From Candidatus Fermentithermobacillaceae bacterium (GTDB lineage: Bacteria; Bacillota; Sulfobacillia; Fermentithermobacillales; Fermentithermobacillaceae), in assembly GCA_012842685.1 (NCBI GenBank), contig DUSI01000010.1, positions 23,988 through 87,987 on the forward strand: 64,000 nt of DNA, given 5' to 3'. Both the position numbers and the translations under genes were made by a program. Shown here one piece after another: positions 1 through 64,000 of this stretch; the first letter of the stretch is position 1, and each line of letters opens with the position of its first letter. Under the pieces are notes generated by a model that did no database searches, was not told the DNA's origin, and was given only the letters and a program-made list of their open reading frames with translations.

Positions 1-477
1 TCGCAGATATTCCCGCAGCAGGCGGCGAGTTAGGAGGGTGATGGGGCGCAGGACGGGCAGGATTGCCCGCCAGAACGTCTCTACCTTCAAGGAGGAACGC
101 CCCGGGATGCCTCTGTCAGAGAGCCCCGGCGCCAGGATCCGCGGGTTTTTCCAGGAGCTTGCCTACAGAATGAGGGCCTCAATGAGACGCATACGCCGCA
201 GGCGCAGGATGGCCCTGTCGCTCATGAGAGACGGCTTTGTGCCGCCTCTAGGGAGAATTAAGTCATGGAAGACCTGTCGTGAGGATGGCGCCTGCAACAG
301 TTACGTCGTGGTCCAGGTACCCAGACACGTTGGCACGATCGCATCCCACAGGATTAAGCGGGCGATTAGGCAAGGTGTGGAAGAAGGGGTCGGATGCGGT
401 CCCGAATGCGGCAAGAGAAGACTCTTTTTGGTCCTTACCGACCTGGTCAAATTGGTAAAGCGCCCGTAGAAGGAGAA

Positions 478-505
478 GGAGCCCTCAAGGGCTCCTCTCC
501 TTTGT
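478..505. terminator. GC-rich hairpin (ggagccc-tcaa-gggctcc) followed by a T-rich tract; possible terminator downstream of the small minus-strand ORF 595..813
   Basis: inverted repeat read directly in the sequence; T-rich flank is modest. Confidence 0.3.
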
Positions 506-594
506 GCTACTCGTACCGCTCTTGCCGGCCGCTGCCGCCCGTGCCCGTCCCTTGGGGCAGAGCGACATTCTCAGATCGCGGTTCCAGGGACTTC

Positions 595-813
595 TCAATA
601 CTTGTCTTTCCTGCAGAAATCCCAATCCTCGCAGGCCGCGTTGTTGATGGTGACGCAGTCGGTGATGATCACGTACACCACCACGCCGGGAGCGGCGCAG
701 TCATCGTCTCCCCGGCACTTCTGGACCTCGTTCTTCGCAACACGCGTGACCCCGAGAGCATCCAGGACCGCCTGGACAGTATCGGTGTCGGGCACCCTCT
801 CCACCTCCCTCAC
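595..813 (-). CDS. small Cys-rich hypothetical protein (72 aa, 5 Cys), downstream of the mntR-like gene
   Basis: ORF same strand and immediately downstream of mntR; hairpin follows its stop; no RBS seen at the annotated ATG. Confidence 0.3.
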   Translation of the reverse strand: MREVERVPDTDTVQAVLDALGVTRVAKNEVQKCRGDDDCAAPGVVVYVIITDCVTINNAACEDWDFCRKDKY

Positions 814-868
814 GTCGACTCCGATTCGTAAACAGATTATGTTAAGTGGTTCCTCGGTGTGAGTGATG

Positions 869-1363
869 CTAGCCGTTCGTGCGACCGGGAGGGAACCTGG
901 ATAGGAACTGGGCGAGCCACTTGGGTTCCAGTTTCGCGTACTGGATAAGGGCCTCCATGCGGGATACTAGCTCGTCGCTTATGAGGTGTTCTATCCTTTC
1001 TGTATCCCTGAGCGCGTTCTCACTTACTCCCAGAAGCCTCAGGAAAGATTCGATCAAGTTGTGGCGTTCGAGCAGCTGCCTTCCGACAGAAAGCCCCAGG
1101 GGAGTGAGCTCAACCGTGCCGTATTTCTCGTACCGGACATAACCCTGTTCGTGGAGGCGCTGCGCCATCCTCGTGGCTGAAGGAGGCTGCACGCTCAGGG
1201 CGCTTGAGAGGTCTCCGAGTCTCACGGGCTTCCCGTTGCTGGCCAGCCTGTAGAGCATTTCGATGTAATCTTCCATGCTGGGCGTGAGGTCTTGTTCTTC
1301 ATCTTGGAGGGAGTATCCCCGGAAGGTGCGGAATTCTTCGTCGCGCTGGGACACAGAAGTCAC
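869..1363 (-). CDS. mntR: DtxR/MntR-family metal-dependent transcriptional repressor
   Basis: 164 aa; N-terminal wHTH (DYIEMLYRL...[27 protein letters not shown]) plus a metal-binding/dimerisation domain typical of MntR-size DtxR proteins. Confidence 0.8.
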
Positions 1364-1518
1364 CTCCGGGCTGGATTTGGATGGGCGTTCCAGTGCATTC
1401 TATGCGCTGGGGGGCGCCGGATAGGAATGAGGTCGTGATTGGGTGCCGTCCACTCTCCCAATTTCAGGGCTTTCGTGGTATATTACCTGCAATCGTTATG
1501 GGTCAGGGAGGATGCCTT

Positions 1519-3936
1519 ATGGCCACACGGGATTACGATCACGCCGCGGTAGAGAAAAAGTGGCAGGAGATATGGGAGAGAGAGGGAGCTTTCAAAGCGT
1601 CTTCCGACAAGTCCAAGCCCAAATATTACGCCTTGATCGAGTTCCCCTATCCCTCTGGGGAAGGGCTCCACGTGGGACATCCCAGGAGCTATACCGCTCT
1701 TGACATAATCGCTCGCAAGAGGAGGATGGAAGGATACAACGTCCTCTATCCCATAGGGTTTGACGCTTTCGGCCTCCCGACGGAAAACTACGCCATAAAG
1801 CACAAGATCCACCCGCGGATTGTAACAGAGAAAAACGTAAGACGTTTCCGGGAGCAGCTAAAGTCCCTCGGCTTTTCCTTTGACTGGTCGAGGGAAGTGA
1901 ACACTTCAGATCCCGACTACTACAAGTGGACCCAGTGGATATTCCTGAAGCTCTTCGAGCACGGGATGGCCTACAAGGCCGAGATCCCCATCAACTGGTG
2001 TACCTCATGCAAGATAGGTCTGGCCAATGAGGAAGTGGTCGGGGGAAGGTGCGAGCGCTGCGGCGGTGAGGTAGTGAGGCGAGTGAAGAGCCAGTGGATG
2101 CTCAGGATCACCGAGTACGCCCAGAAGCTCCTCGACGACCTTGATAAGGTCGACTACCTTGAGAAGATAAAGGTCCAGCAGCGAAACTGGATAGGCCGGT
2201 CGGAAGGTGCCGAGGTTGACTTCGCCATAGCCGGCACGGACAAGAAACTGAGGATCTTCACTACCAGGCCCGACACCCTCTTCGGGGCCACCTATATGGT
2301 GCTTGCGCCCGAGCATCCCCTCATAGACGAAGAGCGCGCCCGGATTTCCAACTGGGAGCAGGTTGTTGAATACAGGGAGATGGCTGCCAGGAAGTCCGAC
2401 TTCGAACGGACAGAGCTCGCCAAGGAGAAGACGGGCGTACCTCTCGAGGGGATTGCGGCGATAAACCCGGCAACAGGTAAGGAAATCCCCGTGTGGATAT
2501 CGGATTACGTCCTCATGTCCTATGGCACCGGCGCCATCATGGCGGTGCCTGGCCACGACCAGCGCGACTGGGAGTTCGCCAAGAAGTTTGGCCTACCAAT
2601 CGTTGAAGTGGTGAAGGGCGGAGATATTGAGAAAGAGGCGTTCGTGGACACCGAAACGGGCATCCTCGTCAACTCAGGTTTCCTGAACGGCATGAGCGTC
2701 CCTGAGGCCATCGAGGCCATGATCGAGTGGCTCGAGAAAAATGGCCTCGGCACTCGAAAAGTGCACTACAAGCTTAGGGACTGGGTGTTCTCACGCCAGC
2801 ACTACTGGGGCGAGCCAATCCCCCTCGTCCATTGCGAGAAGTGTGGCTGGGTGGCTGTTCCGGAAGAGGATCTCCCTGTGCTCCTCCCGGACGTCGAAAA
2901 CTATGTCCCCAACGAAGAAGGCGAGTCGCCCCTCGCCAACATCCCCGAATGGGTGAATACCACATGCCCGAAATGCGGCGGGCCTGCCAAGAGGGAGACC
3001 GACACTATGCCCAACTGGGCCGGATCGTCGTGGTATTTCCTCCGCTACTGCGATCCCCATAACGACAAAGAGATGGCTTCCATGGAAGAGCTCCGCTACT
3101 GGCTGCCGGTGGACTGGTACAACGGCGGTATGGAGCATACGACGCTCCACCTCCTGTACTCCCGGTTCTGGCATAAGTTCCTGTACGACATAGGCTATGC
3201 CCCAACGCCTGAGCCCTACAAGAAGCGTACTTCCCACGGGATGATCCTCGGGGAAAACGGCGAGAAGATGTCCAAGTCCCGCGGGAACGTGATAAACCCG
3301 GACGATATCGTGAATGAAGTGGGGGCAGATGCTTTCCGGGTCTACGAGATGTTCATCGGCGCTTTTGACCAGGCGATCCCGTGGTCCCAGCAAGGGCTCA
3401 GGGGCTGCCGCAGGTTCCTGGAGAGGGTATGGCGCCTGCAAGACATGCTCGTCCGGGGCGAAGGATTCTCGCCCGAATTCGAGGTGACGATGCACAGACT
3501 CACCAAGAAAGTGAGCCTCGATTACGAGCGGATGAAGTTCAACACGGCGGTCGCCGCCATGATGGAAGTCACGAACAAGTTCCACGAGGCGGGGAAGATC
3601 ACACGGGGCGAGTACAAGCGGCTCCTGCACCTCCTGAATCCCGTTGCGCCCCACATAACAGAAGAGCTCTGGGAGATCTGCGGGTTCGGTCAGCCTATCT
3701 ACAAGCAGAGCTGGCCCACGTGGGATGAGGAGAAGACCGTGGAGGACACGGTGGAGATCGCGGTCCAGATAAACGGGAAAGTCAGAGCCGCCGTCCAGGT
3801 TGCCAGAGAGGCGTCCCAGGAAGAAGCCCGGGAAGCGGTGATGGCCGAAGAGGCAGTGACCAGGCACCTGGAAGGGAAGGACATCGTGAAAGAAGTGTAT
3901 ATCCCCGGGAGGATATACAGCATAGTCGTGAGGTAG
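1519..3936 (+). CDS. leuS: leucyl-tRNA synthetase
   Basis: Class I HIGH motif (HVGHPRSY) and KMSKS (KMSKSRGN); N-terminus [19 protein letters not shown]; AGGGAGG RBS 8 nt before the ATG at 1519 (the track start at 1381 is upstream of the RBS). Confidence 0.95.
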
Positions 3937-3975
3937 CTGCACAAGAGCTCTCCAGCACGCAGCTCCCAAATAGAG

Positions 3976-4008
3976 GTCGCCCGGGTTTTCCGGGCGACTT
4001 CGTTATTG
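3976..4008. terminator. rho-independent terminator between convergent leuS and purA
   Basis: gtcgcccgg-gtttt-ccgggcgac 9-bp GC stem followed by ttcgttattg. Confidence 0.6.
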
Positions 4009-4040
4009 CTAAACTGGCGCGTGCGCGGAAGGGCGCCGAA

Positions 4041-5318
4041 TTAGATCCTTATGGTCTGCTCCCTGCGGGGTCCCACAGAGACCCACTTGACTTTGACTCC
4101 CGTCTCCCGTTCTATCATCTCCACGTATTCCCGCGCCTCTTTCGGCAGGTCGCTCAGGCTCCTCGCCGACGATATGTCCGTCTTCCAGCCGGGCATGTGC
4201 TTGAGCACCGGCTTTGCCTTGCTGACGAGCGGGGTGGGCGGGAAATCCTTCGTGATGTGGCCGTCTATGTCGTAGGCTACGCAGACGGGGATGGTGTCGA
4301 GATATCCGAGGACATCCAGGTTCGTTATGGCCAGCGCTGTCGCCCCCTGGACCATGCAACCGTACCTCGTCGCAACCGCGTCGAACCACCCGACTCTCCT
4401 TGGACGCCCGGTCTTGGCGCCGTACTCTCCCGCGTCTCCGCCGCGCCTGCGGAGCTCTTCGCCCGCCTCGCCCGTGAGCTCGGTGACGAAAGGCCCTGCT
4501 CCGACGCAGCTGGAGTACGCTTTGGTCACGGCCAGGACCTCGGTGATGGCGTAAGGCGGTAGTCCCGCTCCCACGGCGGCGTATCCGGCGACCGTCGAAG
4601 ACGACGTGGAGTATGGGTAGATCCCGTGGTCCGGGTCGCGCAGAGAACCCAGCTGGCCTTCCAGGAGGATGGTCTTTCCTTCTTTGAGGGCTTCGGAGAA
4701 CAGCTTCGTCGTATCGGTCACGTAGGGTCTCACTATCTCGGCCTGGGCCGTGAGTTCATCCACCAGGTCGTCGACCTTAAGGGGCGGTTTGCGGTAGAGG
4801 TGCTCGAGGAGGACGTTCTTTATCTCCAGGGCGTGGGATACCCTGGCGCGGAGGACGTCTTTGTCGAACAGCTCCGCCACCTGGAGGCCGATCTTGGCGA
4901 ACTTATCAGAGTAGAACGGGGCGATGCCCGACTTGGTCGAGCCAAACTGGCGCGCGCCCAGCCGCTCTTCTTCGTACTCGTCCAGCTGCTTGTGGTAGGG
5001 CATGAGCACCTGGGCCCTGTCGGATATGGCTATTTTGGGAACGGGCACGTTCCTCTGGGTCAGGCTCTCGAGTTCTTCGGCGAACGCGCGGATGTCCAAG
5101 GCCACGCCGGGTCCGAGGACGTTCGTCACTCCGGGGTAGAACACGCCCGAAGGAAGAAGGTGGAGGGCAAACTTGCCGTAGTCGTTTATCACTGTGTGGC
5201 CCGCGTTGCTCCCGCCCTGGAACCGCACTACAAAGTGGGAATCCCGGGCGAGGAAGTCCACCATCTTGCCTTTGCCTTCATCTCCCCAGTTGGCTCCAAC
5301 TACCGCTATTACGGCCAT
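4041..5318 (-). CDS. purA: adenylosuccinate synthetase
   Basis: N-terminal P-loop VVGANWGDEGKGK; length ~425 aa; GGAGGAGG RBS 8 nt upstream of the ATG at 5318. Confidence 0.95.
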   Translation of the reverse strand: MAVIAVVGANWGDEGKGKMVDFLARDSHFVVRFQGGSNAGHTVINDYGKFALHLLPSGVFYPGVTNVLGPGVALDIRAFAEELESLTQRNVPVPKIAISDRAQVLMPYHKQLDEYEEERLGARQFGSTKSGIAPFYSDKFAKIGLQVAELFDKDVLRARVSHALEIKNVLLEHLYRKPPLKVDDLVDELTAQAEIVRPYVTDTTKLFSEALKEGKTILLEGQLGSLRDPDHGIYPYSTSSSTVAGYAAVGAGLPPYAITEVLAVTKAYSSCVGAGPFVTELTGEAGEELRRRGGDAGEYGAKTGRPRRVGWFDAVATRYGCMVQGATALAITNLDVLGYLDTIPVCVAYDIDGHITKDFPPTPLVSKAKPVLKHMPGWKTDISSARSLSDLPKEAREYVEMIERETGVKVKWVSVGPRREQTIRI

Positions 5319-5420
5319 GACAGGACCTCCTCCGAAGCTAAGGCTCATATCCTTCGCCCATAGTCAAATCATAACCCATTTGGCAGGTCTTGTGCGAGGG
5401 AAGGCGCGAGAGGTGCGGCT

Positions 5421-5687
5421 TCAGGGGCGTCTCTTGGCAACTGGGTCATCGCCGTGCCCAAGCATTTCTTTGAGCTCGTCGAGCTCTGCCTCGAGGCGCG
5501 CGAGGCGCTTCCTTGCGTCTTCAAGATCTCGTTTTTTCTGGGCCTCCTGACGCTTTAGGTCGGTTGCGAATCCGATGGTGCTTATGAATGTGCCGAGGAT
5601 CGAAAGTAGGTTCCCCACCATCTCCGCCATATCGGGGTCTATCCGTATCGTGGGAGGACCTCCCTTGTTCTCCCGGTCGTCGCCCAT
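5421..5687 (-). CDS. small hypothetical protein: hydrophobic N-terminal segment followed by a charged coiled-coil (PspB-like architecture)
   Basis: MAEMVGNLLSILGTFISTIGF then KRQEAQKKRDLEDARKRLARLEAELDELKEML; start uncertain. Confidence 0.4.
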   Translation of the reverse strand: MGDDRENKGGPPTIRIDPDMAEMVGNLLSILGTFISTIGFATDLKRQEAQKKRDLEDARKRLARLEAELDELKEMLGHGDDPVAKRRP

Positions 5688-5693
5688 AAAGCA

Positions 5694-5813
5694 TCACTCG
5701 TCCACGCGCATCCAGATGATAACCAGCCCGATGGTCACGATGAGGAGGATCGTGCTGAGGACGATCACTGCGCCCCATCCCAGGATTTCCTCGTCTCTAA
5801 GCTCAAGAGACAT
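5694..5813 (-). CDS. 39-aa single-pass membrane peptide
   Basis: MSLELRDEEILGWGAVIVLSTILLIVTIGLVIIWMRVDE; the C-terminal part of track ORF 5694..6137 is the only plausible coding portion. Confidence 0.3.
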   Translation of the reverse strand: MSLELRDEEILGWGAVIVLSTILLIVTIGLVIIWMRVDE

Positions 5814-5977
5814 AGCACCATCGCCTTTCTTGGGCCCCGGCCTCAAGGGCCCACCCATCGTTACATGGTTATGTAGACCCGAGATGTATGTGTGAATGTT
5901 ACAGGGAAGCTGGGGCGGGACCAAGAAATGGATAGGTGAACCTGAAGGCGCCCAAGGCGCAGGAGGTAGCAAGAGAC

Positions 5978-7597
5978 ATGGCACAGGAAGGACGCAGGGC
6001 ATGGGTACTTCTTGAAAACGGGCTTCTTTTCGACGGGCTCGGGAGTCCGCCTCGAAAGGGCTCGGTCTTGATTGGAGACGGCAGAATCGCAGCGGTAGGG
6101 GAGATAAGCGCATCGGCCGTCCCGAGCGATGTGGCAAAAGTTGACGCCAGGGGACTCGCCGTGTGCCCCGGTTTCATAAATATCCACTCCCACTCTGATA
6201 CCGATATGCTCATGCATCCGGAATCGAAGACCCTCCTCAAGCAGGGGATAACCACGGAAGTGGTGGGGAACTGCGGGGGAGGACCGGTAGACGCCCGGGA
6301 GATCTCCGAGGAAGTCTGGGAAGAGCTGGCGGCCGCCATGGTTCAAAAAGGCGCGCCCCGGAGGCCCGAAAGGTGGACCAGCCTCAAGGGTTATCTTGAG
6401 ACCGTGAGCCTCGCCAGGCCCGCGGCCAACGTGGCTGCTTTGTTCGGGCACGGAGACGTCCGGAAGAAAGTCTTGGGCGACCAAGAAGATGGAAAGCCCC
6501 TGAACGAGGAGCGCCGCAGGCAAGCATCGGCTCTGGCACGGCAGTACATGGAAGAAGGGGCCTTCGGGATGTCGAGCGGGCTGGAGTACGTGCCGGGGAG
6601 GTGCGCCGATGCTATGGAGCTGGCGGCGGTTGCCGCGCCGGTTGCTGAGTTCGGAGGGATCCACGCGTCCCACATCCGGAACGAGGGTCCCATGCTTCTG
6701 GAATCCGTGGAAGAGATCATACGCGTCGCGGAGCTCTCGGGAGTGAGGTCCGAAATATCCCATCTGAAAGCGGTTGGCCCCGCGAACTGGGGAAAGGTGA
6801 AGGACGCCCTCGCCCTCATGGATGAGTTTAGCGCCCGAGGTATGACCATTGCCGCCGACTTCTACCCTTACCTTGCTTCGTCAACCGGGCTTTCTATCGT
6901 GCTGCCCGACTGGGTGGTGGAAAGGGGTACCGCCCGCGGGCTAGAGGTCCTAAGGGATCCGGAGCTCAGGGCCCGGGCCGTCCGCGAGTCGGACGAGAGG
7001 ACCGAAGTCCAGGGCGGCTGGGCGCGGGTGGTCATAACGGGAGTAGAGAAGCCCGAGAACAAATGGATGGAGGGTTTGGATGTAGCGGCTATCGCCGCCA
7101 AGATTGGGAAACACCCTGCGGAAGCGGCGGTAGATATACTCATATCCGAAGATATGCACGTGAGGATCGCCCGCTTCGCCATGAGCGAGGACGACCTCAT
7201 CTACATCATGAGGCATCCCGAGACTTGCGTAGTGACCGACGGCTGGAACACCGTCCCCGAGAAAGGCAAGACCCATCCCAGGTCTGTGGGCACCTTCCCG
7301 AGAGTCATAGGTCATTACGCCAGGGATAGGGGCGTAATCTCTATGGAGGAAGCGATCCGCAAGTGCACGTCGCTGCCTGCCAAGAAGCTGGGCCTCAAAG
7401 ACCGTGGAATACTTGCGCCCGGCTACTGGGCAGACCTTGTGGTGTTTAGCCCTGAGACCCTGATCGACAGGGCCACCTACGATGACCCGTGGCGGTACCC
7501 CGAAGGAATAGAAGCCGTGTACGTGAACGGTGTGGCCGTCATCTTCGAAGGCGAACTCACGGGCGAAAGGCCGGGCATGGCGCTCTACAGGAAGTAG
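5978..7597 (+). CDS. N-acyl-D-amino-acid deacylase (D-aminoacylase) family amidohydrolase
   Basis: VCPGFINIHSHSDTD metal-binding HxH motif and GITTEVVGNCGGG; ~540 aa; AGGAGG RBS 11 nt before the ATG at 5978. Confidence 0.85.
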   Translation: MAQEGRRAWVLLENGLLFDGLGSPPRKGSVLIGDGRIAAVGEISASAVPSDVAKVDARGLAVCPGFINIHSHSDTDMLMHPESKTLLKQGITTEVVGNCGGGPVDAREISEEVWEELAAAMVQKGAPRRPERWTSLKGYLETVSLARPAANVAALFGHGDVRKKVLGDQEDGKPLNEERRRQASALARQYMEEGAFGMSSGLEYVPGRCADAMELAAVAAPVAEFGGIHASHIRNEGPMLLESVEEIIRVAELSGVRSEISHLKAVGPANWGKVKDALALMDEFSARGMTIAADFYPYLASSTGLSIVLPDWVVERGTARGLEVLRDPELRARAVRESDERTEVQGGWARVVITGVEKPENKWMEGLDVAAIAAKIGKHPAEAAVDILISEDMHVRIARFAMSEDDLIYIMRHPETCVVTDGWNTVPEKGKTHPRSVGTFPRVIGHYARDRGVISMEEAIRKCTSLPAKKLGLKDRGILAPGYWADLVVFSPETLIDRATYDDPWRYPEGIEAVYVNGVAVIFEGELTGERPGMALYRK

Positions 7598-7670
7598 GCC
7601 GTCCGGCGCTGACCTGTGCCCCGTGGTCCGGCGGAGCCTGCGGAATATGACTGTACTGGGGTGATGCCTG

Positions 7671-8651
7671 ATGAACATACCGGCGGCCAAGAAAGCGATC
7701 TCAAAGGCCTGGGGGCAGGTGCTGTTACCCGAGGTAATCCTTCTCGCCCTGATCGCGGACGGAGGGTTTCACGGTCTGTCCGCGCTGGTTATGGGGGGGC
7801 TGCAGCTGCGGGGCGGGGCCGGCGCACCGGGATGGGGACTGCTGGGCCTGTTTGTAGTCATCGCAGCACCTGCGGTCGTAAGCGGGCTCTGGTCGGTTTG
7901 CCGGGAAGTGGTGGTAAGAGGCAGGGGAGGATGGAACGATTTTTGGTCTGGGCTCGGCACCTATTGGTGGAGGCTCGTCGGTCTTGCCGCTATGGCGACC
8001 CTCGCCGCGATGGCTACGGCGGCTGCCCTGGGGCTTCCCATGAGTGAAATACCCCTTTCAGAGCTGGTGAGCGTGGAAGGGTTGTTTCTTGGGCTGCAGC
8101 TCAGAACTCTCATTTTCGCTGGCCTGGTCCTCGCGGCGCGGTATTTTTTCGCCATGGTGGTCCCGGCGATGGTGATAGAGCAGACACCGGCCCTTCGCGC
8201 GGTGGAACTCGGCGCGAGATTTGGGTGGCGCAATCCTTCCGTGCTGGTGCCGGTGGTGATATTCGATCTGGCGGTGAACTGGGTCATGAGGCGGCTGAAC
8301 TCCGCCGCGGGTAGCCTGTTTGACTACGGGTTCCGGTTCGATCTCGGGATCCTCCTGCCATACTTCCTGGTGTTGCTCCTGGGTTCGGCGGTCGCGGCGT
8401 TTTTCAGACTGCTTTACCTCGGGATTTACTATGACAATCTTGTGCTTTCAGGAAGCGAGACTATCCCGGGCCACCCGGTTGAACCGGGTATGGATAGCGA
8501 GCTCCTGTTGGACCCGACCGGAGGAACCGGACAATCGAGGAAAGATGGGGAAGAGGATCCCGGAGAACAGGAAGAGCCTCAGGGTGCCGGGAAACCCGAG
8601 GAGGAGAGAAGCCCCGGAAGGTCCGGAAAGCCTGATGACCGGGAGCGATAG
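7671..8651 (+). CDS. multi-pass membrane protein with an acidic, Pro/Glu-rich C-terminal tail
   Basis: 7-8 hydrophobic segments; C-terminus DGEEDPGEQEEPQGAGKPEEERSPGRSGKPDDRER. Confidence 0.6.
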   Translation: MNIPAAKKAISKAWGQVLLPEVILLALIADGGFHGLSALVMGGLQLRGGAGAPGWGLLGLFVVIAAPAVVSGLWSVCREVVVRGRGGWNDFWSGLGTYWWRLVGLAAMATLAAMATAAALGLPMSEIPLSELVSVEGLFLGLQLRTLIFAGLVLAARYFFAMVVPAMVIEQTPALRAVELGARFGWRNPSVLVPVVIFDLAVNWVMRRLNSAAGSLFDYGFRFDLGILLPYFLVLLLGSAVAAFFRLLYLGIYYDNLVLSGSETIPGHPVEPGMDSELLLDPTGGTGQSRKDGEEDPGEQEEPQGAGKPEEERSPGRSGKPDDRER

Positions 8652-8713
8652 GTGGGACGATGGGGATCTCTAGGACGTAGGTACCCGGAGGATAGAGAGG
8701 AGAGAGAAAAAAG

Positions 8714-8743
8714 AACGGCCCCGCGCAGGGGGCCGTTTTCTTT
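8714..8743. terminator. bidirectional rho-independent terminator between convergent genes
   Basis: aacggcccc-gcgca-ggggccgtt stem-loop flanked by an A-run upstream and a T-run downstream. Confidence 0.6.
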
Positions 8744-8773
8744 GGGTCGTGTCCTCAGAATTTGCGAAGCGCC

Positions 8774-10237
8774 TTAGCTCAGGAATCCGGCGTACTTCCC
8801 AATGATCTCCATGAGGGCGACAAGACCCTTGACTGCCAGTCTCATCCGGTCGGGGATGAGGTAACCCTCGTCGTCCGAAGTGCCCTGTCCCGGCGAGATG
8901 AAGATGTTGCCGTCGTAGGCGATGGTGGCGATTATGCCCATCTGGGCGAGACCGACCTGGATGAGGTGGGACCCGGCGTACATGTCTTCGATGGAGAAGA
9001 TGGGGAAGCCCATGCCGTCCTTCCAGGTCTTCTCGTAGTTGACCTCGACGGTCATGCTGTTGTAGGACTTGGAGATCAAAAGGCCTTCCCTGAGCTTCGG
9101 GTTTGCCTTGTCGAACTCGGAAGTCACGATCTCGTACAGCTCGTCGACCTGTTTGGTGTAGAACTCGGGGTTGTCCCTGAGGTCTTTGAGAACCGCGACC
9201 TGGGTAAGGAGCGCTTCCTTGCCGGGATCCATGGTGACGTACTGGGCCTTTCCGTAGGAAGCGGTGGTCCCGTACCTGTCGCCGTGCATACCCAGGGCGC
9301 GCCTTACGTTGACCATGACATCTTCGCGTCCGATGATGAGGCCCGAAGTCGCGGAGCCGGTCGCCTTATCCATGCTGTAGACGATAGCGGAAGCGCCCGA
9401 CTTCCTGATGTCGTGCCCGACGAAGGGGAGACCCCATGCGTTGTCCACGACATACGGCACGTTGAGCTTGGCGGCGAGGTCGCCGATTCCTTTCTGGATG
9501 ACGGGTATGCCGTTCGGTTCCTTGGCTGCGTATCCGTAGCCCGGGGTGTCGTAGCCGAGGGACGCGAAGCCCACGACGTAGGGCCCGTGTACCTGGGCGG
9601 CTTCCTCAAGGGCTTTGACTGTGCCTTCGGCATCGACCTCGGTAAGGAGGGGTACCGGGAAGTACTTGATGCCGTGGTTCGGGTAGTGGGCGCCCTTCAT
9701 CGGGACGATCACTACGTCGAGGTTCTCGAGACGCTTTCCGGCAAAGCCGAACTCGCCAGGCGTCGAACCTCTCTCGGCGAGCATCTCCTTGTACTTGGGC
9801 GGGAAGGGCCGGCCATAGCCCGCCTGGTGGTGCATGTGCTTCTCGAGCGGGACGATGTAGCGGGCGCGGTAGTTGTCGCCTCGTCCGGTCATGGGGGCCG
9901 AGAACAGCGTGTCGAACGTTACCCAAAGACCGCCCTCGCAAGTGTTCACGGGGCAGACGTCGTACTCGTCGCCGTAAACGCTCTTCACGATCTCGCGGAT
10001 CTCGTCAACCAGCCTCGCGAGAGGAATCACCTGGGTCGCGCCCTTGTGGGCGGCTTCCAGTACGTTCTTCCTCATGGGAGCCGGGCAACCTGAGATGGCT
10101 CCGGTAAGTCCGATGTTCCCCTTGAGGTCCCCAACGATGCCCAGGTCTTCGGCCGCCTTCTTGGCTTCGGCGTAGATCTTCTGGGTGTTGGCCTGAAGGT
10201 GTTTGTACATCTGGAACTTGTACTTGAACTCCGGCAC
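8774..10237 (-). CDS. fold-type-I PLP-dependent enzyme of the SelA-like family; candidate large (OrtB-like) subunit of a 2-amino-keto-acid thiolase
   Basis: 487 aa; YSMDKATGSATSGLIIGRED resembles the SelA PLP-lysine motif FSGDKLLGGPQAGIIVG; translationally adjacent to the upstream 147-aa gene. Confidence 0.6.
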   Translation of the reverse strand: MPEFKYKFQMYKHLQANTQKIYAEAKKAAEDLGIVGDLKGNIGLTGAISGCPAPMRKNVLEAAHKGATQVIPLARLVDEIREIVKSVYGDEYDVCPVNTCEGGLWVTFDTLFSAPMTGRGDNYRARYIVPLEKHMHHQAGYGRPFPPKYKEMLAERGSTPGEFGFAGKRLENLDVVIVPMKGAHYPNHGIKYFPVPLLTEVDAEGTVKALEEAAQVHGPYVVGFASLGYDTPGYGYAAKEPNGIPVIQKGIGDLAAKLNVPYVVDNAWGLPFVGHDIRKSGASAIVYSMDKATGSATSGLIIGREDVMVNVRRALGMHGDRYGTTASYGKAQYVTMDPGKEALLTQVAVLKDLRDNPEFYTKQVDELYEIVTSEFDKANPKLREGLLISKSYNSMTVEVNYEKTWKDGMGFPIFSIEDMYAGSHLIQVGLAQMGIIATIAYDGNIFISPGQGTSDDEGYLIPDRMRLAVKGLVALMEIIGKYAGFLS

Positions 10238-10266
10238 TACGGTTCCTCCTCTCGAATTCCGGTCCC

Positions 10267-10710
10267 TTAGGACCGCATCAAAAAAGTTACTTTGGTGTTG
10301 AGTGAGATGCCTCTCTTCTCGCCGCAGCGGAGGTCGCCCCTCAGGACTATGTTCATGTGGTTGGGGAAGTGGCTCATGTCGAACCCGGCAAGTTCGCCGA
10401 TCTCCTCCCCTTCGATACAGACCTTGTCTCCCGCGAGGAGGACGCCTCCCTGCTGGAACTCTACGAAGGCCAGGTAGGCGATGGAACCCACCCGATCCCC
10501 GGGGGACACAGGTTCGGGCGTCACGATGAGCTCGTGCACTTCGCCCTTGGACACGGTCCTCGAAGGTTGCGGGATGAGCTCGAGCCCCCTGTCGGGTACG
10601 GTCCCTCTCAGGACGGCGACCACCACGCCTTCCAGAGGCACTTTGTCCACATAGGCGTTGGACGTGACCTTCTTGCTGACGTATGGGTCGTTCTTTGCCA
10701 CTTCTCTCAC
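10267..10710 (-). CDS. small subunit-like protein (147 aa) encoded immediately upstream of the SelA-like enzyme; OrtA-like partner candidate
   Basis: co-oriented, 29-nt gap to the downstream gene; no recognisable catalytic motif. Confidence 0.55.
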   Translation of the reverse strand: MREVAKNDPYVSKKVTSNAYVDKVPLEGVVVAVLRGTVPDRGLELIPQPSRTVSKGEVHELIVTPEPVSPGDRVGSIAYLAFVEFQQGGVLLAGDKVCIEGEEIGELAGFDMSHFPNHMNIVLRGDLRCGEKRGISLNTKVTFLMRS

Positions 10711-10743
10711 CTCTTAGGGCGCCTCATGTTGTGTTCGGCGACG

Positions 10744-10759
10744 AATGAGTGGTATCATT
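10744..10759. promoter_or_regulatory. inverted repeat AATGA-N6-TCATT in the divergent promoter region; candidate operator for the adjacent FCD regulator
   Basis: read directly; lies between divergently transcribed genes. Confidence 0.3.
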
Positions 10760-10812
10760 CATGTGACCTATTCACCATTGATGAGCAGATCCCTTCATGT
10801 CGGCGAAGATAA

Positions 10813-11610
10813 ATGTGCGACTTTCTGTGGGAGGTGACCAACATCCCATCGTATCAGAGCGACAACGCATACTTGACAGCCCTCCATGTAGTTGCAGAAT
10901 CGGAAGTCCCCGTGGGGGCGTGGTACCTGCGCAGGGCCTTGTCCGAAAGGGGCATCCGGGTTTCGGAGGCGACGTGCGGAAGGCTCCTCAGGATGATGGA
11001 AGACGCCGGCCACGTGGAAGCCAAGAGCCGCAAAGGGCGGGTTCTCACCCCCAGGGGCCAGCGTGTGCTCCAGGAATGGCAGGAGCGGCTCAAGCGGGAC
11101 AGGAGCCAGACGGCTTTTGTCCAGAGCCTCAGGGTTCACAACCCGGAAGAGCTTGTTGACGTCCTTATCGCCAGGCGAGCTCTTGAAGGAGAAGCCGCTG
11201 CCTTGGCCGCGGAGAACGCTACCCCCGAAGAGATAGGCCGGCTCCGCAACATCATCAGAGAGCACGAAGCAGCTCTCTCGGCCCAGCAGTCGGGCGCCGA
11301 GGAAAACACCGCTTTCCATCTGACGCTGGCGGAAGCCAGCAGGAACAAAGTCATCGTGGCCGCTCTGGATGTCATCTACAGGCACCCCGATGTGATGACT
11401 TCCCTCGAGTACATCCGTGCCCATGCCGGATCCAAAATGGCCGCCGACCACAACCCTGTACTTAACGCCGTGGCGCAGAGAGACCCTGACGCTGCGCGCG
11501 CGGCCATGATCCAACACATCAACAACGTGATAGAGGACGTGAAAACGTACCTCCGAACGTTGGCGTCGGAGGGGGAATCAGAAGTTGTCAGCAAGACAGA
11601 AAATCCTTGA
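10813..11610 (+). CDS. transcriptional regulator with an N-terminal winged-helix and a C-terminal FadR-type ligand-binding (FCD) domain
   Basis: C-terminal helical bundle VLIARRALEGEAAALAAENATPEEIGRLRNII...HLTLAEASRNKVIVAAL typical of GntR/FadR FCD domains. Confidence 0.75.
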   Translation: MCDFLWEVTNIPSYQSDNAYLTALHVVAESEVPVGAWYLRRALSERGIRVSEATCGRLLRMMEDAGHVEAKSRKGRVLTPRGQRVLQEWQERLKRDRSQTAFVQSLRVHNPEELVDVLIARRALEGEAAALAAENATPEEIGRLRNIIREHEAALSAQQSGAEENTAFHLTLAEASRNKVIVAALDVIYRHPDVMTSLEYIRAHAGSKMAADHNPVLNAVAQRDPDAARAAMIQHINNVIEDVKTYLRTLASEGESEVVSKTENP

Positions 11611-11821
11611 CGCGTGTGACATAGAGACCTTCTTTGTGTGCAAAGACGCAGAAGAGGGAAAGAGACTTGGGTTGGCCCTCATGAAAGAACTGGGGTTCGC
11701 CGATTGTGACGTGGTGTTCTCCGAGATGGCAGGCCCCGGAGCCCGCGTGAGGGTAAGGGGGTATGTAAACCGTCCGGGTAGCACCTACACCTGGCGGCAG
11801 GAAGGAGGACGCCCATCGTGA
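11585..11821 (+). CDS. 78-aa protein translationally coupled to the B12-binding mutase-like gene; possible small subunit
   Basis: TTG start 8 nt after GGAGGGGG; stop overlaps the GTG of the next gene (GTGA). Confidence 0.4.
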   Translation: MSARQKILDACDIETFFVCKDAEEGKRLGLALMKELGFADCDVVFSEMAGPGARVRVRGYVNRPGSTYTWRQEGGRPS

Positions 11822-13641
11822 GCGCCGGCGCAGGCCAGAAGATCTTGATCGTGCCCCTGGATCCGGTACACGACGTGGGGGCTAAACTCATCGCCAGGAC
11901 CTTGCGGGAGAGAGGCCATTCGGTGACGCTCCTCCCGCCTGATCTTTCTATCGAAGAAGTGATATCCAGGGCCCGGCAGATGGTACCAGACTTCATCATG
12001 GTCAGCCGCACCATCAGCTACGACACTCCCGAGATCCTCGCGAAATTCGCCGACATGTGCGACGTGGCGGGCCTGAGGAGCCACGCCAAGCTGGTCGTCG
12101 GCGGTATGAGCATCCGCAAGGAGATGGCGCAGGAACTCGGTTTCGACGCCGGGTTTGGCCCGGAGACCACCCTGGAGGAAGTGGCCGATTACGTCGAAGG
12201 GAAGGTTCACCACGAGGAAGGAAAGGCGTACACCGGGACAAAACCGGACCTCACGAGAGGCTACAAATACGAGTTCGTGGATAAGGAGATAGGCGATCTC
12301 TGCGTGGCCATCGCCCGCCAGCTGATAGACTGGGCTTCAGAGCGTACGAGCCCGGGCGTGGAGAGGGCGAGGCTCCGGCTGGAGATGGAGAAAGCGAGGG
12401 GCGCGGGAGACGAGTCCCTCGCCCGCGAGCTCAGGGCGAAATACGCCTCTCTGACGGGCGGAGATGTCCGCAAGTGGTACGAAAGCGGCGCGCCCATACC
12501 TCACACGAGACCCCTCACGGCCGACGAGGTCGCGGCGCTTGAGGGCATGGATGAGGGTATCCCGGCACAGCTTCTGTCTCAGAAGCCGCTGGAACCCTCG
12601 AACGTGATCATCCAGTACGGCACCGGCTGTCCCGTGATGGATGCCTACCATATTAGACTTTCCCTGGCGTGGGGAGCGAAAGGCGCCGTGCATTTCGACC
12701 CGTCGTGGGGAGCGAGAACCGAGGGCCTTGCGGAAGGCACGCTCAGCCACCAGCACGACGGGACCGTGCTCACCCTAGAGAACCTCAGGCTCCTCAAGCG
12801 GGCGGTCCATCCGGCTGCGCTCTGGCAAGTGAGGGCCCACAGGGGCCTCAATACCCCCGAGACCGTGGTGCTCGCCCACCTTTCAGGGGCCGACCTCACG
12901 AAGATAAACATCGTCTACGGGAGCCTCGGGGCCGGGACAGACCCCGCCAGGCTGGCGGTGGACGGCGTAGAATGTCTCAGGCTCGCGGCCTCCTTCGGGC
13001 TTCCCTATGACGTGGTGACCAACGAGGAGCTCTGCGGCGTGCCTGCCAGGAAGGCTTTCGCGGGAATGCTGGTCGTAGCCACTGCAGGCGTCCTCCTGGG
13101 CGGCAGGCCCATCCTGCAGCCTCTCTTCGCCGATTCCCCGGAGGCCATGGTCTCCGGCTTTACCCGGGATAACTTGGTGGACTTCAACGCCGCAAAGATG
13201 ATCGCCCTGAAGAGCATAATGGACGCGCCCATATGGCCGGGCGCCCCCGTAGGGTTCATGACCCAGACTCAAGACAGGTGCCAGTCTTCAACGATGACTG
13301 CGCTTCACGCCGCGCTGGGCCTCAGGTTGGGCGCTGAAGCGGTCACGATCGCTTCGAGCGATGAGGCTTACGCGGGCGGGCCCATCTCTGCCCAGGCCAG
13401 GGTAGACACTCTCAAGGCGGTGGCGGCAGCCCTTAAGTTCTTCGGCTCGACCCGCATCGCTCCCACCCCCAGGGCGGAAGAGATGGCGGCCGAACTGAGG
13501 AAAGGCATAAAGGAGACCCTCGAGAGAGTCTACGAGAGAGGCGACTTCGTGGCATCCCTCTATGAGGGGCTCCTGGGAGATAGGGAGGACGGGGCCTATC
13601 CCGGCAGGGCAGGAAGAGATACCGTTACCCTTCGGAAATAG
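11818..13641 (+). CDS. cobalamin-binding mutase-type protein: N-terminal B12 Rossmann domain fused to a ~470-aa C-terminal catalytic domain
   Basis: KILIVPLDPVHDVGAKLI (DxHxxG), ...FIMVSRTISYD..., LVVGGM... aligns with the GlmS/MutS-type B12 domain; GAAGGAGGA RBS 8 nt before the GTG. Confidence 0.8.
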   Translation: MSAGAGQKILIVPLDPVHDVGAKLIARTLRERGHSVTLLPPDLSIEEVISRARQMVPDFIMVSRTISYDTPEILAKFADMCDVAGLRSHAKLVVGGMSIRKEMAQELGFDAGFGPETTLEEVADYVEGKVHHEEGKAYTGTKPDLTRGYKYEFVDKEIGDLCVAIARQLIDWASERTSPGVERARLRLEMEKARGAGDESLARELRAKYASLTGGDVRKWYESGAPIPHTRPLTADEVAALEGMDEGIPAQLLSQKPLEPSNVIIQYGTGCPVMDAYHIRLSLAWGAKGAVHFDPSWGARTEGLAEGTLSHQHDGTVLTLENLRLLKRAVHPAALWQVRAHRGLNTPETVVLAHLSGADLTKINIVYGSLGAGTDPARLAVDGVECLRLAASFGLPYDVVTNEELCGVPARKAFAGMLVVATAGVLLGGRPILQPLFADSPEAMVSGFTRDNLVDFNAAKMIALKSIMDAPIWPGAPVGFMTQTQDRCQSSTMTALHAALGLRLGAEAVTIASSDEAYAGGPISAQARVDTLKAVAAALKFFGSTRIAPTPRAEEMAAELRKGIKETLERVYERGDFVASLYEGLLGDREDGAYPGRAGRDTVTLRK

Positions 13642-13694
13642 GCCGGAAAGCCAGATTTCGGTCAAGCGATTATCACAAGAGGTGGCCCCAGTCC

Positions 13695-14915
13695 TTGGCT
13701 AAGATACTCGGAATAGCGGGAACTGCTAAGAATACCGGCAAGACCACCACCTTACAGGCGGTGGTCCGTTTTCTGCGTGAGATGAGGACCGGCGTGTACC
13801 TCACCAGCATCGGTTACGACGGAGAGGAAGTGGACACCGTCACGGGGCTCCCCAAGCCGAAGGTGGTCGTCGAGGAAGGCGACATGGTGGCCACCGCCCT
13901 CCCGCTTCTCAAAGCGTCTCCGGCGAGGTTCACGCGGCTGGAGTACACGGGGGTAGACTGCGCTCTGGGCCCCGTGTACTCCGGCGTGGCCACAAGCCCA
14001 GGGAGGGTTGTGCTGGCGGGGCCTTTGAGCACCAGGGACGTTGCGACCGTGCTCAAGAGCGCTCCCACCGAGAGAGTTGTTCTCCTCGACGGCGCCTTCT
14101 CACGTCTCGCGCCCATGGTGCTGGCGGATGCCCTGATCCTTGCCACCGGCGCGGCCAGGTCTCCCGACGCCAGGCGGATCGCCGCAGAGATGGAAGCGCT
14201 GTCGTCGGTATTCGGGCTTCCTGAACACGCAGGTTACGCCGCTTCGGGAGGCGGGAACTCCGGAGAAGCATGGGTTCCCAAGGACTCTGACTTCCTTACT
14301 TTCGCCGAAGGCCTCTTTGTGGATGGGCAGGATCTGGACATCGTCTCGGGCGTGGCGGGGGCGTTGGGGATCGACCCGTCTCAAGTCGCTCCGGCGCCTT
14401 CCTCGCCTATGGGAGTGACGCTCTGCGGTGAGGACATGGATGAGACCGCGAGGCCTGCCGTGACGGTCCAGATAGACGGAGTAGTCAACCCGACAGTATT
14501 CCTGGCCATGGCGGAGAAGGTCGCCGGGGTAATAGCCGGGAATTCGCGGCGCCCGTGCTCTGGGATGAGATATGAGGCTACGCCGCGGTTCTCCGTGGAG
14601 TTCGTCCTGGACCATCCGGTGCACCTGCTCCTCTCGGGAGACATAGCCGAGTGGGTGGGAGCCCTGAGGAAAGTGGGAGAGATGGGATTTCGCGTAAGCC
14701 TCAAGAGGCGGACTGAGCTCTTGGGCTTTACGGTGAACCCTTTCCGGCCCGAGTACGACCCCATAAGGAACGCCTACGTCGCGCTATATGTGGACGCAGG
14801 GGAATACCTCAAGGAAATCCGGAGCATAACCCAGGTACGTTGTACCGACATTGTCTACGAAGGGACCCACGCCCTTGAGTCGTGGCTCGTTGAGGCAGAT
14901 CTCGCAGGTTCCTGA
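13695..14915 (+). CDS. P-loop NTPase with CobQ/CobB/BioD-like (dethiobiotin-synthetase) fold N-terminus, 406 aa
   Basis: Walker A GIAGTAKNTGKTTT at the extreme N-terminus; TTG start. Confidence 0.7.
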   Translation: MAKILGIAGTAKNTGKTTTLQAVVRFLREMRTGVYLTSIGYDGEEVDTVTGLPKPKVVVEEGDMVATALPLLKASPARFTRLEYTGVDCALGPVYSGVATSPGRVVLAGPLSTRDVATVLKSAPTERVVLLDGAFSRLAPMVLADALILATGAARSPDARRIAAEMEALSSVFGLPEHAGYAASGGGNSGEAWVPKDSDFLTFAEGLFVDGQDLDIVSGVAGALGIDPSQVAPAPSSPMGVTLCGEDMDETARPAVTVQIDGVVNPTVFLAMAEKVAGVIAGNSRRPCSGMRYEATPRFSVEFVLDHPVHLLLSGDIAEWVGALRKVGEMGFRVSLKRRTELLGFTVNPFRPEYDPIRNAYVALYVDAGEYLKEIRSITQVRCTDIVYEGTHALESWLVEADLAGS

Positions 14916-14989
14916 CCGCCGAGAGGAGACCTCAATGCCGCCCGAAGGCAGGCGGCGCAAAGCCACGAGCGCCCCTTGAAGGCACCCGG

Positions 14990-16174
14990 TCAGACTCGCT
15001 GGGATAGGATCTCTCTAAGCGCCCGGGCCAGGTATTCGTAGTCGCTCAGGGTGTTGTACGCCTGTGCCGAGACCCGGACAAGGCGCCGTCCCGCCTGAGG
15101 CCAGCTGACTATGGGCACCTCGATCCGGTAGTCGTCGTAAAGCTTCTCCTTCACCCGGTCGAGGGATATTCCCGAAGGGGCCTTGATGGGCTCTTCGAGA
15201 GGAAGGAGTGGCGGGGCGGCCATGGATCCCAGCATCCGGTCGGGGCAAGGCGGCTCGCATTCGAAAGCCTCGCACAGGAGGTCCTTGGCGGCGACCGCGA
15301 GTCTATGGTTTCGCTCCATGAGTTCGCCGATGCCTCCGGGATACAGAGACCCCAGGAAGTCGATGCAGTCTCCCACCAGGATGTAGGGCGTGTAGTCGTC
15401 GGTCCCGGTCCAGTCGAACTCGAGGTGGAGGAAGCTCTTGTCCGTTCTGGTCGAGTTCGCGCCGTGGCTTATGACAAGAGGCCTTATCCCTTTTTTCTTA
15501 TCTTCCCGGATGTAGAGGAACCCCGAGCCTTTGGGCGCGCAAAGCCATTTGTGGCAGTTCCCCGTATAGTAGGCGACGCCCAACTTGTGGAGATCGAGGG
15601 GGATCATGCCGGGAGCGTGCGCCCCATCGACCATGACATCAATCCCCTTTGAAGCGAGCTCGGCCGCAATCCTCTCGACCGGGAAAATGACCGCGGTCGG
15701 ACTCGTGACGTGGTCTATGAGGACGAGCTTTGTCCTCTCCGTAAGTGCGCCCAAGACCGCGTCTATCACTTCTTCTTCCGACTGAAGCGGGAAGGGCACG
15801 TGGGCGGTTACGACCTTGGCACCTGTCTTTCGGGCTACGTGGATGGCCGCGTTGTTGCAGGCGTTGTATATGTGGTCGGTGACGAGTATCTCGTCGCCGG
15901 GCGAGAAATTCAGCGAGGCGAGCACCGTGTTAACGCCCGTCGTCGCGTTGGGTACGAAAACAAGATCCTCAGGAGACGCGCCCACGAGAGAGGCCAGTTT
16001 TCTCCTGGAGGCGTCCAGGAGCTCATCTAGCTCCTTCTGGAAGTGCCTCACGGGCTGGCTCTCGATGTGCAGCCTCAGTAGGTGCTGCTTCTCGATGATG
16101 GCCTTCGGCATGGCTCCGAAGGAGCCGTGGTTCAGGAATGTAAACGTATCGTCTAGGTTCCAGAGGTGCTTCAC
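14990..16174 (-). CDS. class-V aminotransferase-fold PLP enzyme (isopenicillin-N-epimerase / cysteine-desulfurase-like)
   Basis: HKWLCAPKGSGFLYIR PLP-lysine region; N-terminus LNHGSFGAMPKAI. Confidence 0.85.
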   Translation of the reverse strand: MKHLWNLDDTFTFLNHGSFGAMPKAIIEKQHLLRLHIESQPVRHFQKELDELLDASRRKLASLVGASPEDLVFVPNATTGVNTVLASLNFSPGDEILVTDHIYNACNNAAIHVARKTGAKVVTAHVPFPLQSEEEVIDAVLGALTERTKLVLIDHVTSPTAVIFPVERIAAELASKGIDVMVDGAHAPGMIPLDLHKLGVAYYTGNCHKWLCAPKGSGFLYIREDKKKGIRPLVISHGANSTRTDKSFLHLEFDWTGTDDYTPYILVGDCIDFLGSLYPGGIGELMERNHRLAVAAKDLLCEAFECEPPCPDRMLGSMAAPPLLPLEEPIKAPSGISLDRVKEKLYDDYRIEVPIVSWPQAGRRLVRVSAQAYNTLSDYEYLARALREILSQRV

Positions 16175-16423
16175 GACTTAACCCTCCCCGGCCCGCTTCT
16201 AGCGGGCGTCAAGCAGCCGCAGTGTCTGCGGGCGTACCTAGAGGAAGATTCGGCAAGGTCCATCCCACACCTTCGCGCTCCACAGAAACTCATGATAACC
16301 GGCCCGTGTCCCACGGTAGGGTGCACGGATAACCGAAGTTTTTCCTTCTCTCTTCCGGCGTCCGGAGGAAGCTGGGGCCAGGCAGGCGAAGAATGACCCA
16401 ATCAGAGTGCGGGAGGGGTTCTT

Positions 16424-17182
16424 GTGCAGGAGATGAAAGGGAAAGCGGTCATCGTGACCGGAGCATCCAGCGGGATCGGAAGGGCATGCGCCCTGAAGTT
16501 CCTAGAGGCGGGGTGCAAGGTGGCTGCCGTCGCCAGGAGAAAAGAGCTCTTGGAGGCTCTGGCTGAAGGCTCGAAGGACATGCTTCCCATCCCCGCCGAC
16601 ATCACGGTTCCCGCCGAGGTGGACCGCGTGGTAGAAGAGACCGTCAAAGCCTTCGGTGGGATAGACGTCGTGGTGAACGCCGCAGGAATCCTGAGAAGCG
16701 GCAACATCGAGAGTACATCTCTCGACGATTGGGATGAGATGATGGCCCTAAACGTCAGGGCGCCCTTCTACCTCATCAAAAAAGCCATGCCTTACCTAAT
16801 CGAGCGCAAGGGCAACGTGGTGAACGTATCGAGCGTAAACGGCTTGAGGGCCTTTCCCGGAGTCCTCGCCTACTGCGTAAGCAAGGCGGCTCTCGACCAC
16901 CTCACAAGATGCGTTGCCCTCGAGGTTGCATCCAAGGGCGTGCGCGTGAACGCCGTGAACCCCGGGGTGACCCTCACGAACCTCCACAAAGCCGGCGGGA
17001 TGGACGACGAAGCGTACCGAGCGTTCCTGGAGAGGAGCAAGACCACTCACCCCCTGGGGAGGGTCGGGACGCCCGAAGAAGTGGCCGAACTCATATTCTT
17101 CCTCGCGTCGCCCAAGGCCGGGTGGATAACCGGCGCTTGCTACTCGATAGACGGCGGAAGGGGCCAGACGTGCCTGAGGTAG
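16424..17182 (+). CDS. short-chain dehydrogenase/reductase (FabG-like)
   Basis: TGASSGIGRA cofactor motif, NAAG, catalytic YCVSK; GTG start 5 nt after GGGAGGGG. Confidence 0.9.
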   Translation: MQEMKGKAVIVTGASSGIGRACALKFLEAGCKVAAVARRKELLEALAEGSKDMLPIPADITVPAEVDRVVEETVKAFGGIDVVVNAAGILRSGNIESTSLDDWDEMMALNVRAPFYLIKKAMPYLIERKGNVVNVSSVNGLRAFPGVLAYCVSKAALDHLTRCVALEVASKGVRVNAVNPGVTLTNLHKAGGMDDEAYRAFLERSKTTHPLGRVGTPEEVAELIFFLASPKAGWITGACYSIDGGRGQTCLR

Positions 17183-17249
17183 CCTGGGCATCCTGGCCCT
17201 TTGGCCCTGCGTTTATTTCGGTTCTCTCCTTATCAATGTAAAGTAGGCC

Positions 17250-17279
17250 TTGACACGACAGGTGGCACAGGCCTACCAT
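17250..17279 (+). promoter_or_regulatory. putative sigma-A promoter for the XRE-cupin regulator (TTGACA-N18-TACCAT)
   Basis: hexamers read directly; the -10 is imperfect. Confidence 0.3.
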
Positions 17280-17343
17280 ATTTGTAGGATTGTGAAAGGC
17301 ATCACAAGGATTATCCGAGATACGTATCGGAGGAGGCGATCCC

Positions 17344-17889
17344 ATGGAGTTTGGCGCCCGCCTCAGGAGAATCCGGATGACTCAAGGTATTTCCGTAAGG
17401 GAATTCGCGAGACGTGTAGGAGTATCAGGCTCATATATATCCCAGCTTGAGAGCAATGAATGCAAACCATCGTATTCAGTCCTCAAAAGGATCGCGGAAG
17501 AACTCGGAACCACAGTCAGCGTTCTCACGGAAGACAGGCTCCCGGAAGAATGGGTCGTGGTTAAGGCCAGCGCGAGGAGGCGCCTTGTCACCGGGTTTCC
17601 CGGCGTCGAGGTGGAGCTCGTGACCTTTCTCGGACAGCGGGATAAGTCCATGCAGTCTTGCTTCGTGAGGATGAAACCTGGTTCAGAGGCAGTGGATCCG
17701 GTGTTTAGCCACGAAAGGGAAGACATGATTTACGTGACCAAAGGCACCGTGATCATCTACTCCGACGGTCAGGAGTACGTCCTGAACGAGGGTGACGTTG
17801 GTTATTTCAACTTCCAGAGCCCCGAGAAATTCATAAACCCCGGACCGGGCGACGCTGCCTTTTTCTGGGTAGTATCGCCGTCCAGGTAG
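17344..17889 (+). CDS. XRE-family HTH transcriptional regulator with a C-terminal cupin sensor domain
   Basis: ISVREFARRVGVSGSYISQLE HTH; C-terminal cupin barrel. Confidence 0.85.
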   Translation: MEFGARLRRIRMTQGISVREFARRVGVSGSYISQLESNECKPSYSVLKRIAEELGTTVSVLTEDRLPEEWVVVKASARRRLVTGFPGVEVELVTFLGQRDKSMQSCFVRMKPGSEAVDPVFSHEREDMIYVTKGTVIIYSDGQEYVLNEGDVGYFNFQSPEKFINPGPGDAAFFWVVSPSR

Positions 17890-17906
17890 CGGACGGGGGG
17901 GTAGCC

Positions 17907-18185
17907 GTGGTGACGATAACGGTTTGCGTGGGAAGCTCGTGTTTCCTCCGCGGTGCATCTCAGGTGATAGAAGGATTTCGTGCCCTGATCGAGCGAGAAG
18001 CGCCGGGAGTTGTCGAACTCAAGGGCAGCTTTTGCATGGAACGGTGCGGCAACGGGGTGACGGTGAAGATCGGAGATGTCATCCTGGCCGACGTCCATCC
18101 GGAAGATGTGGAGAACGTTTTTCGAGAGCACGTGCTGCCCGCCTTAGGAAGAAACGCGGAGTGTGGCCAACATGTCCATCATTGA
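17907..18185 (+). CDS. NuoE-like thioredoxin-fold [2Fe-2S] ferredoxin (HfsA-like)
   Basis: four Cys in the NuoE pattern (TITVCVGSSCF...GSFCMERCGNG); GTG start 6 nt after a G-run. Confidence 0.75.
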   Translation: MVTITVCVGSSCFLRGASQVIEGFRALIEREAPGVVELKGSFCMERCGNGVTVKIGDVILADVHPEDVENVFREHVLPALGRNAECGQHVHH

Positions 18186-19935
18186 GACGGTGCGGCGAAA
18201 GTGCAGGGACTGCTACAAGTGCCTGCGTGCGTGCCCGGTGAAAGCCATCAAGGTAGAGCGAGGCCCTCAGCCTTACGAAGTCCATGCCAGCGTGCATGAG
18301 GACTTCTGTGTAAACTGCGGCACGTGCATAAGGGAGTGCCCGCAGAAGGCGAAAAGGCCCCGGGTCGATACGGACAAAGTGAGGGAGATGCTGCGGAGGG
18401 GCGACCGCGTGGCCGCAAGCCTCGCTCCGTCTTTCGCCGCGCTCATCGACCGGCCCTTGCGTCTTGTCACCGCCCTCCGGAAAGCCGGCTTTTCCACGGT
18501 CCAGGAGACGGCCTTGGGTGCCGAGATGGTATCCAGGGCGCATATGAGGCTCCTGGAAGAATCGCAGGTGCCGTATATAGGGAGCGCGTGCCCCGCCGTG
18601 GTGAGCCTGATCGAGAGGCACTACCCTGAGGCCATAAGATTCCTCGCCCCTTTGGTCTCGCCGGCCATCGCCCACGGCAGGTACCTGAAACGCTCCATCC
18701 CTGGGGTCAAGGTGGTTTTCATAGGACCCTGCGTGGCCAAGAAAGAGGAGATAGACGATCCCGAGGTAAGGGGCGCGGTCGACGTAGCCCTCACCTTTGA
18801 CGAAACTCTGGCCTGGTTGAGAGAAGAGGGCATCAGACTCGAGGATTGCCGTGACGGCGAGCTGGACGGGCCCTTTCCCTCAAGGGCGCGACTCTTCCCC
18901 GCGGACGGGGGTCTCCTCCGGTCGACCGTGGACTGCGGCTTGCTCTCCAAGGCCTATCTTTCGGTGTCGGGAATGAGCGCGTCCATCGAGATGATCCGGC
19001 ATTTCCTGAGCAGCCAAGACGTGCCCCGCCTGGTGGAGCTCCTGGCGTGCCCGGGAGGGTGTATAGCGGGGCCTTCCGCAAGTCCCGAGAGAGACCTCTA
19101 TGAGAGGCGGAGGCTCCTCATCGAGTACGAGAGGTCGGCGCCCGAAAGCCCCGGCGCTGGTCCGGAGTTCTACGAAAGCCTCCTCTCGCCCGAGGAGCTG
19201 AGGAGGTCCTACAGAAACTTGAAGGTGCCTCTCGCGAAACCTTCCGAGAAGCAGATAAAGGAGATCCTCGAGCGTACGGGCAAGTACAGCCCACAGGACG
19301 AGCTGAACTGCGGATCGTGTGGGTATTCGTCGTGCAGGGAGAAGGCCATAGCGGTGTTCAACGGCATGGCCGACCCAGAGATGTGCATCCCGTACATGAG
19401 ACAGCGGGCGGAGTCCATGGCCAACGTAGTGGTGGGCGCCACTCCCGACGGTGTTATAGTCACCACCCCCGACGGGACGGTAGTCGACCTGAACGCGGCA
19501 GCCGAAAGGATGCTCGGTAAGAAAAAGAAAGAAGTCCTGGGCACGAGCATATCCGCACACATGGATGCCTCGCTCTTTGAGGAAAGCGCCCGGACGATGG
19601 CTACCTCACGGGGGGAGATGTCGCTGAACGGCCTCGTGATAGACGGCCAGGTGGTCTACGTGCCCGACCAGAAGCTCCTCGTGGGCCTTTTCATGGACAT
19701 AACCGAAGAGCGCAGGCAGACGGAAAAGAGGAAGCGGGTTGCCGAGGAGGCGATCGAACGGGCAAAGAAGGTCATCGAGGAGCAAATGGAAGTCGCCCAG
19801 AAGATCGCCGGCCTCCTTGGGGAGACCACGGCCGAGACCAAGATATCCCTCACCGCGCTTATGAACGTGATAAAGGAGGAAATGCCGTCAAGTGGCTCGT
19901 CTAAAGGCGGAAGTGGCGGTAGCCCAGCTCAATAA
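18172..19935 (+). CDS. sensory [FeFe]-hydrogenase-like protein with a C-terminal PAS domain (HfsB/HydS-like)
   Basis: N-terminal 2x[4Fe-4S] ferredoxin Cys motifs; H-cluster motifs GSACPAV (L1 variant), FIGPCVAKKEE (L2), ELLACPGGCIAG (L3); extra CGSCGYSSC...C cluster; PAS region GATPDGVIVTTPDGTVVDLNAAAERMLG. Confidence 0.85.
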   Translation: MSIIETVRRKCRDCYKCLRACPVKAIKVERGPQPYEVHASVHEDFCVNCGTCIRECPQKAKRPRVDTDKVREMLRRGDRVAASLAPSFAALIDRPLRLVTALRKAGFSTVQETALGAEMVSRAHMRLLEESQVPYIGSACPAVVSLIERHYPEAIRFLAPLVSPAIAHGRYLKRSIPGVKVVFIGPCVAKKEEIDDPEVRGAVDVALTFDETLAWLREEGIRLEDCRDGELDGPFPSRARLFPADGGLLRSTVDCGLLSKAYLSVSGMSASIEMIRHFLSSQDVPRLVELLACPGGCIAGPSASPERDLYERRRLLIEYERSAPESPGAGPEFYESLLSPEELRRSYRNLKVPLAKPSEKQIKEILERTGKYSPQDELNCGSCGYSSCREKAIAVFNGMADPEMCIPYMRQRAESMANVVVGATPDGVIVTTPDGTVVDLNAAAERMLGKKKKEVLGTSISAHMDASLFEESARTMATSRGEMSLNGLVIDGQVVYVPDQKLLVGLFMDITEERRQTEKRKRVAEEAIERAKKVIEEQMEVAQKIAGLLGETTAETKISLTALMNVIKEEMPSSGSSKGGSGGSPAQ

Positions 19936-21046
19936 GCACGGTGAAGAGCTCTGCGGCGACTGCGTGGAAGTGGTCGAAGGGTCGTCCACGCTGGTGGTCC
20001 TCTCTGACGGCCTGGGAAGCGGCGTCAAAGCCCACATACTGGCCTCCATGACCTGCAAGATGATAGCCACCATGCTGAGGGGCGGGCTTCATCTGGATGA
20101 AGTGGTTGACTCTCTCTCCAAGACTCTGCCCGTCTGCGAAGTCAGGCACCTCGCCTACAGCACCTTTTCCATCTTGCGCATCATGGCCGACGGATCGGCT
20201 TACCTGGCTGAATTCGACAACCCGGCGGTTTTCTGGGGTAGAGGCGACGAGCTCCTGTCCTTTGAGCGTGAAAGCCGGGATTACGCGGGGAAAATCGTCA
20301 AGGAAAGCCGGTTCACCGTCCAGGACGGCGACTGGCTGGTGATGATAAGCGACGGAGTCCTCCACGCAGGGATAGGCGGCGTCTGGAACCTTGGCTGGGG
20401 CTGGGACAGGATAGGCGACTACCTGCGGAGGGTATCCCCTTGGGAAGAAGACGCCAGGTCTCTGGCCAGCCAGCTGTTGGAAACCACGAGGAAGCTCTAC
20501 GCGGGGAAACCCGGCGACGACGCCACGGTGGTCGTGGTGAAGATACGGGTCCCGAGGAAGCTCACGGTGCTGGCAGGCCCGCCTGAGAAGAGGGCCGACG
20601 ATGCCCATGTGGTGCGGCTCCTCATGGAGAGCCCGGGAAAGAAGGTCGTCTGCGGCGGCACCACCAGCCTCATGGTCGGCAGGGAGCTGGGTAGGAGGGT
20701 GGAGGTGGAGCTGGGCTCCATAAGGGATTCGACGCCTCCCACAGGCCGTATCGAAGGCATTGACCTCGTAACCGAAGGGATACTTACCCTTACAAAGGCC
20801 GCGGATATACTCAGAGACGGGACCCCTCCAAGACACGTGCTTCGTTACAAGACCGATGGCCCCAGCAGGCTCGTGAGTCTCCTCGCGGAAGCCGACGAGA
20901 TAAGCTTCATAGTCGGCAGGGCGATAAACCCCGCCCACCAGAGCCCAGACCTTCCTTCCGAACTCGCCCTCAAGAGCAAGGTAGTAGAGGACCTTGCCCG
21001 GATCTTGCGCTCCCACGGAAAGCAAGTGACGGTTGCCACTTACTGA
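19892..21046 (+). CDS. PP2C/SpoIIE-type serine phosphatase (HfsC-like)
   Basis: VVLSDGLGSG and MISDGV metal-binding motifs; GTG start preceded by AGGAGGA; overlaps the hydrogenase end by 44 nt (translationally coupled). Confidence 0.85.
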   Translation: MARLKAEVAVAQLNKHGEELCGDCVEVVEGSSTLVVLSDGLGSGVKAHILASMTCKMIATMLRGGLHLDEVVDSLSKTLPVCEVRHLAYSTFSILRIMADGSAYLAEFDNPAVFWGRGDELLSFERESRDYAGKIVKESRFTVQDGDWLVMISDGVLHAGIGGVWNLGWGWDRIGDYLRRVSPWEEDARSLASQLLETTRKLYAGKPGDDATVVVVKIRVPRKLTVLAGPPEKRADDAHVVRLLMESPGKKVVCGGTTSLMVGRELGRRVEVELGSIRDSTPPTGRIEGIDLVTEGILTLTKAADILRDGTPPRHVLRYKTDGPSRLVSLLAEADEISFIVGRAINPAHQSPDLPSELALKSKVVEDLARILRSHGKQVTVATY

Positions 21047-21204
21047 AAGGCCGTGAGCTTTACGTTAACCCGCTCTCCTTTTCACTTATCCGCAGTACCG
21101 CCGTATCTTCGGGAGGATTCCCGGAGATGGTTTGTTGAATGCTGACTTAGAGACTCTATAAAGCACCGCCTTGCGCGGAGGTGCTTCTGAGAGGGGCGAA
21201 AAGC

Positions 21205-22380
21205 GTGAGGTACGATTTCGACAAAGTCGTCGAACGGAGAAACACAAACAGCACCAAATGGGACAGCGTGGCGGCCCTTTTCGGGTCGGAAGACGTCCTG
21301 CCCTTGTGGGTTGCGGACATGGACTTCCGGATCCCCCAGCCCATCATCGACGCGATTTCGGAGAGGATAAAGCACCCGGTGTTTGGGTACACAAGGGTGA
21401 GCTCGAGCACCATCGACGCGGTGCTCGAGAGGCTGGAGACGAAATATGGCTGGAAAGTCTCCCCTGAGGCCGTGATCGTCACTCCGGGAGTGGTTCCCGC
21501 TGTAAACGCCGCTGTAAAGGCCTACGCCGGTGAGGGTGGCGCGGTGGTCGTCCAGAGCCCTGCCTATCCACCGTTCTGGGCGACCGGGCCAAACAACAAA
21601 GTGAGGACGGTGACGAACCTCCTGAGGCTCGAGGGCGGGAGGTACGAGATGGATTTCGATGCCCTCGAGAGGGCTTTCGCAGAATCGGGAGCCAAAGCCA
21701 TGATCCTGTGCAGCCCCCACAACCCCGTCGGGCGGGTGTGGACGCGGGAAGAGCTCGTGAAACTAGGAGAGATCGCCCTCAAAGCGGGCGCAGTCGTGAT
21801 ATCCGACGAGATACACTGCGAGCTCATCTATAAGGGCTTCAAGCACGTACCGTTTGCATCCATAAGCCCCGAGTTCGCGGCCAACTCCGTAACGTGTTTC
21901 TCGCCTTCCAAGACGTTCAACATACCAGGGATGCACTGCTCGGTGGCCATCATCCCCGACGAAGAGCTCAGAAAACGCTTTAACGAGGCAAGATCGGGGA
22001 TCCAGGGCAGCCCCGACTTCCTCGCCGTGATCGCTATGGAAGCAGCCTTCAGGTACGGGGACGAGTGGCTCGAGCAGGTAATGGACTACATCGAGGGCAA
22101 CCTCGAGTTCCTGATTAAGTACATGGAAGAACGCATTCCGGCCATAAAGCCCATACGGCCCGAGGGAACCTACCTCGTGTGGCTGGACTGCAGGGGACTG
22201 GGTATTGACGATCCCAAGGAACTTCAGAGATTCTTTAGTGAAAAGGCTAAAGTAGGCATGAACGCGGGATATACCTTCGGTCCAGGCGGCGAAGGGTTCA
22301 TGAGGATGAACATAGCCTGTGCCAGGTCCATCTTGGAGGAAGCCCTTAAGCGGATTGAAGAAGCCGTAAAGCTTCTTTGA
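21205..22380 (+). CDS. MalY/PatB-family PLP-dependent C-S lyase (class I/II aminotransferase fold)
   Basis: N-terminus VRYDFDKVVERRNTNSTKWD, SPSKTFN PLP-lysine; GAGGGG RBS 8 nt before the GTG at 21205. Confidence 0.85.
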   Translation: MRYDFDKVVERRNTNSTKWDSVAALFGSEDVLPLWVADMDFRIPQPIIDAISERIKHPVFGYTRVSSSTIDAVLERLETKYGWKVSPEAVIVTPGVVPAVNAAVKAYAGEGGAVVVQSPAYPPFWATGPNNKVRTVTNLLRLEGGRYEMDFDALERAFAESGAKAMILCSPHNPVGRVWTREELVKLGEIALKAGAVVISDEIHCELIYKGFKHVPFASISPEFAANSVTCFSPSKTFNIPGMHCSVAIIPDEELRKRFNEARSGIQGSPDFLAVIAMEAAFRYGDEWLEQVMDYIEGNLEFLIKYMEERIPAIKPIRPEGTYLVWLDCRGLGIDDPKELQRFFSEKAKVGMNAGYTFGPGGEGFMRMNIACARSILEEALKRIEEAVKLL

Positions 22381-22417
22381 GGATATACTGTTTCCAAAAT
22401 GAACGGAGGCGATAGGT

Positions 22418-23830
22418 GTGCATCCCCTTTACCTCTTCAACACTCTGACTCGGAAAAAAGAGGAGTTCTCGCCACTTGAGCCGGGCAAGGTGGGGATGTA
22501 CACCTGTGGCCCTACCGTCTACCAGTACGCGACCATAGGCAACATGAGGTCTTATGTCTTCGCGGATATCTTGCGCAGGGTCCTTGAGTACAACGGGTAT
22601 TCGGTCAAGATGGTCATGAACATAACCGACGTAGGACACCTCGTTTCCGACGCCGACGAGGGCGAAGACAAGATGCTCGTTGCCGTGGGGCGGGAGAAGA
22701 AGACCCCTTGGGAAATAGCCAAGTTCTACACCGACGCGTTCATGAGAGACACGGCGCGCCTCAACATACTCCGGCCGAGCGTGGTGTGCTACGCGACGGA
22801 ACACATCGAAGAGATGCTCGAGATGGTGGTGGACCTCGTCGAGAAGGGGTACGGCTACGAGACAAGCGACGGCATCTACTTCGATATCTCCAAGTTCCCG
22901 TCGTACGGGCAGCTTTCCGGGATAAAGCTCGAGGAACAGCTCGCGGGGGCCCGGGTGGAGCAAAACCCCGAAAAGAGGCACCCCGCCGACTTCGCCCTCT
23001 GGAAGAAGGCCCCCAAGGAGCACATTATGCAGTGGCCCAGCCCGTGGGGGATGGGTTACCCCGGCTGGCACATCGAGTGCTCGGCGATGTCCAGGAAATA
23101 TCTGGGTGACCAGTTCGATATCCATACCGGCGGAGTCGACCATATCCCCACCCACCACGAGAACGAGATCGCCCAGTCCCAGTGCGTGACCGGGAAGATC
23201 CCCGCGAGGTTCTGGATGCACGGGGAGTTCCTGCTGGTGGACGGAGGCAAGATGTCGAAGAGCCTCGGCAATACGTATACCCTGGACGACCTTATAGCCA
23301 GGGGATTTGAGCCTCTGGCCTTCAGGTACTTCTGCTTCTCGGCCCACTACCGGAGCCATCTGAACTTCACGTGGTCTGCCCTTGAGAGCGCGCAGAAAGG
23401 GCTCCGCTCCCTGCGTGCAGCCGTGCAGAAGGCGGCCAGGGAAGGCGAAAAGCCCGGGGCGGAAGAGAAGGTCGAAGCCTTCAGGCAGGCATTCCTTGAG
23501 GCCATAAACGACGACCTCAATATGCCCAGGGCAGTGTCGGTATTGTGGGAAGCCGCGAAGGCGGATCTGGGGAGAGGCCTCGCGGACCTAGCCGGGGATT
23601 TCGAGAGGGTTTTTGCCCTCGACCTGCTCACGGGACCCGCCGCCGATGACAGGCCGCTGGATATATCCGAACTCCCGCAGGAGGTCGTGGAGATCCTCGA
23701 GGAGAGGAAGCTCGCGAGACAAGCCAAAGACTGGGCCAAGGCGGACCTCCTCAGGGAGAAGCTCCGGGAGATGGGCTACCAGGTGAAGGACCTTAAAGAC
23801 GGCTATGAGGTGACTAGGATCCCCCGCTAG
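22418..23830 (+). CDS. cysS: cysteinyl-tRNA synthetase
   Basis: CGPTVYQYATIGN HIGH region and KMSKSLGN; GTG start 8 nt after GGAGG. Confidence 0.95.
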   Translation: MHPLYLFNTLTRKKEEFSPLEPGKVGMYTCGPTVYQYATIGNMRSYVFADILRRVLEYNGYSVKMVMNITDVGHLVSDADEGEDKMLVAVGREKKTPWEIAKFYTDAFMRDTARLNILRPSVVCYATEHIEEMLEMVVDLVEKGYGYETSDGIYFDISKFPSYGQLSGIKLEEQLAGARVEQNPEKRHPADFALWKKAPKEHIMQWPSPWGMGYPGWHIECSAMSRKYLGDQFDIHTGGVDHIPTHHENEIAQSQCVTGKIPARFWMHGEFLLVDGGKMSKSLGNTYTLDDLIARGFEPLAFRYFCFSAHYRSHLNFTWSALESAQKGLRSLRAAVQKAAREGEKPGAEEKVEAFRQAFLEAINDDLNMPRAVSVLWEAAKADLGRGLADLAGDFERVFALDLLTGPAADDRPLDISELPQEVVEILEERKLARQAKDWAKADLLREKLREMGYQVKDLKDGYEVTRIPR

Positions 23831-23873
23831 AGTTAAAATGGGACGATCTTAGAGCACGGAGGTCCTTCCAAGG

Positions 23874-24899
23874 ATGAAGATAGGTATCGTCGGCCAGCCG
23901 CAGTCTGGCAAGACCACGCTCATGCAGCTCTTAACCCAAGCCAAGGGCGTGGCTCCCCAGAAAGGGGCCGTATCCTCGGTCGGCGTTATGGAAGTGCCCG
24001 ACGAAAGGGTGGAGTGGTTAAGCCGCCTCTTTAGGCCTCGTAAGACGACCTTTGCCCGGATGGACGTACAGGACATCCAGCCGTACAAGGGACAAGAGTT
24101 CCTGAACGCCGTGAGGAACCTGGACGCTCTCATTGCGGTCATTCCAGTGTTCAAAGACGGAGGGGCGGCTGTGGCTTTTCTCGACGACATAGAGACGGAG
24201 TTCTTCGTCTCCGACCTGGCCTCGGTGGAAGGGAGGCTTGAGAGGATCCAGGCAAATAAGGCCAAACCCGTCTCGATGGCCGAGATCCCGTTCCTCGAGA
24301 AGTGCAGGGAGGCCCTGGATAGGGGCATACCCCTCTCAAAGGTCGCCTTTGAGCCCCACGAAGGAGACTTCGTCACCAATTTTGCTTTCTACACGAGGAA
24401 GCCCATAGTGCTTGCGGTCAACGTCTCTGAGGAGTCTCTGATCGCCAAGAGCTACCCCGGAGAGGACGCGGTCAGAGACAAGGCTTCTCTCATGGGATAT
24501 CCTGTCGTGGTTTTCTCCGGCGAGGTCGAGACGGAGATCGCGGCTCTTCCAGACGAGGACCGGGAGGCGTTTCTCCACGAGTATGGCCTTTCAGAGCCCG
24601 GGGTGGAGCGCATAGCCAGGGCGTGCTATGAGCACCTTGGCCTCATATCCTTCTTCACCGTGGGCGAAGACGAGGTGAGGGCTTGGACCATCTCCAGGGG
24701 GACCGTGGCGCGGGACGCGGCCGGCAAGATCCACACCGACATGAAAAAGGGGTTTATCCGGGCAGAAGTCATGGCCTTCGACGACCTCCGGACCTGCGGG
24801 TCGGTGAAAGCATGCAGGGATAAGGGGCTCGTGCGCCTGGAAGGGAAAGACTACGTGGTAAAGGACGGAGATATCCTCACCATACGGTTCAACGTGTGA
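23874..24899 (+). CDS. ychF: YchF/OLA1-family ribosome-binding ATPase with an atypical G1 motif
   Basis: C-terminal TGS domain, near-identical pattern to E. coli YchF (AAGKIHTDMKKGFIRAEV...EGKDYVVKDGDIL); G1 is GQPQSGKTT rather than GLPNVGKST. Confidence 0.8.
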   Translation: MKIGIVGQPQSGKTTLMQLLTQAKGVAPQKGAVSSVGVMEVPDERVEWLSRLFRPRKTTFARMDVQDIQPYKGQEFLNAVRNLDALIAVIPVFKDGGAAVAFLDDIETEFFVSDLASVEGRLERIQANKAKPVSMAEIPFLEKCREALDRGIPLSKVAFEPHEGDFVTNFAFYTRKPIVLAVNVSEESLIAKSYPGEDAVRDKASLMGYPVVVFSGEVETEIAALPDEDREAFLHEYGLSEPGVERIARACYEHLGLISFFTVGEDEVRAWTISRGTVARDAAGKIHTDMKKGFIRAEVMAFDDLRTCGSVKACRDKGLVRLEGKDYVVKDGDILTIRFNV

Positions 24900-24920
24900 C
24901 CGGTAGGTAAGTAGAAGAAA

Positions 24921-25961
24921 CTACACCGTGCACGCCCGGTTTTTGCCGAGTTTCTTGGCCCGGGCGTTTGCCTTTTCCAGTTTCGCTATAAGCGTCTCAA
25001 GGTCGGTTCCGTCCTCGGGGGCGCTCACGACTCCGACCGATATGGTTACAGGGTATACCCACTGGGTCGTCTGGGCTTCGACTCTCCGGCAGATCCTTTC
25101 GGCGCGCTCCATGGCTTCCTCTTTCCCTACGCCGGGGAGTACTATCATGAACTCATCCCCGGAAAGCCAGCGTGCCACCAGCTCACCCGGAGAAGTCTCC
25201 GCCGCTATGATGTTTCCTAGGCGCCTTATCATCTCGTTGCCCGCCTCATAGCCCAAGTTGTCGTTGTAGACCTTGAGGTTGTCTCCGTCCGCGAACAGAA
25301 GGCCCAAAGGCCCCTCGGTGTCCATGCGTTTGGCAAGGTAGTCCCCGATGAGGTGGCGCGCCGCCCGCTGGTTGGGAAGGCCCGAGATATCGTCCGTATA
25401 GGCCATCTTTCGGCTTGTCTTGAGGAGCTCTATCGTTTCCCGTATCCTCTCCACCAGCACGCGGGTAAGCCTCTTCATCTGGGTGCCTCTGGCGCCTGCT
25501 TGAGAGGTCAGAGCGTCGATGAGGAGAGGCCATACGTCCAGAAACGCCTCTTCAAGGTCCTTGTTCACGCAGGAGCAAGACACCACCGTGTGGCGCACCT
25601 TGGAGAGGATGCCTTTTTCGCGCAAATACTCTATGAGTTCATCGGCCTGAGTGAGCCCCGGCAGGAGCACGCAAAACTCGTCGCCGCCGAGACGGTAGAC
25701 CCGGCTCCCTTCGATATTCAGTTCCGCAGTAGCCCTGACCAAGGCTTCGGCGACTTCCTTGATCAACCGGTCCCCTTCCGGTCGGCCGAATTCGCGGTTT
25801 ATGTAGTCGAGCCTCTTAAGGTCGAATCCGGCGATGGCTAACCTGTCTGACTTGGGCGGACCCTGAAGGTCCGTAATCAGCGCCAGGAGGTTTGGGAGAC
25901 CGGTCAGAGGGTCTTCGCCTACGGCAGGCCAGATCCTGCTCATTCGAGGCGCATCGATCAA
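24921..25961 (-). CDS. tandem GGDEF-domain protein (N-terminal degenerate-looking, C-terminal SGDEF)
   Basis: RLGGDEFCVLLPG and WLSGDEFMIVLPG. Confidence 0.8.
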   Translation of the reverse strand: MIDAPRMSRIWPAVGEDPLTGLPNLLALITDLQGPPKSDRLAIAGFDLKRLDYINREFGRPEGDRLIKEVAEALVRATAELNIEGSRVYRLGGDEFCVLLPGLTQADELIEYLREKGILSKVRHTVVSCSCVNKDLEEAFLDVWPLLIDALTSQAGARGTQMKRLTRVLVERIRETIELLKTSRKMAYTDDISGLPNQRAARHLIGDYLAKRMDTEGPLGLLFADGDNLKVYNDNLGYEAGNEMIRRLGNIIAAETSPGELVARWLSGDEFMIVLPGVGKEEAMERAERICRRVEAQTTQWVYPVTISVGVVSAPEDGTDLETLIAKLEKANARAKKLGKNRACTV

Positions 25962-26056
25962 TCAAACCACCCTAGGGACTATCCAAATCACCTTCGGAGC
26001 ATACACAAAGTCCTATTTTCGAGGCGGGCCAAAGGAATCCTCTTTTGTGCTCCCGA

Positions 26057-26887
26057 ATGGTAAACTCGTCTAAAGCGTGCTTTTCGAGGCCGGTGAAGAC
26101 CTTGTACATAGCATCTCTTTCCAGTTCGTCAACGTGCGGCAACGCCTATTTGGTATGGGGGAATTCGGCCCGGCCCGTGCTAATTGACTGCGGGTTATCA
26201 GTAAGGCGCCTTACTTTGGCTCTCAAGGAGTTCGGGATGGAGCCAAGAGACCTCGCGGGCCTGTTCATAACCCACGAACACACGGATCACGTAAAGGCCA
26301 TGTGCCTCGTGACCCCTTTTGCCCAGAAGTTCAATGTACCCGTGTACGCTTCTCGCGGGTTTTGGAGATGGTATTCCGCCTATTCCTCGCGCCTCGATAA
26401 GGACCTGGTTAAAGTAATAGCCTCGGGCGAGGAAGTGGACTTCTCCGGGGTCCGGGTGAAGGCTTTCGCCAAGCCCCACGACGCTCTGGAGCCTCTCGGG
26501 TTCGTAGTGGAGATAAGCGGCGAGAGAGCAGGGTTTGCAATGGACCTCGGGCACGTGACGGCTGAGGTCAAACGCAACCTGAGAGGCCTCGAGCACCTAA
26601 TCATCGAGTCCAATCACGACGTGGAGATGGAGAAAAACTCTGGTAGGCCCCGGCATCTCATAGAGAGGGTACTGGGAAAGCTTGGCCACCTCTCCAACGA
26701 GCAGGCCGCCGAAGCCCTGTGCGAACTGGTCACGGCCGGTACCAGGCAAGTTATCCTGGCTCACCTCAGTACAGAATGCAATACTCCCGAGAAGGCCCGC
26801 TCTCTGGCAGTCGAGAGGCTTGCGGAGGCCGGCTGGGAAGTCCCCGTACGGGTGGCCCCTTACGGGGAGGTCGCCGTCTATAGCTGA
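26057..26887 (+). CDS. MBL-fold metallo-hydrolase
   Basis: HEHTDH (HxHxDH) zinc motif; start ambiguous (ATG 26057 or GTG 26093). Confidence 0.8.
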   Translation: MVNSSKACFSRPVKTLYIASLSSSSTCGNAYLVWGNSARPVLIDCGLSVRRLTLALKEFGMEPRDLAGLFITHEHTDHVKAMCLVTPFAQKFNVPVYASRGFWRWYSAYSSRLDKDLVKVIASGEEVDFSGVRVKAFAKPHDALEPLGFVVEISGERAGFAMDLGHVTAEVKRNLRGLEHLIIESNHDVEMEKNSGRPRHLIERVLGKLGHLSNEQAAEALCELVTAGTRQVILAHLSTECNTPEKARSLAVERLAEAGWEVPVRVAPYGEVAVYS

Positions 26888-26963
26888 GACCTGACCGGAG
26901 AACAAGCAGCGTGAGTCTCATAAGATGGTCTCAAGAAAGTCCCCGCGGCCGCTTTCATTTTGA

Positions 26964-26992
26964 TTGACAGAGGGGGGGGTTCATCCTAGAAT
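26964..26992 (+). promoter_or_regulatory. sigma-A promoter TTGACA-N17-TAGAAT upstream of speH
   Basis: perfect -35, 17-nt spacer, 5/6 -10; ~90 nt upstream of the speH ATG. Confidence 0.5.
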
Positions 26993-27079
26993 TTGTTTGG
27001 TTCGTCTTTTGGGTGACGAACTATATCCTCCGTGCATGGGGAGGGTGTTCATTACCTGAAAGGGGGCTGGGAGTTGAAA

Positions 27080-27457
27080 ATGCAGGCATTGGGGCGGCAC
27101 ATTCTGGCTGAGATCTACGGGTGCGAATTCAGCATACTGAACGATCTCGACAAAATCCGGGAGGTCTTGGTCAGAGCGGCTATCTCCGCAGGAGCCGAAG
27201 TCAGAGAGACTGCCTTTCACAGATTTTCGCCCCAAGGAGTAAGCGGTGTTGTAGTGATATCCGAATCCCACCTATCCATCCATACGTGGCCGGAACTCGG
27301 ATACGCGGCTCTTGACGTGTTCACTTGCGGCGAAAAAGTCGATCCCTGGGTTGCGTTGGAGGAAGCCAAGAAGGGATTCAAGGCGACGTCGGTGAAGGCC
27401 AGCGAGTTCAAGAGAGGGGTTTTCGAGGATCTCGAAACCCAGTGCGCAAGTTCTTGA
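27080..27457 (+). CDS. speH: S-adenosylmethionine decarboxylase proenzyme (class 1B, pyruvoyl-dependent)
   Basis: ISESHLSIHTWPE self-processing site; ~125 aa; RBS GGGAG 6 nt before the ATG at 27080. Confidence 0.9.
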   Translation: MQALGRHILAEIYGCEFSILNDLDKIREVLVRAAISAGAEVRETAFHRFSPQGVSGVVVISESHLSIHTWPELGYAALDVFTCGEKVDPWVALEEAKKGFKATSVKASEFKRGVFEDLETQCASS

Positions 27458-27662
27458 CAGAAGAAAGGTGATTGTTATTTTAGCGAGAAGCGACAAAGAC
27501 GACGAGGATGACACAGTGAACGAATAGGCCCTGGCGCAAGGAAGGCGCGAGGGTCTGTTCATTTGCCGTGTCGAAAAAGGTTTTGAAGTATACAGGTAGT
27601 ATGTGATAGAACTATCAATCGCTGATTCAATACACACCATACAAAGCAAGGGAGGCAGTCAG

Positions 27663-28736
27663 TTGGACCAGCGGCTGGAGCTTCTCAAGGAGATCTCCGA
27701 GCTCCCGGGCGTCTCCGGGTTTGAAGACGAAGTCAGAGAGTACATAAAGAACAAGATGTCCGGCCTCTGTGAGATAAGCCGGGACAACCTCGGCAGCATC
27801 ATCTGCAAGAAGGCCGGTACGTCTGAGAGGCCCCGGATCATGCTCGCGGGGCACATGGACGAGATCGGCATGATGGTGACCTACATAACGGAGGAAGGTT
27901 TCCTCAAGTTCCAGACCCTCGGTGGCTGGTGGGAGCAGGTTATGCTGGCCCAGCGGGTTACTGTGAAGACGCGCTCGGGAGACGTCTTGGGGATCATAGG
28001 CTCCAAGCCTCCCCACATCCTCCGGAACGGGGATAGGAACAAGGTCACCCAGAAGACGGAGATGTTCATAGACATCGGGGCATCCAGCAGGGAAGACGCC
28101 GAGGCGATGGGGGTTATGCCCGGAGACCCGGTGATCCCGGTATCTCCCTTTGCCCAGATGAAAAACCCCAAGTACCTGGTGGGAAAAGCGTGGGATGACC
28201 GCATCGGGTGCGCCGTCTTCATGGAGGTTATAAGGGACCTCCAGGGCAAGGAACATCCCAATACCGTTTACGGTGTGGGGACGGTGCAGGAAGAACCCGG
28301 TTTGAGAGGCGCCATGACGAGCGTCTCCCTGGTAGAGCCCGACATCGCCTTCGCCATCGAGATCGACATCGCCGGAGATACTCCCGGTGTGAAGCCCCAC
28401 GAGGCCCAGTCGAAGCTGGGGAAGGGGCCGAGTATCCTTCTCTACGATTCGACCATGATAGCTCACAGGAGACTTAGGGATTTCGTGGTGGATACCGCCC
28501 GCTCTTTGGGGCTTAAGCCCCAGTTCAACACGATGCCGGGTGGAGGAACCGACGCAGGAAGGTTCCATACGTACAAGGCGGGAGTTCCGAGCCTGGTGGT
28601 GGGGGTGCCTGCGAGGTACATCCACAGCCACTCAGGTATAATCCATAAGGACGACTTCGACGCGACGGTGACCCTGATGACCGAAGTGGTCATGAGGCTC
28701 GACCGGAGCGCAGTCGAAGCCATAAAAGGGGAGTAG
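27663..28736 (+). CDS. M42-family metallo-aminopeptidase (glutamyl-aminopeptidase/FrvX-like)
   Basis: [30 protein letters not shown]; TTG start 7 nt after AAGGGAGG (the track start GTG 27603 has no RBS). Confidence 0.85.
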
Positions 28737-28740
28737 CGGA

Positions 28741-29193
28741 TTGGTAGAGAGGACACTGGTATTACTCAAACCTGATGCGGTGGCCAGGGGGCTTTGCGGC
28801 GAGATCGTATCCAGGTTCGAGAAGAAGGGCCTGAGGCTCGCGGCGATGAAGCTCATGAAGGTCGACGAAGACCTGGCCAAGAGGCACTACGCCATGCACG
28901 AGGGCAAGCCGTTCTTCCAGAGCCTCATCGAGTACATTACGGCCCTGCCTATCGTGGCGATGGTCCTGGAAGGCCCGAATGCCATAGCTACGGTGAGGAC
29001 CATAATGGGCGCGACCGACCCGGCCAAAGCAGCGCCGGGGACGATCAGAGGAGATTTCGGACTGGACATCTCCAACAACCTGGTACACGGGTCCGATTCG
29101 GAAGAGTCGGCGAAGCGCGAGATCGCCCTGTTCTTCAAAGAAGAAGAGATCCTGTCTTGGGTGCGGCCCCAGGAGAAATACATAACCGGCTGA
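28741..29193 (+). CDS. ndk: nucleoside diphosphate kinase
   Basis: [19 protein letters not shown] (active-site His); TTG start after AAGGGGAG, 4 nt after the M42 stop. Confidence 0.9.
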
Positions 29194-29258
29194 GACTCAT
29201 CTCGTCCGGTAGTCTCTGGGGGGCTCCAGGCGATATGCCGTAGCCCTTGAGGCGTTTT

Positions 29259-29306
29259 CCGGGGAGGCCGCTTCGGTATGCATGGCTTCTAGAAGCGGCC
29301 TCCCGG
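29259..29306. repeat. perfect 15-bp inverted repeat (ccggggaggccgcttc / gaagcggcctcccgg) with a 17-nt loop containing the ATGCAT palindrome
   Basis: read directly; located between ndk and the DUF72 gene, with no T-run on either side. Confidence 0.6.
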
Positions 29307-29329
29307 TCGTCGTGGGGGGAGAGGTACCC

Positions 29330-30148
29330 TTGGGAGCGGAAACGGCCAAGAAAGGCCGGATATATGTCGGGACAGCGGGTTTCAGCTACTCTGACTGGAA
29401 AGGGGTCTTCTACCCGGAGAGCCTGTCGCCCCGCCAGTTCCTGGAGTACTACTCGGGACGATTCCCATGCGTGGAGATAGACTTCACGTACTACCGCCAG
29501 CCGTCTCCAAAGACCATGGGAAGTATGGCCTCCAGGGTGGGGCCCGATTTTCGGTTTACGGTGAAGGCCCACCGGACTATCACCCACGAGATTCCCTCCC
29601 CGAGCGAACTCGAAAAAGAGATAGCCACGTTTGTTGAAGGCATAACTCCCATGGCGGAAGCGGGCGTCTTGGGATGTGTGTTGTACCAGTTCCCGTGGTC
29701 CTTTAGGTATTCAAGAGAAAACCTCGCTTACGTTAGTTCTCTTGGGAGCCTCATAACGCTTGCCCCCGCGGTTGTCGAATTTCGCAATGCCAGCTGGGCG
29801 AGGGACGACGTCTACAGGGCCCTACGGGACTCAGGGACGGGTTTCTGCTGCGTAGACGAGCCGAGCCTCCCGGGTCTCTTTCCGAAGGTCGCGGTCGTCA
29901 CGTCAAACCTGGCTTACGTGAGGTTTCACGGGAGAAACGCGGCCAAATGGTTTAACCACAAGGAAGCCTGGGAGCGTTACGACTACCTCTACAGCGACGA
30001 AGAGATGATGCCCTGGGTAAGCCGGATACGGAACATGGAAGAAAAGGCCGACGAGGTGTACGTCATGTACAACAACTGCCACAGGGGGCAGGCGGCCCTA
30101 AACGCCCTGCGCATGCAGGAGCTCTTGGGGCTGGAGCCGGCCGAGTGA
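29330..30148 (+). CDS. DUF72 (YecE-like) family protein
   Basis: IYVGTAGFSYSDWKGVFYP hallmark; TTG start 5 nt after GGGGGGAGAGG (the track ATG 29282 lies inside the hairpin). Confidence 0.8.
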   Translation: MGAETAKKGRIYVGTAGFSYSDWKGVFYPESLSPRQFLEYYSGRFPCVEIDFTYYRQPSPKTMGSMASRVGPDFRFTVKAHRTITHEIPSPSELEKEIATFVEGITPMAEAGVLGCVLYQFPWSFRYSRENLAYVSSLGSLITLAPAVVEFRNASWARDDVYRALRDSGTGFCCVDEPSLPGLFPKVAVVTSNLAYVRFHGRNAAKWFNHKEAWERYDYLYSDEEMMPWVSRIRNMEEKADEVYVMYNNCHRGQAALNALRMQELLGLEPAE

Positions 30149-30179
30149 GAAACCCTGCCGCAGCTATCTTGTCCGCTAG

Positions 30180-31517
30180 TCAGAGGCGCGGCACCGCGAG
30201 GTAGAAGACCCCGAGGACAACCAAGAAACCCACGAGGACCGGCCAGTTCCTCTTGTATACATCCTGCAGGCTTACGTTGTAATACTGGCACGTCAGGATC
30301 TGGCACATGTGGAGCGGCGAGAAAAAGTAGGACGTGAAGGAGCTCCCGTATATGAGAGACGTAAGGCCCAGTCTGATCGCTTCGCTTCCTGATGAAGGGA
30401 CGAAGATGGGCACCAGCACGCTGAGCGTAGCCTGCTGTGACGCGTTGGCGTACCCGAAGGCCAGCGGCAGCAAGATGGCCAGCAGGGCGGTGGGTATCCC
30501 GGCAGCGGTGGCTTTGTCCACCAGGTCCCTGAACACGGGCGCCATCTCTACGAATGACCTAAAGGCCATGATCCAGAACATCGCCACGACCTGGCTAAGG
30601 TTCGCTCCCTTGAGCAGCATGTCCCGGGGCGGGAGAGGCCGCTTTTGCCAGAGGGCGAGCGCCAGGGCGATGGCCATGCCTCCGGTGAGGGCGAGCCAGA
30701 GGGGGAGACTGAGGGCCATCCCGAAGGCAAGCGCCAGAAGGAGGGGGCCTCCGTATATGAGGAATTCCCTGAGCCCGTCGAGGCGCGTTTTTCCCCTGGA
30801 CTCCCCGGAGACGAGCGCACCTGCTTGCCCGGCCCTTTCCCCTACGTTGGGATCTCCGGACAGGGTGGCTGAGGCCTCCCGCGCTCCTTTTTCGTCCCGC
30901 CCGAAAGAGGCATGATGGCCAGCCGGCGCTTTATGCAGGAGGGCGAAGTACCCTACACCCCAGAGGGCCAGCGACATGGGCCACATCTTGGCTATGAGAC
31001 GGGGCACGGAAAAACCCGTGAGCTTGGATGTCAGGATGAGACTCGTGGAGAAGGGGAAAACGAAGAACATCCCGTGTCTGAAGACCAGGTTGATGGCGGC
31101 CTTCTGATCAGGGCCGAGGCCCAGCGGGCGCCCGAGCTTGTCTACCAGGGGCGCGGAGAGGGCTGCGCCGCCCAGGACCGGCATGGTGCCCACCAGGGCA
31201 GGCACCGCCATGAGCGCCGCTTTCACGTTCCCCAGCAAGGCCGTGAGGCCTTCGACCGCACGGTCGAGAAACCCTGTCGCCTGCATGATCGTGGAAAAAA
31301 GGCCGATGGACAGGACCGCTGCGGCGAGCTCACATGTGGCTTTGTCAGTGAAAGAACGCCAGATCACGGAAAGGGCTTCCCCGGCCTCTAATCCCGAGGT
31401 AAGCGCCATTATCGCCGTGGCGATGAACATCACTATGTGGAGGCGCACACCCTTCATCGACAATATGAGGAGTGCCGCGAACGCTAGGATGACTCCGGCT
31501 TGGACCACTGCTTTCAC
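30180..31517 (-). CDS. multi-pass membrane permease-like protein (family unresolved)
   Basis: ~12 hydrophobic segments; start overlaps the comB-like stop by 4 nt (operon). Confidence 0.65.
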   Translation of the reverse strand: MKAVVQAGVILAFAALLILSMKGVRLHIVMFIATAIMALTSGLEAGEALSVIWRSFTDKATCELAAAVLSIGLFSTIMQATGFLDRAVEGLTALLGNVKAALMAVPALVGTMPVLGGAALSAPLVDKLGRPLGLGPDQKAAINLVFRHGMFFVFPFSTSLILTSKLTGFSVPRLIAKMWPMSLALWGVGYFALLHKAPAGHHASFGRDEKGAREASATLSGDPNVGERAGQAGALVSGESRGKTRLDGLREFLIYGGPLLLALAFGMALSLPLWLALTGGMAIALALALWQKRPLPPRDMLLKGANLSQVVAMFWIMAFRSFVEMAPVFRDLVDKATAAGIPTALLAILLPLAFGYANASQQATLSVLVPIFVPSSGSEAIRLGLTSLIYGSSFTSYFFSPLHMCQILTCQYYNVSLQDVYKRNWPVLVGFLVVLGVFYLAVPRL

Positions 31518-32290
31518 CTCTGGTCAAGGGCTACGATCGCTTTTCCTGTGAATGCGGGTACGACGCTCATCGAGTCAATCGCTGCGGCGCGCCGAAGGTC
31601 CTCGCCGAAGCCGATCTCCATAAGGTCCCGGCCGTGAGGCGAGTCCTGGAGTATCCTGAGGATGTCTCCCCGGTAGCTCTCGAAAACCTCTGCCGCTTTC
31701 CTGGCGGTCTCGTCCATGGAGACCGCCCCTTTGGGCTCCAGGTTGAGGACCGATTTTGCCAGTGCGCCGGCGCAGGCGAAGTCTTCGAGGGAGGGCTCGC
31801 CGTGGCTCCCCGAGCAGATTATGGTGAGGCCTTTGCCTTCGCGGGACATCTCCTGCCATGCCCTTTTCGCCACGGCGCTAAGGTTGAGAAAAGACGCGAT
31901 GAACACCGGCCCTGCTCCTCCTCGCTCGGCCGCCAGTATCGCCTTGGTGCCGTTAGAGGTTGTCATTATGACCCGCTTACCCGCGACAGCCTGGGGCGAG
32001 TAGTCGCCGGGTGAGTTCCCCAGGTCGAAGCCTTCGATCTTCCTGCTCCGGATCTCCCCTCCCAGGAGGGCATCCGGGTGAGCGGCCTTGAGTGCCAGCG
32101 CCTCTTCTTTGCTCGAGGCAGGGATAACCCCGCGGCAGCCAGAAGAAATCGCCGTGACAATAGAGGAGGTTGCTCTCAGGACGTCGATAACCACTGCCGC
32201 GTTTCCGGTGAGACAAGACGCCGTGATGGGCGCCGGAGTTTCGAGAACGGATATCGTGAGCAGCTCGTACACCTCCGTCATATCAACCAT
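31514..32290 (-). CDS. comB: 2-phosphosulfolactate phosphatase (ComB) family protein
   Basis: VVIDVLRATSSI, FDLGNSP, TTSNGT motifs. Confidence 0.75.
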   Translation of the reverse strand: MVDMTEVYELLTISVLETPAPITASCLTGNAAVVIDVLRATSSIVTAISSGCRGVIPASSKEEALALKAAHPDALLGGEIRSRKIEGFDLGNSPGDYSPQAVAGKRVIMTTSNGTKAILAAERGGAGPVFIASFLNLSAVAKRAWQEMSREGKGLTIICSGSHGEPSLEDFACAGALAKSVLNLEPKGAVSMDETARKAAEVFESYRGDILRILQDSPHGRDLMEIGFGEDLRRAAAIDSMSVVPAFTGKAIVALDQR

Positions 32291-32319
32291 TATACGTGTT
32301 TATCGGGGAGGTGGGCTAG

Positions 32320-34947
32320 TTGAGGAAAAAGCACTCAGGTTCGGAGCCGGTAGCGGAACGATCCATGCTCCCTGTCCCGGACTATATCGCGTTTGACCTG
32401 GAGACGACCGGGCTTTCGCCCGATGATGATGAGATCTTGGAGGTTGCGTTCATCCGCTTCGAAGACGGCGAACCCGTGGAGCGGTGGTCGACGCTGCTGA
32501 ATCCGGGGAGGCCGGTGCCTCTCAAGACTCTCCGCCTGACCCATATCGAACTCGGCGACATAGAACAGAGCCCGGCGTTTGAGGACGTTTGCCAGCGTCT
32601 TATGGAGATGTGTGAGAGCCTCCCTCTCGTCGGCCACAATGCTTCTTTCGATACCGCCTTCCTGCAAAGGAGGCTTGAGGGCTTCCCCCGCGTTCCGGTT
32701 TACGACACGTTGGAGCTCTCCCGGATCGTTTTCCCGGGGTACAAGACCTACAAGCTGGGGGAGCTCGCCCAGGCCCTGGGGATCCCGCTCAAGGACGCCC
32801 ACAGGGCCTACGACGACGCCGAAGTGGCGGGTAAGGTCTTTGCCCTGCTGCAGAAGCGTATCCTCGCCATGGATAGGTGGCTGAGGGAAACCGTGGTCTC
32901 AATAATGGGAGACGGCTGGGTTCCGGGGCGCCTATTTGCCTTCGAGGAGACGGGACCCTCGATGCGGCCGCTGTTCCGCAAGCCGGGCGCACTGTGGCCT
33001 GAGCTTCCGGGGAGCGCGCATCAATGGGAAGATCTCGCAGGCAGCGAAGAAAGCGCCGGACCAGGAAAGGAACCGGGTTGCGGAGGCGATACGGAAGGCG
33101 CTTCGGACGATGGGGTCTGTCCGGACACTTCTTCAGATAAGGAAGATGAAACAAGACGCCTTGGGGCGAGGCTCGCCGAGATCCTGGATTCGGTAGACCA
33201 CGGCGTGTGCGTCGTGGACGCCCCTCTCACTGTCCCTCTGGCGGGCGCCGTCGCCAGAGCTATTGCGGAGTGGTCCGGCCGCACGGGAGGAAGAGCCCTT
33301 CTTGCCGGGTTCCCCGATGCTCATCTCCCGGCAGGTATCCCCCGGACGGCTTTTCCTGAGGACTATATCTGCCTCTGGAAGTTCAACCAGGCGCTTGCCC
33401 TGGCCGGGCAGGGGTTTCTCAGGGAGAGCGACGTTGAAGACAGGCGTTTCCTGGCTGCCCTGGCAGTGTGGCTCCATACGACGGGGAGCGGCGATATGGG
33501 CGAAGTCCAGGTAGCCGGGAGGGCACATGTAGTCCGGGCCGAGATCTCATGCCCGCGGGACATGAGGTGCAGGCACGCATGTCCCCAGAAGGACGCCTGC
33601 CGCTACCTTCTGGCCGAGAAAAGGTCCGGCTCATCTCCCGTCAGGAGGGCGAGTCTCTACCGGGCCGTGGGGGCGCCCGGCGGTTTCGATAGGGTGATCG
33701 TGTGGGACGCCCAGGAACTCCAGAGGATATGGCAGTACAGAGATCCGAGGGTCGATCTCTTGGTCCTCAAGGAGACCCTTGCTTCCGCCCAGGCAACCGG
33801 GGCCATCCCGGCCGTCCAGGAACTCTTGACTACCGCCTTACGAGACCTTTCTGCAGGAGTGGCTTCGGCGGCGACGGTCCGCGCAGCCGCCGAGGCCAAA
33901 GAACGGCTCGCTGAGGCGGTGTCCTCTTTGCGGGAGAGGCTCGAAAAAGAATACGCGTTCCTCACCGAAGGCGAGAGTGAGTGGGAAGGACGGCCCGACC
34001 CACCGCTCGTGTTCGAGAAGCTCCATTACCTGGAGAGGGCCTGTGAGGCTCTCAGCGCCTTCTTGAGCCCTTCTCCCGGAGAGGTTCAGGTAATCGAGCC
34101 GGTTTACGCAGGAGAGGTCCAAGGGGCCGCCGTCGCGTTGAGGACCCTCTGGCCTGCCCAAGAGGCGGTCAAGGCCATAAGGAGCAGCGCTTTGACTGTG
34201 ATCCTCTCGGACGTGGCGCTTCAGGCGGCTTCCAGCGCAGGCGGGCGCCGCCTGGTCCTGGGGACGGACGCACACGTCCTCAGCCTGGGGGAGAGACCGC
34301 GCGACCATGGCCGGCCTTCGCACCTCGTCTTGTGGAGCGTCGATACAAAGGCGCCCGCGTCGGGCCCGGGATTTCTGGAATACGCCTCGGGCCTTATACG
34401 CCGCTTGGTTTCAAAGGTCAGAAAGGGGCTTCTCGTCCTGGTGCCTTCGAGGGCCCAGCTCAGGGAAATCTACGAAGCGCTTTCGCCCGAACTCGAGCGG
34501 GAAGGCGTGGCGGTTTACGCCCAGGGCATCGACGGAGGACACAGGATCGTCGAGCACCTGGACGAGGAAGATTCGATGGTCCTCGCTTACGGCTGGTCGC
34601 CCGGCGAAGACGGCTTTATCCCGGCCTGCCTTGTTGTAACGAAGGTGCCTTTCGCTCCCCCTAACCCGGTAGATAGCGCCAGGAGGAGGGAGCTTTCAGG
34701 CGAGGGGCTGGACGGCTTCGTAGAGGTGAGCGTCCGTCCGGCGGCGCTGACTATCCGGACGTATGCCGAGAGGATGTTGGCGGGAGGAGGGAGGAGGGCG
34801 CTCATCCTGGCCGACCCGAGGGTTTCTCCGGGCGGATCCAAGTGGGCGGGCGAATTCCTCAGGTCTCTCGAGGGCTTTCCAAGAGAGTGCGGTCCGGTAG
34901 AATACGTTCTAAACAGGGTTTCCAGGCACCTTTCCGGCGAATCCTAA
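32320..34947 (+). CDS. DnaQ-like 3'-5' exonuclease fused to a DinG/XPD-like helicase domain with degenerate ATPase motifs
   Basis: Exo I-III DEDDh motifs (AFDLETTGL, HNASFDTAFL, HRAYDDAEV); Cys4 cluster CPRDMRCRHACPQKDAC; no canonical Walker A; C-terminal DinG-like motif region. Confidence 0.8.
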   Translation: MRKKHSGSEPVAERSMLPVPDYIAFDLETTGLSPDDDEILEVAFIRFEDGEPVERWSTLLNPGRPVPLKTLRLTHIELGDIEQSPAFEDVCQRLMEMCESLPLVGHNASFDTAFLQRRLEGFPRVPVYDTLELSRIVFPGYKTYKLGELAQALGIPLKDAHRAYDDAEVAGKVFALLQKRILAMDRWLRETVVSIMGDGWVPGRLFAFEETGPSMRPLFRKPGALWPELPGSAHQWEDLAGSEESAGPGKEPGCGGDTEGASDDGVCPDTSSDKEDETRRLGARLAEILDSVDHGVCVVDAPLTVPLAGAVARAIAEWSGRTGGRALLAGFPDAHLPAGIPRTAFPEDYICLWKFNQALALAGQGFLRESDVEDRRFLAALAVWLHTTGSGDMGEVQVAGRAHVVRAEISCPRDMRCRHACPQKDACRYLLAEKRSGSSPVRRASLYRAVGAPGGFDRVIVWDAQELQRIWQYRDPRVDLLVLKETLASAQATGAIPAVQELLTTALRDLSAGVASAATVRAAAEAKERLAEAVSSLRERLEKEYAFLTEGESEWEGRPDPPLVFEKLHYLERACEALSAFLSPSPGEVQVIEPVYAGEVQGAAVALRTLWPAQEAVKAIRSSALTVILSDVALQAASSAGGRRLVLGTDAHVLSLGERPRDHGRPSHLVLWSVDTKAPASGPGFLEYASGLIRRLVSKVRKGLLVLVPSRAQLREIYEALSPELEREGVAVYAQGIDGGHRIVEHLDEEDSMVLAYGWSPGEDGFIPACLVVTKVPFAPPNPVDSARRRELSGEGLDGFVEVSVRPAALTIRTYAERMLAGGGRRALILADPRVSPGGSKWAGEFLRSLEGFPRECGPVEYVLNRVSRHLSGES

Positions 34948-35010
34948 GTCAGGTTGGAGCCGGCTACGCAGCCGAGAACTAAAGGAGGAAACCGGGACGG
35001 GGAAATCGAC

Positions 35011-35790
35011 ATGAGGCTTCTCATTACCAACGACGACGGGATAAACGCCCCCGGCCTGTGGGCTTTGGTTGAACGGGCCGTCAAAAACCGAGATATCCAT
35101 GTGACCGTTGTCGCTCCCGACAGGGAGCGCAGCGCGACGGGCCATGCCATAAGCATCCACCAACCCATAGACCTCAAGGAGGTGCCTTTCGACTGCCCTC
35201 GTGCCAGGGTTTTCGCCACAAGCGGTACGCCCGCTGACTGCGTCAAACTGGCCGTGGAAGGCATCATGGAGGAAAAGCCGGACTTCCTCATATCGGGCAT
35301 AAACCGGGGCCCGAACCTGGGGACTGATGTGTTCTACTCGGGCACCGTCTCCGCGGCCCTGGAAGGCGCCCTCCTGGGGGTTAAGTCCATGGCCATCTCT
35401 CTAGCCGCTTTCGAGAACCTAGACTATTCCGTCGCGGCCGATTTCGCCATTGAGCAAGCCTTGTGCGCTGCAAACGAAGAAGCGTGGCCCATCCTGGTGA
35501 ACGTCAATGTGCCGGCTATATCTAAGGAAAGCATCGCCGGCGTGGCCATAACCAGGCTGGGGGTGCTGGTCTACAAAGACGCCATAAACAAGAGGGAAGA
35601 TCCCCTCGGGAGACAGTGGTACTGGATCTCGGGGGTCGTGGTGGATAATGGAGAGGTAAACGATACCGACATCTGCGCCATAAGGAGAAACCTCATCTCC
35701 ATAACGCCCCTGAGGGTAGACCTCACCGATCTAAGCGGCATAGAGAACCTGTCCAGGTGCTCCTTCCGGTGGCCACCTGAGGAATCATGA
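35011..35790 (+). CDS. surE: 5'/3'-nucleotidase SurE
   Basis: MRLLITNDDGI N-terminus, SATGHAIS. Confidence 0.9.
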   Translation: MRLLITNDDGINAPGLWALVERAVKNRDIHVTVVAPDRERSATGHAISIHQPIDLKEVPFDCPRARVFATSGTPADCVKLAVEGIMEEKPDFLISGINRGPNLGTDVFYSGTVSAALEGALLGVKSMAISLAAFENLDYSVAADFAIEQALCAANEEAWPILVNVNVPAISKESIAGVAITRLGVLVYKDAINKREDPLGRQWYWISGVVVDNGEVNDTDICAIRRNLISITPLRVDLTDLSGIENLSRCSFRWPPEES

Positions 35791-36257
35791 ACTACCGCCT
35801 CAGGGACATATACAAGCACCAGGAGGTGGGTGCTATGGTGAGTCCTCCCGGCAGGCGTCCCTCCGGCAGGTGGTCGTCCAGGAAAAAAGTGGAGGAAGGC
35901 TTTTCCCTGAAGGTAGCGGGCAAAGGCGTCCTATGGGCGGTTGGGCTCGCGGCCTTGCTGGCGGTCGTCGCGTCTGGTGTTGTGTATATGTCGAGCCTCG
36001 ACGAAAGGATCCTCTCCTGGGTCGTAGATGTTGGCAGCTTCGCTATTTTGGGCCTCAGCTCGTTTGTCACGGCCAGGCGTCAGGCGGGCTACGGGCTCGT
36101 CTACGGGCTGGCGATAGGGGCGGGTTACGCGGTGGTGACGCTCGTAATAGGCGCGGTCTTCTTCAGACCCCTACCCGGATTCGGCGTGTTCCTCAAGAGA
36201 CTCGGCTTTTCTCTGCTCGCGGGGGCGATTGGAGGCATCGTGGGCGTCAACGCGTGA
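35787..36257 (+). CDS. hypothetical membrane protein (4 hydrophobic segments)
   Basis: hydropathy pattern only; overlaps the surE stop by 4 nt. Confidence 0.55.
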   Translation: MNYRLRDIYKHQEVGAMVSPPGRRPSGRWSSRKKVEEGFSLKVAGKGVLWAVGLAALLAVVASGVVYMSSLDERILSWVVDVGSFAILGLSSFVTARRQAGYGLVYGLAIGAGYAVVTLVIGAVFFRPLPGFGVFLKRLGFSLLAGAIGGIVGVNA

Positions 36258-36329
36258 CACGCTGCTGGTATAAACTCCCTGGCCCCGGAGGAAACATAGA
36301 AGGACGAACCCTCACGGGAGGTCCTTCTA

Positions 36330-37466
36330 TTGGGTTTTGCTGGCGCAAAGCGAGTGCTCAGGGCGGCACTTGTGGGCGTTCTCGTCATATCGGCCCTCGT
36401 TTCACAGGTACCGGGGCTCGCGCGGCCTGCCGTCGCGGCGGGAAGCGATCTGTCTTCTCTTTTTTCCTCGGGGAGACTTATCCGCCGGGGAGACAGGGGA
36501 GACCTGGTCAGACTCCTCCAGGAAGCTCTGGCGGCGTGCGGCTATAGAGTCAGCGCCGACGGGGTGTTCGGTCCCCAGACCGAGTCCGCGGTAAAGGAGT
36601 TCCAAAGGCAAAGCGGCCTCTACGTCGACGGTGTTGCCGGTCCGAAGACCCTGGCGGCGCTGGAGAAAGCCTATTACCGGGCAAACCCGCCGGATAAACA
36701 CATCGTAAAGCCCGGCGAGACCCTTTCCGCCATAGCGAGCCGCTACGGGACGACCGTAGAGGTCCTCGCCAGGCTAAACCGCATTTCCAATCCCGACAGA
36801 GTGTACGTCGGACAGGTCTTGCTGATATCCAAAGGAGAAGAGGAGCAGGAGGAGCCCGCCGAGCCGCCTTACGAACGGCCGCACGAACCGCCTGCCGTGG
36901 AGCCCTTGCCTGCCCCGGAGAAACGAATCTGCCTGACCTTTGACGACGGTCCCGACCTCACGACCACGAGGCCCATCCTGGCTATCCTCAGGCAGTACGG
37001 CATAAAGGCGACGTTTTTCCTTATCGGGGAGCGGGTCTTGCGTTACCCCGAGCTGGCCAGGGAGATCGCCGAAGAAGGCCATGTGATCGGGGTACACGGG
37101 TTCGAGCACAAACCTCTCGCGGGCCTTCCGGCTTCGGAAGTCAGGAGAGACCTGGCGAAGGCCCGTGACGCCATAGTCGAAACTACCGGTGTGACCCCGT
37201 ACCTCTACCGTCCTCCCCTTGGAGCGCTTGATGAGACGCAGGTTATCGAGGCTTCAAAACTGGACATGCGAGTCACAATGTGGACCAACATCGGCGGGGC
37301 TGACCTGGGGGCAAGTTCCGCCGAAGAGGTCGTGTCCAGGACCGTGTCCCGAGCCACGGATGGGGGCATCATCATGCTCCACGAAGGCCTCCAGCACACC
37401 GTGGAGGCCCTCCCGACCATCATAGAAACCCTCGCGAGGCTCGGCTACGGTTTCCAGAATCCTTAG
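36330..37466 (+). CDS. secreted polysaccharide deacetylase (NodB) with peptidoglycan-binding (PGBD1) and LysM domains
   Basis: signal peptide; PG-binding repeat (DGVFGPQTESAVKEFQ), LysM (HIVKPGETLSAIASRYG), NodB motif ICLTFDDGP. Confidence 0.85.
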   Translation: MGFAGAKRVLRAALVGVLVISALVSQVPGLARPAVAAGSDLSSLFSSGRLIRRGDRGDLVRLLQEALAACGYRVSADGVFGPQTESAVKEFQRQSGLYVDGVAGPKTLAALEKAYYRANPPDKHIVKPGETLSAIASRYGTTVEVLARLNRISNPDRVYVGQVLLISKGEEEQEEPAEPPYERPHEPPAVEPLPAPEKRICLTFDDGPDLTTTRPILAILRQYGIKATFFLIGERVLRYPELAREIAEEGHVIGVHGFEHKPLAGLPASEVRRDLAKARDAIVETTGVTPYLYRPPLGALDETQVIEASKLDMRVTMWTNIGGADLGASSAEEVVSRTVSRATDGGIIMLHEGLQHTVEALPTIIETLARLGYGFQNP

Positions 37467-37523
37467 CTTGCGGCCCGATAGGGGGATACCACGTGACAAG
37501 AGACCCCACGGGGGCCTCCGGCC

Positions 37524-38069
37524 CTATTGAACCTCACCTGGGGCGATGATGTCCTTTATGACTTGGGCCGAGTGCTTGACCAGCTGCTGCATCTCGCATA
37601 TGGCCATGCTCTGGAACATGGCATTTTGGGCGTCGGCAAGCGCCGATACTGCCTGCTGGAGCGACATGGCTATCTGACGGTCGGCCCTTGCCTGTTGCAT
37701 CGCCAGCTGGGCGCCCAGCTGGGTTACGAGCTCCTGGGCCTGGGCCGCGTTCTGCCTGAGGGATTCGTCTCCTTGAGATACCAGGGCCGAAAGCTGCTGG
37801 GTCAGGGCGAAAAGCGTGTCTATGTGCTGCGAGTCGGCGACGTGGTACGAAGCCTTGGACAGGCAGCTCTGGAGGTTTTGCTCCGTAGACATCTGCTCGG
37901 CGCGGATGCCGTTTTGCACTTGGCTTAGAGATTCCTCGATTTTCTCTGCAGGCGTCGTGGGGGCGCCTGCGCCCGGCGGCTTGAAAGAGCGCCTGAGCTC
38001 TTCGGCGATGTGGGACCCGGCATTCTTGTCGAAGCTTCCTTCGATCGTGTAATCCTCGTTCTTGGGCAT
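37524..38069 (-). CDS. Gln/Ala-rich coiled-coil hypothetical protein
   Basis: ATG at 38069 preceded by GAGGAGGAGAGG; composition-biased helical sequence. Confidence 0.55.
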   Translation of the reverse strand: MPKNEDYTIEGSFDKNAGSHIAEELRRSFKPPGAGAPTTPAEKIEESLSQVQNGIRAEQMSTEQNLQSCLSKASYHVADSQHIDTLFALTQQLSALVSQGDESLRQNAAQAQELVTQLGAQLAMQQARADRQIAMSLQQAVSALADAQNAMFQSMAICEMQQLVKHSAQVIKDIIAPGEVQ

Positions 38070-38216
38070 AGAGCCTCTCCTCCTCGAAAGGTAAATCCCC
38101 ACACGGGAGGCGCTATCTCTCACCGCATGGGCCGGTTGGTCTTTCACGACACATAGTCTGCCCCAAAGGAAAACCCCGGACACGCGGCGAATGGACGGGC
38201 GAAAGGGGGTCGAGAA

Positions 38217-38492
38217 ATGTCGAGGTTCCTGCGTGTGGGATTCATCTCCGACCGGATAGGAGACATAATCGAAGCTTCTTCGATGCTCCTCGAACGGATG
38301 GACCCGGCCGACGAGAGGGCCGAGATCGTCAAGGACATACTGTCCATGGCGTGCGAAGTGCGGGATTTCCTTTCCAGGTGGAGCTCTGAGCCCATTATCT
38401 ACACGGGTTCCGGCACGACGGACGATGTAATCAGGATGCTCGACACGCTGATCACCGAAGCAAGGCAGCGCTCCCAGGCGGTAATGGGCTGA
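38217..38492 (+). CDS. small hypothetical protein (91 aa)
   Basis: AAGGGGG RBS 7 nt before the ATG. Confidence 0.45.
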   Translation: MSRFLRVGFISDRIGDIIEASSMLLERMDPADERAEIVKDILSMACEVRDFLSRWSSEPIIYTGSGTTDDVIRMLDTLITEARQRSQAVMG

Positions 38493-38571
38493 TTCTTAGG
38501 CCCGTGCGGAGTGAGACATTTGCCTTTCTTCTGAGAGGGTGTACACTCGATCAGAGGGAGGGATTATCTCG

Positions 38572-38790
38572 ATGCCCATTTTCGAGTTCAGGTGCAAAAG
38601 CTGCGGGTCGAAGTTTGAGTTCTACCTAAGGGGGAGCGAAGTCCCCTCCTGTCCTTCCTGTGGGTCTAAAGACCTGTCCAAGCTTTTCTCCACTTTCTCT
38701 GCGCACGTGAAAGGTGGGACCGGAGCGGCTTCCTCAGGCGGTTCGTCGTGCTCCGGCTGCTCGGGCGGCCACTGCTCCACGTGCAAGTAG
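38572..38790 (+). CDS. FmdB-family zinc-ribbon protein
   Basis: MPIFEFRCKSCGSKFE...CPSCGS; AGGGAGGG RBS; Gly/Ser/Cys-rich tail. Confidence 0.7.
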   Translation: MPIFEFRCKSCGSKFEFYLRGSEVPSCPSCGSKDLSKLFSTFSAHVKGGTGAASSGGSSCSGCSGGHCSTCK

Positions 38791-38808
38791 GGGCGAGGTG
38801 ATAACCGG

Positions 38809-39447
38809 ATGGCTGATGTTTCGGCCTTAAAGGAAGAAGTGCTCGAGACCGCCAAGGCCGGCTACCGCGAGGGGCTTTTCAAGGGCACGAGCGGCAACCT
38901 GAGCGCCCGGGACCGCGGGTCGGGACTCGTGGTCATAACCCCCACATCCCTGCCCTATGACACGATGACCCTGGAAGACTTAGTGGTGATGGATAGGGAA
39001 GGGCGCGTTGTGGAAGGCTTTAGAAAGCCCTCGTCCGAGTGGAAGATGCACGCAAGGATTTACAAAGAAAAAGAAGATGTTTTCTCCGTTTTTCACACCC
39101 ATTCTCCCTACGCTACGGCGTTCGCGGTACTAAGGCAGCCGGTCCCGCCGGTCCTCACCGAGATGATCCCGTTCATCGGGGGAGACATACCCGTGGCCGA
39201 GTTCGCTCTCCCCGGCACCGAGGAGCTGGGATTGAGGGTGGCGGAAGCCCTTAGGGAGAGGGGCGCGTGCCTCCTTGCCAACCACGGGGTTGTTGCAGTT
39301 GGCTCCTCAGTCCGCGAGGCGTACCTTAGGGCAGTCTACGTGGAGGACGCGTCGAGGATATACCACCACGCCTTGTCGGTGGGGACGCCATGCCTCGTCC
39401 CCGAAGAGGCTATCCGCAAAATCATATCTCCCGCCGTCAGAGGGTAG
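38809..39447 (+). CDS. class II aldolase/adducin-family protein (fuculose-phosphate-aldolase-like)
   Basis: GTSGNLSAR, FHTHSPYATAF, ANHGVVAVG metal/active-site pattern. Confidence 0.85.
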   Translation: MADVSALKEEVLETAKAGYREGLFKGTSGNLSARDRGSGLVVITPTSLPYDTMTLEDLVVMDREGRVVEGFRKPSSEWKMHARIYKEKEDVFSVFHTHSPYATAFAVLRQPVPPVLTEMIPFIGGDIPVAEFALPGTEELGLRVAEALRERGACLLANHGVVAVGSSVREAYLRAVYVEDASRIYHHALSVGTPCLVPEEAIRKIISPAVRG

Positions 39448-39534
39448 ATTTTAGAAGGAATCGCGACAGGGAAACCTTGCCGCTCCGCAGGCGTATTAGC
39501 TTCTGCGTGAGACAGATGCGAAGGGGGATGAAAG

Positions 39535-39969
39535 ATGTCCAAAGACCTTTGGTCCAAGATAAGCCAGACCATCAAGACGGGAGCCGAGACCCTCGTCCAG
39601 GAAACCAAGGAACTCACCAAGATGGGCCGCCTGAAGGTGGAGCTCATGACCCTTGAGAACGAACGGAACCGGAAACTCCAGGAGCTCGGGCGCAAGGTTT
39701 ACGCCCTCTACAAAGTCGGGGCGGCTTTCCCGCCCGAACTGGCCCAGGACTTCCAGGCTGTAGACGAGACCGAGAAGCGCATCGAGGAGACAAACAGGGA
39801 AATCGAGGACCTCAAAGCGGAAGACGAGGCCAGGGAGGCGGCCCGCCTGGAAGAGGAGAAGGCAAAAGGAGAGACTTCGGGCCCGAAGGCCTACTGCTCC
39901 CAGTGCGGCGCGGAGCTCCGTCCCACGGACGTGTTCTGCTCCCAGTGCGGGACCAAAGTCGCCGGCTGA
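39535..39969 (+). CDS. coiled-coil protein with a C-terminal zinc ribbon
   Basis: CSQCGAELRPTDVFCSQCGTKV; AAGGGGGA RBS. Confidence 0.6.
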   Translation: MSKDLWSKISQTIKTGAETLVQETKELTKMGRLKVELMTLENERNRKLQELGRKVYALYKVGAAFPPELAQDFQAVDETEKRIEETNREIEDLKAEDEAREAARLEEEKAKGETSGPKAYCSQCGAELRPTDVFCSQCGTKVAG

Positions 39970-40107
39970 AGGACCACTCCGGTGAACAGGAAGCCTGAAA
40001 GCGAGCCCCACGGCCCGCTTTCTTTTTGTGGGCAGTTTGTGACAAAAGGTATGAACTCAAGGCATGTTGAAAAATAGCGGGAACGATCTTAGGAGGGGGT
40101 TTTTGAC

Positions 40108-40959
40108 TTGGCGAAAATCCTTGACGGCAAAGCCGTCGCTGCATCAATCAGGGAAGAGGTCAGAGCAGAAGTCAAGGCTCTCAAGGAACAAGGAATAACG
40201 CCAAAGCTCGCGGTAGTGCTCGTAGGGGAAGACCCCGCTTCCGTGATTTACGCGAGGTCCAAGGAAAAAGCGTGCAAGAACTCGGGTATCGACTTCGAAC
40301 TACATAGCTTCCCCGAGACTGCCACGGAAGAAGAGGTGCTCAAGAAGATCGCCGAGCTCAACGAGGACCCGGGCTGCCACGGGATCATGGTTGAGCTCCC
40401 GCTGCCCAAGCACATAAATAAGGAACGGGTCATGATGGCCGTCCATCCCGACAAAGACGTCGACGGGCTAAGCCCCATAAACAGGGGAAGGATGTTCACC
40501 CAGAAGGACGGGCTGTTCCCGGTCACACCCCAAAGCTGCATCGAGATCATGAAACGCCAGGGCATTACCCTGGAGGGGAAGAATGTCTGCCTCGTCGGGC
40601 GCGGGGATACGGTAGGAAAGCCCTTGATCTTCCTCCTCCTCAACGAAAACGCCACCGTGACCGTTTGCCACACGAGGACTAGGGATCTCAAGAAGCACAC
40701 CCTGGCCGCGGACATCATCATTGCCGCCGCCGGTAGGCCAGGCCTTATAACCCGCGACATGGTGAGCCCGGGCACCGTCGTCGTCGATGCGGGCATCAAC
40801 GACGTCGACGGCAAGACCGTGGGAGACGTGGATTTCGAGGCGGTCTCCGAGGTGGCAGAGGCCATAACCCCGGTCCCCGGCGGCGTGGGGAGCCTGACCA
40901 CGGCGCTCATCCAGAAGAACATCTTGAGGGCCATAGGCCTCCAGAGGGCGGGCAAGTAG
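40108..40959 (+). CDS. folD: bifunctional 5,10-methylene-THF dehydrogenase / methenyl-THF cyclohydrolase
   Basis: N-terminus AKILDGKAVAASIREEV, GRGDTVGKP; TTG start 8 nt after AGGAGGGGG. Confidence 0.93.
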   Translation: MAKILDGKAVAASIREEVRAEVKALKEQGITPKLAVVLVGEDPASVIYARSKEKACKNSGIDFELHSFPETATEEEVLKKIAELNEDPGCHGIMVELPLPKHINKERVMMAVHPDKDVDGLSPINRGRMFTQKDGLFPVTPQSCIEIMKRQGITLEGKNVCLVGRGDTVGKPLIFLLLNENATVTVCHTRTRDLKKHTLAADIIIAAAGRPGLITRDMVSPGTVVVDAGINDVDGKTVGDVDFEAVSEVAEAITPVPGGVGSLTTALIQKNILRAIGLQRAGK

Positions 40960-40981
40960 ATTTTCTGAAAGGAGAAATGAC

Positions 40982-41620
40982 ATGAGCGATCTGTTCTCCC
41001 AGAGCCTGAGAGACGTCCTCAAAGTAGCGGCGTCCAGCGAGCCGACGCCCGGAGGCGGCAGCATAGCCGCCATCACAGCGGGTTTCGCCGCGTCCATGGT
41101 GAGCATGGTATGCAACCTCACCATAGGCAAGAAGAAGTATAGGGACGTAGAAGAACAGGTGACCCGGATTAGGGACCGGGCCCTTGCGCTTATGAACAGG
41201 GCAGAAGAGCTTGTCCAGGCGGATATGGCGGTTTTCGGCCGGTTTATGGAGTGCTACAAGATGCCTGCCTCAACCGACGAGGAGAAGGAGAGGCGGGAGC
41301 ACCTCATCCAGGAGGCCCTGAAGGGAGCCACCGAGACCCCCATCGACATAGCCCGCGCCGCCGTGAGCATACTCGAGCTGGTAGATGAGCTCGCTCCCAT
41401 CGGGAGCCAGATGGCCATCAGCGACGCCGGCGTGGCCGCGTACCTTGCGGACGCCGCCGTGAGCTCTGCACTCCTGAACGTCGACATAAACGTCCCCCTC
41501 ATCAAAGATGAGTCCTTTGTGGCCAAGGCCCTCGAGGAAAAAAACGGCCTGCTGGAACAGGCCGCTCGGCTGAAAGATAGAGCGGTGGCTACTGTTTCTC
41601 GCCGGCTTCAGTCTTCCTGA
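40982..41620 (+). CDS. fchA: formimino-THF cyclodeaminase / methenyl-THF cyclohydrolase-like (FTCD_C domain) protein
   Basis: SSEPTPGGGSIAAITAGFAASMVSMV hallmark; adjacent to folD. Confidence 0.75.
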   Translation: MSDLFSQSLRDVLKVAASSEPTPGGGSIAAITAGFAASMVSMVCNLTIGKKKYRDVEEQVTRIRDRALALMNRAEELVQADMAVFGRFMECYKMPASTDEEKERREHLIQEALKGATETPIDIARAAVSILELVDELAPIGSQMAISDAGVAAYLADAAVSSALLNVDINVPLIKDESFVAKALEEKNGLLEQAARLKDRAVATVSRRLQSS

Positions 41621-42041
41621 ACCTGAGCCGCCGAAGGGGGCGGGGCTCTTTCTGGGCTTCCGCTCCCTCTCCCCTGATGCTGAAGGGACCGAAGAACCGG
41701 CCGCGCCTTACGTTCCTGGGTGCCCTCGGCAGTCCGGTGTAGATGTCGTACGTATGGCTGTGGTTATCGTCTACGGTTGTCGTGCCCTGCAGGCGGTGGA
41801 CGTGTCCCATCATCACCGGCATCTCAATGCTCGAGAGACCGTTTAGGCGGTGGGTGTGGTTCGCGGCGACCCTGGTTTCAGCGGCGTATTCGTGGGCGTG
41901 GCCGCCCGCCACCACGGTCTGGATGTTGGTCGAACCGGTGAAGGTATGGAAATGGCCCCTGTCAACCGACGTTCTGCCGAAGAAATCATGGACGTGCTGC
42001 GGTCCGGTCTCGCGAGCCGTTACGTCGTTTTTCTCTTCCAC
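41589..42041 (-). CDS. YmaF-family protein
   Basis: repeated H-x-H blocks (HVHDFFGRT..GHFHTFTGST..GGHAHEY..NHTHRL..GHVHRL..NHSHTY). Confidence 0.65.
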   Translation of the reverse strand: MEEKNDVTARETGPQHVHDFFGRTSVDRGHFHTFTGSTNIQTVVAGGHAHEYAAETRVAANHTHRLNGLSSIEMPVMMGHVHRLQGTTTVDDNHSHTYDIYTGLPRAPRNVRRGRFFGPFSIRGEGAEAQKEPRPLRRLRFRKTEAGEKQ

Positions 42042-42106
42042 GCCATGCGCCTCCTCATTACGGCTTCGTAAGATAATATGAACGCCGCGTTTTGCATGTG
42101 AGGGCG

Positions 42107-42562
42107 CTACGCGCGGAGCAGCATGCCGGCTAATTCGCTCCAGCTCAAGTTCGACTTTATCTCCGAAACGTCGACCCTGAGCCCCGTGCGGTTAAGCGAC
42201 ACGTTCCGTATGGTCAGGGAGGAGATGTAACCCTTCGATAGGGCAACGAGGTCCACTTCGACGACGCTGTGCCCTGCGTACATCGCTCCGGGCACTCCGG
42301 ATATCAGTGGCCGGATCACGAGCCAGTTGGGTTTTATGGGCGGAGTGACTCTTAGGGATATCCGGGAACCGGCGAAAGACTGCACCTCCACTTTGAACTT
42401 CACCGGGAGGTTGAAGAGGAACGATGCCCTCACGGTGAGCTCCAGCCCCGAGTCTCTCAGCGCGACGTCGCTTATCTGGATCCCTTGGGGAAGCGGCACG
42501 CTCATTATGAGGGCCGAAACCTCACGCGGCGCGAGGGAAATGGAAAGGGCATCGACTTGCAC
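42107..42562 (-). CDS. hypothetical protein (151 aa), beta-rich
   Basis: ORF only; downstream of the ymaF-like gene. Confidence 0.45.
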   Translation of the reverse strand: MQVDALSISLAPREVSALIMSVPLPQGIQISDVALRDSGLELTVRASFLFNLPVKFKVEVQSFAGSRISLRVTPPIKPNWLVIRPLISGVPGAMYAGHSVVEVDLVALSKGYISSLTIRNVSLNRTGLRVDVSEIKSNLSWSELAGMLLRA

Positions 42563-42821
42563 AGAATCCCTCCCGAGTCTTCTTTACATAACGCTATGCC
42601 CGTAGGACCAAAGATGTCACACCGGCCACTTCTATGTTACCCAGGGCGCGCCCTGAAGGAGCTTCCGGAGTCTGGGGAGAATGGTTCTGAGGCCGGTATG
42701 AAAACGTTTTCAGATAGCCCGGACAAGTTGTGAAAGCGTTTTCAGCGATGTCGTAGCAGCCGTTTTCCGCCGGATTCCATAGCCAGCCGCTCAACGCGTT
42801 CCCTGAAAGGGGAGGGGACCT

Positions 42822-43955
42822 ATGAAGACCGAGGTAACCATCAAAGATGTAGCCCGCAAGGCAGGGGTATCCATAGCGACGGTATCGAGGGTCATAAACA
42901 ACACGGGGTACGTGAGCGAGTCCACCCGGAAGCGGGTCGAGGAAGCCATAGCCCTCCTGGGGTACAGCCCCAATCCGTCTGCGCGGATCCTGTCAGGAGG
43001 TCCATCCAAGGCCACTTCCAAGAAGGATATACTCGTCTTCGGCAGCCTGAACGTTGACTTCGTGGTCAGGACCGGAAGGAGGCCCCTGCCGGGCGAGACG
43101 GTCACGGGGACGGGTTTCAGCGTGCACGCCGGCGGCAAGGGGGCGAACCAGGCCGTCGCCGCAAGCAAGGCCGGTGGGAGGGTCAGCATAGCCGGCAAGG
43201 TCGGCGACGACATGTTCTCTGGAGTCCTGACTAGAAGCCTGCTAGATGCAGGGGTGAGGGGCGATCTCCTCGAGCGAGTGCCGGGGATCCCGACGGGGTG
43301 CGCCTTTATCACGGTGGATGCTGGCGGCGAGAACTCCATAATAGTTGTCCCGGGCGCCAACGGGCTCGTGGGTAGAGAAGATGTGGAGCGGATCCTTCCC
43401 GCCCTGGACGAGTGCGGGATAATCCTCCTCCAGCTTGAGATCCCCTTGGATGCCGTCATGTTGGCCGTCAGGGAAGCGAAGAAACGAGGAGTCACAGTGA
43501 TGCTGGATCCCGCCCCACCTGTCCCGCTCGAGCCGGATTTCCTGTCGCTCATCGACTACATCACCCCGAACAGGCACGAGGCAGAGTTCCTGACGGGCAT
43601 CCCCGTGAAAGGCGTGGACTCGGCGGCCGAAGCGGCCCGAAAGCTCATAGCCCAGGGCGTTAGGTGCGCTGCCGTGAAACTAGGAGCGGAAGGCGTGGTC
43701 TACGCCACGAGGTCTTCCGTTGAGTACGTTCCGGCGCACAAAGTGAGCGTGGTGGACACCACCGCCGCAGGGGACGCGTTTTCCGGGGCGATGGCTGCGT
43801 ACCTGAGCGAGGGCAGGAGTCTCTGCGAGGCCGTGAGGTTCGCCAACGCGGCGGGTGCCCTTGCGGTTACGAGGGAAGGAGCCCAGCCCGCCATGCCGTG
43901 GCGGGGCGAGATCGAAAAGCTCATCGAGTGGGAGGAGACATTCCATGGGAGATGA
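42822..43955 (+). CDS. rbsK: LacI-type HTH DNA-binding domain fused to ribokinase (PfkB family)
   Basis: HTH VTIKDVARKAGVSIATVSRVINNTGYVSESTRKRVEEAIALLGYSPN, then ribokinase motifs GSLNVDFVV, GGKGANQAVAA, C-terminal DTTAAGDAF. Confidence 0.85.
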   Translation: MKTEVTIKDVARKAGVSIATVSRVINNTGYVSESTRKRVEEAIALLGYSPNPSARILSGGPSKATSKKDILVFGSLNVDFVVRTGRRPLPGETVTGTGFSVHAGGKGANQAVAASKAGGRVSIAGKVGDDMFSGVLTRSLLDAGVRGDLLERVPGIPTGCAFITVDAGGENSIIVVPGANGLVGREDVERILPALDECGIILLQLEIPLDAVMLAVREAKKRGVTVMLDPAPPVPLEPDFLSLIDYITPNRHEAEFLTGIPVKGVDSAAEAARKLIAQGVRCAAVKLGAEGVVYATRSSVEYVPAHKVSVVDTTAAGDAFSGAMAAYLSEGRSLCEAVRFANAAGALAVTREGAQPAMPWRGEIEKLIEWEETFHGR

Positions 43956-44916
43956 TAGTATTCACGCCGTAAGCGGCGGAAAGATCCCGGTGATCATAGA
44001 CTGCGACCCCGGGCACGACGATGCGATTGCCCTCATGCTGGCTTTCGGCTGCGGGCGCCTGGATGTCTTGGGCGTTACCACCGTCGCGGGCAACACCACC
44101 GGGGAAAACGCCTATAGAAACGCCCGAGCGGTGCTCGCCCACATAGGCGCCGAAGACGTGCCTGTCGCCAGGGGCGCCGATGGACCTATCCTGCGGTCCC
44201 TCCACACTTCTCGGGATGTCCACGGCGAAAGCGGCCTCGTGGGCATCACTGTGCCGCCCGGCCTCAGGGAATGGGGAATGAACGCCGTCGAGTTCTTGTC
44301 TTCGACTCTGAGAAAGTCTGAGACCAGGATCGTCCTCGTCCCCACAGGTCCTCTGACCAACATAGCCATCGCTTTCCTCGCGTTTCCCGATATCAAGGAG
44401 AAGGTGGGACGGATCGTCCTCATGGGGGGCGCGGCAGGGCAGGGAAACGTCACGCCTTCCTCCGAGTACAACATCTACGCCGACCCCGAAGCTGCCCGCA
44501 TAGTCTTCCGGTCGGGAGTCCCCATCACCATGATCGGGCTGGACGCGACGCACAAAGCCCTTGTGTACCCCAGCGAAGTCGAGGAGATGCGGAAGACCGG
44601 AGCCGTGGGAGCTCTCGCCGCGCGGCTCATGGACTTCTACTCCCTGGCGTACAGGGCAAGAGGGTTTGAAGGCACGCCGGTACATGACGCCCTGGCGGTG
44701 GCCGCTGTCTTTGACGACGAGGTAGTTGAGACCAGGTACGCCCACGTGGATGTTGAGACCTGCGGGGAGCTCACCGCAGGGCGGACGGTGGTGGATTTCC
44801 GGAGCGCTGGGGGTAAGGTGCCCAACGCCAAAGTCGCGGTAGGCGTGGACAGGGAGAGATTCCTGGGCCACCTCATGGGCGCCCTCGCGGCCCTGGAGGG
44901 GGCAAATCCCGCTTAG
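43945..44916 (+). CDS. inosine-uridine-preferring nucleoside hydrolase (IunH/RihA family)
   Basis: IIDCDPGHDDA aspartate cluster; GGGAGGAG RBS; ATG overlaps the rbsK-fusion stop by 11 nt. Confidence 0.85.
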   Translation: MGDDSIHAVSGGKIPVIIDCDPGHDDAIALMLAFGCGRLDVLGVTTVAGNTTGENAYRNARAVLAHIGAEDVPVARGADGPILRSLHTSRDVHGESGLVGITVPPGLREWGMNAVEFLSSTLRKSETRIVLVPTGPLTNIAIAFLAFPDIKEKVGRIVLMGGAAGQGNVTPSSEYNIYADPEAARIVFRSGVPITMIGLDATHKALVYPSEVEEMRKTGAVGALAARLMDFYSLAYRARGFEGTPVHDALAVAAVFDDEVVETRYAHVDVETCGELTAGRTVVDFRSAGGKVPNAKVAVGVDRERFLGHLMGALAALEGANPA

Positions 44917-45353
44917 ACCCCGCAGTCGTCCCTGAGCTCCCCGGCGCCGGTTCACATAAGATGGGGTACGGGCAGGCCCGGCCAGGCGGTCTCTTGGAGC
45001 CGCCGGCGGGCCCTGGAAGCCTATACCGGTGGACGCGGGTGGACGTTATGGGCTGGATACGCCGGGCGGTCCGGTGGCTTAAGATGCGCGTGGGGCTAGA
45101 GCCCAGGGTGATAGCTCGCCCCGGGGGGCTCCGTAAGTGCCCTTTGAGCCCCGCTACATACGACGAGGCGACCGTGAACGTCGGCCGCCTCTCGATGACC
45201 GTCAGATCCTCAAGCGATCTGCAATTTCCCTATGAGCTCACCGTTGTCGTCCCCAGGGTGGAGATCACCGAACGCTATGTCGACGGCAGACTGTCCGAGG
45301 TCATCTCCACCTACTCCAGCGTCACCATAGCCCGGTCCCCCCGGTTCGAGTTC

Positions 45354-47522
45354 CTATCCCGGGAACTTGACCAGAAAAAGTCTTCCCCTTGAATCCGCGA
45401 AGAGCACCTTTGTGCCCGCCGGCAGGCGCGCGATCAAGGGCGATACGAAGAGCGAAGCGTCGCTCACCTTGAAGTCGGTCTGGAATTCGTGGGTGAGGAA
45501 GGTTACGACACCCCTGTATCCGCCCGAGACATACTGGGGACCCGGTCCGGGTGAAGCTAAGAAAAGGGTGCTTCCCGCATCCATCCGCCAGAGGGGCGAG
45601 CCGTCTTCAGGTGAGAAGGCGTAGATGCTGCCGTTTGCTCCTCTCACCGTAAGCTCTCCCTCTCTTGAGATTGAGGGAGCGAGTAGGGTGGAGTGCCACC
45701 TCTGGCTCCACAGGGGTTCGCCCGAGATTAGGTCGTAGCACGCCAGGAGAGCGCCGCCCGAATGGGTGTCGTAGGCGGTTCCGGCAAAGACTTTCCCTCC
45801 GTGTACTTCGGGCGAAAGGAAAGGCGCGTAATATACCTGCCTGCCCATTTTGTGGGACCATACGACGCTTCCGGTTTCCAGGTCGACGCAGTAAAGGAAC
45901 CCGTCCCAGGCTCCAAACACCGCCCGTCCATCCGCGATCTTGGGGGCAGACACTATGGCTCCTCCGGCCTCAAGCTGCCAGTTTTTCCTGCCGGTTGTCG
46001 CGTTCAGGCTGTAGAGGACTCCCGATGAGGAACCGATTATGACGGACCGGTCTCCGGAGAGCGCCGCGATGGCCGGCAGGCCCGAGAAACCAGCCGTATC
46101 TACGCTCGCGCGCCAGATCCCGGTGCCGCGTGTAGCGTCGAGGCATATCACGTCTCCCTTGGCCGTGCCGAAATACAGCCGGTTTCCGTCCATTACCCCT
46201 CCGCCCCAGGGAGAACCGGCCGGGTACTCCCACAAGACCTCTCCGGTTTCAAGGTCCAAAAGCCTCACCTTGCCGTCTCTGGTCCCGAAGATGACCTGCC
46301 TTGTCCCACGAGGAAGGAACTCCCCGACAACAGCGCTCCCCAGGTCCATGCGCCACTCAAGAAGGTCGTAGGGGCTCTTTGCGAACTCTTTGTGCGCGTA
46401 GTAGGGGCCGTTTTCGGTTTCGGCCTTGATGCGCACCCTGTGGAATCCTTTGGCGTGGCCTGAGATGTCGAAAGTCAGCGTGTGGTCGCCTTTCTCAAGC
46501 AGGCCGAAGGACACGTACAGACCCCCGTCTATCTGGAGGCTTACCTCGGCCGGGGCGCCGAGGCTTAGCTTGCAGGTGAGGACTTCGTTTCCGGTTTCCG
46601 CCGACAGAGACAAGATGGGGCTCACCGCCGGGTCCTTCTTTGTGTTCCAGTTGCGCGAAGAGACCTCCAGGATCTTCTCCCGCTCGCGGCCTGCTTCAGA
46701 CACTTTCACCGAGTAGGCCGTGAGTGACTGTCCGTTCACCTCAACCACCGTGTACGCGCCGTCCATGAGTGCCCCGGTCATGAGGAAGTCCCGCCCCTGG
46801 CCTTTCCAGGTGATGAAAGAGTGGCCGTGGGCGCAGAAGACGACCCTCACCGGGTACTTTTCAATGAGGCTCGCGAACTCGTCGTCAGAGTCCTGGAACC
46901 TCGAGGGCTGGTAGAGAAGGGGGTGGTGGGCGAATATGGCCACCGGCTTCGTCTTGGGCTGGGCCCGGAGGTCAGCCTCGAGCCACCTCAGGGTCTCCGG
47001 CTCCAGCGTTCCTATGGTCTGTCCGGGATAGGTTGTGTCGAGGACGACGAAATGCCACTGGCCGTAGTCAAAGGAGTAGTTCCGCGGCCCCAAGGTGGAC
47101 GCGAAGATGGATCCCTGGGGGTCTTGCCACTTGGACTCATGGTTGCCCAGGGCGCCAAAGACGGGGAAGGGCAGGCCTTTCGTGAGTTGCTCGAAGATCT
47201 CGTACTCTTCCTCCGCTCCCGTTTCGGTGATATCGCCCGCGACTATGGCGAAGGCAACGCCTTTCTCGTTCAAAACCATGTCCTTGATGGCAAGATCGGT
47301 GTTCTTGTTGGCGGGACCGTACCCGAGGTGGCTGTCCGCCGCGAACACAAAAGAAAACCTGGAACGGCTCCCGCCTTGCAGGGTTCCCAGGGCCCTATAG
47401 GTGGAGAGCTCCACGGCAGCAGCCGCCGGTCTGGAAAGGAAGCCGAACGTTGTAACCAGGGTGAAAAGGATGAGCGCCGCAGCCCTCAGGCGCAGCTTTC
47501 GGTTCCAGCCGCAAGTAGGCAT
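45354..47522 (-). CDS. secreted calcineurin-like metallophosphoesterase fused to a PQQ/BamB-like beta-propeller repeat domain
   Basis: signal peptide; GDITETG and GNHES phosphoesterase motifs; C-terminal repeated G-x-V/L-x-A-x-D-x-x-T-G propeller blades. Confidence 0.8.
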   Translation of the reverse strand: MPTCGWNRKLRLRAAALILFTLVTTFGFLSRPAAAAVELSTYRALGTLQGGSRSRFSFVFAADSHLGYGPANKNTDLAIKDMVLNEKGVAFAIVAGDITETGAEEEYEIFEQLTKGLPFPVFGALGNHESKWQDPQGSIFASTLGPRNYSFDYGQWHFVVLDTTYPGQTIGTLEPETLRWLEADLRAQPKTKPVAIFAHHPLLYQPSRFQDSDDEFASLIEKYPVRVVFCAHGHSFITWKGQGRDFLMTGALMDGAYTVVEVNGQSLTAYSVKVSEAGREREKILEVSSRNWNTKKDPAVSPILSLSAETGNEVLTCKLSLGAPAEVSLQIDGGLYVSFGLLEKGDHTLTFDISGHAKGFHRVRIKAETENGPYYAHKEFAKSPYDLLEWRMDLGSAVVGEFLPRGTRQVIFGTRDGKVRLLDLETGEVLWEYPAGSPWGGGVMDGNRLYFGTAKGDVICLDATRGTGIWRASVDTAGFSGLPAIAALSGDRSVIIGSSSGVLYSLNATTGRKNWQLEAGGAIVSAPKIADGRAVFGAWDGFLYCVDLETGSVVWSHKMGRQVYYAPFLSPEVHGGKVFAGTAYDTHSGGALLACYDLISGEPLWSQRWHSTLLAPSISREGELTVRGANGSIYAFSPEDGSPLWRMDAGSTLFLASPGPGPQYVSGGYRGVVTFLTHEFQTDFKVSDASLFVSPLIARLPAGTKVLFADSRGRLFLVKFPG

Positions 47523-47653
47523 GTTCTGTCCTCCGTTGGCAATGTCTTCTACAAAGATCGACGGACGGCGGGGAAAAGGGTTCCGTTACAGGTTCATCTG
47601 GCCCGTGTCCTGCGGCATGGGCGGAGAGCGGTTACACGCACACGTGCGGCGGT

Positions 47654-48976
47654 TCAGCTTTCTTCCTTCCCGGCCAGCGAGGCTTCGAAGGCGGCCAGGC
47701 TCTCCCTCACCTTTGCAAGTTCCTCATGGGTCGCCTGCCTGCCGGAGTAGAAGCGGCTCGAGAAGATCGTGGTTATGCTTTCGATGTATGGCGCTGCGTC
47801 AGGCAATTTCTCTTCAAGGAAATGGGCGAACTCGATGGGAGTCTGGGACGGTGCCCGCACGTAACCCGCTGCGTAGGCCAGGGTTAAGAACCGTTCGTAC
47901 ATGGCGACCAGCGGGTCTTCGCTCCCTAGCCTGAGCCTCCGGGAGATCATGGACGCCAGGGGCCTTCCCAGCTCCTTCACCTTGTCCAGCGCCCACCGTG
48001 CTGCCTTTGAGGCAGTGAAGTCGCTGGAACGGACTTCGTCCGCGCCTTCGCCTCTGGCCCTTGAGGAGTACATCTCAAGGAGCTTCCAGATAGCCCAAAG
48101 AGCCAGGATTATGAGCATGAAAGCCAGCGCCCATCCCACTACCGGCCAGATCTCAGAGGGCGGCAGGTCTTCCTCCAGTTCGGGACGTTCAGGAGGGCCG
48201 ATCGGGTTCAGGGGGCTTTCGGTCTCTTGCCCCCTCTTTCCTATAGCGGCCAAGAGCGCGTCCATGAGCCAGCCCACGAGGATGCTCCAGGGTTTCACGA
48301 TGGCGAGGATTAGGGCCCGAAGCACCTCAAGGATGCCCCTAATCCCGTAGGATGCCACGGTAGAAGCTCCCGGGACGAGAACGAGGGCTAGCCATCCGGT
48401 GACGGAGAGGAGGATGGCCATCAGCGCCACCCGCCTCGCGGAGTAGCGGCCCGGAAGGTCCTCGTCGTTTCCCGTGAGGCAGAGCGCAATCCCCAAGCTC
48501 ATGAGGAGGGCCAGCGAGAGGAGGGAAGACGTGCCGGGGAAGGCCCGTATGCCTCCGGCTACCGAGGGTACGGCAGCCGCCACGAATGCCCACAAGACCT
48601 TCCTCTGCCACGCCGGCGGGCTTGTGTCTCTCTGCCAGATAAGGCACGCCACCGCGAGGGCGAGCACGAGAACCCCCCAGCCTTGCAGTGCTGGGGCGTA
48701 GAGGCCGAGGAAAGCGGGGAGGACGACCGAGCCAATGCACAGCCCTGTGAGAGCCACATAGGCCTTCCTCAAGGCGGGAGAAGCGGCGGAGCGGTCTGCC
48801 CATATTAGGAGCGGGAAGGGGAGGGCGAGGGATGCCGCGAGCAACACGCTCGGCCCATGGGTTCCCGCATACTGGCTTAGTCCCAGCCAATACGCCCAGA
48901 TGTAAGCCGGGACGCCCAGGAGCAGGGAAGAGCCGGCGACCTTAGACCAAGGGAGATAGCTCCAGGCTTTCCGCAC
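47654..48976 (-). CDS. DUF4129-domain multi-pass membrane protein (third gene of the MoxR/DUF58 triad)
   Basis: multiple TM helices then a cytoplasmic C-terminal domain; gene order MoxR-DUF58-this. Confidence 0.7.
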   Translation of the reverse strand: MRKAWSYLPWSKVAGSSLLLGVPAYIWAYWLGLSQYAGTHGPSVLLAASLALPFPLLIWADRSAASPALRKAYVALTGLCIGSVVLPAFLGLYAPALQGWGVLVLALAVACLIWQRDTSPPAWQRKVLWAFVAAAVPSVAGGIRAFPGTSSLLSLALLMSLGIALCLTGNDEDLPGRYSARRVALMAILLSVTGWLALVLVPGASTVASYGIRGILEVLRALILAIVKPWSILVGWLMDALLAAIGKRGQETESPLNPIGPPERPELEEDLPPSEIWPVVGWALAFMLIILALWAIWKLLEMYSSRARGEGADEVRSSDFTASKAARWALDKVKELGRPLASMISRRLRLGSEDPLVAMYERFLTLAYAAGYVRAPSQTPIEFAHFLEEKLPDAAPYIESITTIFSSRFYSGRQATHEELAKVRESLAAFEASLAGKEES

Positions 48977-50201
48977 GGGCCCACCCTCCTTTCAGTTTCC
49001 CACTCATGGCAGACACGCCGGGCATACCGCGCAGGACTTCGACGACCTCTTCGTCGCGCCTGGGGATCCGGTCGTCTGGTTCGACGATGATTACCCCAAC
49101 CCGGGGAGCGGCCTTCTTGAGGCTCTCCACGAGGGAAAGAGTTTCCTGGTCCATGAGGGCCGAGATGACCAGTGGGAACGAGCCTTCGGCCGTCACGAAA
49201 TGCCTCTGGGCGGCCATGAAGGTTGTCCCGAAGGCAAAGTGGCCGAGGCCTGCGAGCTGCGCAAGTATGTATGCCAGGTGCGAATCTCCTTGCCCCGGGG
49301 GACATTGAGCGAGGTGAGCTCCGCCGGGACCCTGGGTCATACCGTTGGATATGAGGCCTACCGCAAACTTCCTGGCGGCAAAATGGTGGGCACAGGATGC
49401 CGCTGCAACGACCAGGCTCTCCAGGACGTCCCGGTCGATCCCTTCCCAGGGAGCCCTGGACGTGGCTATGTCTAGGCAGATCACGACCCTGTTCCCGAAC
49501 GCGGCGTCAAACACCCTGGTTTGGAGTTTTCCGCTCCTGGCGGTGGATTTCCAGTCAACGTGTCGGCGGGAGTCGCCCGGCGCGTACTCGCGAACCATCT
49601 TGAGCATGCTCGGGTCCTGGTATGTCCACGAAGGGGCGGGAGACGTCCCGAAAGGATAGAAGGTCCCCTGAGGAGGGGCCTCCACGGGCAAGACTCTTGG
49701 TAACACGGTCACCCGGTCTTTAGAGTCCTCTGTGCGGTAGACGGGGTAGAGACCGAAGGGGTCTCCGGACCTCAGGGTCACAGGACCCAGGCTGTATATC
49801 CCCCGTTCCGAGCAGGAGAGGTTAAGCTTCCTCGTCACCGTCTCGAATGGCCCCACGAAAAACCGGTTCCGGAGGTTACCCTGGCCGGCATGCCAGTCTC
49901 TGGAGAGACCCGGACCTTGTGCCTCGAGCCCTTTGGGGAGAGTGTCGTCGCAGGTAAGAGCCACTGGAAGGGGCTTTGCGTTTTCCACGCTAAGCGTGAG
50001 CTCCAGCGCATCGCCGGCCATGACGGTACTTGAGGAAAACCTGCGTCTATACGAGACTTCACCGAGAGCGAGGGAAGATAGGGCCTTCGCAAGCAAGACC
50101 AAGCCCATGAGGAACGCTCCGAGCACCGTGACGGGCGGCCGTTTCAAGATAGCCCCCGCCACCAGCAGGGCCAGGGCGAGGTTCCGGAAGCTATTGCCCA
50201 T
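48942..50201 (-). CDS. DUF58-family protein (vWA-like)
   Basis: REYAPGDSRRHVDWKSTARSGKL hallmark; overlaps the MoxR stop. Confidence 0.8.
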   Translation of the reverse strand: MGNSFRNLALALLVAGAILKRPPVTVLGAFLMGLVLLAKALSSLALGEVSYRRRFSSSTVMAGDALELTLSVENAKPLPVALTCDDTLPKGLEAQGPGLSRDWHAGQGNLRNRFFVGPFETVTRKLNLSCSERGIYSLGPVTLRSGDPFGLYPVYRTEDSKDRVTVLPRVLPVEAPPQGTFYPFGTSPAPSWTYQDPSMLKMVREYAPGDSRRHVDWKSTARSGKLQTRVFDAAFGNRVVICLDIATSRAPWEGIDRDVLESLVVAAASCAHHFAARKFAVGLISNGMTQGPGGAHLAQCPPGQGDSHLAYILAQLAGLGHFAFGTTFMAAQRHFVTAEGSFPLVISALMDQETLSLVESLKKAAPRVGVIIVEPDDRIPRRDEEVVEVLRGMPGVSAMSGKLKGGWARAESLELSPLV

Positions 50202-51174
50202 CTTGTGAGCCCACCGACGGTCTGACGGGGACGGGCGTCTCTTCGAGCACCTGGGCTATGATCTCCCTCCTGGTTTTTCCCCGCAAAGATGCCTCGGATT
50301 TGGGGATCACCCTGTGGGCGAGGCAAGATACGGCCACGCTCTTAATGTCGTCCGGAAGGAGGTAGTCGCGTCCATCCAGGGCCGCTGCGGCCTTGGCGAG
50401 CCTCGTGAGATGCAGCGCTCCCCTGGGGCTAATCCCCAACACGAGGGCGGGATGGTTCCTCGTGGCCTCCGCGATGGACATGAGATATTCTCCCACTTCC
50501 CGGGACATTTTCACGAGCGTTGCCGCTTCCATCATTTCGTAGAGGTCCTCAGGGCTTATTGCCGGCTTCACTTCTGCTGCCGGGACGGGTGCCTCCGGCC
50601 CCGAGAACTTGTGGAGGATCTCCAGTTCCTGTTCCCTTGACGGATACCCCATGTTGATCTTGACCAGAAACCTGTCTACTTGGGCTTCAGGCAGCGGGAA
50701 AGTGCCTTCCATCTCGATGGGGTTCTGGGTGGCTATGACCATGAAAGGAGAGGGGAGAGGGCGCGTTTCGCCTTCGGTAGTAACCTGCCGCTCCTCCATG
50801 GCTTCAAGGAGGCTCGATTGAGTCCTGGGCGTCGCCCTGTTCAGCTCGTCGGCCAAGACTATGTTGGCGAAGACCGGACCCGGTACCCAGCGGAACTCGC
50901 CGTCTTTCTGGCTGAACACACTGAGCCCCGTCACGTCAGACGGGAGGAGATCCGGGGTGAACTGTATGCGTTTGAAAGTCAGTCCGGTAGATAGGGCAAA
51001 TGTCCTCGCCAGGAGAGTCTTTCCGACCCCAGGAACATCCTCAAGGAGGGCGTGGCCCTTTGCGGCGAGGCACCTGAGGAGCATCTTGGCCTGTTCCCTC
51101 TTTCCGACCACGACCTTCTCAATCTCGTCTAAGACCCGTTTCGCGTTCCCGGCGACTCTATCGAAATCCGCCAT
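50191..51174 (-). CDS. MoxR-family AAA+ ATPase
   Basis: Walker A GVPGVGKT; ~320 aa. Confidence 0.9.
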   Translation of the reverse strand: MADFDRVAGNAKRVLDEIEKVVVGKREQAKMLLRCLAAKGHALLEDVPGVGKTLLARTFALSTGLTFKRIQFTPDLLPSDVTGLSVFSQKDGEFRWVPGPVFANIVLADELNRATPRTQSSLLEAMEERQVTTEGETRPLPSPFMVIATQNPIEMEGTFPLPEAQVDRFLVKINMGYPSREQELEILHKFSGPEAPVPAAEVKPAISPEDLYEMMEAATLVKMSREVGEYLMSIAEATRNHPALVLGISPRGALHLTRLAKAAAALDGRDYLLPDDIKSVAVSCLAHRVIPKSEASLRGKTRREIIAQVLEETPVPVRPSVGSQDGQ

Positions 51175-51390
51175 CTTACCACCCTTTTCGGCTCGTCAAG
51201 TAAAAGGCTGTGCATTACATCGCCGCCTGAGCTCCGGCTTCCCGCCGGAATCTCGAGACGCATAGCAAGGGCTATACTTCTCCGGAACGCAGGAACAAAT
51301 CCTGCAGCGCGGCGTGCCGAGGCAGGGTGGTTCCCAGGGGCTGGCGGATCGTTGTGAGCGGGTTCTCGGCCACCGGGTCTGTTTCGGCGG

Positions 51391-52797
51391 CTAGTTTTCC
51401 CCCGCTACTTCGGGGCCTGCTTCCTCAAGGGAGCAGGGGAGGGGCCTCTCCTTGGCTATGAGGTCCTCTAAGGTTTCCCTCTCCACGACCACGAAGGACT
51501 TTCCGCCGGATACGTGTACCACAGCAGGGTTCGGAAGGTGGTTGTAGTTCGACCTCATGGAATACTGGTAGGCGCCCGAAACAAGCACCGCCACGACGTC
51601 GCCGGGGGAGAGCCTGGGCAGGTACGCGGACCTCACAAGGGTGTCTCCCTCTTCGCAGTGCTTTCCGACCAGGCGATAGCTGAGGAGCCCTCCTCCGTGA
51701 TAAGGTCCGGCGAACACCGCGTCGTATTCCGCCCCGTACAGCGCAGGGCGTGGGTTATCCGACATCCCGCCGTCCACTGCGGCTATAAGCGTACCGTTGG
51801 GGAGGGCCTTGACGGTGCCGACCGTGTAAAGGGTTACGGCGGCTTCGGCGACGATAGACCTTCCGGGTTCGAAAAACAGCCTTGGGACGGGCAGTCCGTT
51901 TCTGAGGCACGCCTCTTTCACCCTCTTGGCGACGGCCCTGAGGTGCCTCGCTATCGCGCCGTTCCTGCCGCCAACGTCCGGGTTTCCGCCGCGTCCTCCA
52001 TCACGTCCACAGATTCCAGGGCACCCGCTCTTGTAGCGGACCCCCAGCCCGCCGCCGAGGTCGAGCTCGGGTATGACGTAGCCCAGCTTGTCCCGCACCT
52101 CCGCGGCGAAATCGACCATGATGCCGGCTGCCAGCAGGAAGGGCGAGTCGTCGAAGATCTGAGAGCCTATGTGACAGTGGATCCCCATGAGCTCCAGGTT
52201 TTCTGACGCCAGGGTCATGCGCACGGCGTCCAGATGCTGTCCTGAGTGCATCGGGATACCGAACTTGGAGTCAATCACTCCCGTGGAGAGGTACTCGTGG
52301 GTGTGGGGGTCTATCCCCGGAGTGAGCCGGAGGAACACTTTCTGCACCACACCTTGAGATGCGGCTTCCTTCTGTACCCTCTCCAGCTCGGTCACGTTGT
52401 CGATGGCTATGCGGCCGACGCCCGCCGACACCGCCATGGCGATCTCTTCTTCGCTCTTGTTGTTCCCGTGGAAGACGATGCGTTCGGGTGGGAAGTTCGC
52501 CTTGAGCGCCAGGTAAAGCTCGCCGCCCGACGAGACGTCCAGCCATAGTCCTTCCTCGCGGACCAGCTGGGCCATCCTCATGGTGAGGTAGGCCTTACTT
52601 GCGTAGACGATGGTGCTCGTGGGGTAGATATCTGAAAGGGAAGAGGTGTACTCCCTCATGGATTCCCTGATGGCGTCTTCTGAGTAGACGTAGAGCGGGG
52701 TACCGTGTTTTTTCGCGAGGCTCACCGCCGGTAGTCCTCCGATGAGGAGTCCCCTGTCTGGATCGAACTCTATGTAAGGACGGATCCTCAACTCCAC
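51391..52797 (-). CDS. lysA: diaminopimelate decarboxylase (Orn/DAP/Arg decarboxylase fold III family) with a Gly/Arg-rich insertion
   Basis: GTPLYVYSE, CHIGSQ, EPGRSIV; insertion CPGICGRDGGRGGNPDVGGRNG; GTG start. Confidence 0.75.
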   Translation of the reverse strand: MELRIRPYIEFDPDRGLLIGGLPAVSLAKKHGTPLYVYSEDAIRESMREYTSSLSDIYPTSTIVYASKAYLTMRMAQLVREEGLWLDVSSGGELYLALKANFPPERIVFHGNNKSEEEIAMAVSAGVGRIAIDNVTELERVQKEAASQGVVQKVFLRLTPGIDPHTHEYLSTGVIDSKFGIPMHSGQHLDAVRMTLASENLELMGIHCHIGSQIFDDSPFLLAAGIMVDFAAEVRDKLGYVIPELDLGGGLGVRYKSGCPGICGRDGGRGGNPDVGGRNGAIARHLRAVAKRVKEACLRNGLPVPRLFFEPGRSIVAEAAVTLYTVGTVKALPNGTLIAAVDGGMSDNPRPALYGAEYDAVFAGPYHGGGLLSYRLVGKHCEEGDTLVRSAYLPRLSPGDVVAVLVSGAYQYSMRSNYNHLPNPAVVHVSGGKSFVVVERETLEDLIAKERPLPCSLEEAGPEVAGEN

Positions 52798-52864
52798 GTT
52801 CCCCCTTTGCAGAAAATGCCGCCAAACTCGTCTTTCGCAGTTTACGTAGAAAAAAGATGTGATG

Positions 52865-52893
52865 AATATAGCACCGGTGAATCAGAGGGTCAA
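52865..52893 (-). promoter_or_regulatory. sigma-A promoter TTGACC-N17-TATATT driving lysA
   Basis: hexamers read on the minus strand, ~65 nt upstream of the lysA GTG. Confidence 0.5.
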
Positions 52894-52960
52894 TCGGAAG
52901 TTGAGCTGCTAGTCTCCGCCGGCAAGACCTGTGCCCGCCTCTCATGCCGGCGCCCGGGGC

Positions 52961-54010
52961 CTATTCTCCGAGCTTTCCTCTCAGGGCGTAGACCACTATC
53001 GCAACGAGAAACACCGAGCCGGCCCAACCGACCGCAGGGTAGACGGTCCTCACCAGGTTGGTGAATCCCACTGAGCCGGCGAGGAGAGCCCCGCTTCCGG
53101 CGACGACCGTGACGAGCTTAAACCCCAGGGTATCCGGGGCGGCCAGCCTGGCCGAGAAACCGTAGAGGTTGGCTACCGCCGTGGTGTAGACTTCGGCGAG
53201 GAAAATGAGTGTGTAGATGCGGCCTCCTATGCGGTATACCTCTGAAGCCATTCCCGCCATCGGGATCTCGTAGCGGAGGACGTCCGGCAGGGAAGAGACA
53301 ACCGCCAGGAAGACGAGGAACAGCGCCGCTCCCAACCCGACCGCGCCCAGAGCCGCGCTGAGGGCCACTTCTCTTTTCGAGCGCAAAGTCGTCCCCAAAG
53401 ACGCGAGGACCGGTACCGACATGATCATGTTGTAGGAGATATAAGTGGCGCCCGCCAGGGGCCACGCAGGCACGAGGGGTCTTGTTCCGGCCGGCGGATC
53501 GCTTAGCGTCGCTCCCCTGGCAGAGATCACCGAAAGGCTCACGGCCAGCACACCGATTATGAGAAGGGGCACGACTGTGCTCACCGCAGCCACGACGCCC
53601 TTCAGGCCGAACAGGACGGTGACGACCGTGGCCACCACCATGAGGCCAGCTCCTATGAGCCAGGGGACGGATAACTCCTGGGCGAGGACCGAGCCGGCCC
53701 CCGCGACCATGGCCGATAGGGCCCCGAACAGGAAGAACGTGGTGATGATGTCCAGGAGGGGAGATAGGAACCTTCCCGAGATATCCCTGATCACGGGCAG
53801 GTGAGACGCGGCGTTCATCTTCCGGCCCACCTCCATCGTCGCGTACCCGAAGAAGGCGAAACCGGCCGCCGTTAGCGCGATGGCCAAGACACCCTTCTTG
53901 CCGAGAAGACCGAAAAACTGGAGGACTTCCTGTCCCGAAGCAAAGCCTGCCCCGACAACGGTGCCGATATAAGTGGCCGCAGACGCGAGTATTACCCTGG
54001 TCCTTTTCAT
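52961..54010 (-). CDS. YkvI-family membrane protein (amino-acid-permease-like)
   Basis: N-terminal IGTVVGAGFASGQEVLQFF hallmark; ~10 TM segments. Confidence 0.65.
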   Translation of the reverse strand: MKRTRVILASAATYIGTVVGAGFASGQEVLQFFGLLGKKGVLAIALTAAGFAFFGYATMEVGRKMNAASHLPVIRDISGRFLSPLLDIITTFFLFGALSAMVAGAGSVLAQELSVPWLIGAGLMVVATVVTVLFGLKGVVAAVSTVVPLLIIGVLAVSLSVISARGATLSDPPAGTRPLVPAWPLAGATYISYNMIMSVPVLASLGTTLRSKREVALSAALGAVGLGAALFLVFLAVVSSLPDVLRYEIPMAGMASEVYRIGGRIYTLIFLAEVYTTAVANLYGFSARLAAPDTLGFKLVTVVAGSGALLAGSVGFTNLVRTVYPAVGWAGSVFLVAIVVYALRGKLGE

Positions 54011-54052
54011 TCGCCTTCCTCCATGGGGAGCCAGTAAGAAGTAAGAAGCTCC

Positions 54053-54775
54053 CTACATGGATATTTCGCAGATCACGAAGGCAGAAATGCGCGCGGGGAA
54101 AAGTCTGAGGGAGTCAGTCTGGGGGACGACGTTCCCGCGAAGTATTTCCCTGACCAGGTCTCTGTCTGTATATATGGGGACTTTGAAAGACGTGTAGGCC
54201 CGGCCCACGTCCTCGGGCATGTGGGCATCGCTGCCGCCTATGCCGGGGAGCCTCACCGAAGCCGCGTACTTGCCCAGCGCTTCACAGACGCCGGGGTACT
54301 TGGAATGCTTTCCGTTGCAGACCTCGATGGCCTTGAGACCCGAGAGGCTCGTTATACGATCGTCAACCAAGACTGCGGGTTCGGTATCGAACGGGTCTTT
54401 CTTCCGCACCACGTAGGGGTGGGCAGGCACGGCCACTCCGCCCAATCTCGCCGCCCTCTCGATCACTTCTTGGGCGGAATTCAGACGGCCCGCGCCCCAG
54501 TCTTTCCAGTCCTCGTCCCTCACGCCGTAGACGAGCATGTGTCCGGCGTCGGTGGAAAGCTCGACCCCTCGGAAGATCTGGAGCCTGCCTGCGGTTTTCT
54601 TGAGGTCCTCAAAGGGCAAGCTGAGAGAGAGGCGCTCGTGCTCGGTGATCACGATGGCGTCGAGGCCCTTTTCCTTGGCAGCCTCGATGATGTCCCGGGG
54701 CTCGGCAGGGGTTTCTCCCGAGTACATCGAGTGCACGTGCATATCGATTCTGAAAACCTGCCTCTTGGCCATCAT
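54053..54775 (-). CDS. PHP-domain metal-dependent phosphoesterase
   Basis: IDMHVHSMYS N-terminal His cluster; ITEHE. Confidence 0.8.
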   Translation of the reverse strand: MMAKRQVFRIDMHVHSMYSGETPAEPRDIIEAAKEKGLDAIVITEHERLSLSLPFEDLKKTAGRLQIFRGVELSTDAGHMLVYGVRDEDWKDWGAGRLNSAQEVIERAARLGGVAVPAHPYVVRKKDPFDTEPAVLVDDRITSLSGLKAIEVCNGKHSKYPGVCEALGKYAASVRLPGIGGSDAHMPEDVGRAYTSFKVPIYTDRDLVREILRGNVVPQTDSLRLFPARISAFVICEISM

Positions 54776-54825
54776 TCACCTCCGTCCCAGCGGAGTTTCG
54801 CCTCTTTGCCTTGGAGAAGCGTCCC

Positions 54826-55698
54826 TCAGATACCCGGAAGCGGCATGTGCAATTCGCGTCGCTCGACGTTTTCTCTAAGGAAGGCTCCTCTTATTATATC
54901 AATATCTTCCGGCAGGTTCTCCAGGCCTTTGGCGATATATTCAGCAAAATATGCAGGTATGGGCACTTGGCTCAGGCGCACCGCGTATCTTATTTCGCTC
55001 TTCTTTATGGCCTGGAAAGCCTGGACCGCGCGTTTCAGGATCTGGCTCCGCCGCCTCGTGTAGTCCATGAAATATGAGACTATTGTCGATACCCTTCCGA
55101 GCCTCCGGGCTTCTTCCAGCTTCATGATGAACCTGTAGACGTTCTGGCATCTGGGATCCAGGCTTACTCCGAAGTCAAACCAGACCGGTATGCCTTGGAC
55201 CATGGCCATGTTGTCTTCGCCGTCGTCCCAGTTCCTCACGAGGATGTCGAAAACGGTCTGGAACCCTCTCGCTATCTCCGGGTCGTCGTGGGGGAGTTTA
55301 TCCGGCGTGTAGTCGTGGGCAGAGCGGGAGAAGTAGAACGTGGGCCCGACCAGCTTTCTGAGCTGCTCCTCTTCTCCGGGCTCAAGGTCCATGTCGGATG
55401 CCAGCCTCACCGCCACCATGTTGCAGCGCCCGAGCCCCAGGATGCTCACGAGCTTCTCCACGGGACCGTTTGAGAAAAACGTCTCGGGTATTCCCTTCCA
55501 CCGTTTGGAAGGGATGGCTTCCCTGAAAACCTGGACCGACGGGGCGAAGTTCTCTTTGACGAAGTAGGTCGCGCCCTTGACCACGTATTTGACGATCCCG
55601 TGTTCCGCGATGATGGTGCCCATGATCTCTTTTTTCCAGCTCTTTGGACGGTTTTCCTCCAAGGTATAATTGGAGCATGAGATGCTGGTATTGTCCAC
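54826..55698 (-). CDS. hypothetical protein (290 aa), no recognisable motif
   Basis: ORF co-oriented with and upstream of the PHP gene. Confidence 0.5.
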   Translation of the reverse strand: MDNTSISCSNYTLEENRPKSWKKEIMGTIIAEHGIVKYVVKGATYFVKENFAPSVQVFREAIPSKRWKGIPETFFSNGPVEKLVSILGLGRCNMVAVRLASDMDLEPGEEEQLRKLVGPTFYFSRSAHDYTPDKLPHDDPEIARGFQTVFDILVRNWDDGEDNMAMVQGIPVWFDFGVSLDPRCQNVYRFIMKLEEARRLGRVSTIVSYFMDYTRRRSQILKRAVQAFQAIKKSEIRYAVRLSQVPIPAYFAEYIAKGLENLPEDIDIIRGAFLRENVERRELHMPLPGI

Positions 55699-55896
55699 GA
55701 TACCGCCTCGATTTCCCCGAACTTAGCCGGAGACTCAAGAAGAGCGAATACGACCGTATGAGGCAGTCTGCGGGCATGGGAGACGTGTGAATAGCTGTTC
55801 GTTTTGATCGTCGCAGCACAATTGGCTTCGTTTTGTGCTATCATTCTAGAGGAGTTTTTCTCCGTTTGGAGCGGTGTGTTGGGAGGATGAGTTGTC

Positions 55897-56994
55897 ATGA
55901 AGAACATGGCTAGGCTGGGCATCACCCTGATGCTTATATGCGCCGCAGCCGGTCTTGGATTGGCGGTCGTATACGCCAAGACGAAACCCGTTATCGATCA
56001 GCGCGCTCAGGAAGAGCTCCTTGCGGCGGTGCGCGCCGCCATGCCCGACGCCGAAGAAATCGTCGAAGAGACCAAAGACGGCGAGACGTACTGGCTCGGC
56101 AAGAAGGCGGGCGAGATCGTAGGCGGAGCGATAAAGGTGTCTTCCGCCGGTTTCCGCGAGCCCATCGAGCTGATGGTGGGCTTTAACGCCGAAGGGAAAG
56201 TCTCAAGCGTAGCGATTATCTCGCTCAACGATACTCCGGGGATCGGTACCAGGGTCAACGACAAAGCGTGGCTCGATAAGTTCATCGGGGTAGAAAACCC
56301 CATGGCGGTTGACGCCATCACTGGGGCGACCGTGTCGTCCAGCGCCGTCAAGGGCGCCGTGAAGAAAGCCATGGATTTCATGGCAGCCATCGTGGCTCCG
56401 TCCGTGACCGACGGTCCCATCGACATCGCTCGCGTGCCGGACGGTACCTACACCGGAAAAGGCCTCGGCCTCAGGGAACTTGAGGTTTCCGTCACGGTTC
56501 AGGGCGGAAAGATCGTAGAGGTCAAAGTCACCCGCCACGAGGAATCTCCGGGAATCGCCGATCCGGCCATAACCGGCGTCCCCAAGAAAATGGTTGAACA
56601 GAACAAGGTCGACGTCGACGTAGTGAGCGGCGCCACCTTCACCAGCGAGGGTATCATCGAGGCCGTGAAGAACGCACTAAGGCCTCACGTCCAGACTTCC
56701 GGGAAGCCCGCGCTGGATATAAGCAAGATAGCCGACGGCACTTACACGGCGACCGGCCTTGGGCTTAAGGAACTGGAAGTTGCCGTAACCGTCCAGGACG
56801 GCAAGATCACCGAGGTCAAGGTCGTGCGTCACGACGAGACGCCCGGCATCTCCGACCCGGCGATCAGCAAGGTCCCCAAGGCCATAGTGGAGAAACAGAG
56901 CGTCAAGGTAGACGTTGTATCGGGCGCGACCTTTACCAGCGAAGGCATCATGGAGGCGGTGGAGAAGGCCCTTGCCGGAGCGCCGACCAAGTAG
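55897..56994 (+). CDS. extracytoplasmic protein with three FMN-binding (flavinylation) domains; PplA/RnfG/NqrC-like
   Basis: N-terminal signal/anchor; flavinylation motifs DAITGATVSS, VVSGATFTSEG (x2). Confidence 0.85.
   Translation: MKNMARLGITLMLICAAAGLGLAVVYAKTKPVIDQRAQEELLAAVRAAMPDAEEIVEETKDGETYWLGKKAGEIVGGAIKVSSAGFREPIELMVGFNAEGKVSSVAIISLNDTPGIGTRVNDKAWLDKFIGVENPMAVDAITGATVSSSAVKGAVKKAMDFMAAIVAPSVTDGPIDIARVPDGTYTGKGLGLRELEVSVTVQGGKIVEVKVTRHEESPGIADPAITGVPKKMVEQNKVDVDVVSGATFTSEGIIEAVKNALRPHVQTSGKPALDISKIADGTYTATGLGLKELEVAVTVQDGKITEVKVVRHDETPGISDPAISKVPKAIVEKQSVKVDVVSGATFTSEGIMEAVEKALAGAPTK
56413..56994 (+). repeat. in-frame tandem duplication (~294-nt units, 2 copies) encoding two FMN-binding domains
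   Basis: units ~70% identical at protein level (DGTYTGKGLGLRELEVSVTVQGGKIVEVKV... vs DGTYTATGLGLKELEVAVTVQDGKITEVKV...). Confidence 0.7.
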
Positions 56995-57721
56995 GATAAG
57001 GGTTCTCCTCTGCGACGACCACGCGGTCGTACGCGAGGGTACAAGGCGTCTCTTGGAAGAAGAGCCTGACATTGAAGTGGTGGGGGAAGCTTCCGACGGC
57101 CTCGAAGCCATAGAGAAGGCCAGGGAGCTTTCCCCTGATGTTGTTGCCATGGATATATCCATGCCCCGCATGAACGGCATAGAAGCCACCCGGCGGATAA
57201 AGAGCATGAACCCTTCGATCCAGGTGCTTGCCCTCACCGCATACGACGACTTCGCCTATGTGGCGGGGCTACTGGAAAGCGGCGCCTCGGGCTACATCCT
57301 GAAAAGCGCCCGGGGAGACCAGCTGGTTACGGCGATAAGGGCGACAGCCAGCGGAGATTCGGTGCTCGACCAGAACGTGGCGAGGGAAGTATTCTCCCGG
57401 CTTGCGAGAAGAGGGGCCGAAGAGGCGGCCCCGGCGGAGCCTGCCGGTGAGAGCGAGCGGGCGAAGCCGGCTCCTGGCAGAAAGGCGGATTGGGAAGCAC
57501 TGACCGCCAAGGAGACGGAGGTTTTGAAGCTTGCCGCCAAAGGCCTCTCCAACAAACAGATAGCCTCCGATATGGGTGTGAGCCCGAGAACCGTTCAAAC
57601 CCACCTGGCTTCGATCTTCTCAAAACTCGGCGTATCTTCCAGGACGGAAGCGGTTGTAATGGCGCTCAAGTCGGGGATCCTCTCGGAAGGCGACCTTGGA
57701 GGCCCGTCAGGTGGGTCGTAG
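56972..57721 (+). CDS. NarL/LuxR-family response regulator
   Basis: REC domain (VLLCDDHAVVREG...MDISMP) plus LuxR HTH (LTAKETEVLKLAAKGLSNKQIASDMGVSPRTVQTH); TTG start proposed after GGAGAAGG. Confidence 0.8.
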   Translation: MPERRPSRIRVLLCDDHAVVREGTRRLLEEEPDIEVVGEASDGLEAIEKARELSPDVVAMDISMPRMNGIEATRRIKSMNPSIQVLALTAYDDFAYVAGLLESGASGYILKSARGDQLVTAIRATASGDSVLDQNVAREVFSRLARRGAEEAAPAEPAGESERAKPAPGRKADWEALTAKETEVLKLAAKGLSNKQIASDMGVSPRTVQTHLASIFSKLGVSSRTEAVVMALKSGILSEGDLGGPSGGS

Positions 57722-59315
57722 GAAGCCGGGACTCGACAGGGGGACGCGACTCCTCCTTGAGATGGGGAGGATCACCCGGGACAACCAGGGGAGAGACGAT
57801 GCCCTGGCCAGGATCGCCGGGCTTGTCCTCAAGAGATTCAGGGTCGACGCGGTCTCCATCCTCGTATACGACCAGTCATCCCGTTCCGCGTATGTCTCCG
57901 CCTCGACAGGCGTGAGGGACGACAGGCTCATCATATCTCCGGACATCACCCTGAGGGTGACGGGAGATTCTCTCTTGGCAGCGGTGCTCCGCTCACCCGA
58001 TAGGCCGCTGCTCGTCAGGGAGCGCCGCGGGGACCCCGTCCTCGGCGAATGGCCCTTCGACGCCGTGATTGCCGTCCCCATGGTTTCTACGGAAGACGTA
58101 ACCGGCTTTATGCTCCTGGCGGGGAGCCAGAGGATCCTCTCGAGGCTCTCGCCCGACCTCCTGATGGCGGTGGCGGGACACGCGTCCATCATCGCCGACA
58201 GGGCCCACCTCACGGAGAGCCTCCGGCGGACCGACGAACAGTACAGGGTGTTTGCCGAAAACGCCCAGGATATGGTGTTTATCCTCGACGGAGGCGGGCG
58301 CTTCCTTTACGTGAACCCGGTCTCGAGGGAGATCTTGGGGTACGAGCCCGAGGAGATGATCGGCAGGTATTTCGGCGAGTTCGTGACCCCCGAATCCTGG
58401 GCCGCCACCACGGCGGAAGTCAAGAAGGCCGCGTCGAAGAGGCAGAAAACCGTCGAGTATACCTGGGTTATCCAGCGGAAGGACGGCGAGTACGCCACAT
58501 TGCACGTAAGGGCCTCGCTCATATACAGGGACTTTGACTTATACAGGCACCAGGGTATAGCGAGGGAGCCTTCCGTAGAGAACCGCCTCAAGGAGCAGCT
58601 GGCGAAGCAGGGGATGGAGCTCAGCCAGTCCAGGTCCCGCGTGGAGAGGATGCGCGAGTACCTGGCGGTTGCGAACCGGGCCCAGGAGGAAGAACGGGCC
58701 AGGATAGCCCGGGATATTCACGACGGGGCGGTGCAGTACCTGGTAGCCTTGAGGAGGCGTCTCGACCTGTTTGGGAGGGAGTACCTGAAGGGCTCGCCTT
58801 CTGAGTCGGGCAGAAAGGCCCTCGAGGACATGGACTCACTTCTCGATACCGCCATACAGGACCTCAGGGAATTCGCGCGCAACCTGCGCCCGCCTGTCTT
58901 GGACGACTTTGGCCTCGTGTCTGCCTGCGAGTGGCTCGCCGAGCAGACCGCCAAGGAAGGGATAAGCGTGGTCTTTGCGCCCTCGGGAGACATAAGGCGT
59001 CTCTCAGGTGAGGTTGAGGTGACCGCTTTCCGCATCGTCCAGGAGGCCCTGGCGAACGCGGTCAAGCATTCGCGGGCCACACAGGTGGAGGTCGGCCTCG
59101 AGTTCCTGGAAGACACCCTCCTCATCACCGTGCGCGACAACGGCCGGGGGTTTGAACTCCCCGAAGGCGTGGGTGCCTTCGGGAGGGCCGGCCAGATGGG
59201 CCTCGTGGGCATGTTTGAGCGGGCCGAGATGATGGGCGGCAGCATCGATCTCCAGTCCGCCCTGGGAAAGGGTACCGTCCTTACGGTAAGCATACCTCTC
59301 GTGGACCGGGCCTGA
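57696..59315 (+). CDS. cytoplasmic sensor histidine kinase (GAF + PAS + HisKA_3 + HATPase)
   Basis: RIARDIHDGAVQYLVAL H-box (HisKA_3); PAS (VFILDGGGRFLYVNPVSREILGYEPEEMIG); HATPase_c motifs at the C-terminus. Confidence 0.85.
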   Translation: MEARQVGRRKPGLDRGTRLLLEMGRITRDNQGRDDALARIAGLVLKRFRVDAVSILVYDQSSRSAYVSASTGVRDDRLIISPDITLRVTGDSLLAAVLRSPDRPLLVRERRGDPVLGEWPFDAVIAVPMVSTEDVTGFMLLAGSQRILSRLSPDLLMAVAGHASIIADRAHLTESLRRTDEQYRVFAENAQDMVFILDGGGRFLYVNPVSREILGYEPEEMIGRYFGEFVTPESWAATTAEVKKAASKRQKTVEYTWVIQRKDGEYATLHVRASLIYRDFDLYRHQGIAREPSVENRLKEQLAKQGMELSQSRSRVERMREYLAVANRAQEEERARIARDIHDGAVQYLVALRRRLDLFGREYLKGSPSESGRKALEDMDSLLDTAIQDLREFARNLRPPVLDDFGLVSACEWLAEQTAKEGISVVFAPSGDIRRLSGEVEVTAFRIVQEALANAVKHSRATQVEVGLEFLEDTLLITVRDNGRGFELPEGVGAFGRAGQMGLVGMFERAEMMGGSIDLQSALGKGTVLTVSIPLVDRA

Positions 59316-59510
59316 ACTCCCGCGGTAGCGTACCCCTTACTGTTCATCGTGCTCATCGCGCATCGTATGGTTCCTATCTTTGCTTCGTTCTATGTGCGCC
59401 TGTTTTGGCGTACGCAGAAATGCTTACCTCCGGCTCAGCCACTTTGCCGAGGTGGGGTTTTCCCTCCAGAAGTAGGATATCCGTGAAGAAACGGCGCGGA
59501 GGGATACGCG

Positions 59511-60101
59511 ATGATAGCCGAAGAACTGCTCCTGGCAAGAAAGGCATCCCTGGGCGATCACGAGGCCTTTGAAAACATATACAGAGCGTACTACAAGCAA
59601 ATACTCTGGCATGTCACCCGGATAGTAGGGAACCGTCTGGACGCCGAAGACCTCACACAAGAAGTCTTCCTCAAGGCATACCAGTTCATGGGTACATATT
59701 CCGGCCAGGCAAACCTCGGACGGTGGCTGCGCAGGATCGCCACGAACACATGCATCGACCAGATGAGAAAGAAGTCCCTGCCCACTGTGGCCTGGCCCAC
59801 AGTCCAGTCCAAAGACGGCGACGAACAGATGGTAGATTTCCCCGACGATGCCCTATCGCCCCACGAGATGGCCGAGTCCAACGAGGGCGAGAGCGCCATC
59901 TTGGAAGAGATAAACCGCTTGCCCGAGTACTACCGCAAGGTCGTTGTGCTCTACGACGTGATGGAGAAGTCCGGAGAGGAGGTCGCCAGGGAGGCTTCCT
60001 GCCCCATCGGTACCGTGAAGTCCAGGCTCTCCAGGGCCCACAAGATCCTGCGAGACGCGTTTGAGTCGAGGGAGATCCGGGCGACGCGGGCCGGCGCGTG
60101 A
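59511..60101 (+). CDS. ECF-type RNA polymerase sigma-70 factor
   Basis: region 2 (DAEDLTQEVFLKAY) and region 4 HTH (EVAREASCPIGTVKSRLSRA). Confidence 0.85.
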   Translation: MIAEELLLARKASLGDHEAFENIYRAYYKQILWHVTRIVGNRLDAEDLTQEVFLKAYQFMGTYSGQANLGRWLRRIATNTCIDQMRKKSLPTVAWPTVQSKDGDEQMVDFPDDALSPHEMAESNEGESAILEEINRLPEYYRKVVVLYDVMEKSGEEVAREASCPIGTVKSRLSRAHKILRDAFESREIRATRAGA

Positions 60102-60266
60102 TGGGCGACTGGGCTGGCCGGGAGGCTCAAGCCGCCGTGCCGTCACAAGGGGAGAATGTCCGGAGGGGCCATGCGAATAGGATGGACTGGGAGTTGATCG
60201 GCTATAGCCATTCCAGGATGGGATCCGGGCACGCCCAGGACGAGGGGCCTAACGCTCTACCTCGTC

Positions 60267-61571
60267 GTGTTTGGGATTCTCTTGGCCTGCGTTTCCATGG
60301 CGGGCTATGTACTCATCTGGCCGGGCACGACGGTTCTGGACATAGACGTGGGAGGGCTGACTCTCCGTTCGGCGGAATCCCTCCTGGCCGAGAAGCTGCG
60401 CTGGGAAACCAGGAGCGTTACCTTCACCGGAAATGGCCGCGAGATAGCGCTCTCACTTCAAGAAGACCTGGGGATTGCCCCTGATATAAGCGCCACCGTC
60501 CGATCGTGCATGCGCCCTATCTGGCGCGCCTTTAGCGGCAGGCGGATCCCCCTTCGCGTGGTCGTGGACCGGGAGAAGCTCGCCGCGTGTATCTCCAGCC
60601 TCGCTTCCTTTTTCGATGTCCCTGCAAGAGACGCGTCTTTCCACATAGACTCCGGGGACAGCGTTACCGTAATCCCCCATGTGATGGGGAAATCGCTGGA
60701 TGTATCTTTCCTCGAGTCCTTTTTCGGAGAGGCTTTCTGGCACTCTGTGCCCGAGCGGTTTGCCTTGGAATTCCTGGACATAGAGCCCCGGGTTAAGGCA
60801 GAGGATCTTGAGGCTTACCTGCCCCTCGAGATCATAGCGAGCTACACGACTTACTACTCCACCTCTGCGGCTGGCAGGGCTCACAATATCGCGCTCGCCG
60901 CGTCGAGCATTGGCGAACTCGTGATCTGGCCCGGTGAGACCTTCTCGTTCAACGAGACGGTGGGACCGCGGACACCCGAGAGGGGCTACCGGAAAGCGCC
61001 CGTCATCGTCGGGGAGAGATATGAAGACGACTACGGGGGAGGAGTCTGCCAGGTCTCGACGACCGCCTATGTGGCCATGCTCCAGGCGGGCTTTTCCATC
61101 AGGGAGCGTTACTGTCACGGGCTTCCCGTGGACTACGTGCCTCTGGGGCTCGACGCCACCGTGGCCTGGGACTACCTCGACCTCAAGATGACAAACCCGG
61201 GGCCATGCCCGTGCATCTTGAGGGCCAGGGTCACGGGTGGCGCCCTTACGGTGGATGTATTCGGAAAGAGGATACCGGGGCTCAAGATAGAGGTGGAATC
61301 CCGGATACTCCAAGAGATCCCTGCAGTGCAGCCTTCCCAGCCAGCGCCTCAGCAGGCGCCGGGTACGGATGCGGCTCAGGAGCCCGGTGAGGGCGCGGGC
61401 TCAGGGCCGGGACAGGGGACTTCAGCGCCCGGCGGGGACGGGACGCCTCAAACGCCCGCGCTGAGGCCCGGCTACCTGGTTGAGACGATAAGGCGCTACA
61501 TAAGAAACGGGGTCGTCGAGAAGGTAGAGAGGCTGAACACCAGCAGCTACCCTCCCGAAAGACCCCGCTAG
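60267..61571 (+). CDS. VanW-family protein with an N-terminal TM anchor and a Pro/Gly-rich C-terminal tail
   Basis: VanW core (GETFSFNETVGPRT...GGGVCQVSTTAY); GTG start. Confidence 0.8.
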   Translation: MFGILLACVSMAGYVLIWPGTTVLDIDVGGLTLRSAESLLAEKLRWETRSVTFTGNGREIALSLQEDLGIAPDISATVRSCMRPIWRAFSGRRIPLRVVVDREKLAACISSLASFFDVPARDASFHIDSGDSVTVIPHVMGKSLDVSFLESFFGEAFWHSVPERFALEFLDIEPRVKAEDLEAYLPLEIIASYTTYYSTSAAGRAHNIALAASSIGELVIWPGETFSFNETVGPRTPERGYRKAPVIVGERYEDDYGGGVCQVSTTAYVAMLQAGFSIRERYCHGLPVDYVPLGLDATVAWDYLDLKMTNPGPCPCILRARVTGGALTVDVFGKRIPGLKIEVESRILQEIPAVQPSQPAPQQAPGTDAAQEPGEGAGSGPGQGTSAPGGDGTPQTPALRPGYLVETIRRYIRNGVVEKVERLNTSSYPPERPR

Positions 61572-61652
61572 AACTCGCTTTCGAGGAGACCGGGCCCTCC
61601 CGAGCCTTGGGCCCGGTTCGGACGTCTGCTGCCTCCTCTTCAGCTTAGGTCT

Positions 61653-62753
61653 CTATAGCCCTCTGCACTCCCTGTCGCCCGGGAGCATCCATTCGATCTT
61701 CTCAGGCAGTCTGATGACGAACTCCCTGAGGAGCCTGAGCGCCGCGTCGGCGTCCCTGAGGTCTATGAGCTCGACGGGGGAGTGGGAATACCGTCTGGGT
61801 ATCGTTACCGCGGCCGAGGGGATGCCAGACCTGGAGAGGTGCATGGCGGTTGCGTCGGTGTTTCCGCCGGTGAAGAGCACTGGTTGGTAGGGGAGCCCCG
61901 CTTCTTTCGCCGTCTTCTCGAGCATGGAGAACACGGTGGTATCCGCCACCATCCCCCTCGCCCCGCCACCTGAGGTAACCTGCAAGACGGGTCCGAGCCC
62001 TATCCCCACCGGGAGCTCTTTGGTGAAGTTTATCTCAGGCGTATCTCCCGAGGGGACCGTATCCAGGGCTATGGCGATGTCGGGGTTCACCTCGAAAGCC
62101 GCGACGGTCGCTCCGCGCAGGCCGATTTCCTCCTGGACGGTGATTACGCAGTGGAGCTCTCCTCTGAATTCTCTATCTTTGAGGGATTCGAGGAGGGCCA
62201 GCATGACGGCGCACCCTACGCGGTCATCCAGGGCCTTGGAAACGAGGAGATCCTCCGACATGAAAGTGGGCGGAGATACGAACGTGATGGGCGTCCCGAC
62301 CATGATCCCCATGGACAGGACTTCTTCTTGCGACCTGGCTCCGACATCTATGTAGAGTTCTGTGTGCTTTTTGACTTCTGAGCGCTCTTTTTCGGACGAG
62401 AGGTGGCCGGCCTTTACTCCTATGACGCCTATGTGCCCGGCCAGGCTCACCACGCGGCCGGGGAGCAGGTTGTCTCCGACCCCGCCCATTTTCTCAAAGC
62501 GGATGAAGCCGTTTTTCTCGATGCTTTTTACTATGAGGCCGATCTCGTCGGAGTGGGCCGCGATCATGACTTTGGGACCGGGCTTTCCTCGCTTCACGGT
62601 GAAGATGTTCCCCATGGGGTCGACCCGGATTTCATCTACCAGAGGCTTCATGGCCTCGACCATGTAGCGTATGACTGCCCCCTCGCGTCCCGAGACGCCA
62701 GAGAGGGTGAGGAGGGGAAGCAGGTGTTTTTTGATCAGCTCGCGGTCGGACAA
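61653..62753 (-). CDS. M42-family metallo-aminopeptidase (second paralog)
   Basis: LLTLSGVSGREGAV, IAAHSDEIGLIV; TTG start 9 nt after AAAGGAG (the track TTG start at 62852 would overlap the downstream promoter). Confidence 0.85.
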   Translation of the reverse strand: MSDRELIKKHLLPLLTLSGVSGREGAVIRYMVEAMKPLVDEIRVDPMGNIFTVKRGKPGPKVMIAAHSDEIGLIVKSIEKNGFIRFEKMGGVGDNLLPGRVVSLAGHIGVIGVKAGHLSSEKERSEVKKHTELYIDVGARSQEEVLSMGIMVGTPITFVSPPTFMSEDLLVSKALDDRVGCAVMLALLESLKDREFRGELHCVITVQEEIGLRGATVAAFEVNPDIAIALDTVPSGDTPEINFTKELPVGIGLGPVLQVTSGGGARGMVADTTVFSMLEKTAKEAGLPYQPVLFTGGNTDATAMHLSRSGIPSAAVTIPRRYSHSPVELIDLRDADAALRLLREFVIRLPEKIEWMLPGDRECRGL

Positions 62754-62819
62754 CTGGCATGCTCCTTTCGCTTTTGTCTCAGGTCGGATTTCTAGATCAG
62801 CCGCCTTCTCACCTCCATA

Positions 62820-62880
62820 TTGACTTCTAGCCCGCTCGGGGATAATATACAAACAAGTGTTCTATACGAACAGGTGATCG
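62820..62880 (+). promoter_or_regulatory. sigma-A promoter TTGACT-N17-TAATAT followed by a Cheo-like LexA box (CGAACAGGTGATCG, 13/14 to CGAACRNRYGTTCG) overlapping the RBS of the imuB-like gene
   Basis: hexamers at 62820-62825 and 62843-62848; box 62867-62880; also GTTC-N4-CGAAC at 62859-62871. Confidence 0.45.
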
Positions 62881-62883
62881 ACA

Positions 62884-64000
62884 ATGGGACGTATATTATA
62901 CCTTAAATTCCTGGGGGCTCGAGCAATCCAGGAAGCCAAAAAACAAGACTTAAGCTGCGAAAAACCGCTGGCGATCCTCGAGCGGGATCTGGTTTTGGAC
63001 TGCAACGAAAAAGCGTGGGACGACGGGGTAAGGCCGGGAGATACTCTCAGGCAGGCCAGGATAGCATCCCCTATGTGTCGTGTCCTCAGGGTGGGCGGCA
63101 TAGGCGGAGAGCACCTCGAGGATATCCTGGAGGCTCTGGCCAAAATCAGCCCTTACATAGAACCTTCCCCGGATCAAAACGGCGTGTTTGTAGATATCCC
63201 TCATGATTCCGCCCCGGAGGAGATCCTGGATCTCTTGGGCGGCCTGTACTTCTGCGCTTTCGCGGGGCTGAGCTCCTCAAAGCTCGTATCCCGGGCGGTT
63301 TGCGACCTTCTTATGAAAGAGTACCTGGGGCGGGGGAAGGTATCTGCGGGAAATACCCTGTGGGGTTCAGTACGCTATGAGGCGTCAAGAAGCGCCCCGC
63401 AAAGAGAAGGACAAGAGGGTGAAGATGGCGGGCGGACGGGCAGCCGGGTAGTGGCCGTGGTAACGGCCGGAAGAGAAAAGGCTTTCCTCGCTTGGGCTCC
63501 CTTGGACTCCCTGTGGATGGCTCCTACGGAGATCTTGTCGGCCCTTAAGTCTCTGGGGCTCAAGAAGGTCAGGGATTTGCGCGAAGTACCGGTATCCGCC
63601 CTGGCGGAGCACATAGGCGACTGGGCCTACATGGTTAAGAGGTGGGCAGATGGAGAAGAGCGTTCTCGAGTACAGGCCCTTTACCCGCCGCCTACCCTGT
63701 CTAGAGAGGTAAATTTCATCGAACCTGTCCCGCTTCAAAAGGAGCTGTTCCACGGCGTGCTCAAGGATCTGGCGGCCTGCCTTATTGAGAAAGGGGTCGG
63801 GTTTAAGACCCTGAGGCTCTCCTTATCGGGCGATTTCCAGATGTTTTCGGGAAATCCGTCGGGCGAGAGGAAGTTCGTGAGGCCCGTGGCTTCCCTCGAC
63901 GTCATGCGAGCTGCCGTGGATGCCATAGTCGAAAGTATCCTGAAAGACATTTCTCCTGATTCCGTGCCGGCAATATCCGGTTTCAGCATCGAGCTCGGCG
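62884..64000 (+). CDS. ImuB-like catalytically inactive Y-family DNA polymerase (3' end beyond window)
   Basis: Open frame with no stop to the window edge, absent from the ORF track because it is unterminated. Y-family blocks align to DinB (VRPGDTLRQARIASP; IEPSPDQNGVFVDIP; AFAGLSSSKL; HhH LDSLWMAPTEILSALKSLGLKKVRDL). The catalytic Asp/Glu are replaced (MGRILYLKFLGA for HVDMDCFFAA; DQNG for LDEAY). Confidence 0.65.
   Translation, partial: MGRILYLKFLGARAIQEAKKQDLSCEKPLAILERDLVLDCNEKAWDDGVRPGDTLRQARIASPMCRVLRVGGIGGEHLEDILEALAKISPYIEPSPDQNGVFVDIPHDSAPEEILDLLGGLYFCAFAGLSSSKLVSRAVCDLLMKEYLGRGKVSAGNTLWGSVRYEASRSAPQREGQEGEDGGRTGSRVVAVVTAGREKAFLAWAPLDSLWMAPTEILSALKSLGLKKVRDLREVPVSALAEHIGDWAYMVKRWADGEERSRVQALYPPPTLSREVNFIEPVPLQKELFHGVLKDLAACLIEKGVGFKTLRLSLSGDFQMFSGNPSGERKFVRPVASLDVMRAAVDAIVESILKDISPDSVPAISGFSIELG

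Follow-up and report, generated by a model that had tools for sequence, protein, structure and literature searches.

Which reaction is served by the genes around a B12-binding protein in the window analyzed here, a 64,000-nucleotide stretch from a Candidatus Fermentithermobacillaceae bacterium, and which of these genes belong together? A first-pass annotation had proposed seven functionally linked genes forming an undescribed catabolic cluster, and its ORFs were all recovered at their assigned coordinates (Table 1). Pfam and NCBIfam profiles bore out the B12-binding, FCD, Aminotran_5 and SDR domains and also identified DUF6917.

Table 1. Features of the locus, in window coordinates.
Feature	Position	Strand	Remarks
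553-aa Amidohydro_3 metallo-hydrolase, lineage-specific neighbor, membership uncertain	5936..7597	+	PF07969
487-aa fold-type-I PLP enzyme, family without a name	8774..10237	-	contains YSMDKATGSATSGLIIG
147-aa DUF6917 protein, partner of the 487-aa PLP enzyme	10267..10710	-	PF21891
Operator-like imperfect palindrome TTCACCATTGATGAG	10771..10785	.	divergent intergenic region between DUF6917 and FCD regulator genes
265-aa transcription regulator, winged helix and FCD ligand-binding domain, GntR/FadR-like	10813..11610	+	
78-aa ORF, small subunit, coupled to the mutase	11585..11821	+	GTGA overlap
607-aa ORF, GTG start	11818..13641	+	B12 domain and TIM barrel fusion
B12-binding Rossmann domain, N-terminal part of the 607-aa protein	11818..12210	+	PF02310
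Helical linker and C-terminal TIM barrel of the 607-aa protein	12211..13641	+	KamD-like in structure
406-aa KamB-like P-loop protein, putative mutase reactivase/chaperone	13695..14915	+	contains GIAGTAKNTGKTTT
394-aa class-V PLP enzyme, lineage-specific neighbor, outside the conserved set	14990..16174	-	PF00266
252-aa SDR, lineage-specific neighbor, outside the conserved set	16424..17182	+	PF13561

A relative is encoded in 295 stretches of a collection with one genome per species, and 82 related loci from Bacillota and Thermotogota were compared. Across them, the small ORF (78 of 82), the mutase, the KamB-like protein, the FCD regulator (62 of 82), the 487-aa enzyme and the DUF6917 protein travel together. 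In the 47 loci flanked by 7 kb or more on both sides, the small ORF was present in all 47, the KamB-like gene in 43, the FCD regulator in 39, the 487-aa enzyme in 38 and DUF6917 in 33. The modules change order and orientation between loci yet remain together. These counts support the core of the proposed cluster, a conserved and undescribed set around a mutase-type B12 fusion with a coupled small subunit. The linkage did not extend to all seven genes: the class-V enzyme and the SDR, previously taken as pathway members, occur in 2 and 3 loci, respectively, whether counted among the 47 or the 82. The former matched PF00266 with 112 bits, every NCBIfam match being far under its cut-off, and the latter PF13561 with 219 bits. 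The Amidohydro_3 protein (NF006560, 197 bits, under the cut-off) is a close neighbor of the mutase in 5 of the 82 loci, namely, the nearest relatives (L004-L007) and L055, where the match is 33% identical.

Frequent additional partners in related loci are a Rid-family deaminase and an FAD oxidoreductase, and some clusters also contain 2-oxoacid:ferredoxin oxidoreductases, transporters or a 2-hydroxyacid dehydrogenase. No Rid or FAD homologue was found in the 64-kb window, and in about 11 related loci neither the PLP enzyme nor DUF6917 lies within 10 kb, indicating that the composition of the pathway varies. In Pseudothermotoga, an FAD protein occupies the position of an HcnC/LhpB-type catalytic subunit, beside Fer2_4 and Pyr_redox_2 subunits. 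The operon of the cluster in Pseudothermotoga also includes DapF and meso-DAP dehydrogenase genes; in a sister lineage, DapF and an ArgE/DapE deacylase adjoin the cluster. The cluster often lies among housekeeping genes, e.g., scpB, rluB and tsaD.

The N-terminal part of the 607-aa protein matched PF02310 in Pfam (54.7 bits) and carries the His-on cobalamin motif D15-x-x-H18-x-x-G21 together with G95-G96, confirming the fused N-terminal mutase-type B12 domain that had been read from its DxHxxG sequence. D15, H18 and D19 are invariant among the mutase homologues, and G21 and G95-G96 are nearly so. The top NCBIfam and PDB matches of this Rossmann domain are to KamE, the beta subunit of lysine 5,6-aminomutase, and its C-terminal half is the most KamE/OraE-like. 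The first-pass annotation had asked whether the C-terminal domain is a TIM barrel; it is, with the KamD fold of a TIM-barrel catalytic domain, and its closest folds are two PLP-dependent aminomutases, GlmE being third. The suggested Lys-AminoMut_A check was negative, neither PF09043 nor NF052384 matching the 607-aa protein at E<=0.01 in Pfam and NCBIfam; for comparison, a genuine KamD scores 916 bits. Because a base-off/His-on cobalamin domain is fused upstream of a KamD/OraE/GlmE-type TIM barrel, this architecture marks the 607-aa protein as an AdoCbl radical isomerase that belongs to the aminomutase lineage but has its domains rearranged. KamDE consists of separate alpha and beta subunits, whereas here a single chain carries both domains in reverse order, the Rossmann domain preceding the barrel; in OraE the barrel comes first and the Rossmann domain last.

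In 5,6-LAM and OAM, PLP is bound by a lysine 11 residues past the cobalt-ligating His (K144beta and K629, respectively), and the phosphate and pyridine ligand interactions of KamD are highly conserved in both enzymes (PMC3958899). Unlike OraE, with its PLP-carrying Lys629, the 607-aa protein has L29 at position H18+11, which is near-invariant among 36 homologues, Leu occupying this position in at least 90% of family members (canonical KamE reads DAHTVGIDAVMNMK in the same region). We also compared the KamD PLP-pocket residues R184, G187-Q188-S189, Y236, S238, Y263, R268 and N299. The HHalign homology to KamD/OraE spans the full barrel with a probability of only 55-58%; in that alignment, Y263 alone maps to a conserved equivalent, Y367, while S238 falls on R342, R268 on A372 and RTTGQS on FDPSWG or a gap. 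This stacking-tyrosine equivalent is invariant, as is K362, five residues before it. Since the Rossmann-domain PLP lysine is absent, a simple KamDE/OraSE-type mechanism is not to be assumed.

The 78-aa and 607-aa ORFs share the sequence GTGA, in which the stop codon of the former overlaps the GTG start of the latter; a Shine-Dalgarno sequence (GGAAGGAGGA) lies upstream, in keeping with the translational coupling proposed earlier. Matches of the 78-aa family to PF16554 (OAM_dimer) were weak (20 of 34 members; best E, 0.0013), and HHalign against the KamE N-domain gave a probability of 23%. In contrast to KamDE, the dimerization domain would here at best be this separate ORF.

The 406-aa P-loop protein had been regarded as an added novelty, unlike known mutase chaperones; judged by its sequence, it is instead a KamB homologue. 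In lysine 5,6-aminomutase, the name KamB denotes a subunit of the reactivase, whose other subunit, KamC, is a MutS-like ATPase. The window protein matched NF052386 (reactivase_KamB) with an E value of 7.4e-47 and 159.9 bits, under the 210-bit cut-off and limited to its N-terminal half; the Tepidanaerobacter orthologue exceeds this curated cut-off with 242 bits, and that of Thermotoga reaches 201 bits. A canonical kam cluster was used for comparison; identity to canonical KamB is 32% over 237 aa, with an insertion at about residues 180 to 300, and the KamB-like family conserves the motifs GTAKNTGKTT, TSIGxDGE and TGLPKP. KamB homologues occur in 79 loci. No KamC-like gene is present in the window, and the single KamC-like match among 85 family loci is probably unrelated. 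The system resembles KamDE in its KamD-fold barrel, its DxHxxG Rossmann domain and its KamB homologue but differs from it in the absence of KamC, KamA, Kdd and Kce.

On the opposite strand, the 487-aa protein has the features of a fold-type-I PLP enzyme: the model adopts this fold, with K291 as the putative Schiff-base lysine and D265 as the putative ligand of the pyridine nitrogen. This Lys/Asp pair is invariant in the family; conservation of the lysine had been named earlier as a point to check. The assignment as SelA-like held for the fold and the lysine but not at the family level, since the protein scored 15.1 bits against TIGR00474 (SelA; cut-off, 268), had only a local match to the SelA-related DgaE model TIGR01437 (23.2 bits; cut-off, 385), had no PF03841 match in Pfam and resembles many fold-type-I families about equally. 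With the SelA/SepCysS/DgaE/Cap15 group it shares the fold and an S-x-D-K-x-x-G sequence around the Schiff-base lysine. Several members of this group act via aminoacrylate-type intermediates, which agrees with a Rid partner. The proposed pairing with a small protein was upheld, as the DUF6917 gene and that of the 487-aa protein are adjacent or close together in 53 of the 82 loci, an arrangement reminiscent of SepCysS and its small dedicated partner SepCysE. The suggested resemblance to OrtA/OrtB was not: the 147-aa protein is a DUF6917 protein (PF21891, 140 bits) without sequence matches in NCBIfam or the PDB, and no Ort model matched either protein at E<=0.01 in NCBIfam, which includes models of Ord and OraE and, we assume, of OrtA and OrtB.

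The 265-aa regulator had been described as a wHTH+FCD protein, and both domains scored above their Pfam cut-offs (PF07729 FCD, 91.8 bits against 24.3; PF08461 HTH_12 at the N terminus, 31.9 bits against 21.4). It is partly similar to LldR, NanR and GlcC, FCD proteins that regulate the catabolism of organic acids and amino acids, with which it shares the FCD effector domain, a winged helix and a palindromic operator before regulated operons; it differs from FadR/GntR-type regulators in having HTH_12 in place of the GntR HTH that is usual among them. A palindrome had also been reported in the shared promoter. The sole inverted repeat with 6-bp arms there is weak (GAATGA/TCATTC, 10743 to 10760), but a separate, strongly conserved operator-like palindrome of 15 bp lies adjacent to it, with the family consensus CTCATCAnTGATGAG. 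In the 82 loci, 44 exact sites and 72 with at most one mismatch were found, against 0 and 0.03 in shuffled sequences. The sites lie upstream of DUF6917 (directly 5' of the gene in 25 sites), small ORF, Rid and FCD genes, and the nearest relatives (L004-L007, L010, L011, L024 and L025) keep the variant TTCACCAcTGATGAG. Control of the cluster genes by the FCD regulator through this predicted operator is supported; operator and effector are both uncharacterized. As the same palindrome precedes both operons in many genomes of different orders, it ties the mutase and PLP/DUF6917 modules into one regulon.

This shared operator, and the persistence of the modules together, make it improbable that they are merely neighbors with unrelated functions, as the variable composition among lineages and the frequent housekeeping surroundings might suggest; a biosynthetic role is covered by the same low estimate, Rid, the 2-oxoacid:ferredoxin oxidoreductases and the transporters pointing to catabolism. 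Less probable still is a corrinoid-dependent methyltransferase, in which a corrinoid domain would be fused to a TIM-barrel methyltransferase and the P-loop protein would be its activase: no B12-binding_2 cap domain is present and MtgC reached 34.6 bits against 370. We regard this reading as very improbable.

Two other readings concern the chemistry of the mutase. It may, tentatively, be a conventional PLP- and AdoCbl-dependent aminomutase of the lysine, ornithine, diaminopimelate or 2,4-diaminobutyrate type, carrying PLP on barrel residue K362 instead of the Rossmann lysine, in a modified form of the Stickland-type routes for lysine and ornithine that the first-pass annotation had invoked. The parallel stands for the aminomutase-type barrel, the KamE/OraE-like half of the Rossmann domain, the KamB-type reactivase and the invariant Y367 (Tyr263 equivalent) and K362, and the DapF, meso-DAP dehydrogenase and ArgE/DapE genes of Pseudothermotoga and the sister lineage would suit a diamino acid. 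Against it stand the Leu at His+11, the KamD ligands R184, G187-Q188-S189, S238 and R268, which are not conserved in the 55-58% HHalign alignment, and the downstream enzymes, no homologues of Kdd/Kce or of Orr, Ord and OrtAB accompanying the mutase. An enzyme that dispenses with PLP would account for the lost pocket, an argument that itself rests on an alignment of moderate probability. Such an enzyme, which we consider possible yet doubtful, could be a carbon-skeleton mutase resembling glutamate mutase, with an acidic amino acid or an organic acid as its substrate, or an ethanolamine-ammonia-lyase-like eliminase converting a vicinal diamino or amino-hydroxy acid to an imino acid hydrolyzed by the Rid protein. 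GlmE, however, scores below KamD and OraE, the GlmS model NF002612 gave 25.1 bits against a cut-off of 110, and the clusters lack methylaspartase, mesaconase and a MutL/GlmL-type reactivase. Similarity to GlmES is lower in both structure and sequence, and its reactivase is of another type.

On balance, we consider it fairly probable that the locus represents a two-operon regulon that catabolizes a small polar amino acid, a direction that we infer solely from the kind of regulator and from neighboring genes. In this regulon, the mutase would catalyze an AdoCbl-initiated 1,2-shift on the amino acid, by movement of the amino group or a related rearrangement, and the KamB-like protein, lacking KamC as its ATPase partner, would reload or repair the cofactor. 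By analogy at the family level, the PLP enzyme and DUF6917 might then take off nitrogen in an elimination- or transamination-type reaction, Rid, where present, might hydrolyze the resulting imine or enamine, and the FAD enzyme may be an amino-acid dehydrogenase. The recurrence of Rid, the FAD oxidoreductase and sometimes 2-oxoacid:ferredoxin oxidoreductases points to a 2-oxo acid as the product, rather than to the thiolytic PLP-dependent C-C cleavage proposed earlier. This acid would either be oxidized by the ferredoxin oxidoreductases or undergo reduction by lineage-specific dehydrogenases, a role that in the window would fall to the SDR. We found no paper on this B12 mutase/PLP-enzyme system. 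Overall, these results describe a conserved gene set from anaerobic bacteria that has apparently gone unstudied; it probably degrades an amino acid, and its B12 radical enzyme is structurally related to the lysine and ornithine aminomutases.

All of the genes described in the first-pass annotation were recovered in the ORF listing of the window, as was the proposed GTGA overlap, in which the TGA stop of the 78-aa ORF falls within the GTG start of the 607-aa ORF; a Shine-Dalgarno sequence, GGAAGGAGGA, lies 8 to 9 nt upstream of this GTG. The cluster is flanked by the housekeeping genes leuS, purA, cysS, and ychF, with a sensory hydrogenase/SpoIIE pair nearby, and the closest relative is a Candidatus Fermentithermobacillaceae MAG (88% identity). 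An Rfam scan detected no cobalamin riboswitch or other RNA family in the window, and a promoter scan of the intergenic region found no full -35/-10 pair; TGGTATCAT is, by our own reading, a candidate extended -10. In the hydrogenase pair, the 590-aa protein overlaps the start of the SpoIIE-family phosphatase ORF, and an HTH-cupin regulator is encoded just upstream. A 326-aa predicted membrane protein, encoded between the amidohydrolase and PLP enzyme genes, is kept only in the four nearest relatives, and the 443-aa ORF antisense to the 487-aa gene looks like a GC-rich artefact.

Features of the cluster and its surroundings in the window
Feature	Coordinates	Strand	Basis or remark
326-aa predicted membrane protein	7671-8651		no family match
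443-aa ORF	8762-10093	plus	no family; low-complexity composition
487-aa PLP enzyme	8774-10237	minus	ORF listing
147-aa DUF6917 protein	10267-10710	minus	ORF listing; Pfam/NCBIfam DUF6917
Palindrome, probably GAATGA/TCATTC	10743-10760		6-bp arms
Operator copy TTCACCATTGATGAG	10771-10785		divergent intergenic region; two mismatches
265-aa regulator	10813-11610	plus	ORF listing; FCD + winged helix (Pfam/NCBIfam)
78-aa ORF, small subunit	11585-11821		ORF listing
607-aa mutase-type protein	11818-13641		ORF listing; B12-binding domain at residues 10-121
406-aa P-loop protein	13695-14915		ORF listing; NCBIfam KamB
394-aa class-V PLP enzyme	14990-16174	minus	ORF listing; Aminotran_5
252-aa SDR	16424-17182		ORF listing; SDR family match
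HTH-cupin regulator	17344-17889		
590-aa hydrogenase-type protein and SpoIIE-family phosphatase	18163-21046		590-aa protein: [FeFe]-hydrogenase large-subunit domain, Fe-S motifs, PAS domain (sensory-hydrogenase type)
Operator-like site CTCATCAAAGATGAG	41498-41512		one mismatch; inside ORF 40982-41620, near 3' end

The 607-aa protein has more than 1,000 homologues, all annotated only as cobalamin-binding or "B12-binding domain protein," and the remaining ~470 residues outside the B12 domain matched no Pfam or NCBIfam family. AlphaFold2 modelling from 36 homologues (mean pLDDT, 86) predicted a helical linker connecting a Rossmann domain to an eight-stranded alpha/beta barrel, in line with the TIM barrel suspected for the C-terminal domain. 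The model matched KamD, the alpha subunit of lysine 5,6-aminomutase (8t0v_A; score, 30.0; 369 aligned residues; 15% identity), OraE of ornithine 4,5-aminomutase (24.7; 345; 13%), and GlmE of glutamate mutase (22.1; 328; 14%). The corrinoid methyltransferase barrel of MttB scored 15.6 (250; 11%), and further corrinoid-methyltransferase and pterin-binding barrels scored about 14 to 16. A corrinoid-dependent methyltransferase is an unlikely reading. For the C-terminal half of the Rossmann domain, the nearest profiles were those of KamE (E value, 4.5e-19) and OraE (3.3e-11).

The sequence profile of the barrel matched no solved structure at E<=10. Its HHalign comparison with KamD plus OraE gave an E value of about 1e-4 and a probability of 55 to 58% over up to 436 columns, with the shared motifs RTSPGVERA/YTTVAVERT, WGARTEG/FGATTEG, GT..T.EN, GLNTPE/GLCMPE, YG, and a C-terminal G-F...P...G-G. 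When 1.84 billion representatives were searched exhaustively with an HMM of the barrel, one full-length family representative plus fragments came up and nothing beyond the 607-aa family. This family, whose members share >50% identity from Bacillota to Thermotogota, therefore forms a tight island that the sequence profiles of its nearest relatives do not detect, and its apparent kinship with aminomutases is visible only through the predicted structure and profile-profile comparison. These comparisons show that the 607-aa protein belongs to the aminomutase lineage, as an AdoCbl-type, His-on isomerase scaffold with a new fused and permuted architecture. The canonical kam cluster used for comparison was found via a KamE fragment. 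Public KamE gene calls are often only 100 to 170 aa long (loci L086-L091; proteins P0312-P0431), and in L086 and L088 the KamE frame is broken by a stop or unresolved bases no more than about 50 codons upstream of the part that encodes the B12 domain.

In lysine 5,6-aminomutase and D-ornithine 4,5-aminomutase, the PLP lysine lies 11 residues past the cobalt-ligating His (H133beta to K144beta and H618 to K629; PMC3958899). Canonical KamE likewise shows the PLP lysine at His+11 (DAHTVGIDAVMNMK), whereas position H18+11 of the 607-aa family is a nearly invariant Leu29 and the KamE-specific loop is missing. As mapped by HHalign, the stacking Tyr263 of KamD corresponds to the invariant Y367, Ser238 to the invariant R342, Arg268 to A372, and the R184-T-T-G-Q-S loop to F293-D-P-S-W-G or a gap. 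The canonical PLP arrangement is thus absent from the family. K362, an invariant lysine, is located at a barrel-strand end, five residues before Y367. The enzyme may hold PLP in a new way or may work without it. That the chemistry of this system is new is a real possibility. A tentative reading, to which we give rather low odds, is that the family constitutes a new AdoCbl reaction class that evolved from PLP-dependent aminomutases, gave up PLP, and is served by a one-component KamB-type reactivase. A PLP-free enzyme would, for example, be an eliminase converting a vicinal diamino or amino-hydroxy acid to a 2-imino acid, followed by Rid hydrolysis, or else a novel skeleton mutase acting on an amino acid of cell-wall origin, for instance diaminopimelate.

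The 406-aa P-loop protein had been proposed as a new type of chaperone. It matched the NCBIfam model "lysine 5,6-aminomutase reactivase subunit KamB" (7.4e-47; 159.9 bits), falling under the cut-off of 210 because of an insertion, and its Tepidanaerobacter orthologue scored 242 bits, above that cut-off. With an identity of 32% to canonical KamB over 237 residues (BLASTP), the protein is a KamB homologue and the claimed novelty was rejected. The canonical cluster has the order KamB, KamC (a MutS-type ATPase; NF052383), KamD, and KamE. KamB homologues were detected in 79 of 85 related loci; a KamC-like sequence was absent from the window and found in 1 of these 85 loci, where it is probably an unrelated gene, showing that the mutase is accompanied by a KamB-type partner without KamC. 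The small subunit encoded by the 78-aa ORF always lies directly upstream of the mutase. Weak matches to the Pfam "dimerisation domain of D-ornithine 4,5-aminomutase" were obtained for 20 of 34 members (best E value, 0.0013), the small-subunit profile gave no KamE/OraE match against the PDB, and its HHalign probability with the KamE N-domain (23%) was not convincing. The small subunit may plausibly be the KamE dimerisation domain turned into a separate polypeptide.

Next to the mutase module, the 487-aa PLP enzyme belongs to an unnamed family (64 to 92% identity among the relatives listed) in which D265 and, as anticipated, the SMDKATG lysine (K291) are invariant. The protein has no Pfam/NCBIfam assignment; a 60-residue, 23-bit match to a DgaE/SelA-related model surrounds this lysine. 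The supposed likeness of the 487/147 pair to OrtA/OrtB found no family match, the small protein being DUF6917. A 458-aa Thermotoga protein was considered as a diverged form of this enzyme and rejected, since it is a multi-pass membrane protein with no assigned family, recurring in 17 loci.

Relatives of the 607-aa protein are encoded in 295 stretches of a collection with one genome per species. Neighbourhoods were counted in 82 loci by tblastn with the window proteins and recurring neighbours, and a subset of 47 loci had ≥7 kb on both sides.

Occurrence of neighbouring genes around the 607-aa family
Gene	All loci	Full-flank loci
Small ORF	78/82	47/47
KamB-like (tblastn)	74/82	43/47
FCD regulator	62/82	39/47
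487-aa PLP enzyme	61/82	38/47
DUF6917	53/82	33/47
FAD oxidoreductase (about 427 aa; PF12831/GIDA-like)	44/82	26/47
Rid-family protein	42/82	28/47
487-aa enzyme or Rid		45/47
Amidohydrolase	5/82	3/47
SDR	3/82	3/47
Class-V enzyme	2/82	2/47

By this co-occurrence, the SDR and the class-V enzyme, previously placed in the core set, were rejected as core members. The initial outline of an undescribed B12/PLP-linked cluster akin to Kam/Ora stands, minus the OrtAB likeness, the P-loop novelty, and the SDR/class-V core. No Rid or FAD homologue occurs in the window, and speculatively its amidohydrolase, class-V enzyme, and SDR might take the places of the deacylase, epimerase, and oxo-acid reductase found elsewhere without being their orthologues. 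Other recurrent neighbours are a membrane protein of about 460 aa with no assigned family (17 loci), EamA transporters, a ProC-like reductase, and a PyrK-like iron-sulfur flavoprotein. The Caldinitratiruptor cluster includes two sets of 2-oxoacid:ferredoxin oxidoreductase, and that of a sister lineage includes a D-2-hydroxyacid dehydrogenase plus an ArgE/DapE-family deacylase. A long Pseudothermotoga operon combines a TAXI-TRAP transporter, an Asp/Glu-type racemase, HcnA/HcnB-like subunits, and the FAD protein with the membrane protein, meso-DAP dehydrogenase, DapF, the small subunit, the mutase, and the KamB-like protein. In five Pseudothermotoga loci (L003, L032, L035, L038, and L047), DapF and meso-diaminopimelate dehydrogenase score above the NCBIfam equivalog cut-offs and their genes lie directly upstream of, and in one operon with, the small subunit/mutase; DapF adjoins the PLP enzyme gene in L009, L017, and L018.

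Several arrangements were also observed. In many Bacillota loci (L001, L083, and others), the cluster has scpA/scpB on one side, ytfJ and dacB being close by, and a gene for an rluB-type pseudouridine synthase on the other, so that it looks inserted into a conserved region of housekeeping and sporulation genes. Desulfosporosinus sp. OT (NZ_AGAF01000043.1; L040, L070) carries two full DUF6917-Rid-PLP-FAD-small-mutase-KamB-like sets about 17 kb apart on one contig. Fermentithermobacillus-type loci (L008, L012-L016, L019-L023) retain only Rid, FCD, small subunit, mutase, and KamB-like genes, with no 487-aa or DUF6917 gene within 10 kb; Ca. Fermentithermobacillus carboniphilus (CP062796) is one genome with a minimal cluster. 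Among the variants L054, L063, L064, L059, and L061, some have the PLP gene directly after the mutase and no detected KamB-like gene; in L059 and L061, DUF6917, PLP, and mutase genes stand together and no small ORF was detected.

The palindrome previously noted in the shared promoter is probably the weak GAATGA/TCATTC repeat, and a different element is the conserved one. Alignment of the regions upstream of the regulator gene revealed a 15-bp palindrome, CTCATCAnTGATGAG, with 44 exact copies and 72 with <=1 mismatch in 1.46 Mb of loci, versus 0 and 0.03 in shuffled sequences. These sites lie just upstream of DUF6917 (25), small ORF (11), Rid (7), and FCD (4) genes and, in some loci, also close upstream of membrane-protein or FAD genes. 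The window variant, TTCACCATTGATGAG, is kept in the nearest relatives; the second operator-like site in the window could have arisen by chance within coding sequence or could be an additional site of the regulon. Because of where CTCATCAnTGATGAG is distributed, which is the strongest evidence, the mutase and PLP modules are predicted to form one regulon under the FCD regulator. Gene order and orientation vary by lineage while the set remains together, and it is unlikely that the two modules are unrelated neighbours. A conserved regulon containing the novel PLP enzyme and DUF6917 is shown.

In the pathway that we propose, a small polar amino acid would be broken down to a 2-oxo acid: the mutase may prepare the molecule for PLP- and/or FAD-dependent deamination, with Rid as the likely hydrolase of imine or enamine intermediates. 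The neighbouring DapF, Ddh, ArgE/DapE deacylase, racemase, and amidohydrolase genes hint at diamino acids, or amino acids derived from the cell wall, as candidate substrates, DapF and Ddh possibly pointing to diaminopimelate or a similar diamino acid. Our literature search on DUF6917, KamB/KamC, and new aminomutase families found no paper on the 607-aa/PLP system in the library searched. To our knowledge, the adenosylcobalamin-dependent isomerase/eliminase families described so far number only about a dozen, and additions are rare. The conserved operator provides an immediate handle for regulon mapping and for effector screening of the FCD regulator. The 607-aa family is extremely conserved and widespread in anaerobic, often thermophilic, Bacillota and Thermotogota. 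Knowing its substrate would close a gap in anaerobic amino-acid metabolism and lead to functions for the barrel, for DUF6917, and for the PLP (487-aa) and FAD enzymes, at least four families that lack names. It would also reveal how an aminomutase scaffold works when both the canonical PLP lysine and the KamC ATPase are missing.

Follow-up and report, generated by a model that had tools for sequence, protein, structure and literature searches.

Positions 17250-21130 of the window (the whole 64-kb stretch of DNA that was analysed) form a single operon of four genes, encoding in order an XRE-HTH/cupin regulator, a thioredoxin-like [2Fe-2S] protein, a [FeFe]-hydrogenase-like protein and a SpoIIE-type PP2C phosphatase. 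The genes and their flanking signals are:

17243-17276, no strand: inverted repeat GTAGGCCT-N18-AGGCCTAC around the -35 and -10 hexamers, a candidate operator from a repeat search
17250-17279, plus strand: sigma-70-like promoter TTGACA-18-TACCAT (scan, 10/12 matches)
17290-17307, no strand: Rex-box-like palindrome TTGTGAAAGGCATCACAA, 3′ of the -10 hexamer and 5′ of the first gene, one mismatch to the Rex consensus
17344-17889, plus strand: XRE-cupin regulator gene (181 aa), first in the operon
17907-18185, plus strand: gene for a small thioredoxin-like [2Fe-2S] ferredoxin (92 aa; Pfam PF01257), in the HfsA position
18172-19935 (587 aa, ATG) or 18163-19935 (590 aa, GTG), plus strand: hydS, for a putative sensory [FeFe]-hydrogenase of the HydS/HfsB type (Pfam, NCBIfam, alignment to solved hydrogenases)
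19892-21046, plus strand: PP2C gene (384 aa; Pfam SpoIIE)
21104-21129, plus strand: terminator-like hairpin 3′ of the phosphatase stop codon (scan; 11-bp stem, weak T-tail)

A preliminary description had placed a hydrogen-sensing module at 17250-21046, an interval whose first base is the exact start of the predicted -35 hexamer. Its observations are confirmed, as the ORFs, the 44-nt overlap, the three H-cluster motifs and an extra Cys4 cluster are all present, while its interpretation is partly supported. The overlap of 44 nt joins hydS to the next gene, which is a PP2C/SpoIIE phosphatase gene as described and is translationally coupled to hydS. Likewise, the gene said to encode a NuoE-like 2Fe-2S protein matches PF01257 and does run into the 5′ end of hydS, by 23 nt if hydS begins at the GTG or by 14 nt if it begins at the ATG of the public call (18172, 587 aa), with a GGAG 10 nt before it. 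Pfam matches for all four proteins lie above gathering scores. Each protein has identical or nearly identical copies in public MAGs, which places the locus far beyond chance. All four genes show purifying selection, with dN/dS of 0.05-0.12 at dS 1-2 when the window is compared with three other genomes that share its short gene arrangement. Aminotransferase and cysS genes lie 3′ of the operon. A tblastn search of the 64 kb with HydA, HydB and HydC seeds found no catalytic hydrogenase, with only HydS itself matched, and the window also has no kinase, STAS protein, Rex gene or H-cluster maturase.

HydS matches Pfam Fer4_7, Fe_hyd_lg_C (E 1.7e-47), the FeS family PF04060 and PAS (35.1 bits vs 22.6). 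Its features, including the additional C-terminal Cys4 cluster and PAS domain that had been proposed and are borne out here at the sequence level, are:

18202-18342, plus strand: two [4Fe-4S] motifs (CxxCxxCxxxCP twice; motif scan)
about 18406-19074, plus strand: H-domain (Pfam, alignment)
18580-18600, plus strand: L1 motif GSACPAV, aligned with TSCCP
18718-18750, plus strand: L2 motif FIGPCVAKKEE, aligned with MPCxxK
19036-19071, plus strand: L3 motif ELLACPGGCIAG, aligned with ExMxCPxGC
19309-19386, plus strand: extra Cys4 cluster motif Cx2Cx4Cx16C, of [4Fe-4S] type (motif scan)
about 19435-19662, plus strand: PAS domain (Pfam PAS; TIGR00229, 28.7 bits; match to the FixL PAS)
19771-19863, plus strand: C-terminal tail motif VIxxQMxVAQKIAGLLGETTAETKxxLxxLM (invariant alignment columns among relatives)

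When HydS was aligned to the solved group A hydrogenases 7qv7_D, 8a6t_A and 7p5h_A, all four H-cluster-ligating Cys were present and in register (GSAC-P/GPC/ACPGGC vs TSCCP/MPC/CPxGC), and so the ligands, which the preliminary description had marked for checking, are in place. Among 34 relatives of 43-84% identity, neither these Cys nor the H-domain varies. HydS also retains all ligands of its accessory clusters. The alignment also bears out the claim of a sensory-type L1 variant, since the proton-relay Cys (C299 of CpI) is replaced by Ala. The two active-site-framing Met have changed as well, M353 to Gly and M497 to Leu, the latter being the commonest residue at that position among 86 relatives. 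Of 73 relatives whose L1 motif can be recognised, 31 still have Cys at its first position, and thus loss of the proton-relay Cys varies within the wider family.

M2f hydrogenases are characterized by two N-terminal [4Fe-4S] clusters, a Cx2Cx4Cx16C motif and a PAS domain, and do not conserve C299 (PMC8163306, PMC13104023), while HydDB defines subgroup C3 as phosphatase-linked (PMC5037454). As judged from its sequence, HydS bears the M2f, or group C, “sensory” signature, and its match to HydDB subgroup C3 rests on the adjacent phosphatase gene. On these two grounds it is a typical representative of an established and very large class (>7,875 relatives), that of the putative bacterial H2 sensors.

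Three features of the locus and its relatives offer new leads: the LLGETTAETK tail of HydS, a Rossmann-like domain of the phosphatase, and fusions of Rex to a [2Fe-2S] protein 5′ of hydS. The tail had no family match in Pfam or PDB. GETTAETK, used as a scan pattern, was matched in 589 or more species genomes. Exact LLGETTAETK is encoded by 68 of 86 loci, and the tail motif was found in 555 representative clusters, always at the extreme C-terminus. The helical tail is a candidate for the element that mediates output or docking.

The phosphatase has two parts:

19892-20551, plus strand: PP2C (SpoIIE/RsbU-type) domain of the 384-aa protein (Pfam SpoIIE, AF2 and Foldseek)
20555-21046, plus strand: C-terminal Rossmann-like alpha/beta domain (aa 222-384) with invariant CGGTT and GRAINPAHQ

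The protein matches SpoIIE PF07228 with 68.4 bits (E 1.1e-18), and its AF2 model (pLDDT 87.5) matches SpoIIE 5mqh in Foldseek (E 8.6e-16). GD23, D39-G40, D154-G155 and D209-D210 align with the motifs of SpoIIE in the PDB and are invariant in 38 relatives; going by SpoIIE structures, we take these residues to be metal ligands. The Rossmann-like domain received no family assignment. A PP2C gene lies directly 3′ of HydS in 82 of 86 loci.

The 92-aa protein scores 28.7 bits against 2Fe-2S_thioredx (cutoff 24.8), with Cys7, 12, 43 and 47, and shares 37% identity with the C-terminal 2Fe-2S domain of a bifurcating HydA. It is likened to HfsA on position only. About 56 of 86 loci have a homologue directly 5′ of HydS, and in L045, L074, L170 and L171 the protein is fused to Rex; such Rex-[2Fe-2S] fusion genes adjoin hydS directly upstream in other genomes.

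The regulator combines Pfam HTH_31/HTH_3 with Cupin_2, its best NCBIfam match is PuuR, and its cupin has no canonical His metal triad. XRE-cupins have been described as local inhibitors that sense a ligand and act on neighbouring metabolic genes (PMC7901475). The gene stays with the module across a synteny break and has a dN/dS of 0.05-0.08. Of 80 metagenome loci, nearly all have a relative of it directly 5′ of hydC/nuoE-like genes. A conserved regulator, it heads the operon, a slot that Rex occupies in other lineages.

The -35 and -10 hexamers are unchanged in six related loci. The arms of the inverted repeat at 17243-17276, but not its spacer, are kept in the window and in L090, L091 and L092 despite a coding dS of about 1 or more, and the repeat is not conserved in L004 or L094; the XRE-cupin protein may use it for autoregulation. 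The palindrome at 17290-17307 is the sole match with two or fewer mismatches to the Rex-box consensus TTGTGAA-N4-TTCACAA (PMC2883068) in the 64 kb, where 0.02 would be expected. A Rex-like box is kept 5′ of the XRE gene in L090, L091, L092, L096, L113, L119 and L010, and in L018 and L022 the sensor operon is preceded by perfect Rex boxes. By its promoter sequence the operon is a candidate member of a Rex regulon, with 17290-17307 as the predicted site, although the palindrome could instead be an operator for the XRE-cupin protein. Promoter and operator blocks are conserved even though synonymous sites are near saturation.

Among loci with adequate flanks, a catalytic hydrogenase adjoins HydS in 55 of 64 (86%), and the short arrangement without one is a minority (9/64). 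In relatives of the window, the XRE-cupin gene heads a long operon, hydC-hydB-hydA-fd-hydS-PP2C (L007, L008, L010, L028, L100, L103, L105-L110, L112, L116), while the short XRE-fd-hydS-PP2C form occurs only in the window's close relatives and L009. This distribution suggests that the short operon was derived from the XRE-hydC-hydB-hydA-fd-hydS-PP2C form by loss of hydCBA, in which case the sensor is proposed to act now in trans, on genes for hydrogenase or fermentation at other genomic sites. An order equivalent to hfsABCD, fd-HydS-PP2C-HydA, is seen in eight related loci, and the proposed hfsA-B-C arrangement agrees by position with the genes found here. The preliminary description erred in treating HfsD as a kinase. 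HfsD is a catalytic, ferredoxin-linked [FeFe]-hydrogenase that resembles R. albus HydA2 (PMC11837493), and therefore the component missing here is a catalytic hydrogenase. Nor does the XRE-cupin gene stand in place of a kinase, being the conserved head that also precedes the long operon. Finally, a partner-switching target had been presumed, but this was an assumption: Pfam on the major ORFs and tblastn found no STAS or RsbW-like (HATPase_c Ser kinase) gene in the 64 kb. Apart from a small HATPase_c protein within hydABC operons (8 loci), there was also no kinase or STAS protein among conserved neighbours in 86 loci. Absence of a cis-encoded partner of this kind is the rule for the HydS family.

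The locus probably encodes, as one operon, a putatively H2-responsive signalling unit that belongs to the group C (M2f; C3) HydS/HfsB type. In the proposed mechanism, H2 at a slow-turnover H-cluster would bring HydS into an altered redox or conformational state, with the small [2Fe-2S] protein serving as its one-electron partner or relay. The PAS-tail module, probably dimeric, would in turn toggle the activity of the bound PP2C, which would remove phosphate from a Ser/Thr-phosphorylated target encoded elsewhere. Expression of the operon would be set by NADH/NAD+ via Rex, together with the ligand-sensing XRE-cupin repressor. We know of no HydS-class member for which signal transfer from H2 to the phosphatase has been demonstrated or a substrate identified.

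Five Fe-S sites and a dedicated 2Fe-2S partner would also suit a module that senses cellular redox (reduced ferredoxin or NADH), through its Fe-S chain and the small 2Fe-2S protein, rather than H2, with the H-domain as a mere redox-active scaffold. The Rex-type operator and the Rex-2Fe2S fusions link the system to NADH/NAD+ sensing, the C-terminal cluster of TamHydS gives no response to H2 (PMC13104023), and the module here has no adjacent hydrogenase. Even so, this explanation is unlikely: H-cluster Cys and an H-domain that stay invariant at such divergence are hard to explain without a functional H-cluster, most adequately flanked loci adjoin catalytic hydrogenases, and both TmHydS and TamHydS bind H2 and turn it over slowly (PMC8163306). 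Somewhat less probable again is that HydS is a low-activity metabolic hydrogenase paired with a 2Fe-2S ferredoxin, the phosphatase and regulator being co-located but functionally separate. Its H-cluster ligands and N-terminal electron-transfer relay are intact, its ferredoxin-like partner is dedicated, and the hfs operon was initially described as the main hydrogenase locus (PMC11837493). However, the proton-transfer Cys and both active-site-framing Met are replaced, and in TmHydS and TamHydS such replacements go with low, irreversible turnover (PMC8163306, PMC13104023). Signalling is favoured by the PAS domain and the invariant tail, together with an overlapping PP2C gene that is near-universal, and deletion of hfsB raised hydrogenase activity rather than lowering it (PMC5707799).

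The absence of a hydrogenase from the 64 kb and the scarcity of the short arrangement could also mean that the operon is a decaying remnant of the hydCBA deletion with no present function, but this is very improbable. All ORFs are intact, catalytic and cluster residues are conserved, promoter and operator blocks have outlasted near-saturation of synonymous sites, and the low dN/dS against the three short-arrangement genomes already strongly disfavours decay.

As a putative H2-responsive unit, the locus can be compared with several known systems. Like the C3/M2f HydS proteins of Thermotoga maritima (TmHydS) and Ruminococcus albus, its HydS has two N-terminal [4Fe-4S] motifs, an H-domain, Cx2Cx4Cx16C and PAS, has lost the proton-relay Cys and adjoins a Ser/Thr phosphatase gene. 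The Gly at M353 is shared with TmHydS, while the Leu at M497 is the residue of group D TamHydS, TmHydS having Ser (PMC8163306). Unlike these C3/M2f examples, the operon begins with an XRE-cupin regulator gene, and no catalytic hydrogenase is encoded alongside it. The same two differences set it apart from hfsABCD of Thermoanaerobacterium saccharolyticum and T. thermosaccharolyticum, where the missing HydA equivalent is HfsD; in common is the order of the genes, for a small protein, then a PAS-hydrogenase (HfsB), then a Ser phosphatase (HfsC) (PMC11837493). Deletions of hfsA/B in Thermoanaerobacterium had a regulatory effect on adhE and hydrogenase activity (PMC5707799).

The regulator resembles PuuR and the Pseudomonas XRE-cupin family in its HTH_3 and Cupin_2 domains and in being encoded beside the operon expected to be its target. 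In contrast to those proteins, its subfamily is tied to nuoE/nuoF-like (hydC/hydB) operons, a tie that we did not find described in the literature. The phosphatase shares with SpoIIE, RsbU and RsbP the PP2C fold, SpoIIE-family sequence and conserved metal-binding Asp/Gly, but differs in having a C-terminal Rossmann-like domain and no N-terminal regulatory domain. A PAS-containing sensor takes part, as it does for RsbP, although here the PAS is on a separate protein, and unlike partner-switching PP2Cs, the phosphatase has neither a STAS substrate nor an RsbW-type kinase in the window. A functional analogue is the regulatory [NiFe]-hydrogenase system HoxBC-HoxJ-HoxA of Cupriavidus/Ralstonia, in which a PAS-type domain links a slow hydrogenase to phospho-signalling that governs hydrogenase genes (PMC5707799, PMC8163306). 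That system differs in its unrelated metal centre and protein family, and its output is a His kinase and response regulator rather than a Ser/Thr phosphatase.

Four tightly packed genes of the forward strand were found within 17250–21130 by ORF calling, and the Pfam matches for all four products were above gathering thresholds.

Features of the operon (window coordinates)
17250–17279, +: sigma-70-like promoter, TTGACA-18-TACCAT (sequence scan)
around both promoter hexamers (−35 and −10): second inverted repeat, GTAGGCCT-N18-AGGCCTAC (repeat search)
17290–17307: Rex-box-like palindrome, TTGTGAAAGGCATCACAA, downstream of the −10 hexamer and ahead of the first gene, one mismatch to TTGTGAA-N4-TTCACAA
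17344–17889, +: XRE-HTH/cupin regulator, 181 aa; Pfam HTH_3/HTH_31 and Cupin_2
17907–18185, +: thioredoxin-like [2Fe-2S] protein, 92 aa; Cys 7, 12, 43 and 47; Pfam 2Fe-2S_thioredx
18163–19935, +: [FeFe]-hydrogenase-like protein HydS, 590 aa; Pfam Fer4_7, Fe_hyd_lg_C (E 1.7e-47), FeS PF04060 and PAS
19771–19863, +: HydS tail, VIxxQMxVAQKIAGLLGETTAETKxxLxxLM, after the PAS domain (conserved-column alignment)
19892–21046, +: SpoIIE-type PP2C, 384 aa; Pfam SpoIIE
21104–21129, +: terminator-like hairpin (sequence scan)

The regulator and [2Fe-2S] genes are separated by 17 nt, the latter overlaps hydS by 14–23 nt, and hydS overlaps the PP2C gene by 44 nt. HydS more likely starts at ATG 18172; a GGAG lies 10 nt before this codon, and the resulting 587-aa product is the one in the public data. 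A contig of the Bacillota MAG GCA_029782375.1, JAKOUX010000022.1, matches the window. For the four operon genes, dN/dS was 0.05–0.12 at dS 1–2, and strong purifying selection, as judged from the sequences, still acts on all of them. An Rfam scan of the window at gathering threshold returned no matches.

When HydS was aligned to solved group A enzymes, GSACP fell on TSCCP, GPCVAKKEE on MPCxxKxxE, and ELLACPGGC on ExMxCPxGC, so the four H-cluster ligands are present. The same alignment showed three substitutions: Ala for the proton-relay Cys (CpI C299), Gly for M353, and Leu for M497. The N-terminus carries the CxxCxxCxxxCP motif twice, and a Cx2Cx4Cx16C motif is found ahead of the PAS domain. 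NCBIfam returned a PAS “sensory_box” model together with TIGR04105 and TIGR02512, the latter two scoring under their cut-offs, as a divergent group would be expected to do. This set of features corresponds to the published definition of M2f, or group C, “putative sensory” enzymes (PMC8163306, PMC13104023), and HydDB already lists subgroup C3 as “phosphatase-linked (putative)” (PMC5037454). The core of the preliminary description is upheld: a sensory-type HydS that has a PAS domain and an additional cluster, accompanied by a PP2C and a NuoE-like 2Fe-2S protein, with the genes in an Hfs-like order.

The HydS family is very large, with more than 7,875 proteins matching at E <1e-20 and at least 589 species genomes with a match in a genome scan. 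The “sensory” substitutions vary within it, since the L1, L2 and L3 residues differ across the 86 loci compared. For instance, Gly stands before the L2 Cys in 74 of these loci and Leu at the L3 position in 38, while at L1 only 27 have Ala and 31 retain Cys.

The N-terminal 220 residues of the PP2C align with SpoIIE and a Sphaerobacter PP2C, with the GD, DG, DG and DD motifs in register, and these motifs are invariant in 38 relatives. Its AF2 model (pLDDT 87.5) resembles the structures of SpoIIE, RsbU and RsbX. The HydS tail is invariant among relatives of 43–84% identity and is better conserved than the PAS domain. A phmmer search with the tail against 1.84 billion representatives matched only the extreme C-termini of HydS-length proteins or apparent fragments, and found it in no other protein context. 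No relatives emerged when its profile was compared with PDB sequences and the window's tail with Pfam at E up to 10; a D-Ala-D-Ala ligase at E about 1 was a chance match, as were all others. A description of the tail was not found in the literature searched. By inference, it is an output or docking element for the phosphatase.

The 86 loci comprised the window, four of eight places on encoding contigs (of the rest, three repeat the window locus and one is a duplicate), and 80 genomes, with all ORFs clustered. PP2C directly follows HydS in 82 of them, and the small 2Fe-2S gene directly precedes it in about 56. Arrangements of the catalytic hydrogenase genes were counted in the 64 loci with adequate flanks.

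Hydrogenase genes around HydS (loci of 64)
hydCBA upstream: 32
hydCBA downstream: 10
monomeric HydA immediately after PP2C (hfsABCD order): 8
another HydA nearby: 5
no hydrogenase within at least 5 kb on both sides: 9, including the window

No hydrogenase, NuoE/F, Rex, STAS or RsbW homologue was found elsewhere in the 64 kb. A tblastn match to HydA beginning at 17829, inside the end of the XRE gene, had raised the possibility of a hydA relic; its genuine portion starts only with the 2Fe-2S gene, everything before that being noise. The arrangement in the window is most plausibly a derived form that lacks hydCBA.

The preliminary description had remarked on a missing “HfsD-type kinase” and on an XRE-cupin regulator upstream instead. 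HfsD is a ferredoxin-linked hydrogenase and not a kinase (PMC11837493), and the XRE-cupin gene is a conserved regulator at the head of the operon rather than a substitute for one. Neither kinase nor STAS genes are conserved next to HydS in the 86 loci. When the window was searched by tblastn, Rex and small-HATPase sequences drawn from the loci, together with SpoIIAA and SpoIIAB sequences, gave nothing relevant as a partner gene; the only HATPase matches fell in a PAS-HisKA_3 histidine kinase gene at 57696–59315. A small HATPase_c protein and a second 2Fe-2S protein do occur as a pair inside the hydABC operons of 8 of the 86 loci, and may be a kinase-like partner of the HydS-linked phosphatase. 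In hydABC operons of the Lachnospiraceae type, the pair (185 and 124 aa, respectively) lies between hydC and hydB; loci with it include L044, L046, L054, L055 (5442–6370), L060, L073 and L076, where L-numbers denote loci from other genomes or metagenomes.

The XRE-cupin gene stays with the three sensor genes across an upstream synteny break. It occurs in 12 of the 86 loci, in most of them directly upstream of hydC/hydB, and this block stands either ahead of hydA-fd-hydS-PP2C (fd being the small [2Fe-2S] gene) or immediately adjacent to the sensor genes (L020, L048). Three loci, namely the window, L004 and L009, have the XRE-cupin gene directly upstream of fd-hydS-PP2C. In other lineages, rex takes its slot (L039, L042, L047, L053, L068, L081, L088).

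A reverse comparison used 80 metagenome loci recovered with an XRE-cupin profile, at 28–100% identity. The next gene is NuoE-like, and the one after it NuoF-like, in nearly all loci with enough downstream sequence. The full XRE-hydC-hydB-hydA-fd-hydS-PP2C form appears at ≥42% XRE-cupin identity, which is also the only range with a true HydA, and the short form is confined to close relatives of the window (L090, L092–L094, L096, L119). At ~30% identity, the third gene encodes a 224-aa Fer2_4/Fer4 protein with no H-domain, and neither HydS nor PP2C follows. One member of this group, L127, has exactly this NuoE-like, NuoF-like and Fer2_4/Fer4 series, and the idea that XRE-cupin always precedes a hydrogenase was dropped. 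Because this group lacks HydS and PP2C, the XRE-cupin family is tied to nuoE/nuoF-type operons generally, independent of HydS. The distant branch (L123–L169, e.g., L127:8001–11695) comes mostly from freshwater-sediment metagenomes, and its gene set looks like a NuoEF-type flavin module. No paper on XRE-cupin with hydABC was found in the literature searched.

Two candidate operators accompany the promoter. The palindrome TTGTGAAAGGCATCACAA is the sole match with ≤2 mismatches to the Rex consensus (PMC2883068) in 64 kb, where 0.02 were expected. This box is kept upstream of the XRE gene in L090, L091, L092, L096, L113, L119 and L010, and perfect Rex boxes lie ahead of the sensor operon in both L018 and L022, which encode rex nearby. 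The arms of the second repeat, but not its spacer, are kept in four relatives; it is not conserved in L004/L094 and so remains a candidate operator only.

In the product of the gene that precedes hydS in L045 and L074, Rex (Put_DNA-bind_N and CoA_binding, the DNA-binding and NAD(H)-binding domains) is fused to the small 2Fe-2S domain. These fusions form a family of at least 25 clusters, about 290 aa long and 39–99% identical, and the four whose context was examined (L045:9126–9998, L074:9114–9989, L170:6001–6879, L171:6001–6876) all lie immediately upstream of hydS-PP2C. They link the 2Fe-2S protein to a DNA-binding regulator. A bolder and rather improbable reading, which rests on these fusions as the main explanation does not, would make the small [2Fe-2S] protein more than an electron partner, namely a direct relay from the state of HydS to the regulator (XRE-cupin here, Rex elsewhere); in that case the operon would on its own switch transcription in response to H2 or redox state, and PP2C would provide a second output or a reset.

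Other genes of the window were also recorded. A class I/II aminotransferase gene (21181–22380; public start 21205) adjoins the phosphatase gene in three loci, L004, L006 and the window itself, and does so on the opposite strand in the otherwise non-syntenic L009. A class V aminotransferase is reported as a Rex-regulon member in Caldicellulosiruptor bescii (PMC6391272). Four genes downstream of the phosphatase gene, in a position kept in L004/L005, is a GGDEF diguanylate cyclase (24921–25961, −) whose N-terminal region has no Pfam match. A 377-aa ORF (42822–43955, +) joins an N-terminal LacI-type HTH to a PfkB sugar-kinase domain, an unusual regulator-kinase fusion. Long ORFs with no Pfam family lie at 7671–8651 (+, 326 aa), 8774–10237 (−, 487 aa) and 13695–14915 (+, 406 aa); the last opens with a P-loop-like GTAKNTGKTT and comes after a 607-aa protein with a B12-binding domain (11818–13641). 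A MoxR AAA+/DUF58/DUF4129 cluster (45354–51174, −) adjoins the gene for a 722-aa protein with a calcineurin-like phosphoesterase domain and a PQQ-like beta-propeller. The window's only other signalling genes, for a LuxR-type response regulator, the PAS-HisKA_3 histidine kinase and an ECF-type sigma factor, stand in a row at 56915–60101 (+), and no link between them and the hydS operon was found.

To our knowledge, neither a substrate of the linked phosphatase nor an output regulator has been shown for any putative sensory [FeFe]-hydrogenase, and the literature searched contained no study of HydS-PP2C signalling or of the steps that follow the phosphatase. Mutations in hfsB, a gene of the HydS type, serve to raise ethanol yield in thermophiles. 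The comparison offers testable parts: the invariant HydS tail, a conserved extra phosphatase domain, a pair of candidate operators, a family of XRE-cupin regulators tied to hydABC-type operons, and Rex-2Fe2S fusions that suggest which proteins interact. The locus itself does not represent a new type of system. It belongs to a known class as an ordinary member, in an arrangement shared by a minority of loci, a compact form of regulator, 2Fe-2S protein, sensor and phosphatase without a catalytic hydrogenase.

Follow-up and report, generated by a model that had tools for sequence, protein, structure and literature searches.

A membrane-anchored RnfG-family protein with three FMN-binding domains, encoded apart from rnf genes and beside a two-component system in a Candidatus Fermentithermobacillaceae bacterium

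Multi-flavinylated proteins are a recognised class whose function is uncharacterised, and they have been proposed as the flavin-based equivalent, in Gram-positive bacteria, of multi-haem cytochromes. In a Candidatus Fermentithermobacillaceae bacterium (contig DUSI01000010.1), a gene for a protein with three FMN-binding domains is followed by the genes of a response regulator and a histidine kinase, which raises the question of what redox partner such a protein would serve and why it is encoded in this place. We analysed a stretch of 64,000 nucleotides containing the gene (the window) together with orthologous loci from its clade, the relatives of Ca. Fermentithermobacillus (class DTU015). The features of the locus are listed in Table 1.

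Table 1. Features of the flavoprotein locus, in positions of the window.
Feature	Position	Strand	Basis
Putative promoter element of the extended -10 type, TGcTATCAT, ~55 nt ahead of the start codon of the flavoprotein gene	55836..55844	+	upstream alignment
Flavoprotein gene, 365-aa tri-FMN_bind protein	55897..56994	+	ORF, Pfam FMN_bind (three stretches), TIGR01947
N-terminal transmembrane helix, residues 4-29	55906..55983	+	Kyte-Doolittle maximum 2.43
Domain 1, RnfG-type FMN-binding, residues 1-166; predicted flavinylated Thr145 (codon 56329-56331)	55897..56394	+	
Domain 2, short FMN_bind, repeat unit 1, residues 173-270; predicted flavinylated Thr247 (codon 56635-56637)	56413..56706	+	
Domain 3, short FMN_bind, repeat unit 2, residues 271-365; predicted flavinylated Thr345 (codon 56929-56931)	56707..56991	+	
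NarL/LuxR-type response regulator, 249 aa, TTG start, 23-nt overlap with the flavoprotein gene	56972..57721	+	
Soluble histidine kinase, 534 aa, GTG start, 11-nt overlap with the regulator gene	57711..59315	+	

The FMN_bind profile of Pfam (PF04205) matched the flavoprotein in three stretches (176.4 bits, E 1.8e-52). A hydropathy scan found one hydrophobic segment, the N-terminal transmembrane helix, and the three domains that follow it are predicted to be extracytosolic. In the AF2 model (mean pLDDT 81.6) residues 2-48 form one continuous helix, and the three domains are joined by low-confidence linkers like beads on a string, a layout also known from described multi-flavinylated proteins (PMC11334425). 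Cys15 lies in the middle of the helix and is preceded by M-L-I, with Ile directly before it, and a lipobox is absent. The signal or anchor sequence of the original prediction was thus confirmed, and it is predicted to be a membrane anchor and not a lipoprotein signal. The helix is also the best-conserved segment of the protein, with a mean column conservation of 0.76 compared with 0.65 for the core of domain 1, which is unusual for a passive anchor.

Each domain contains the motif D-x-x-[S/T]-G-A-T, as DAITGAT145 (the Asp being D139), DVVSGAT247 and DVVSGAT345; the TGAT begins at residue 142 and the two SGAT at residues 244 and 342, always with the Asp three residues upstream, in agreement with the three [S/T]GAT-bearing domains that had been proposed. 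Among 24 orthologues the Gly and Ala of the motif are invariant, and the Thr varies little or not at all, with Ser in three orthologues; in domain 3 all of G343, A344 and T345 are invariant. The original prediction had made its case dependent on conservation of this Thr in RnfG, and the motif Thr does align with the AITGAT of Clostridium tetanomorphum RnfG (7zc6_G), as well as with the SGAT of the first domain of CbFMN4 (8p2b). In the crystal structure of that domain a threonine carries FMN in covalent linkage (Tong et al., 2023; PMC10339131), and the motif Thr of both SaFMN3 and CbFMN4 carries covalent FMN after co-expression with ApbE. These data support three predicted ApbE-type flavinylation sites in a membrane-anchored extracytoplasmic protein. 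As had been noted before, the window contains no gene for ApbE itself (Pfam annotation of the called genes and tblastn); an ApbE encoded elsewhere in the genome would attach FMN covalently to the three threonines.

Domains 2 and 3 share the fold of about 85 residues of SaFMN3 and CbFMN4 (8p2a, 8p2b), with TM scores of 0.81-0.87 normalised to the target and 29-38% identity, as well as their beads-on-a-string arrangement. The match between domain 2 and CbFMN4 domain 1 reached an E-value of 3.8e-10 in sequence and a target-normalised TM of 0.87 in fold. Those two proteins, however, were made as soluble, near-identical repeats and the accessible part of the paper mentions no RnfG-type domain (PMC10339131), whereas the protein described here is membrane-anchored and heterogeneous, with one RnfG-type and two short domains.

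The two short domains are a tandem repeat, which supports an origin of the protein by internal tandem duplication. The 294-nt repeat was not reported by Tandem Repeats Finder at its score threshold; a seed-extension search detected it as a direct repeat of 56440-56678 and 56734-56972, with a spacing of 294 nt, in frame, and 71% nucleotide identity. The cores of the two domains are identical at 61 of 88 residues (69%), close to the ~294-nt units and ~70% identity first estimated. The same prediction had called the duplication recent, and here it was not upheld. Identity at third codon positions between the units is only 0.36, and the same codon is used at 26 of the 61 identical residues, where 25.1 are expected by chance; in addition, orthologues at 67-89% identity have the same pair of domains. 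Since synonymous sites are fully randomised and the pair is common to these orthologues, the duplication is old.

The first domain is of a different kind. The rnfG profile TIGR01947 scored 131.5 bits (cut-off 102), with residues 8-163 covering profile positions 1-186 of 187, and the best Foldseek matches of the flavoprotein model were the RnfG chains of solved Rnf complexes (9eri_G and 7zc6_G). With solved RnfG structures (7zc6_G, 9eri_G of A. woodii and 8rb9_G of A. vinelandii) domain 1 shares the anchor helix and the Thr motif and aligns end to end, the AITGAT of 7zc6_G included; it differs from them in the low identity (24-30%), in the ~200 additional C-terminal residues that form two more FMN domains, and in that its gene is unlinked from rnfCDEAB. 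Identity with RnfGs encoded inside rnf operons (L040, L085 and P0035) was 30-36%; with the RnfG of an rnfCDGEAB operon it was 36%, and the segment VYAKTKPVIE was identical. A search with domain 1 alone returned the flavoprotein's own family, then canonical RnfGs, and nothing else. By profile, alignment and fold, domain 1 is a full-length RnfG homologue.

RnfG proteins with several flavin domains are not new, as multi-flavinylated RnfG subunits inside RNF gene clusters were described by Meheust et al. (2021, eLife; PMC8238504). Three homologues with five domains (P0035, P0009 and P0038) were found to be 36-40% identical over the whole flavoprotein query, and all three are encoded between rnfD and rnfE, which is the place of RnfG. 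The gene order of their clusters is rnfC-rnfD-[five FMN domains]-rnfE-rnfA-rnfB-mrp-apbE, with apbE as the last gene in two of the three; the last gene on the third contig has no recorded family. Further multi-domain RnfGs within rnf clusters are L017, L036 and L085. The five-domain proteins resemble ours in the N-terminal transmembrane helix, the RnfG-type first domain and the tandem short FMN_bind domains with [S/T]GAT in each, but they have four extra domains where the present protein has two, and its gene lies outside an rnf operon, at the head of one that also encodes a NarL-type regulator and a soluble kinase. The identity of domain 1 with the five-domain proteins (30-34%) does not exceed that with single-domain RnfGs (31-36%). 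The three clusters were assigned to other organisms because their tetranucleotide correlations with the window were 0.54, 0.45 and -0.22, as against 0.97 within the window; the cluster from metagenome 3300022212, with the value of 0.54 and a GC content of 0.565 versus 0.602, was therefore rejected as belonging to the same organism.

As judged from its sequence, the protein falls in the already described multi-flavinylated RnfG/FMN_bind class of electron-transfer proteins. Its one unusual feature is the location of its gene, away from rnf genes and within an operon with a two-component regulator; as the evidence stands, it is an ordinary addition to a known class, in a genomic setting that is uncommon. 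It seems likely, with a probability of roughly 0.6, that it is a membrane-anchored, multi-flavinylated member of the RnfG family that docks to Rnf as a flavin relay and is regulated by the two-component system. Held in the membrane by its helix, it would expose outside the cell the RnfG-type domain and then the two short ones on flexible linkers. Domain 1 would dock through the conserved helix and the RnfG fold to a redox partner in the membrane, for which the Rnf complex (RnfD/RnfE) is the most probable candidate, and domains 2 and 3 would form a short relay that lengthens the route of electrons from the membrane surface out into the space of the cell wall, either toward an extracytoplasmic acceptor or from a donor.

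No candidate for this partner was found nearby. Neither the window nor the 10 kb around the gene at 10 orthologous loci contains rnf, nqr or apbE genes or any others for transmembrane electron transfer. A protein search with the RnfD of L040 as query recovered Elusimicrobia-like and other unrelated lineages but none from the clade. The complete genome of Ca. Fermentithermobacillus carboniphilus Bu02, which carries a syntenic orthologue of the flavoprotein (L010), was reported to have rnfCDEAB with no G named (PMC10215811). The supplement of that paper and the accessible part of that of the Meheust study make no mention of rnf or DTU015. One reading of these observations is that the sole G subunit of the clade's Rnf left the rnf operon, gained from zero to two extra flavin domains as a "wire", and came under dedicated two-component control that senses the cytoplasm. 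We regard this as unlikely; the wording "rnfCDEAB" could simply mean that a G gene within the operon carries the annotation "FMN-binding protein", which is the case in the five-domain relatives. If this reading were true, an essential Rnf subunit of these fermenters could be regulated apart from the rest of the complex, Rnf would be linked directly to extracytoplasmic redox chemistry, and the cell could switch Rnf from a closed ferredoxin:NAD+ oxidoreductase to an outlet, or an inlet, of extracytoplasmic electrons and back.

Alternatively, the rnf operon may keep its own G, and the flavoprotein would be a paralogous, stand-alone RnfG-like shuttle for a non-Rnf partner encoded elsewhere, such as a two-subunit Nqr/Rnf-like complex or a DsbD-like protein. 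Two-subunit complexes of this type with an RnfG/NqrC-like subunit have been described (PMC11334425). Orphan homologues of the flavoprotein in unrelated housekeeping surroundings (L052 and L077) and a two-domain homologue close to a DsbD_TM gene and an mrp cluster (L015) are consistent with such a role. However, the genes of the described Nqr/Rnf-like systems are clustered, no such partner is adjacent here, and domain 1 is closest to canonical RnfGs, which makes this explanation rather improbable.

The original prediction had favoured another role, that of a PplA-like flavoprotein of flavin-based extracellular electron transfer. As the terminal carrier it would, independently of Rnf, receive electrons from a quinone pool via Ndh2/EetA/EetB-type components and hand them to extracellular acceptors or free flavins. 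Like PplA of Listeria monocytogenes, the protein is predicted to be extracytoplasmic, to have more than one FMN_bind domain with flavinylation motifs and to depend on an ApbE-type transferase. In addition, its short domains resemble secreted multi-FMN proteins (8p2b, 8p2a), and the five-domain homologue of a Symbiobacterium relative (L011) adjoins genes for an FmnA-like PF07456 protein and a fumarate-reductase-like flavoprotein. The PplA family model NF041941, however, gave only 35.4 bits against a cut-off of 325. PplA is a lipoprotein without an RnfG-type domain, whereas the present protein has an anchor helix, lacks a lipobox and begins with such a domain, and ndh2, eetA/B, dmk and fmnA/B are all absent, both from the window and from the 10 kb around the gene at the orthologous loci that were inspected. 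A quinone-fed route is also unlikely because, according to its description, the characterised relative of the clade respires neither aerobically nor anaerobically (PMC10215811). We therefore consider the PplA-like role quite unlikely.

The preferred reading, an Rnf-docking relay, includes regulation by the neighbouring genes. The regulator contains Response_reg (101.5 bits) and GerE (77 bits) domains and the kinase PAS, HisKA_3 (55.6 bits) and HATPase_c (57.9 bits) domains (Pfam), as in NarL-family systems. The TTG within the 3' end of the flavoprotein gene, as originally proposed for the regulator start, was chosen by the gene callers, and L010 and L012 have ATG at the corresponding codon; the TTG at 56915, which gives the longest ORF, is not supported. 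Both gene overlaps recur in several species-level lineages (L007, L009, L010 and L012), while L014 has a short gap instead, and the order flavoprotein, regulator, kinase was found in at least seven such lineages, with kinase identity down to 38%. The flavoprotein gene thus opens an operon whose genes are translationally coupled, and regulator and kinase probably govern its expression according to a signal from the cytoplasm.

The linkage may nevertheless be plain synteny. A block of eight genes, including unrelated ones, is conserved in the clade; the neighbours of the flavoprotein gene are those of a PHP hydrolase, two unknown proteins, the two-component system, an ECF sigma factor and VanW, and a conserved, divergent 290-aa gene nearby gave no match in Pfam, NCBIfam and PDB searches. 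A metagenome scan with the kinase alignment recovered one true orthologue (L092, with the same synteny) and 79 generic HisKA_3 kinases, so that an FMN_bind neighbour was absent at 79 of 80 other kinase loci. The link between flavoprotein and kinase is thus specific to the clade, and a wider association of the kinase family with flavoproteins was rejected.

The leading gene of a HisKA_3/NarL operon often encodes a signalling accessory, such as LiaF or NreA. A three-component redox sensor, in which the redox state of the flavoprotein as extracytoplasmic input modulates the adjacent kinase, would suit this rule and the coupled gene order, and such a two-component link is not described in the flavinylation literature searched; it is nonetheless very improbable, because the kinase has no transmembrane segment and only ~3 flavoprotein residues lie on the cytoplasmic side, leaving no evident physical route for a signal, because L013 keeps the flavoprotein gene but lacks those for the regulator, the kinase, the sigma factor and VanW, and because adjacency within an entirely syntenic multi-gene block, with kinases elsewhere that lack FMN_bind neighbours, is not specific evidence.

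Among the syntenic orthologues the number of flavin domains varies: some have one domain and a separate ORF, others two or three. We also noticed two independent natural nonsense alleles directly after domain 1, which is intact in both. Together with the conservation of the helix, these are indications that domain 1 is the core of the protein. The locus adds a well-defined orthologous series, one syntenic gene with 1, 2 or 3 flavin domains and five-domain relatives in rnf operons, that could act as a natural experiment on the role of the extra flavins.

The kinase had been described as a cytoplasmic GAF-PAS HisKA_3 protein. Its solubility was confirmed by the absence of any hydrophobic segment in a hydropathy scan and the PAS, HisKA_3 and HATPase_c assignments are strong, but the matches of residues 34-166 to GAF (17.9 bits, cut-off 22.4) and GAF_2 (17.1 bits, cut-off 28.6) are weak (E 0.0045-0.0064) and stay below the gathering score. 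A weak GAF_3 match was seen in one kinase orthologue. In oxygen sensor kinases of the NreB type, four Cys of the PAS domain bind an Fe-S cluster; the present kinase has one Cys in all, at residue 406 and outside the PAS domain, and an NreB-type identity was rejected.

Upstream of the flavoprotein gene, no conserved repeats of the kind bound by a regulator were detected. In the alignment of seven orthologous loci, the only invariant columns apart from the start-codon region were G55837, T55839, T55841, A55843 and T55844, all within the putative extended -10 element.

The flavoprotein matches FMN_bind (PF04205) in three stretches, with a summed Pfam score of 176 bits, and its single hydrophobic segment spans residues 4-29. 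In an AlphaFold2 model built from 24 orthologues (mean pLDDT 81.6), a long N-terminal helix is followed by three compact alpha/beta domains, and the low-confidence linkers 169-171 and 266-271 give the protein a beads-on-a-string shape. Each domain carries one ApbE-type motif (DAITGAT145, DVVSGAT247 and DVVSGAT345). Across the 24 orthologues (41-89% identity), Gly and Ala never vary in any of the three motifs, and Thr varies little if at all, three sequences having Ser in its place. The domain 1 motif aligns with AITGAT of RnfG from the C. tetanomorphum Rnf complex, and the domain 2 motif with SGAT in domain 1 of the multi-FMN protein CbFMN4; the crystal structure of this CbFMN4 domain has FMN covalently bound to a threonine (PMC10339131). 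The Thr on whose conservation the original prediction had staked the flavinylation motifs is thus retained in RnfG, CbFMN4 domain 1 and, with few exceptions, the orthologues.

Domain 1 is an RnfG-type module. The NCBIfam rnfG model TIGR01947 gave 131.5 bits, above its cut-off of 102, with residues 8-163 covering profile positions 1-186 of 187. The best PDB sequence match was RnfG 7zc6_G, and the top five Foldseek matches were RnfG chains from three solved Rnf complexes; these were followed by CbFMN4 domain 1 and domain 2 of SaFMN3, another published multi-FMN protein (both matching the short domains), and then by NqrC. Domain 1 has 36% identity to an RnfG inside an rnfCDGEAB operon (locus L040), and the segment VYAKTKPVIE occurs in both. 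When domain 1 alone was used as the query, the database search brought up nothing but its own family, followed by canonical RnfGs (170-192 aa, 31-40% identity). The flavoprotein had previously been likened to PplA, a protein of extracellular electron transfer (EET), and this likeness did not hold: the NCBIfam PplA model scored 35.4 bits against a cut-off of 325, domain 1 is RnfG-type, and there is no lipobox, because Cys15, which follows M-L-I, lies mid-helix. Since no EET locus is nearby either, a PplA-type role in EET is improbable.

In the model that we propose, the flavoprotein is an RnfG-family protein that would transfer electrons outside the cytoplasm, anchored in the membrane and carrying FMN on Thr145, Thr247 and Thr345, where an ApbE encoded elsewhere would load it. 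The membrane redox partner on which domain 1 would dock is most probably Rnf, and domains 2 and 3 would lengthen the flavin chain outward. The general part, a membrane-anchored, flavinylated electron-transfer protein, is quite probable; docking to Rnf is tentative, with chances slightly under even; and the whole model as stated has in our estimate a probability of about 0.6. Domain 1 is likely to be the functional core, which is supported by the transmembrane helix being the best-conserved part of the protein (0.76), by the constancy of domain 1 while the domain number varies among orthologues, and by two independent in-frame stops directly after it, TAG at locus L172 and TGA at loci L173/L174 (two samples). 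The TAG sits in the linker, the TGA replaces the invariant Gly of PDGTY, and the domains downstream of both stay in frame. Each stop may mark a truncation allele, a read-through site or an error of assembly.

Rnf as the partner is supported by the RnfG homology of domain 1, by multi-domain relatives in the RnfG slot and, weakly, by the wording 'rnfCDEAB' reported for the complete genome of the relative Ca. Fermentithermobacillus carboniphilus Bu02, which is without respiration (PMC10215811). A G-slot gene could have been left without a name in that paper, because 'FMN-binding protein' is what PGAP calls the five-domain genes within rnf operons. Homologues from the protein search have 2, 3, 4 or 5 domains. 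Three of the five-domain ones were looked up (P0035, P0009 and P0038; 36-40% identical to the query over its whole length), and each is placed exactly between rnfD and rnfE. The gene order is rex, fumarase, rnfC, rnfD, the five-domain gene, rnfE, rnfA, rnfB and then the ten genes of an mrp-type module, with apbE closing the cluster in two of the three. More multi-domain RnfGs were found within rnf clusters at loci L017, L036 and L085. The five-domain clusters come from organisms other than the query's: their tetranucleotide correlations with the window were 0.54, 0.45 and -0.22, whereas two pieces of the window correlated at 0.97. The ten-gene module of these clusters is an antiporter of the mrp/mbh type, and the close linkage of Rnf, Mrp and ApbE, together with a G subunit of the penta-flavin kind, may deserve separate study. 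Distant RnfG-like multi-FMN proteins also adjoin mrp-type antiporter subunits in a Symbiobacterium MAG (L011 548-8294), where a fumarate-reductase-like FAD_binding_2 protein and an FmnA-like PF07456 protein are among the neighbours, and at L015 7188-18618, with a DsbD_TM protein nearby.

It is unlikely, on our estimate, that the flavoprotein is instead a stand-alone RnfG paralogue with a non-Rnf partner, a reading favoured by orphan homologues in unrelated contexts (L052 and L077) and by the L015 homologue beside DsbD_TM and mrp genes. To return to the proposed RnfG-family electron carrier, multi-flavinylated proteins and multi-flavinylated RnfGs are already published (PMC8238504, PMC11334425 and PMC10339131), and the searchable text of these papers makes no mention of a two-component link. 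The novelty lies in finding together, in a single clade, an unlinked RnfG-type tri-flavin protein, a translationally coupled NarL-type system and a varying domain number. The gene may be the only RnfG of these organisms, relocated from the operon, or an additional paralogue; in the first case the finding would be weightier.

The regulator had been predicted to start at a TTG inside the 3' end of the flavoprotein gene. This codon is the start picked by the gene callers, the homologous codon is ATG in Bu02 (L010) and at L012, and no alternative start occurs between it and the receiver domain. The kinase, described originally as a cytoplasmic GAF-PAS HisKA_3 protein, has no transmembrane segment and one Cys only, and its PAS, HisKA_3 and HATPase_c matches in Pfam are strong, and the N-terminal GAF-like region is sub-threshold. 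Given overlaps of 23 nt and 11 nt, the three genes are translationally coupled. Adjacency alone is no proof of a functional tie, because the whole block is syntenic, unrelated genes included; the overlapping reading frames argue for co-expression of the flavoprotein and two-component genes. Very doubtful is a role as a redox-sensing accessory of the adjoining system, since there is no evident physical route to the soluble kinase and locus L013 has the flavoprotein without the two-component system. The kinase alignment retrieved 80 loci, among which only the true orthologue L092 has an FMN_bind neighbour, and the kinase-flavoprotein link is confined to the clade of the query, the relatives of Ca. 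Fermentithermobacillus (class DTU015). The regulator is 249 aa long, compared with about 205-217 positions in NarL-type profiles, because of an Ala/Pro/Glu-rich insertion of ~35 residues between receiver and HTH (57400-57560; residues about 145-195); its orthologues have 230-259 aa.

Features of the flavoprotein locus, its surroundings and related loci (window coordinates unless a locus is named)
Feature	Position	Strand	Remarks
Flavoprotein gene	55897-56994	+	ORF, 365 aa
Response regulator, Response_reg + GerE	start TTG 56972	+	starts 23 nt before flavoprotein stop codon
Histidine kinase	start GTG 57711	+	11-nt overlap with regulator gene
Extended -10 element TGcTATCAT	55836-55844	+	conserved upstream of flavoprotein gene; predicted promoter
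Terminator-like hairpin	59439-59455		weak; after kinase gene
290-aa cytoplasmic protein	54826-55698	-	divergent from flavoprotein gene; position conserved in most orthologous loci, including L013
349-aa protein, about 10 hydrophobic segments	52961-54010	-	syntenic with locus throughout clade
MoxR-type AAA ATPase, DUF58 protein, DUF4129 protein, 722-aa Metallophos + PQQ-like beta-propeller protein	45354-51174	-	conserved string upstream
466-aa protein, weak impB/mucB (IMS) match; 79-aa DUF6504 protein; second DnaE-type polymerase, 1047 aa	62884 to window end, on into L001 16988-21098
590-aa protein	within 18163-21046	+	ferredoxin-type 4Fe-4S motifs, [FeFe]-hydrogenase large-subunit domain, extra FeS domain, C-terminal PAS
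SpoIIE/PP2C-type phosphatase gene	19892-21046	+	overlaps end of 590-aa hydrogenase-like gene
Stop codons after RnfG-type domain	L172 10511-10513; L173 about 4833-4835; L174 about 2373-2375
Rnf-Mrp supercluster	L175 7753-21680; L177 7489-21424; L178 7739-21692		other Bacillota; 555-563-aa five-FMN_bind protein in RnfG slot

Domains 2 and 3 had been described as a recent tandem duplication. We found a direct repeat (56440-56678 and 56734-56972) with a 294-nt period and 71% nucleotide identity, corresponding to residues 173-270 and 271-365, in which 61 of 88 core residues are identical (69%). The duplication was thus borne out, and its recent date was not. Identity between the units at codon positions 1, 2 and 3 was 0.80, 0.84 and 0.36, and the same codon is used at 26 of the 61 identical residues, compared with 25.1 predicted by local codon usage with fully randomised synonymous sites. 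In a single-domain tree, the domain 2 sequences of the homologues P0001, P0002 and P0003 cluster together and their domain 3 sequences cluster elsewhere, so the duplication is older than the split of these orthologues at 77-89% identity. The two-domain proteins P0006, P0008 and P0011 nest inside the three-domain clade, and further domain 2/domain 3 pairs are particular to other subclades. Distant orthologues are, in nearly all comparisons, less alike at the same position (0.52-0.59 identity) than domains 2 and 3 are within one protein (0.64-0.72). The domain number is thus unstable over a longer time scale, a pattern that fits either recurrent duplication and loss of units or gene conversion among them. 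The tree, a neighbour-joining one on about 87 residues, is only indicative.

The window has its match in contig JAKOUX010000022.1 of the MAG GCA_029782375.1. The block common to the orthologues at 45-89% identity (L007, L009, L010, L012, L014, L092 and L172) has on one strand a 10-TM membrane protein, a PHP hydrolase and an unknown protein of 262-290 aa, and on the opposite strand the FMN protein, response regulator, kinase, ECF sigma factor and VanW. L012 and L014 encode a two-domain flavoprotein, and in L172 a single-domain one is accompanied by a separate FMN_bind ORF of 95 aa. No rnf genes were found within 10 kb in these seven loci and no rnf or apbE genes in the 64-kb window, as already noted for apbE. 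In L013, the flavoprotein and its divergent neighbour are kept and the regulator, kinase, sigma factor and VanW genes are missing. The divergent 290-aa protein gave no Pfam, NCBIfam or PDB match. The 349-aa membrane protein, with no family match, has no Cys and one His; being without residues able to bind a cofactor, it is an unlikely redox partner. The IMS/DUF6504/DnaE-type gene set is similar to a mutagenesis cassette of the ImuB/DnaE2 type and is conserved on the downstream side of the locus throughout the clade. Elsewhere in the window, the 590-aa protein looks like a sensory hydrogenase, and together with the SpoIIE/PP2C-type phosphatase it looks like a hydrogen- or redox-sensing signalling pair.
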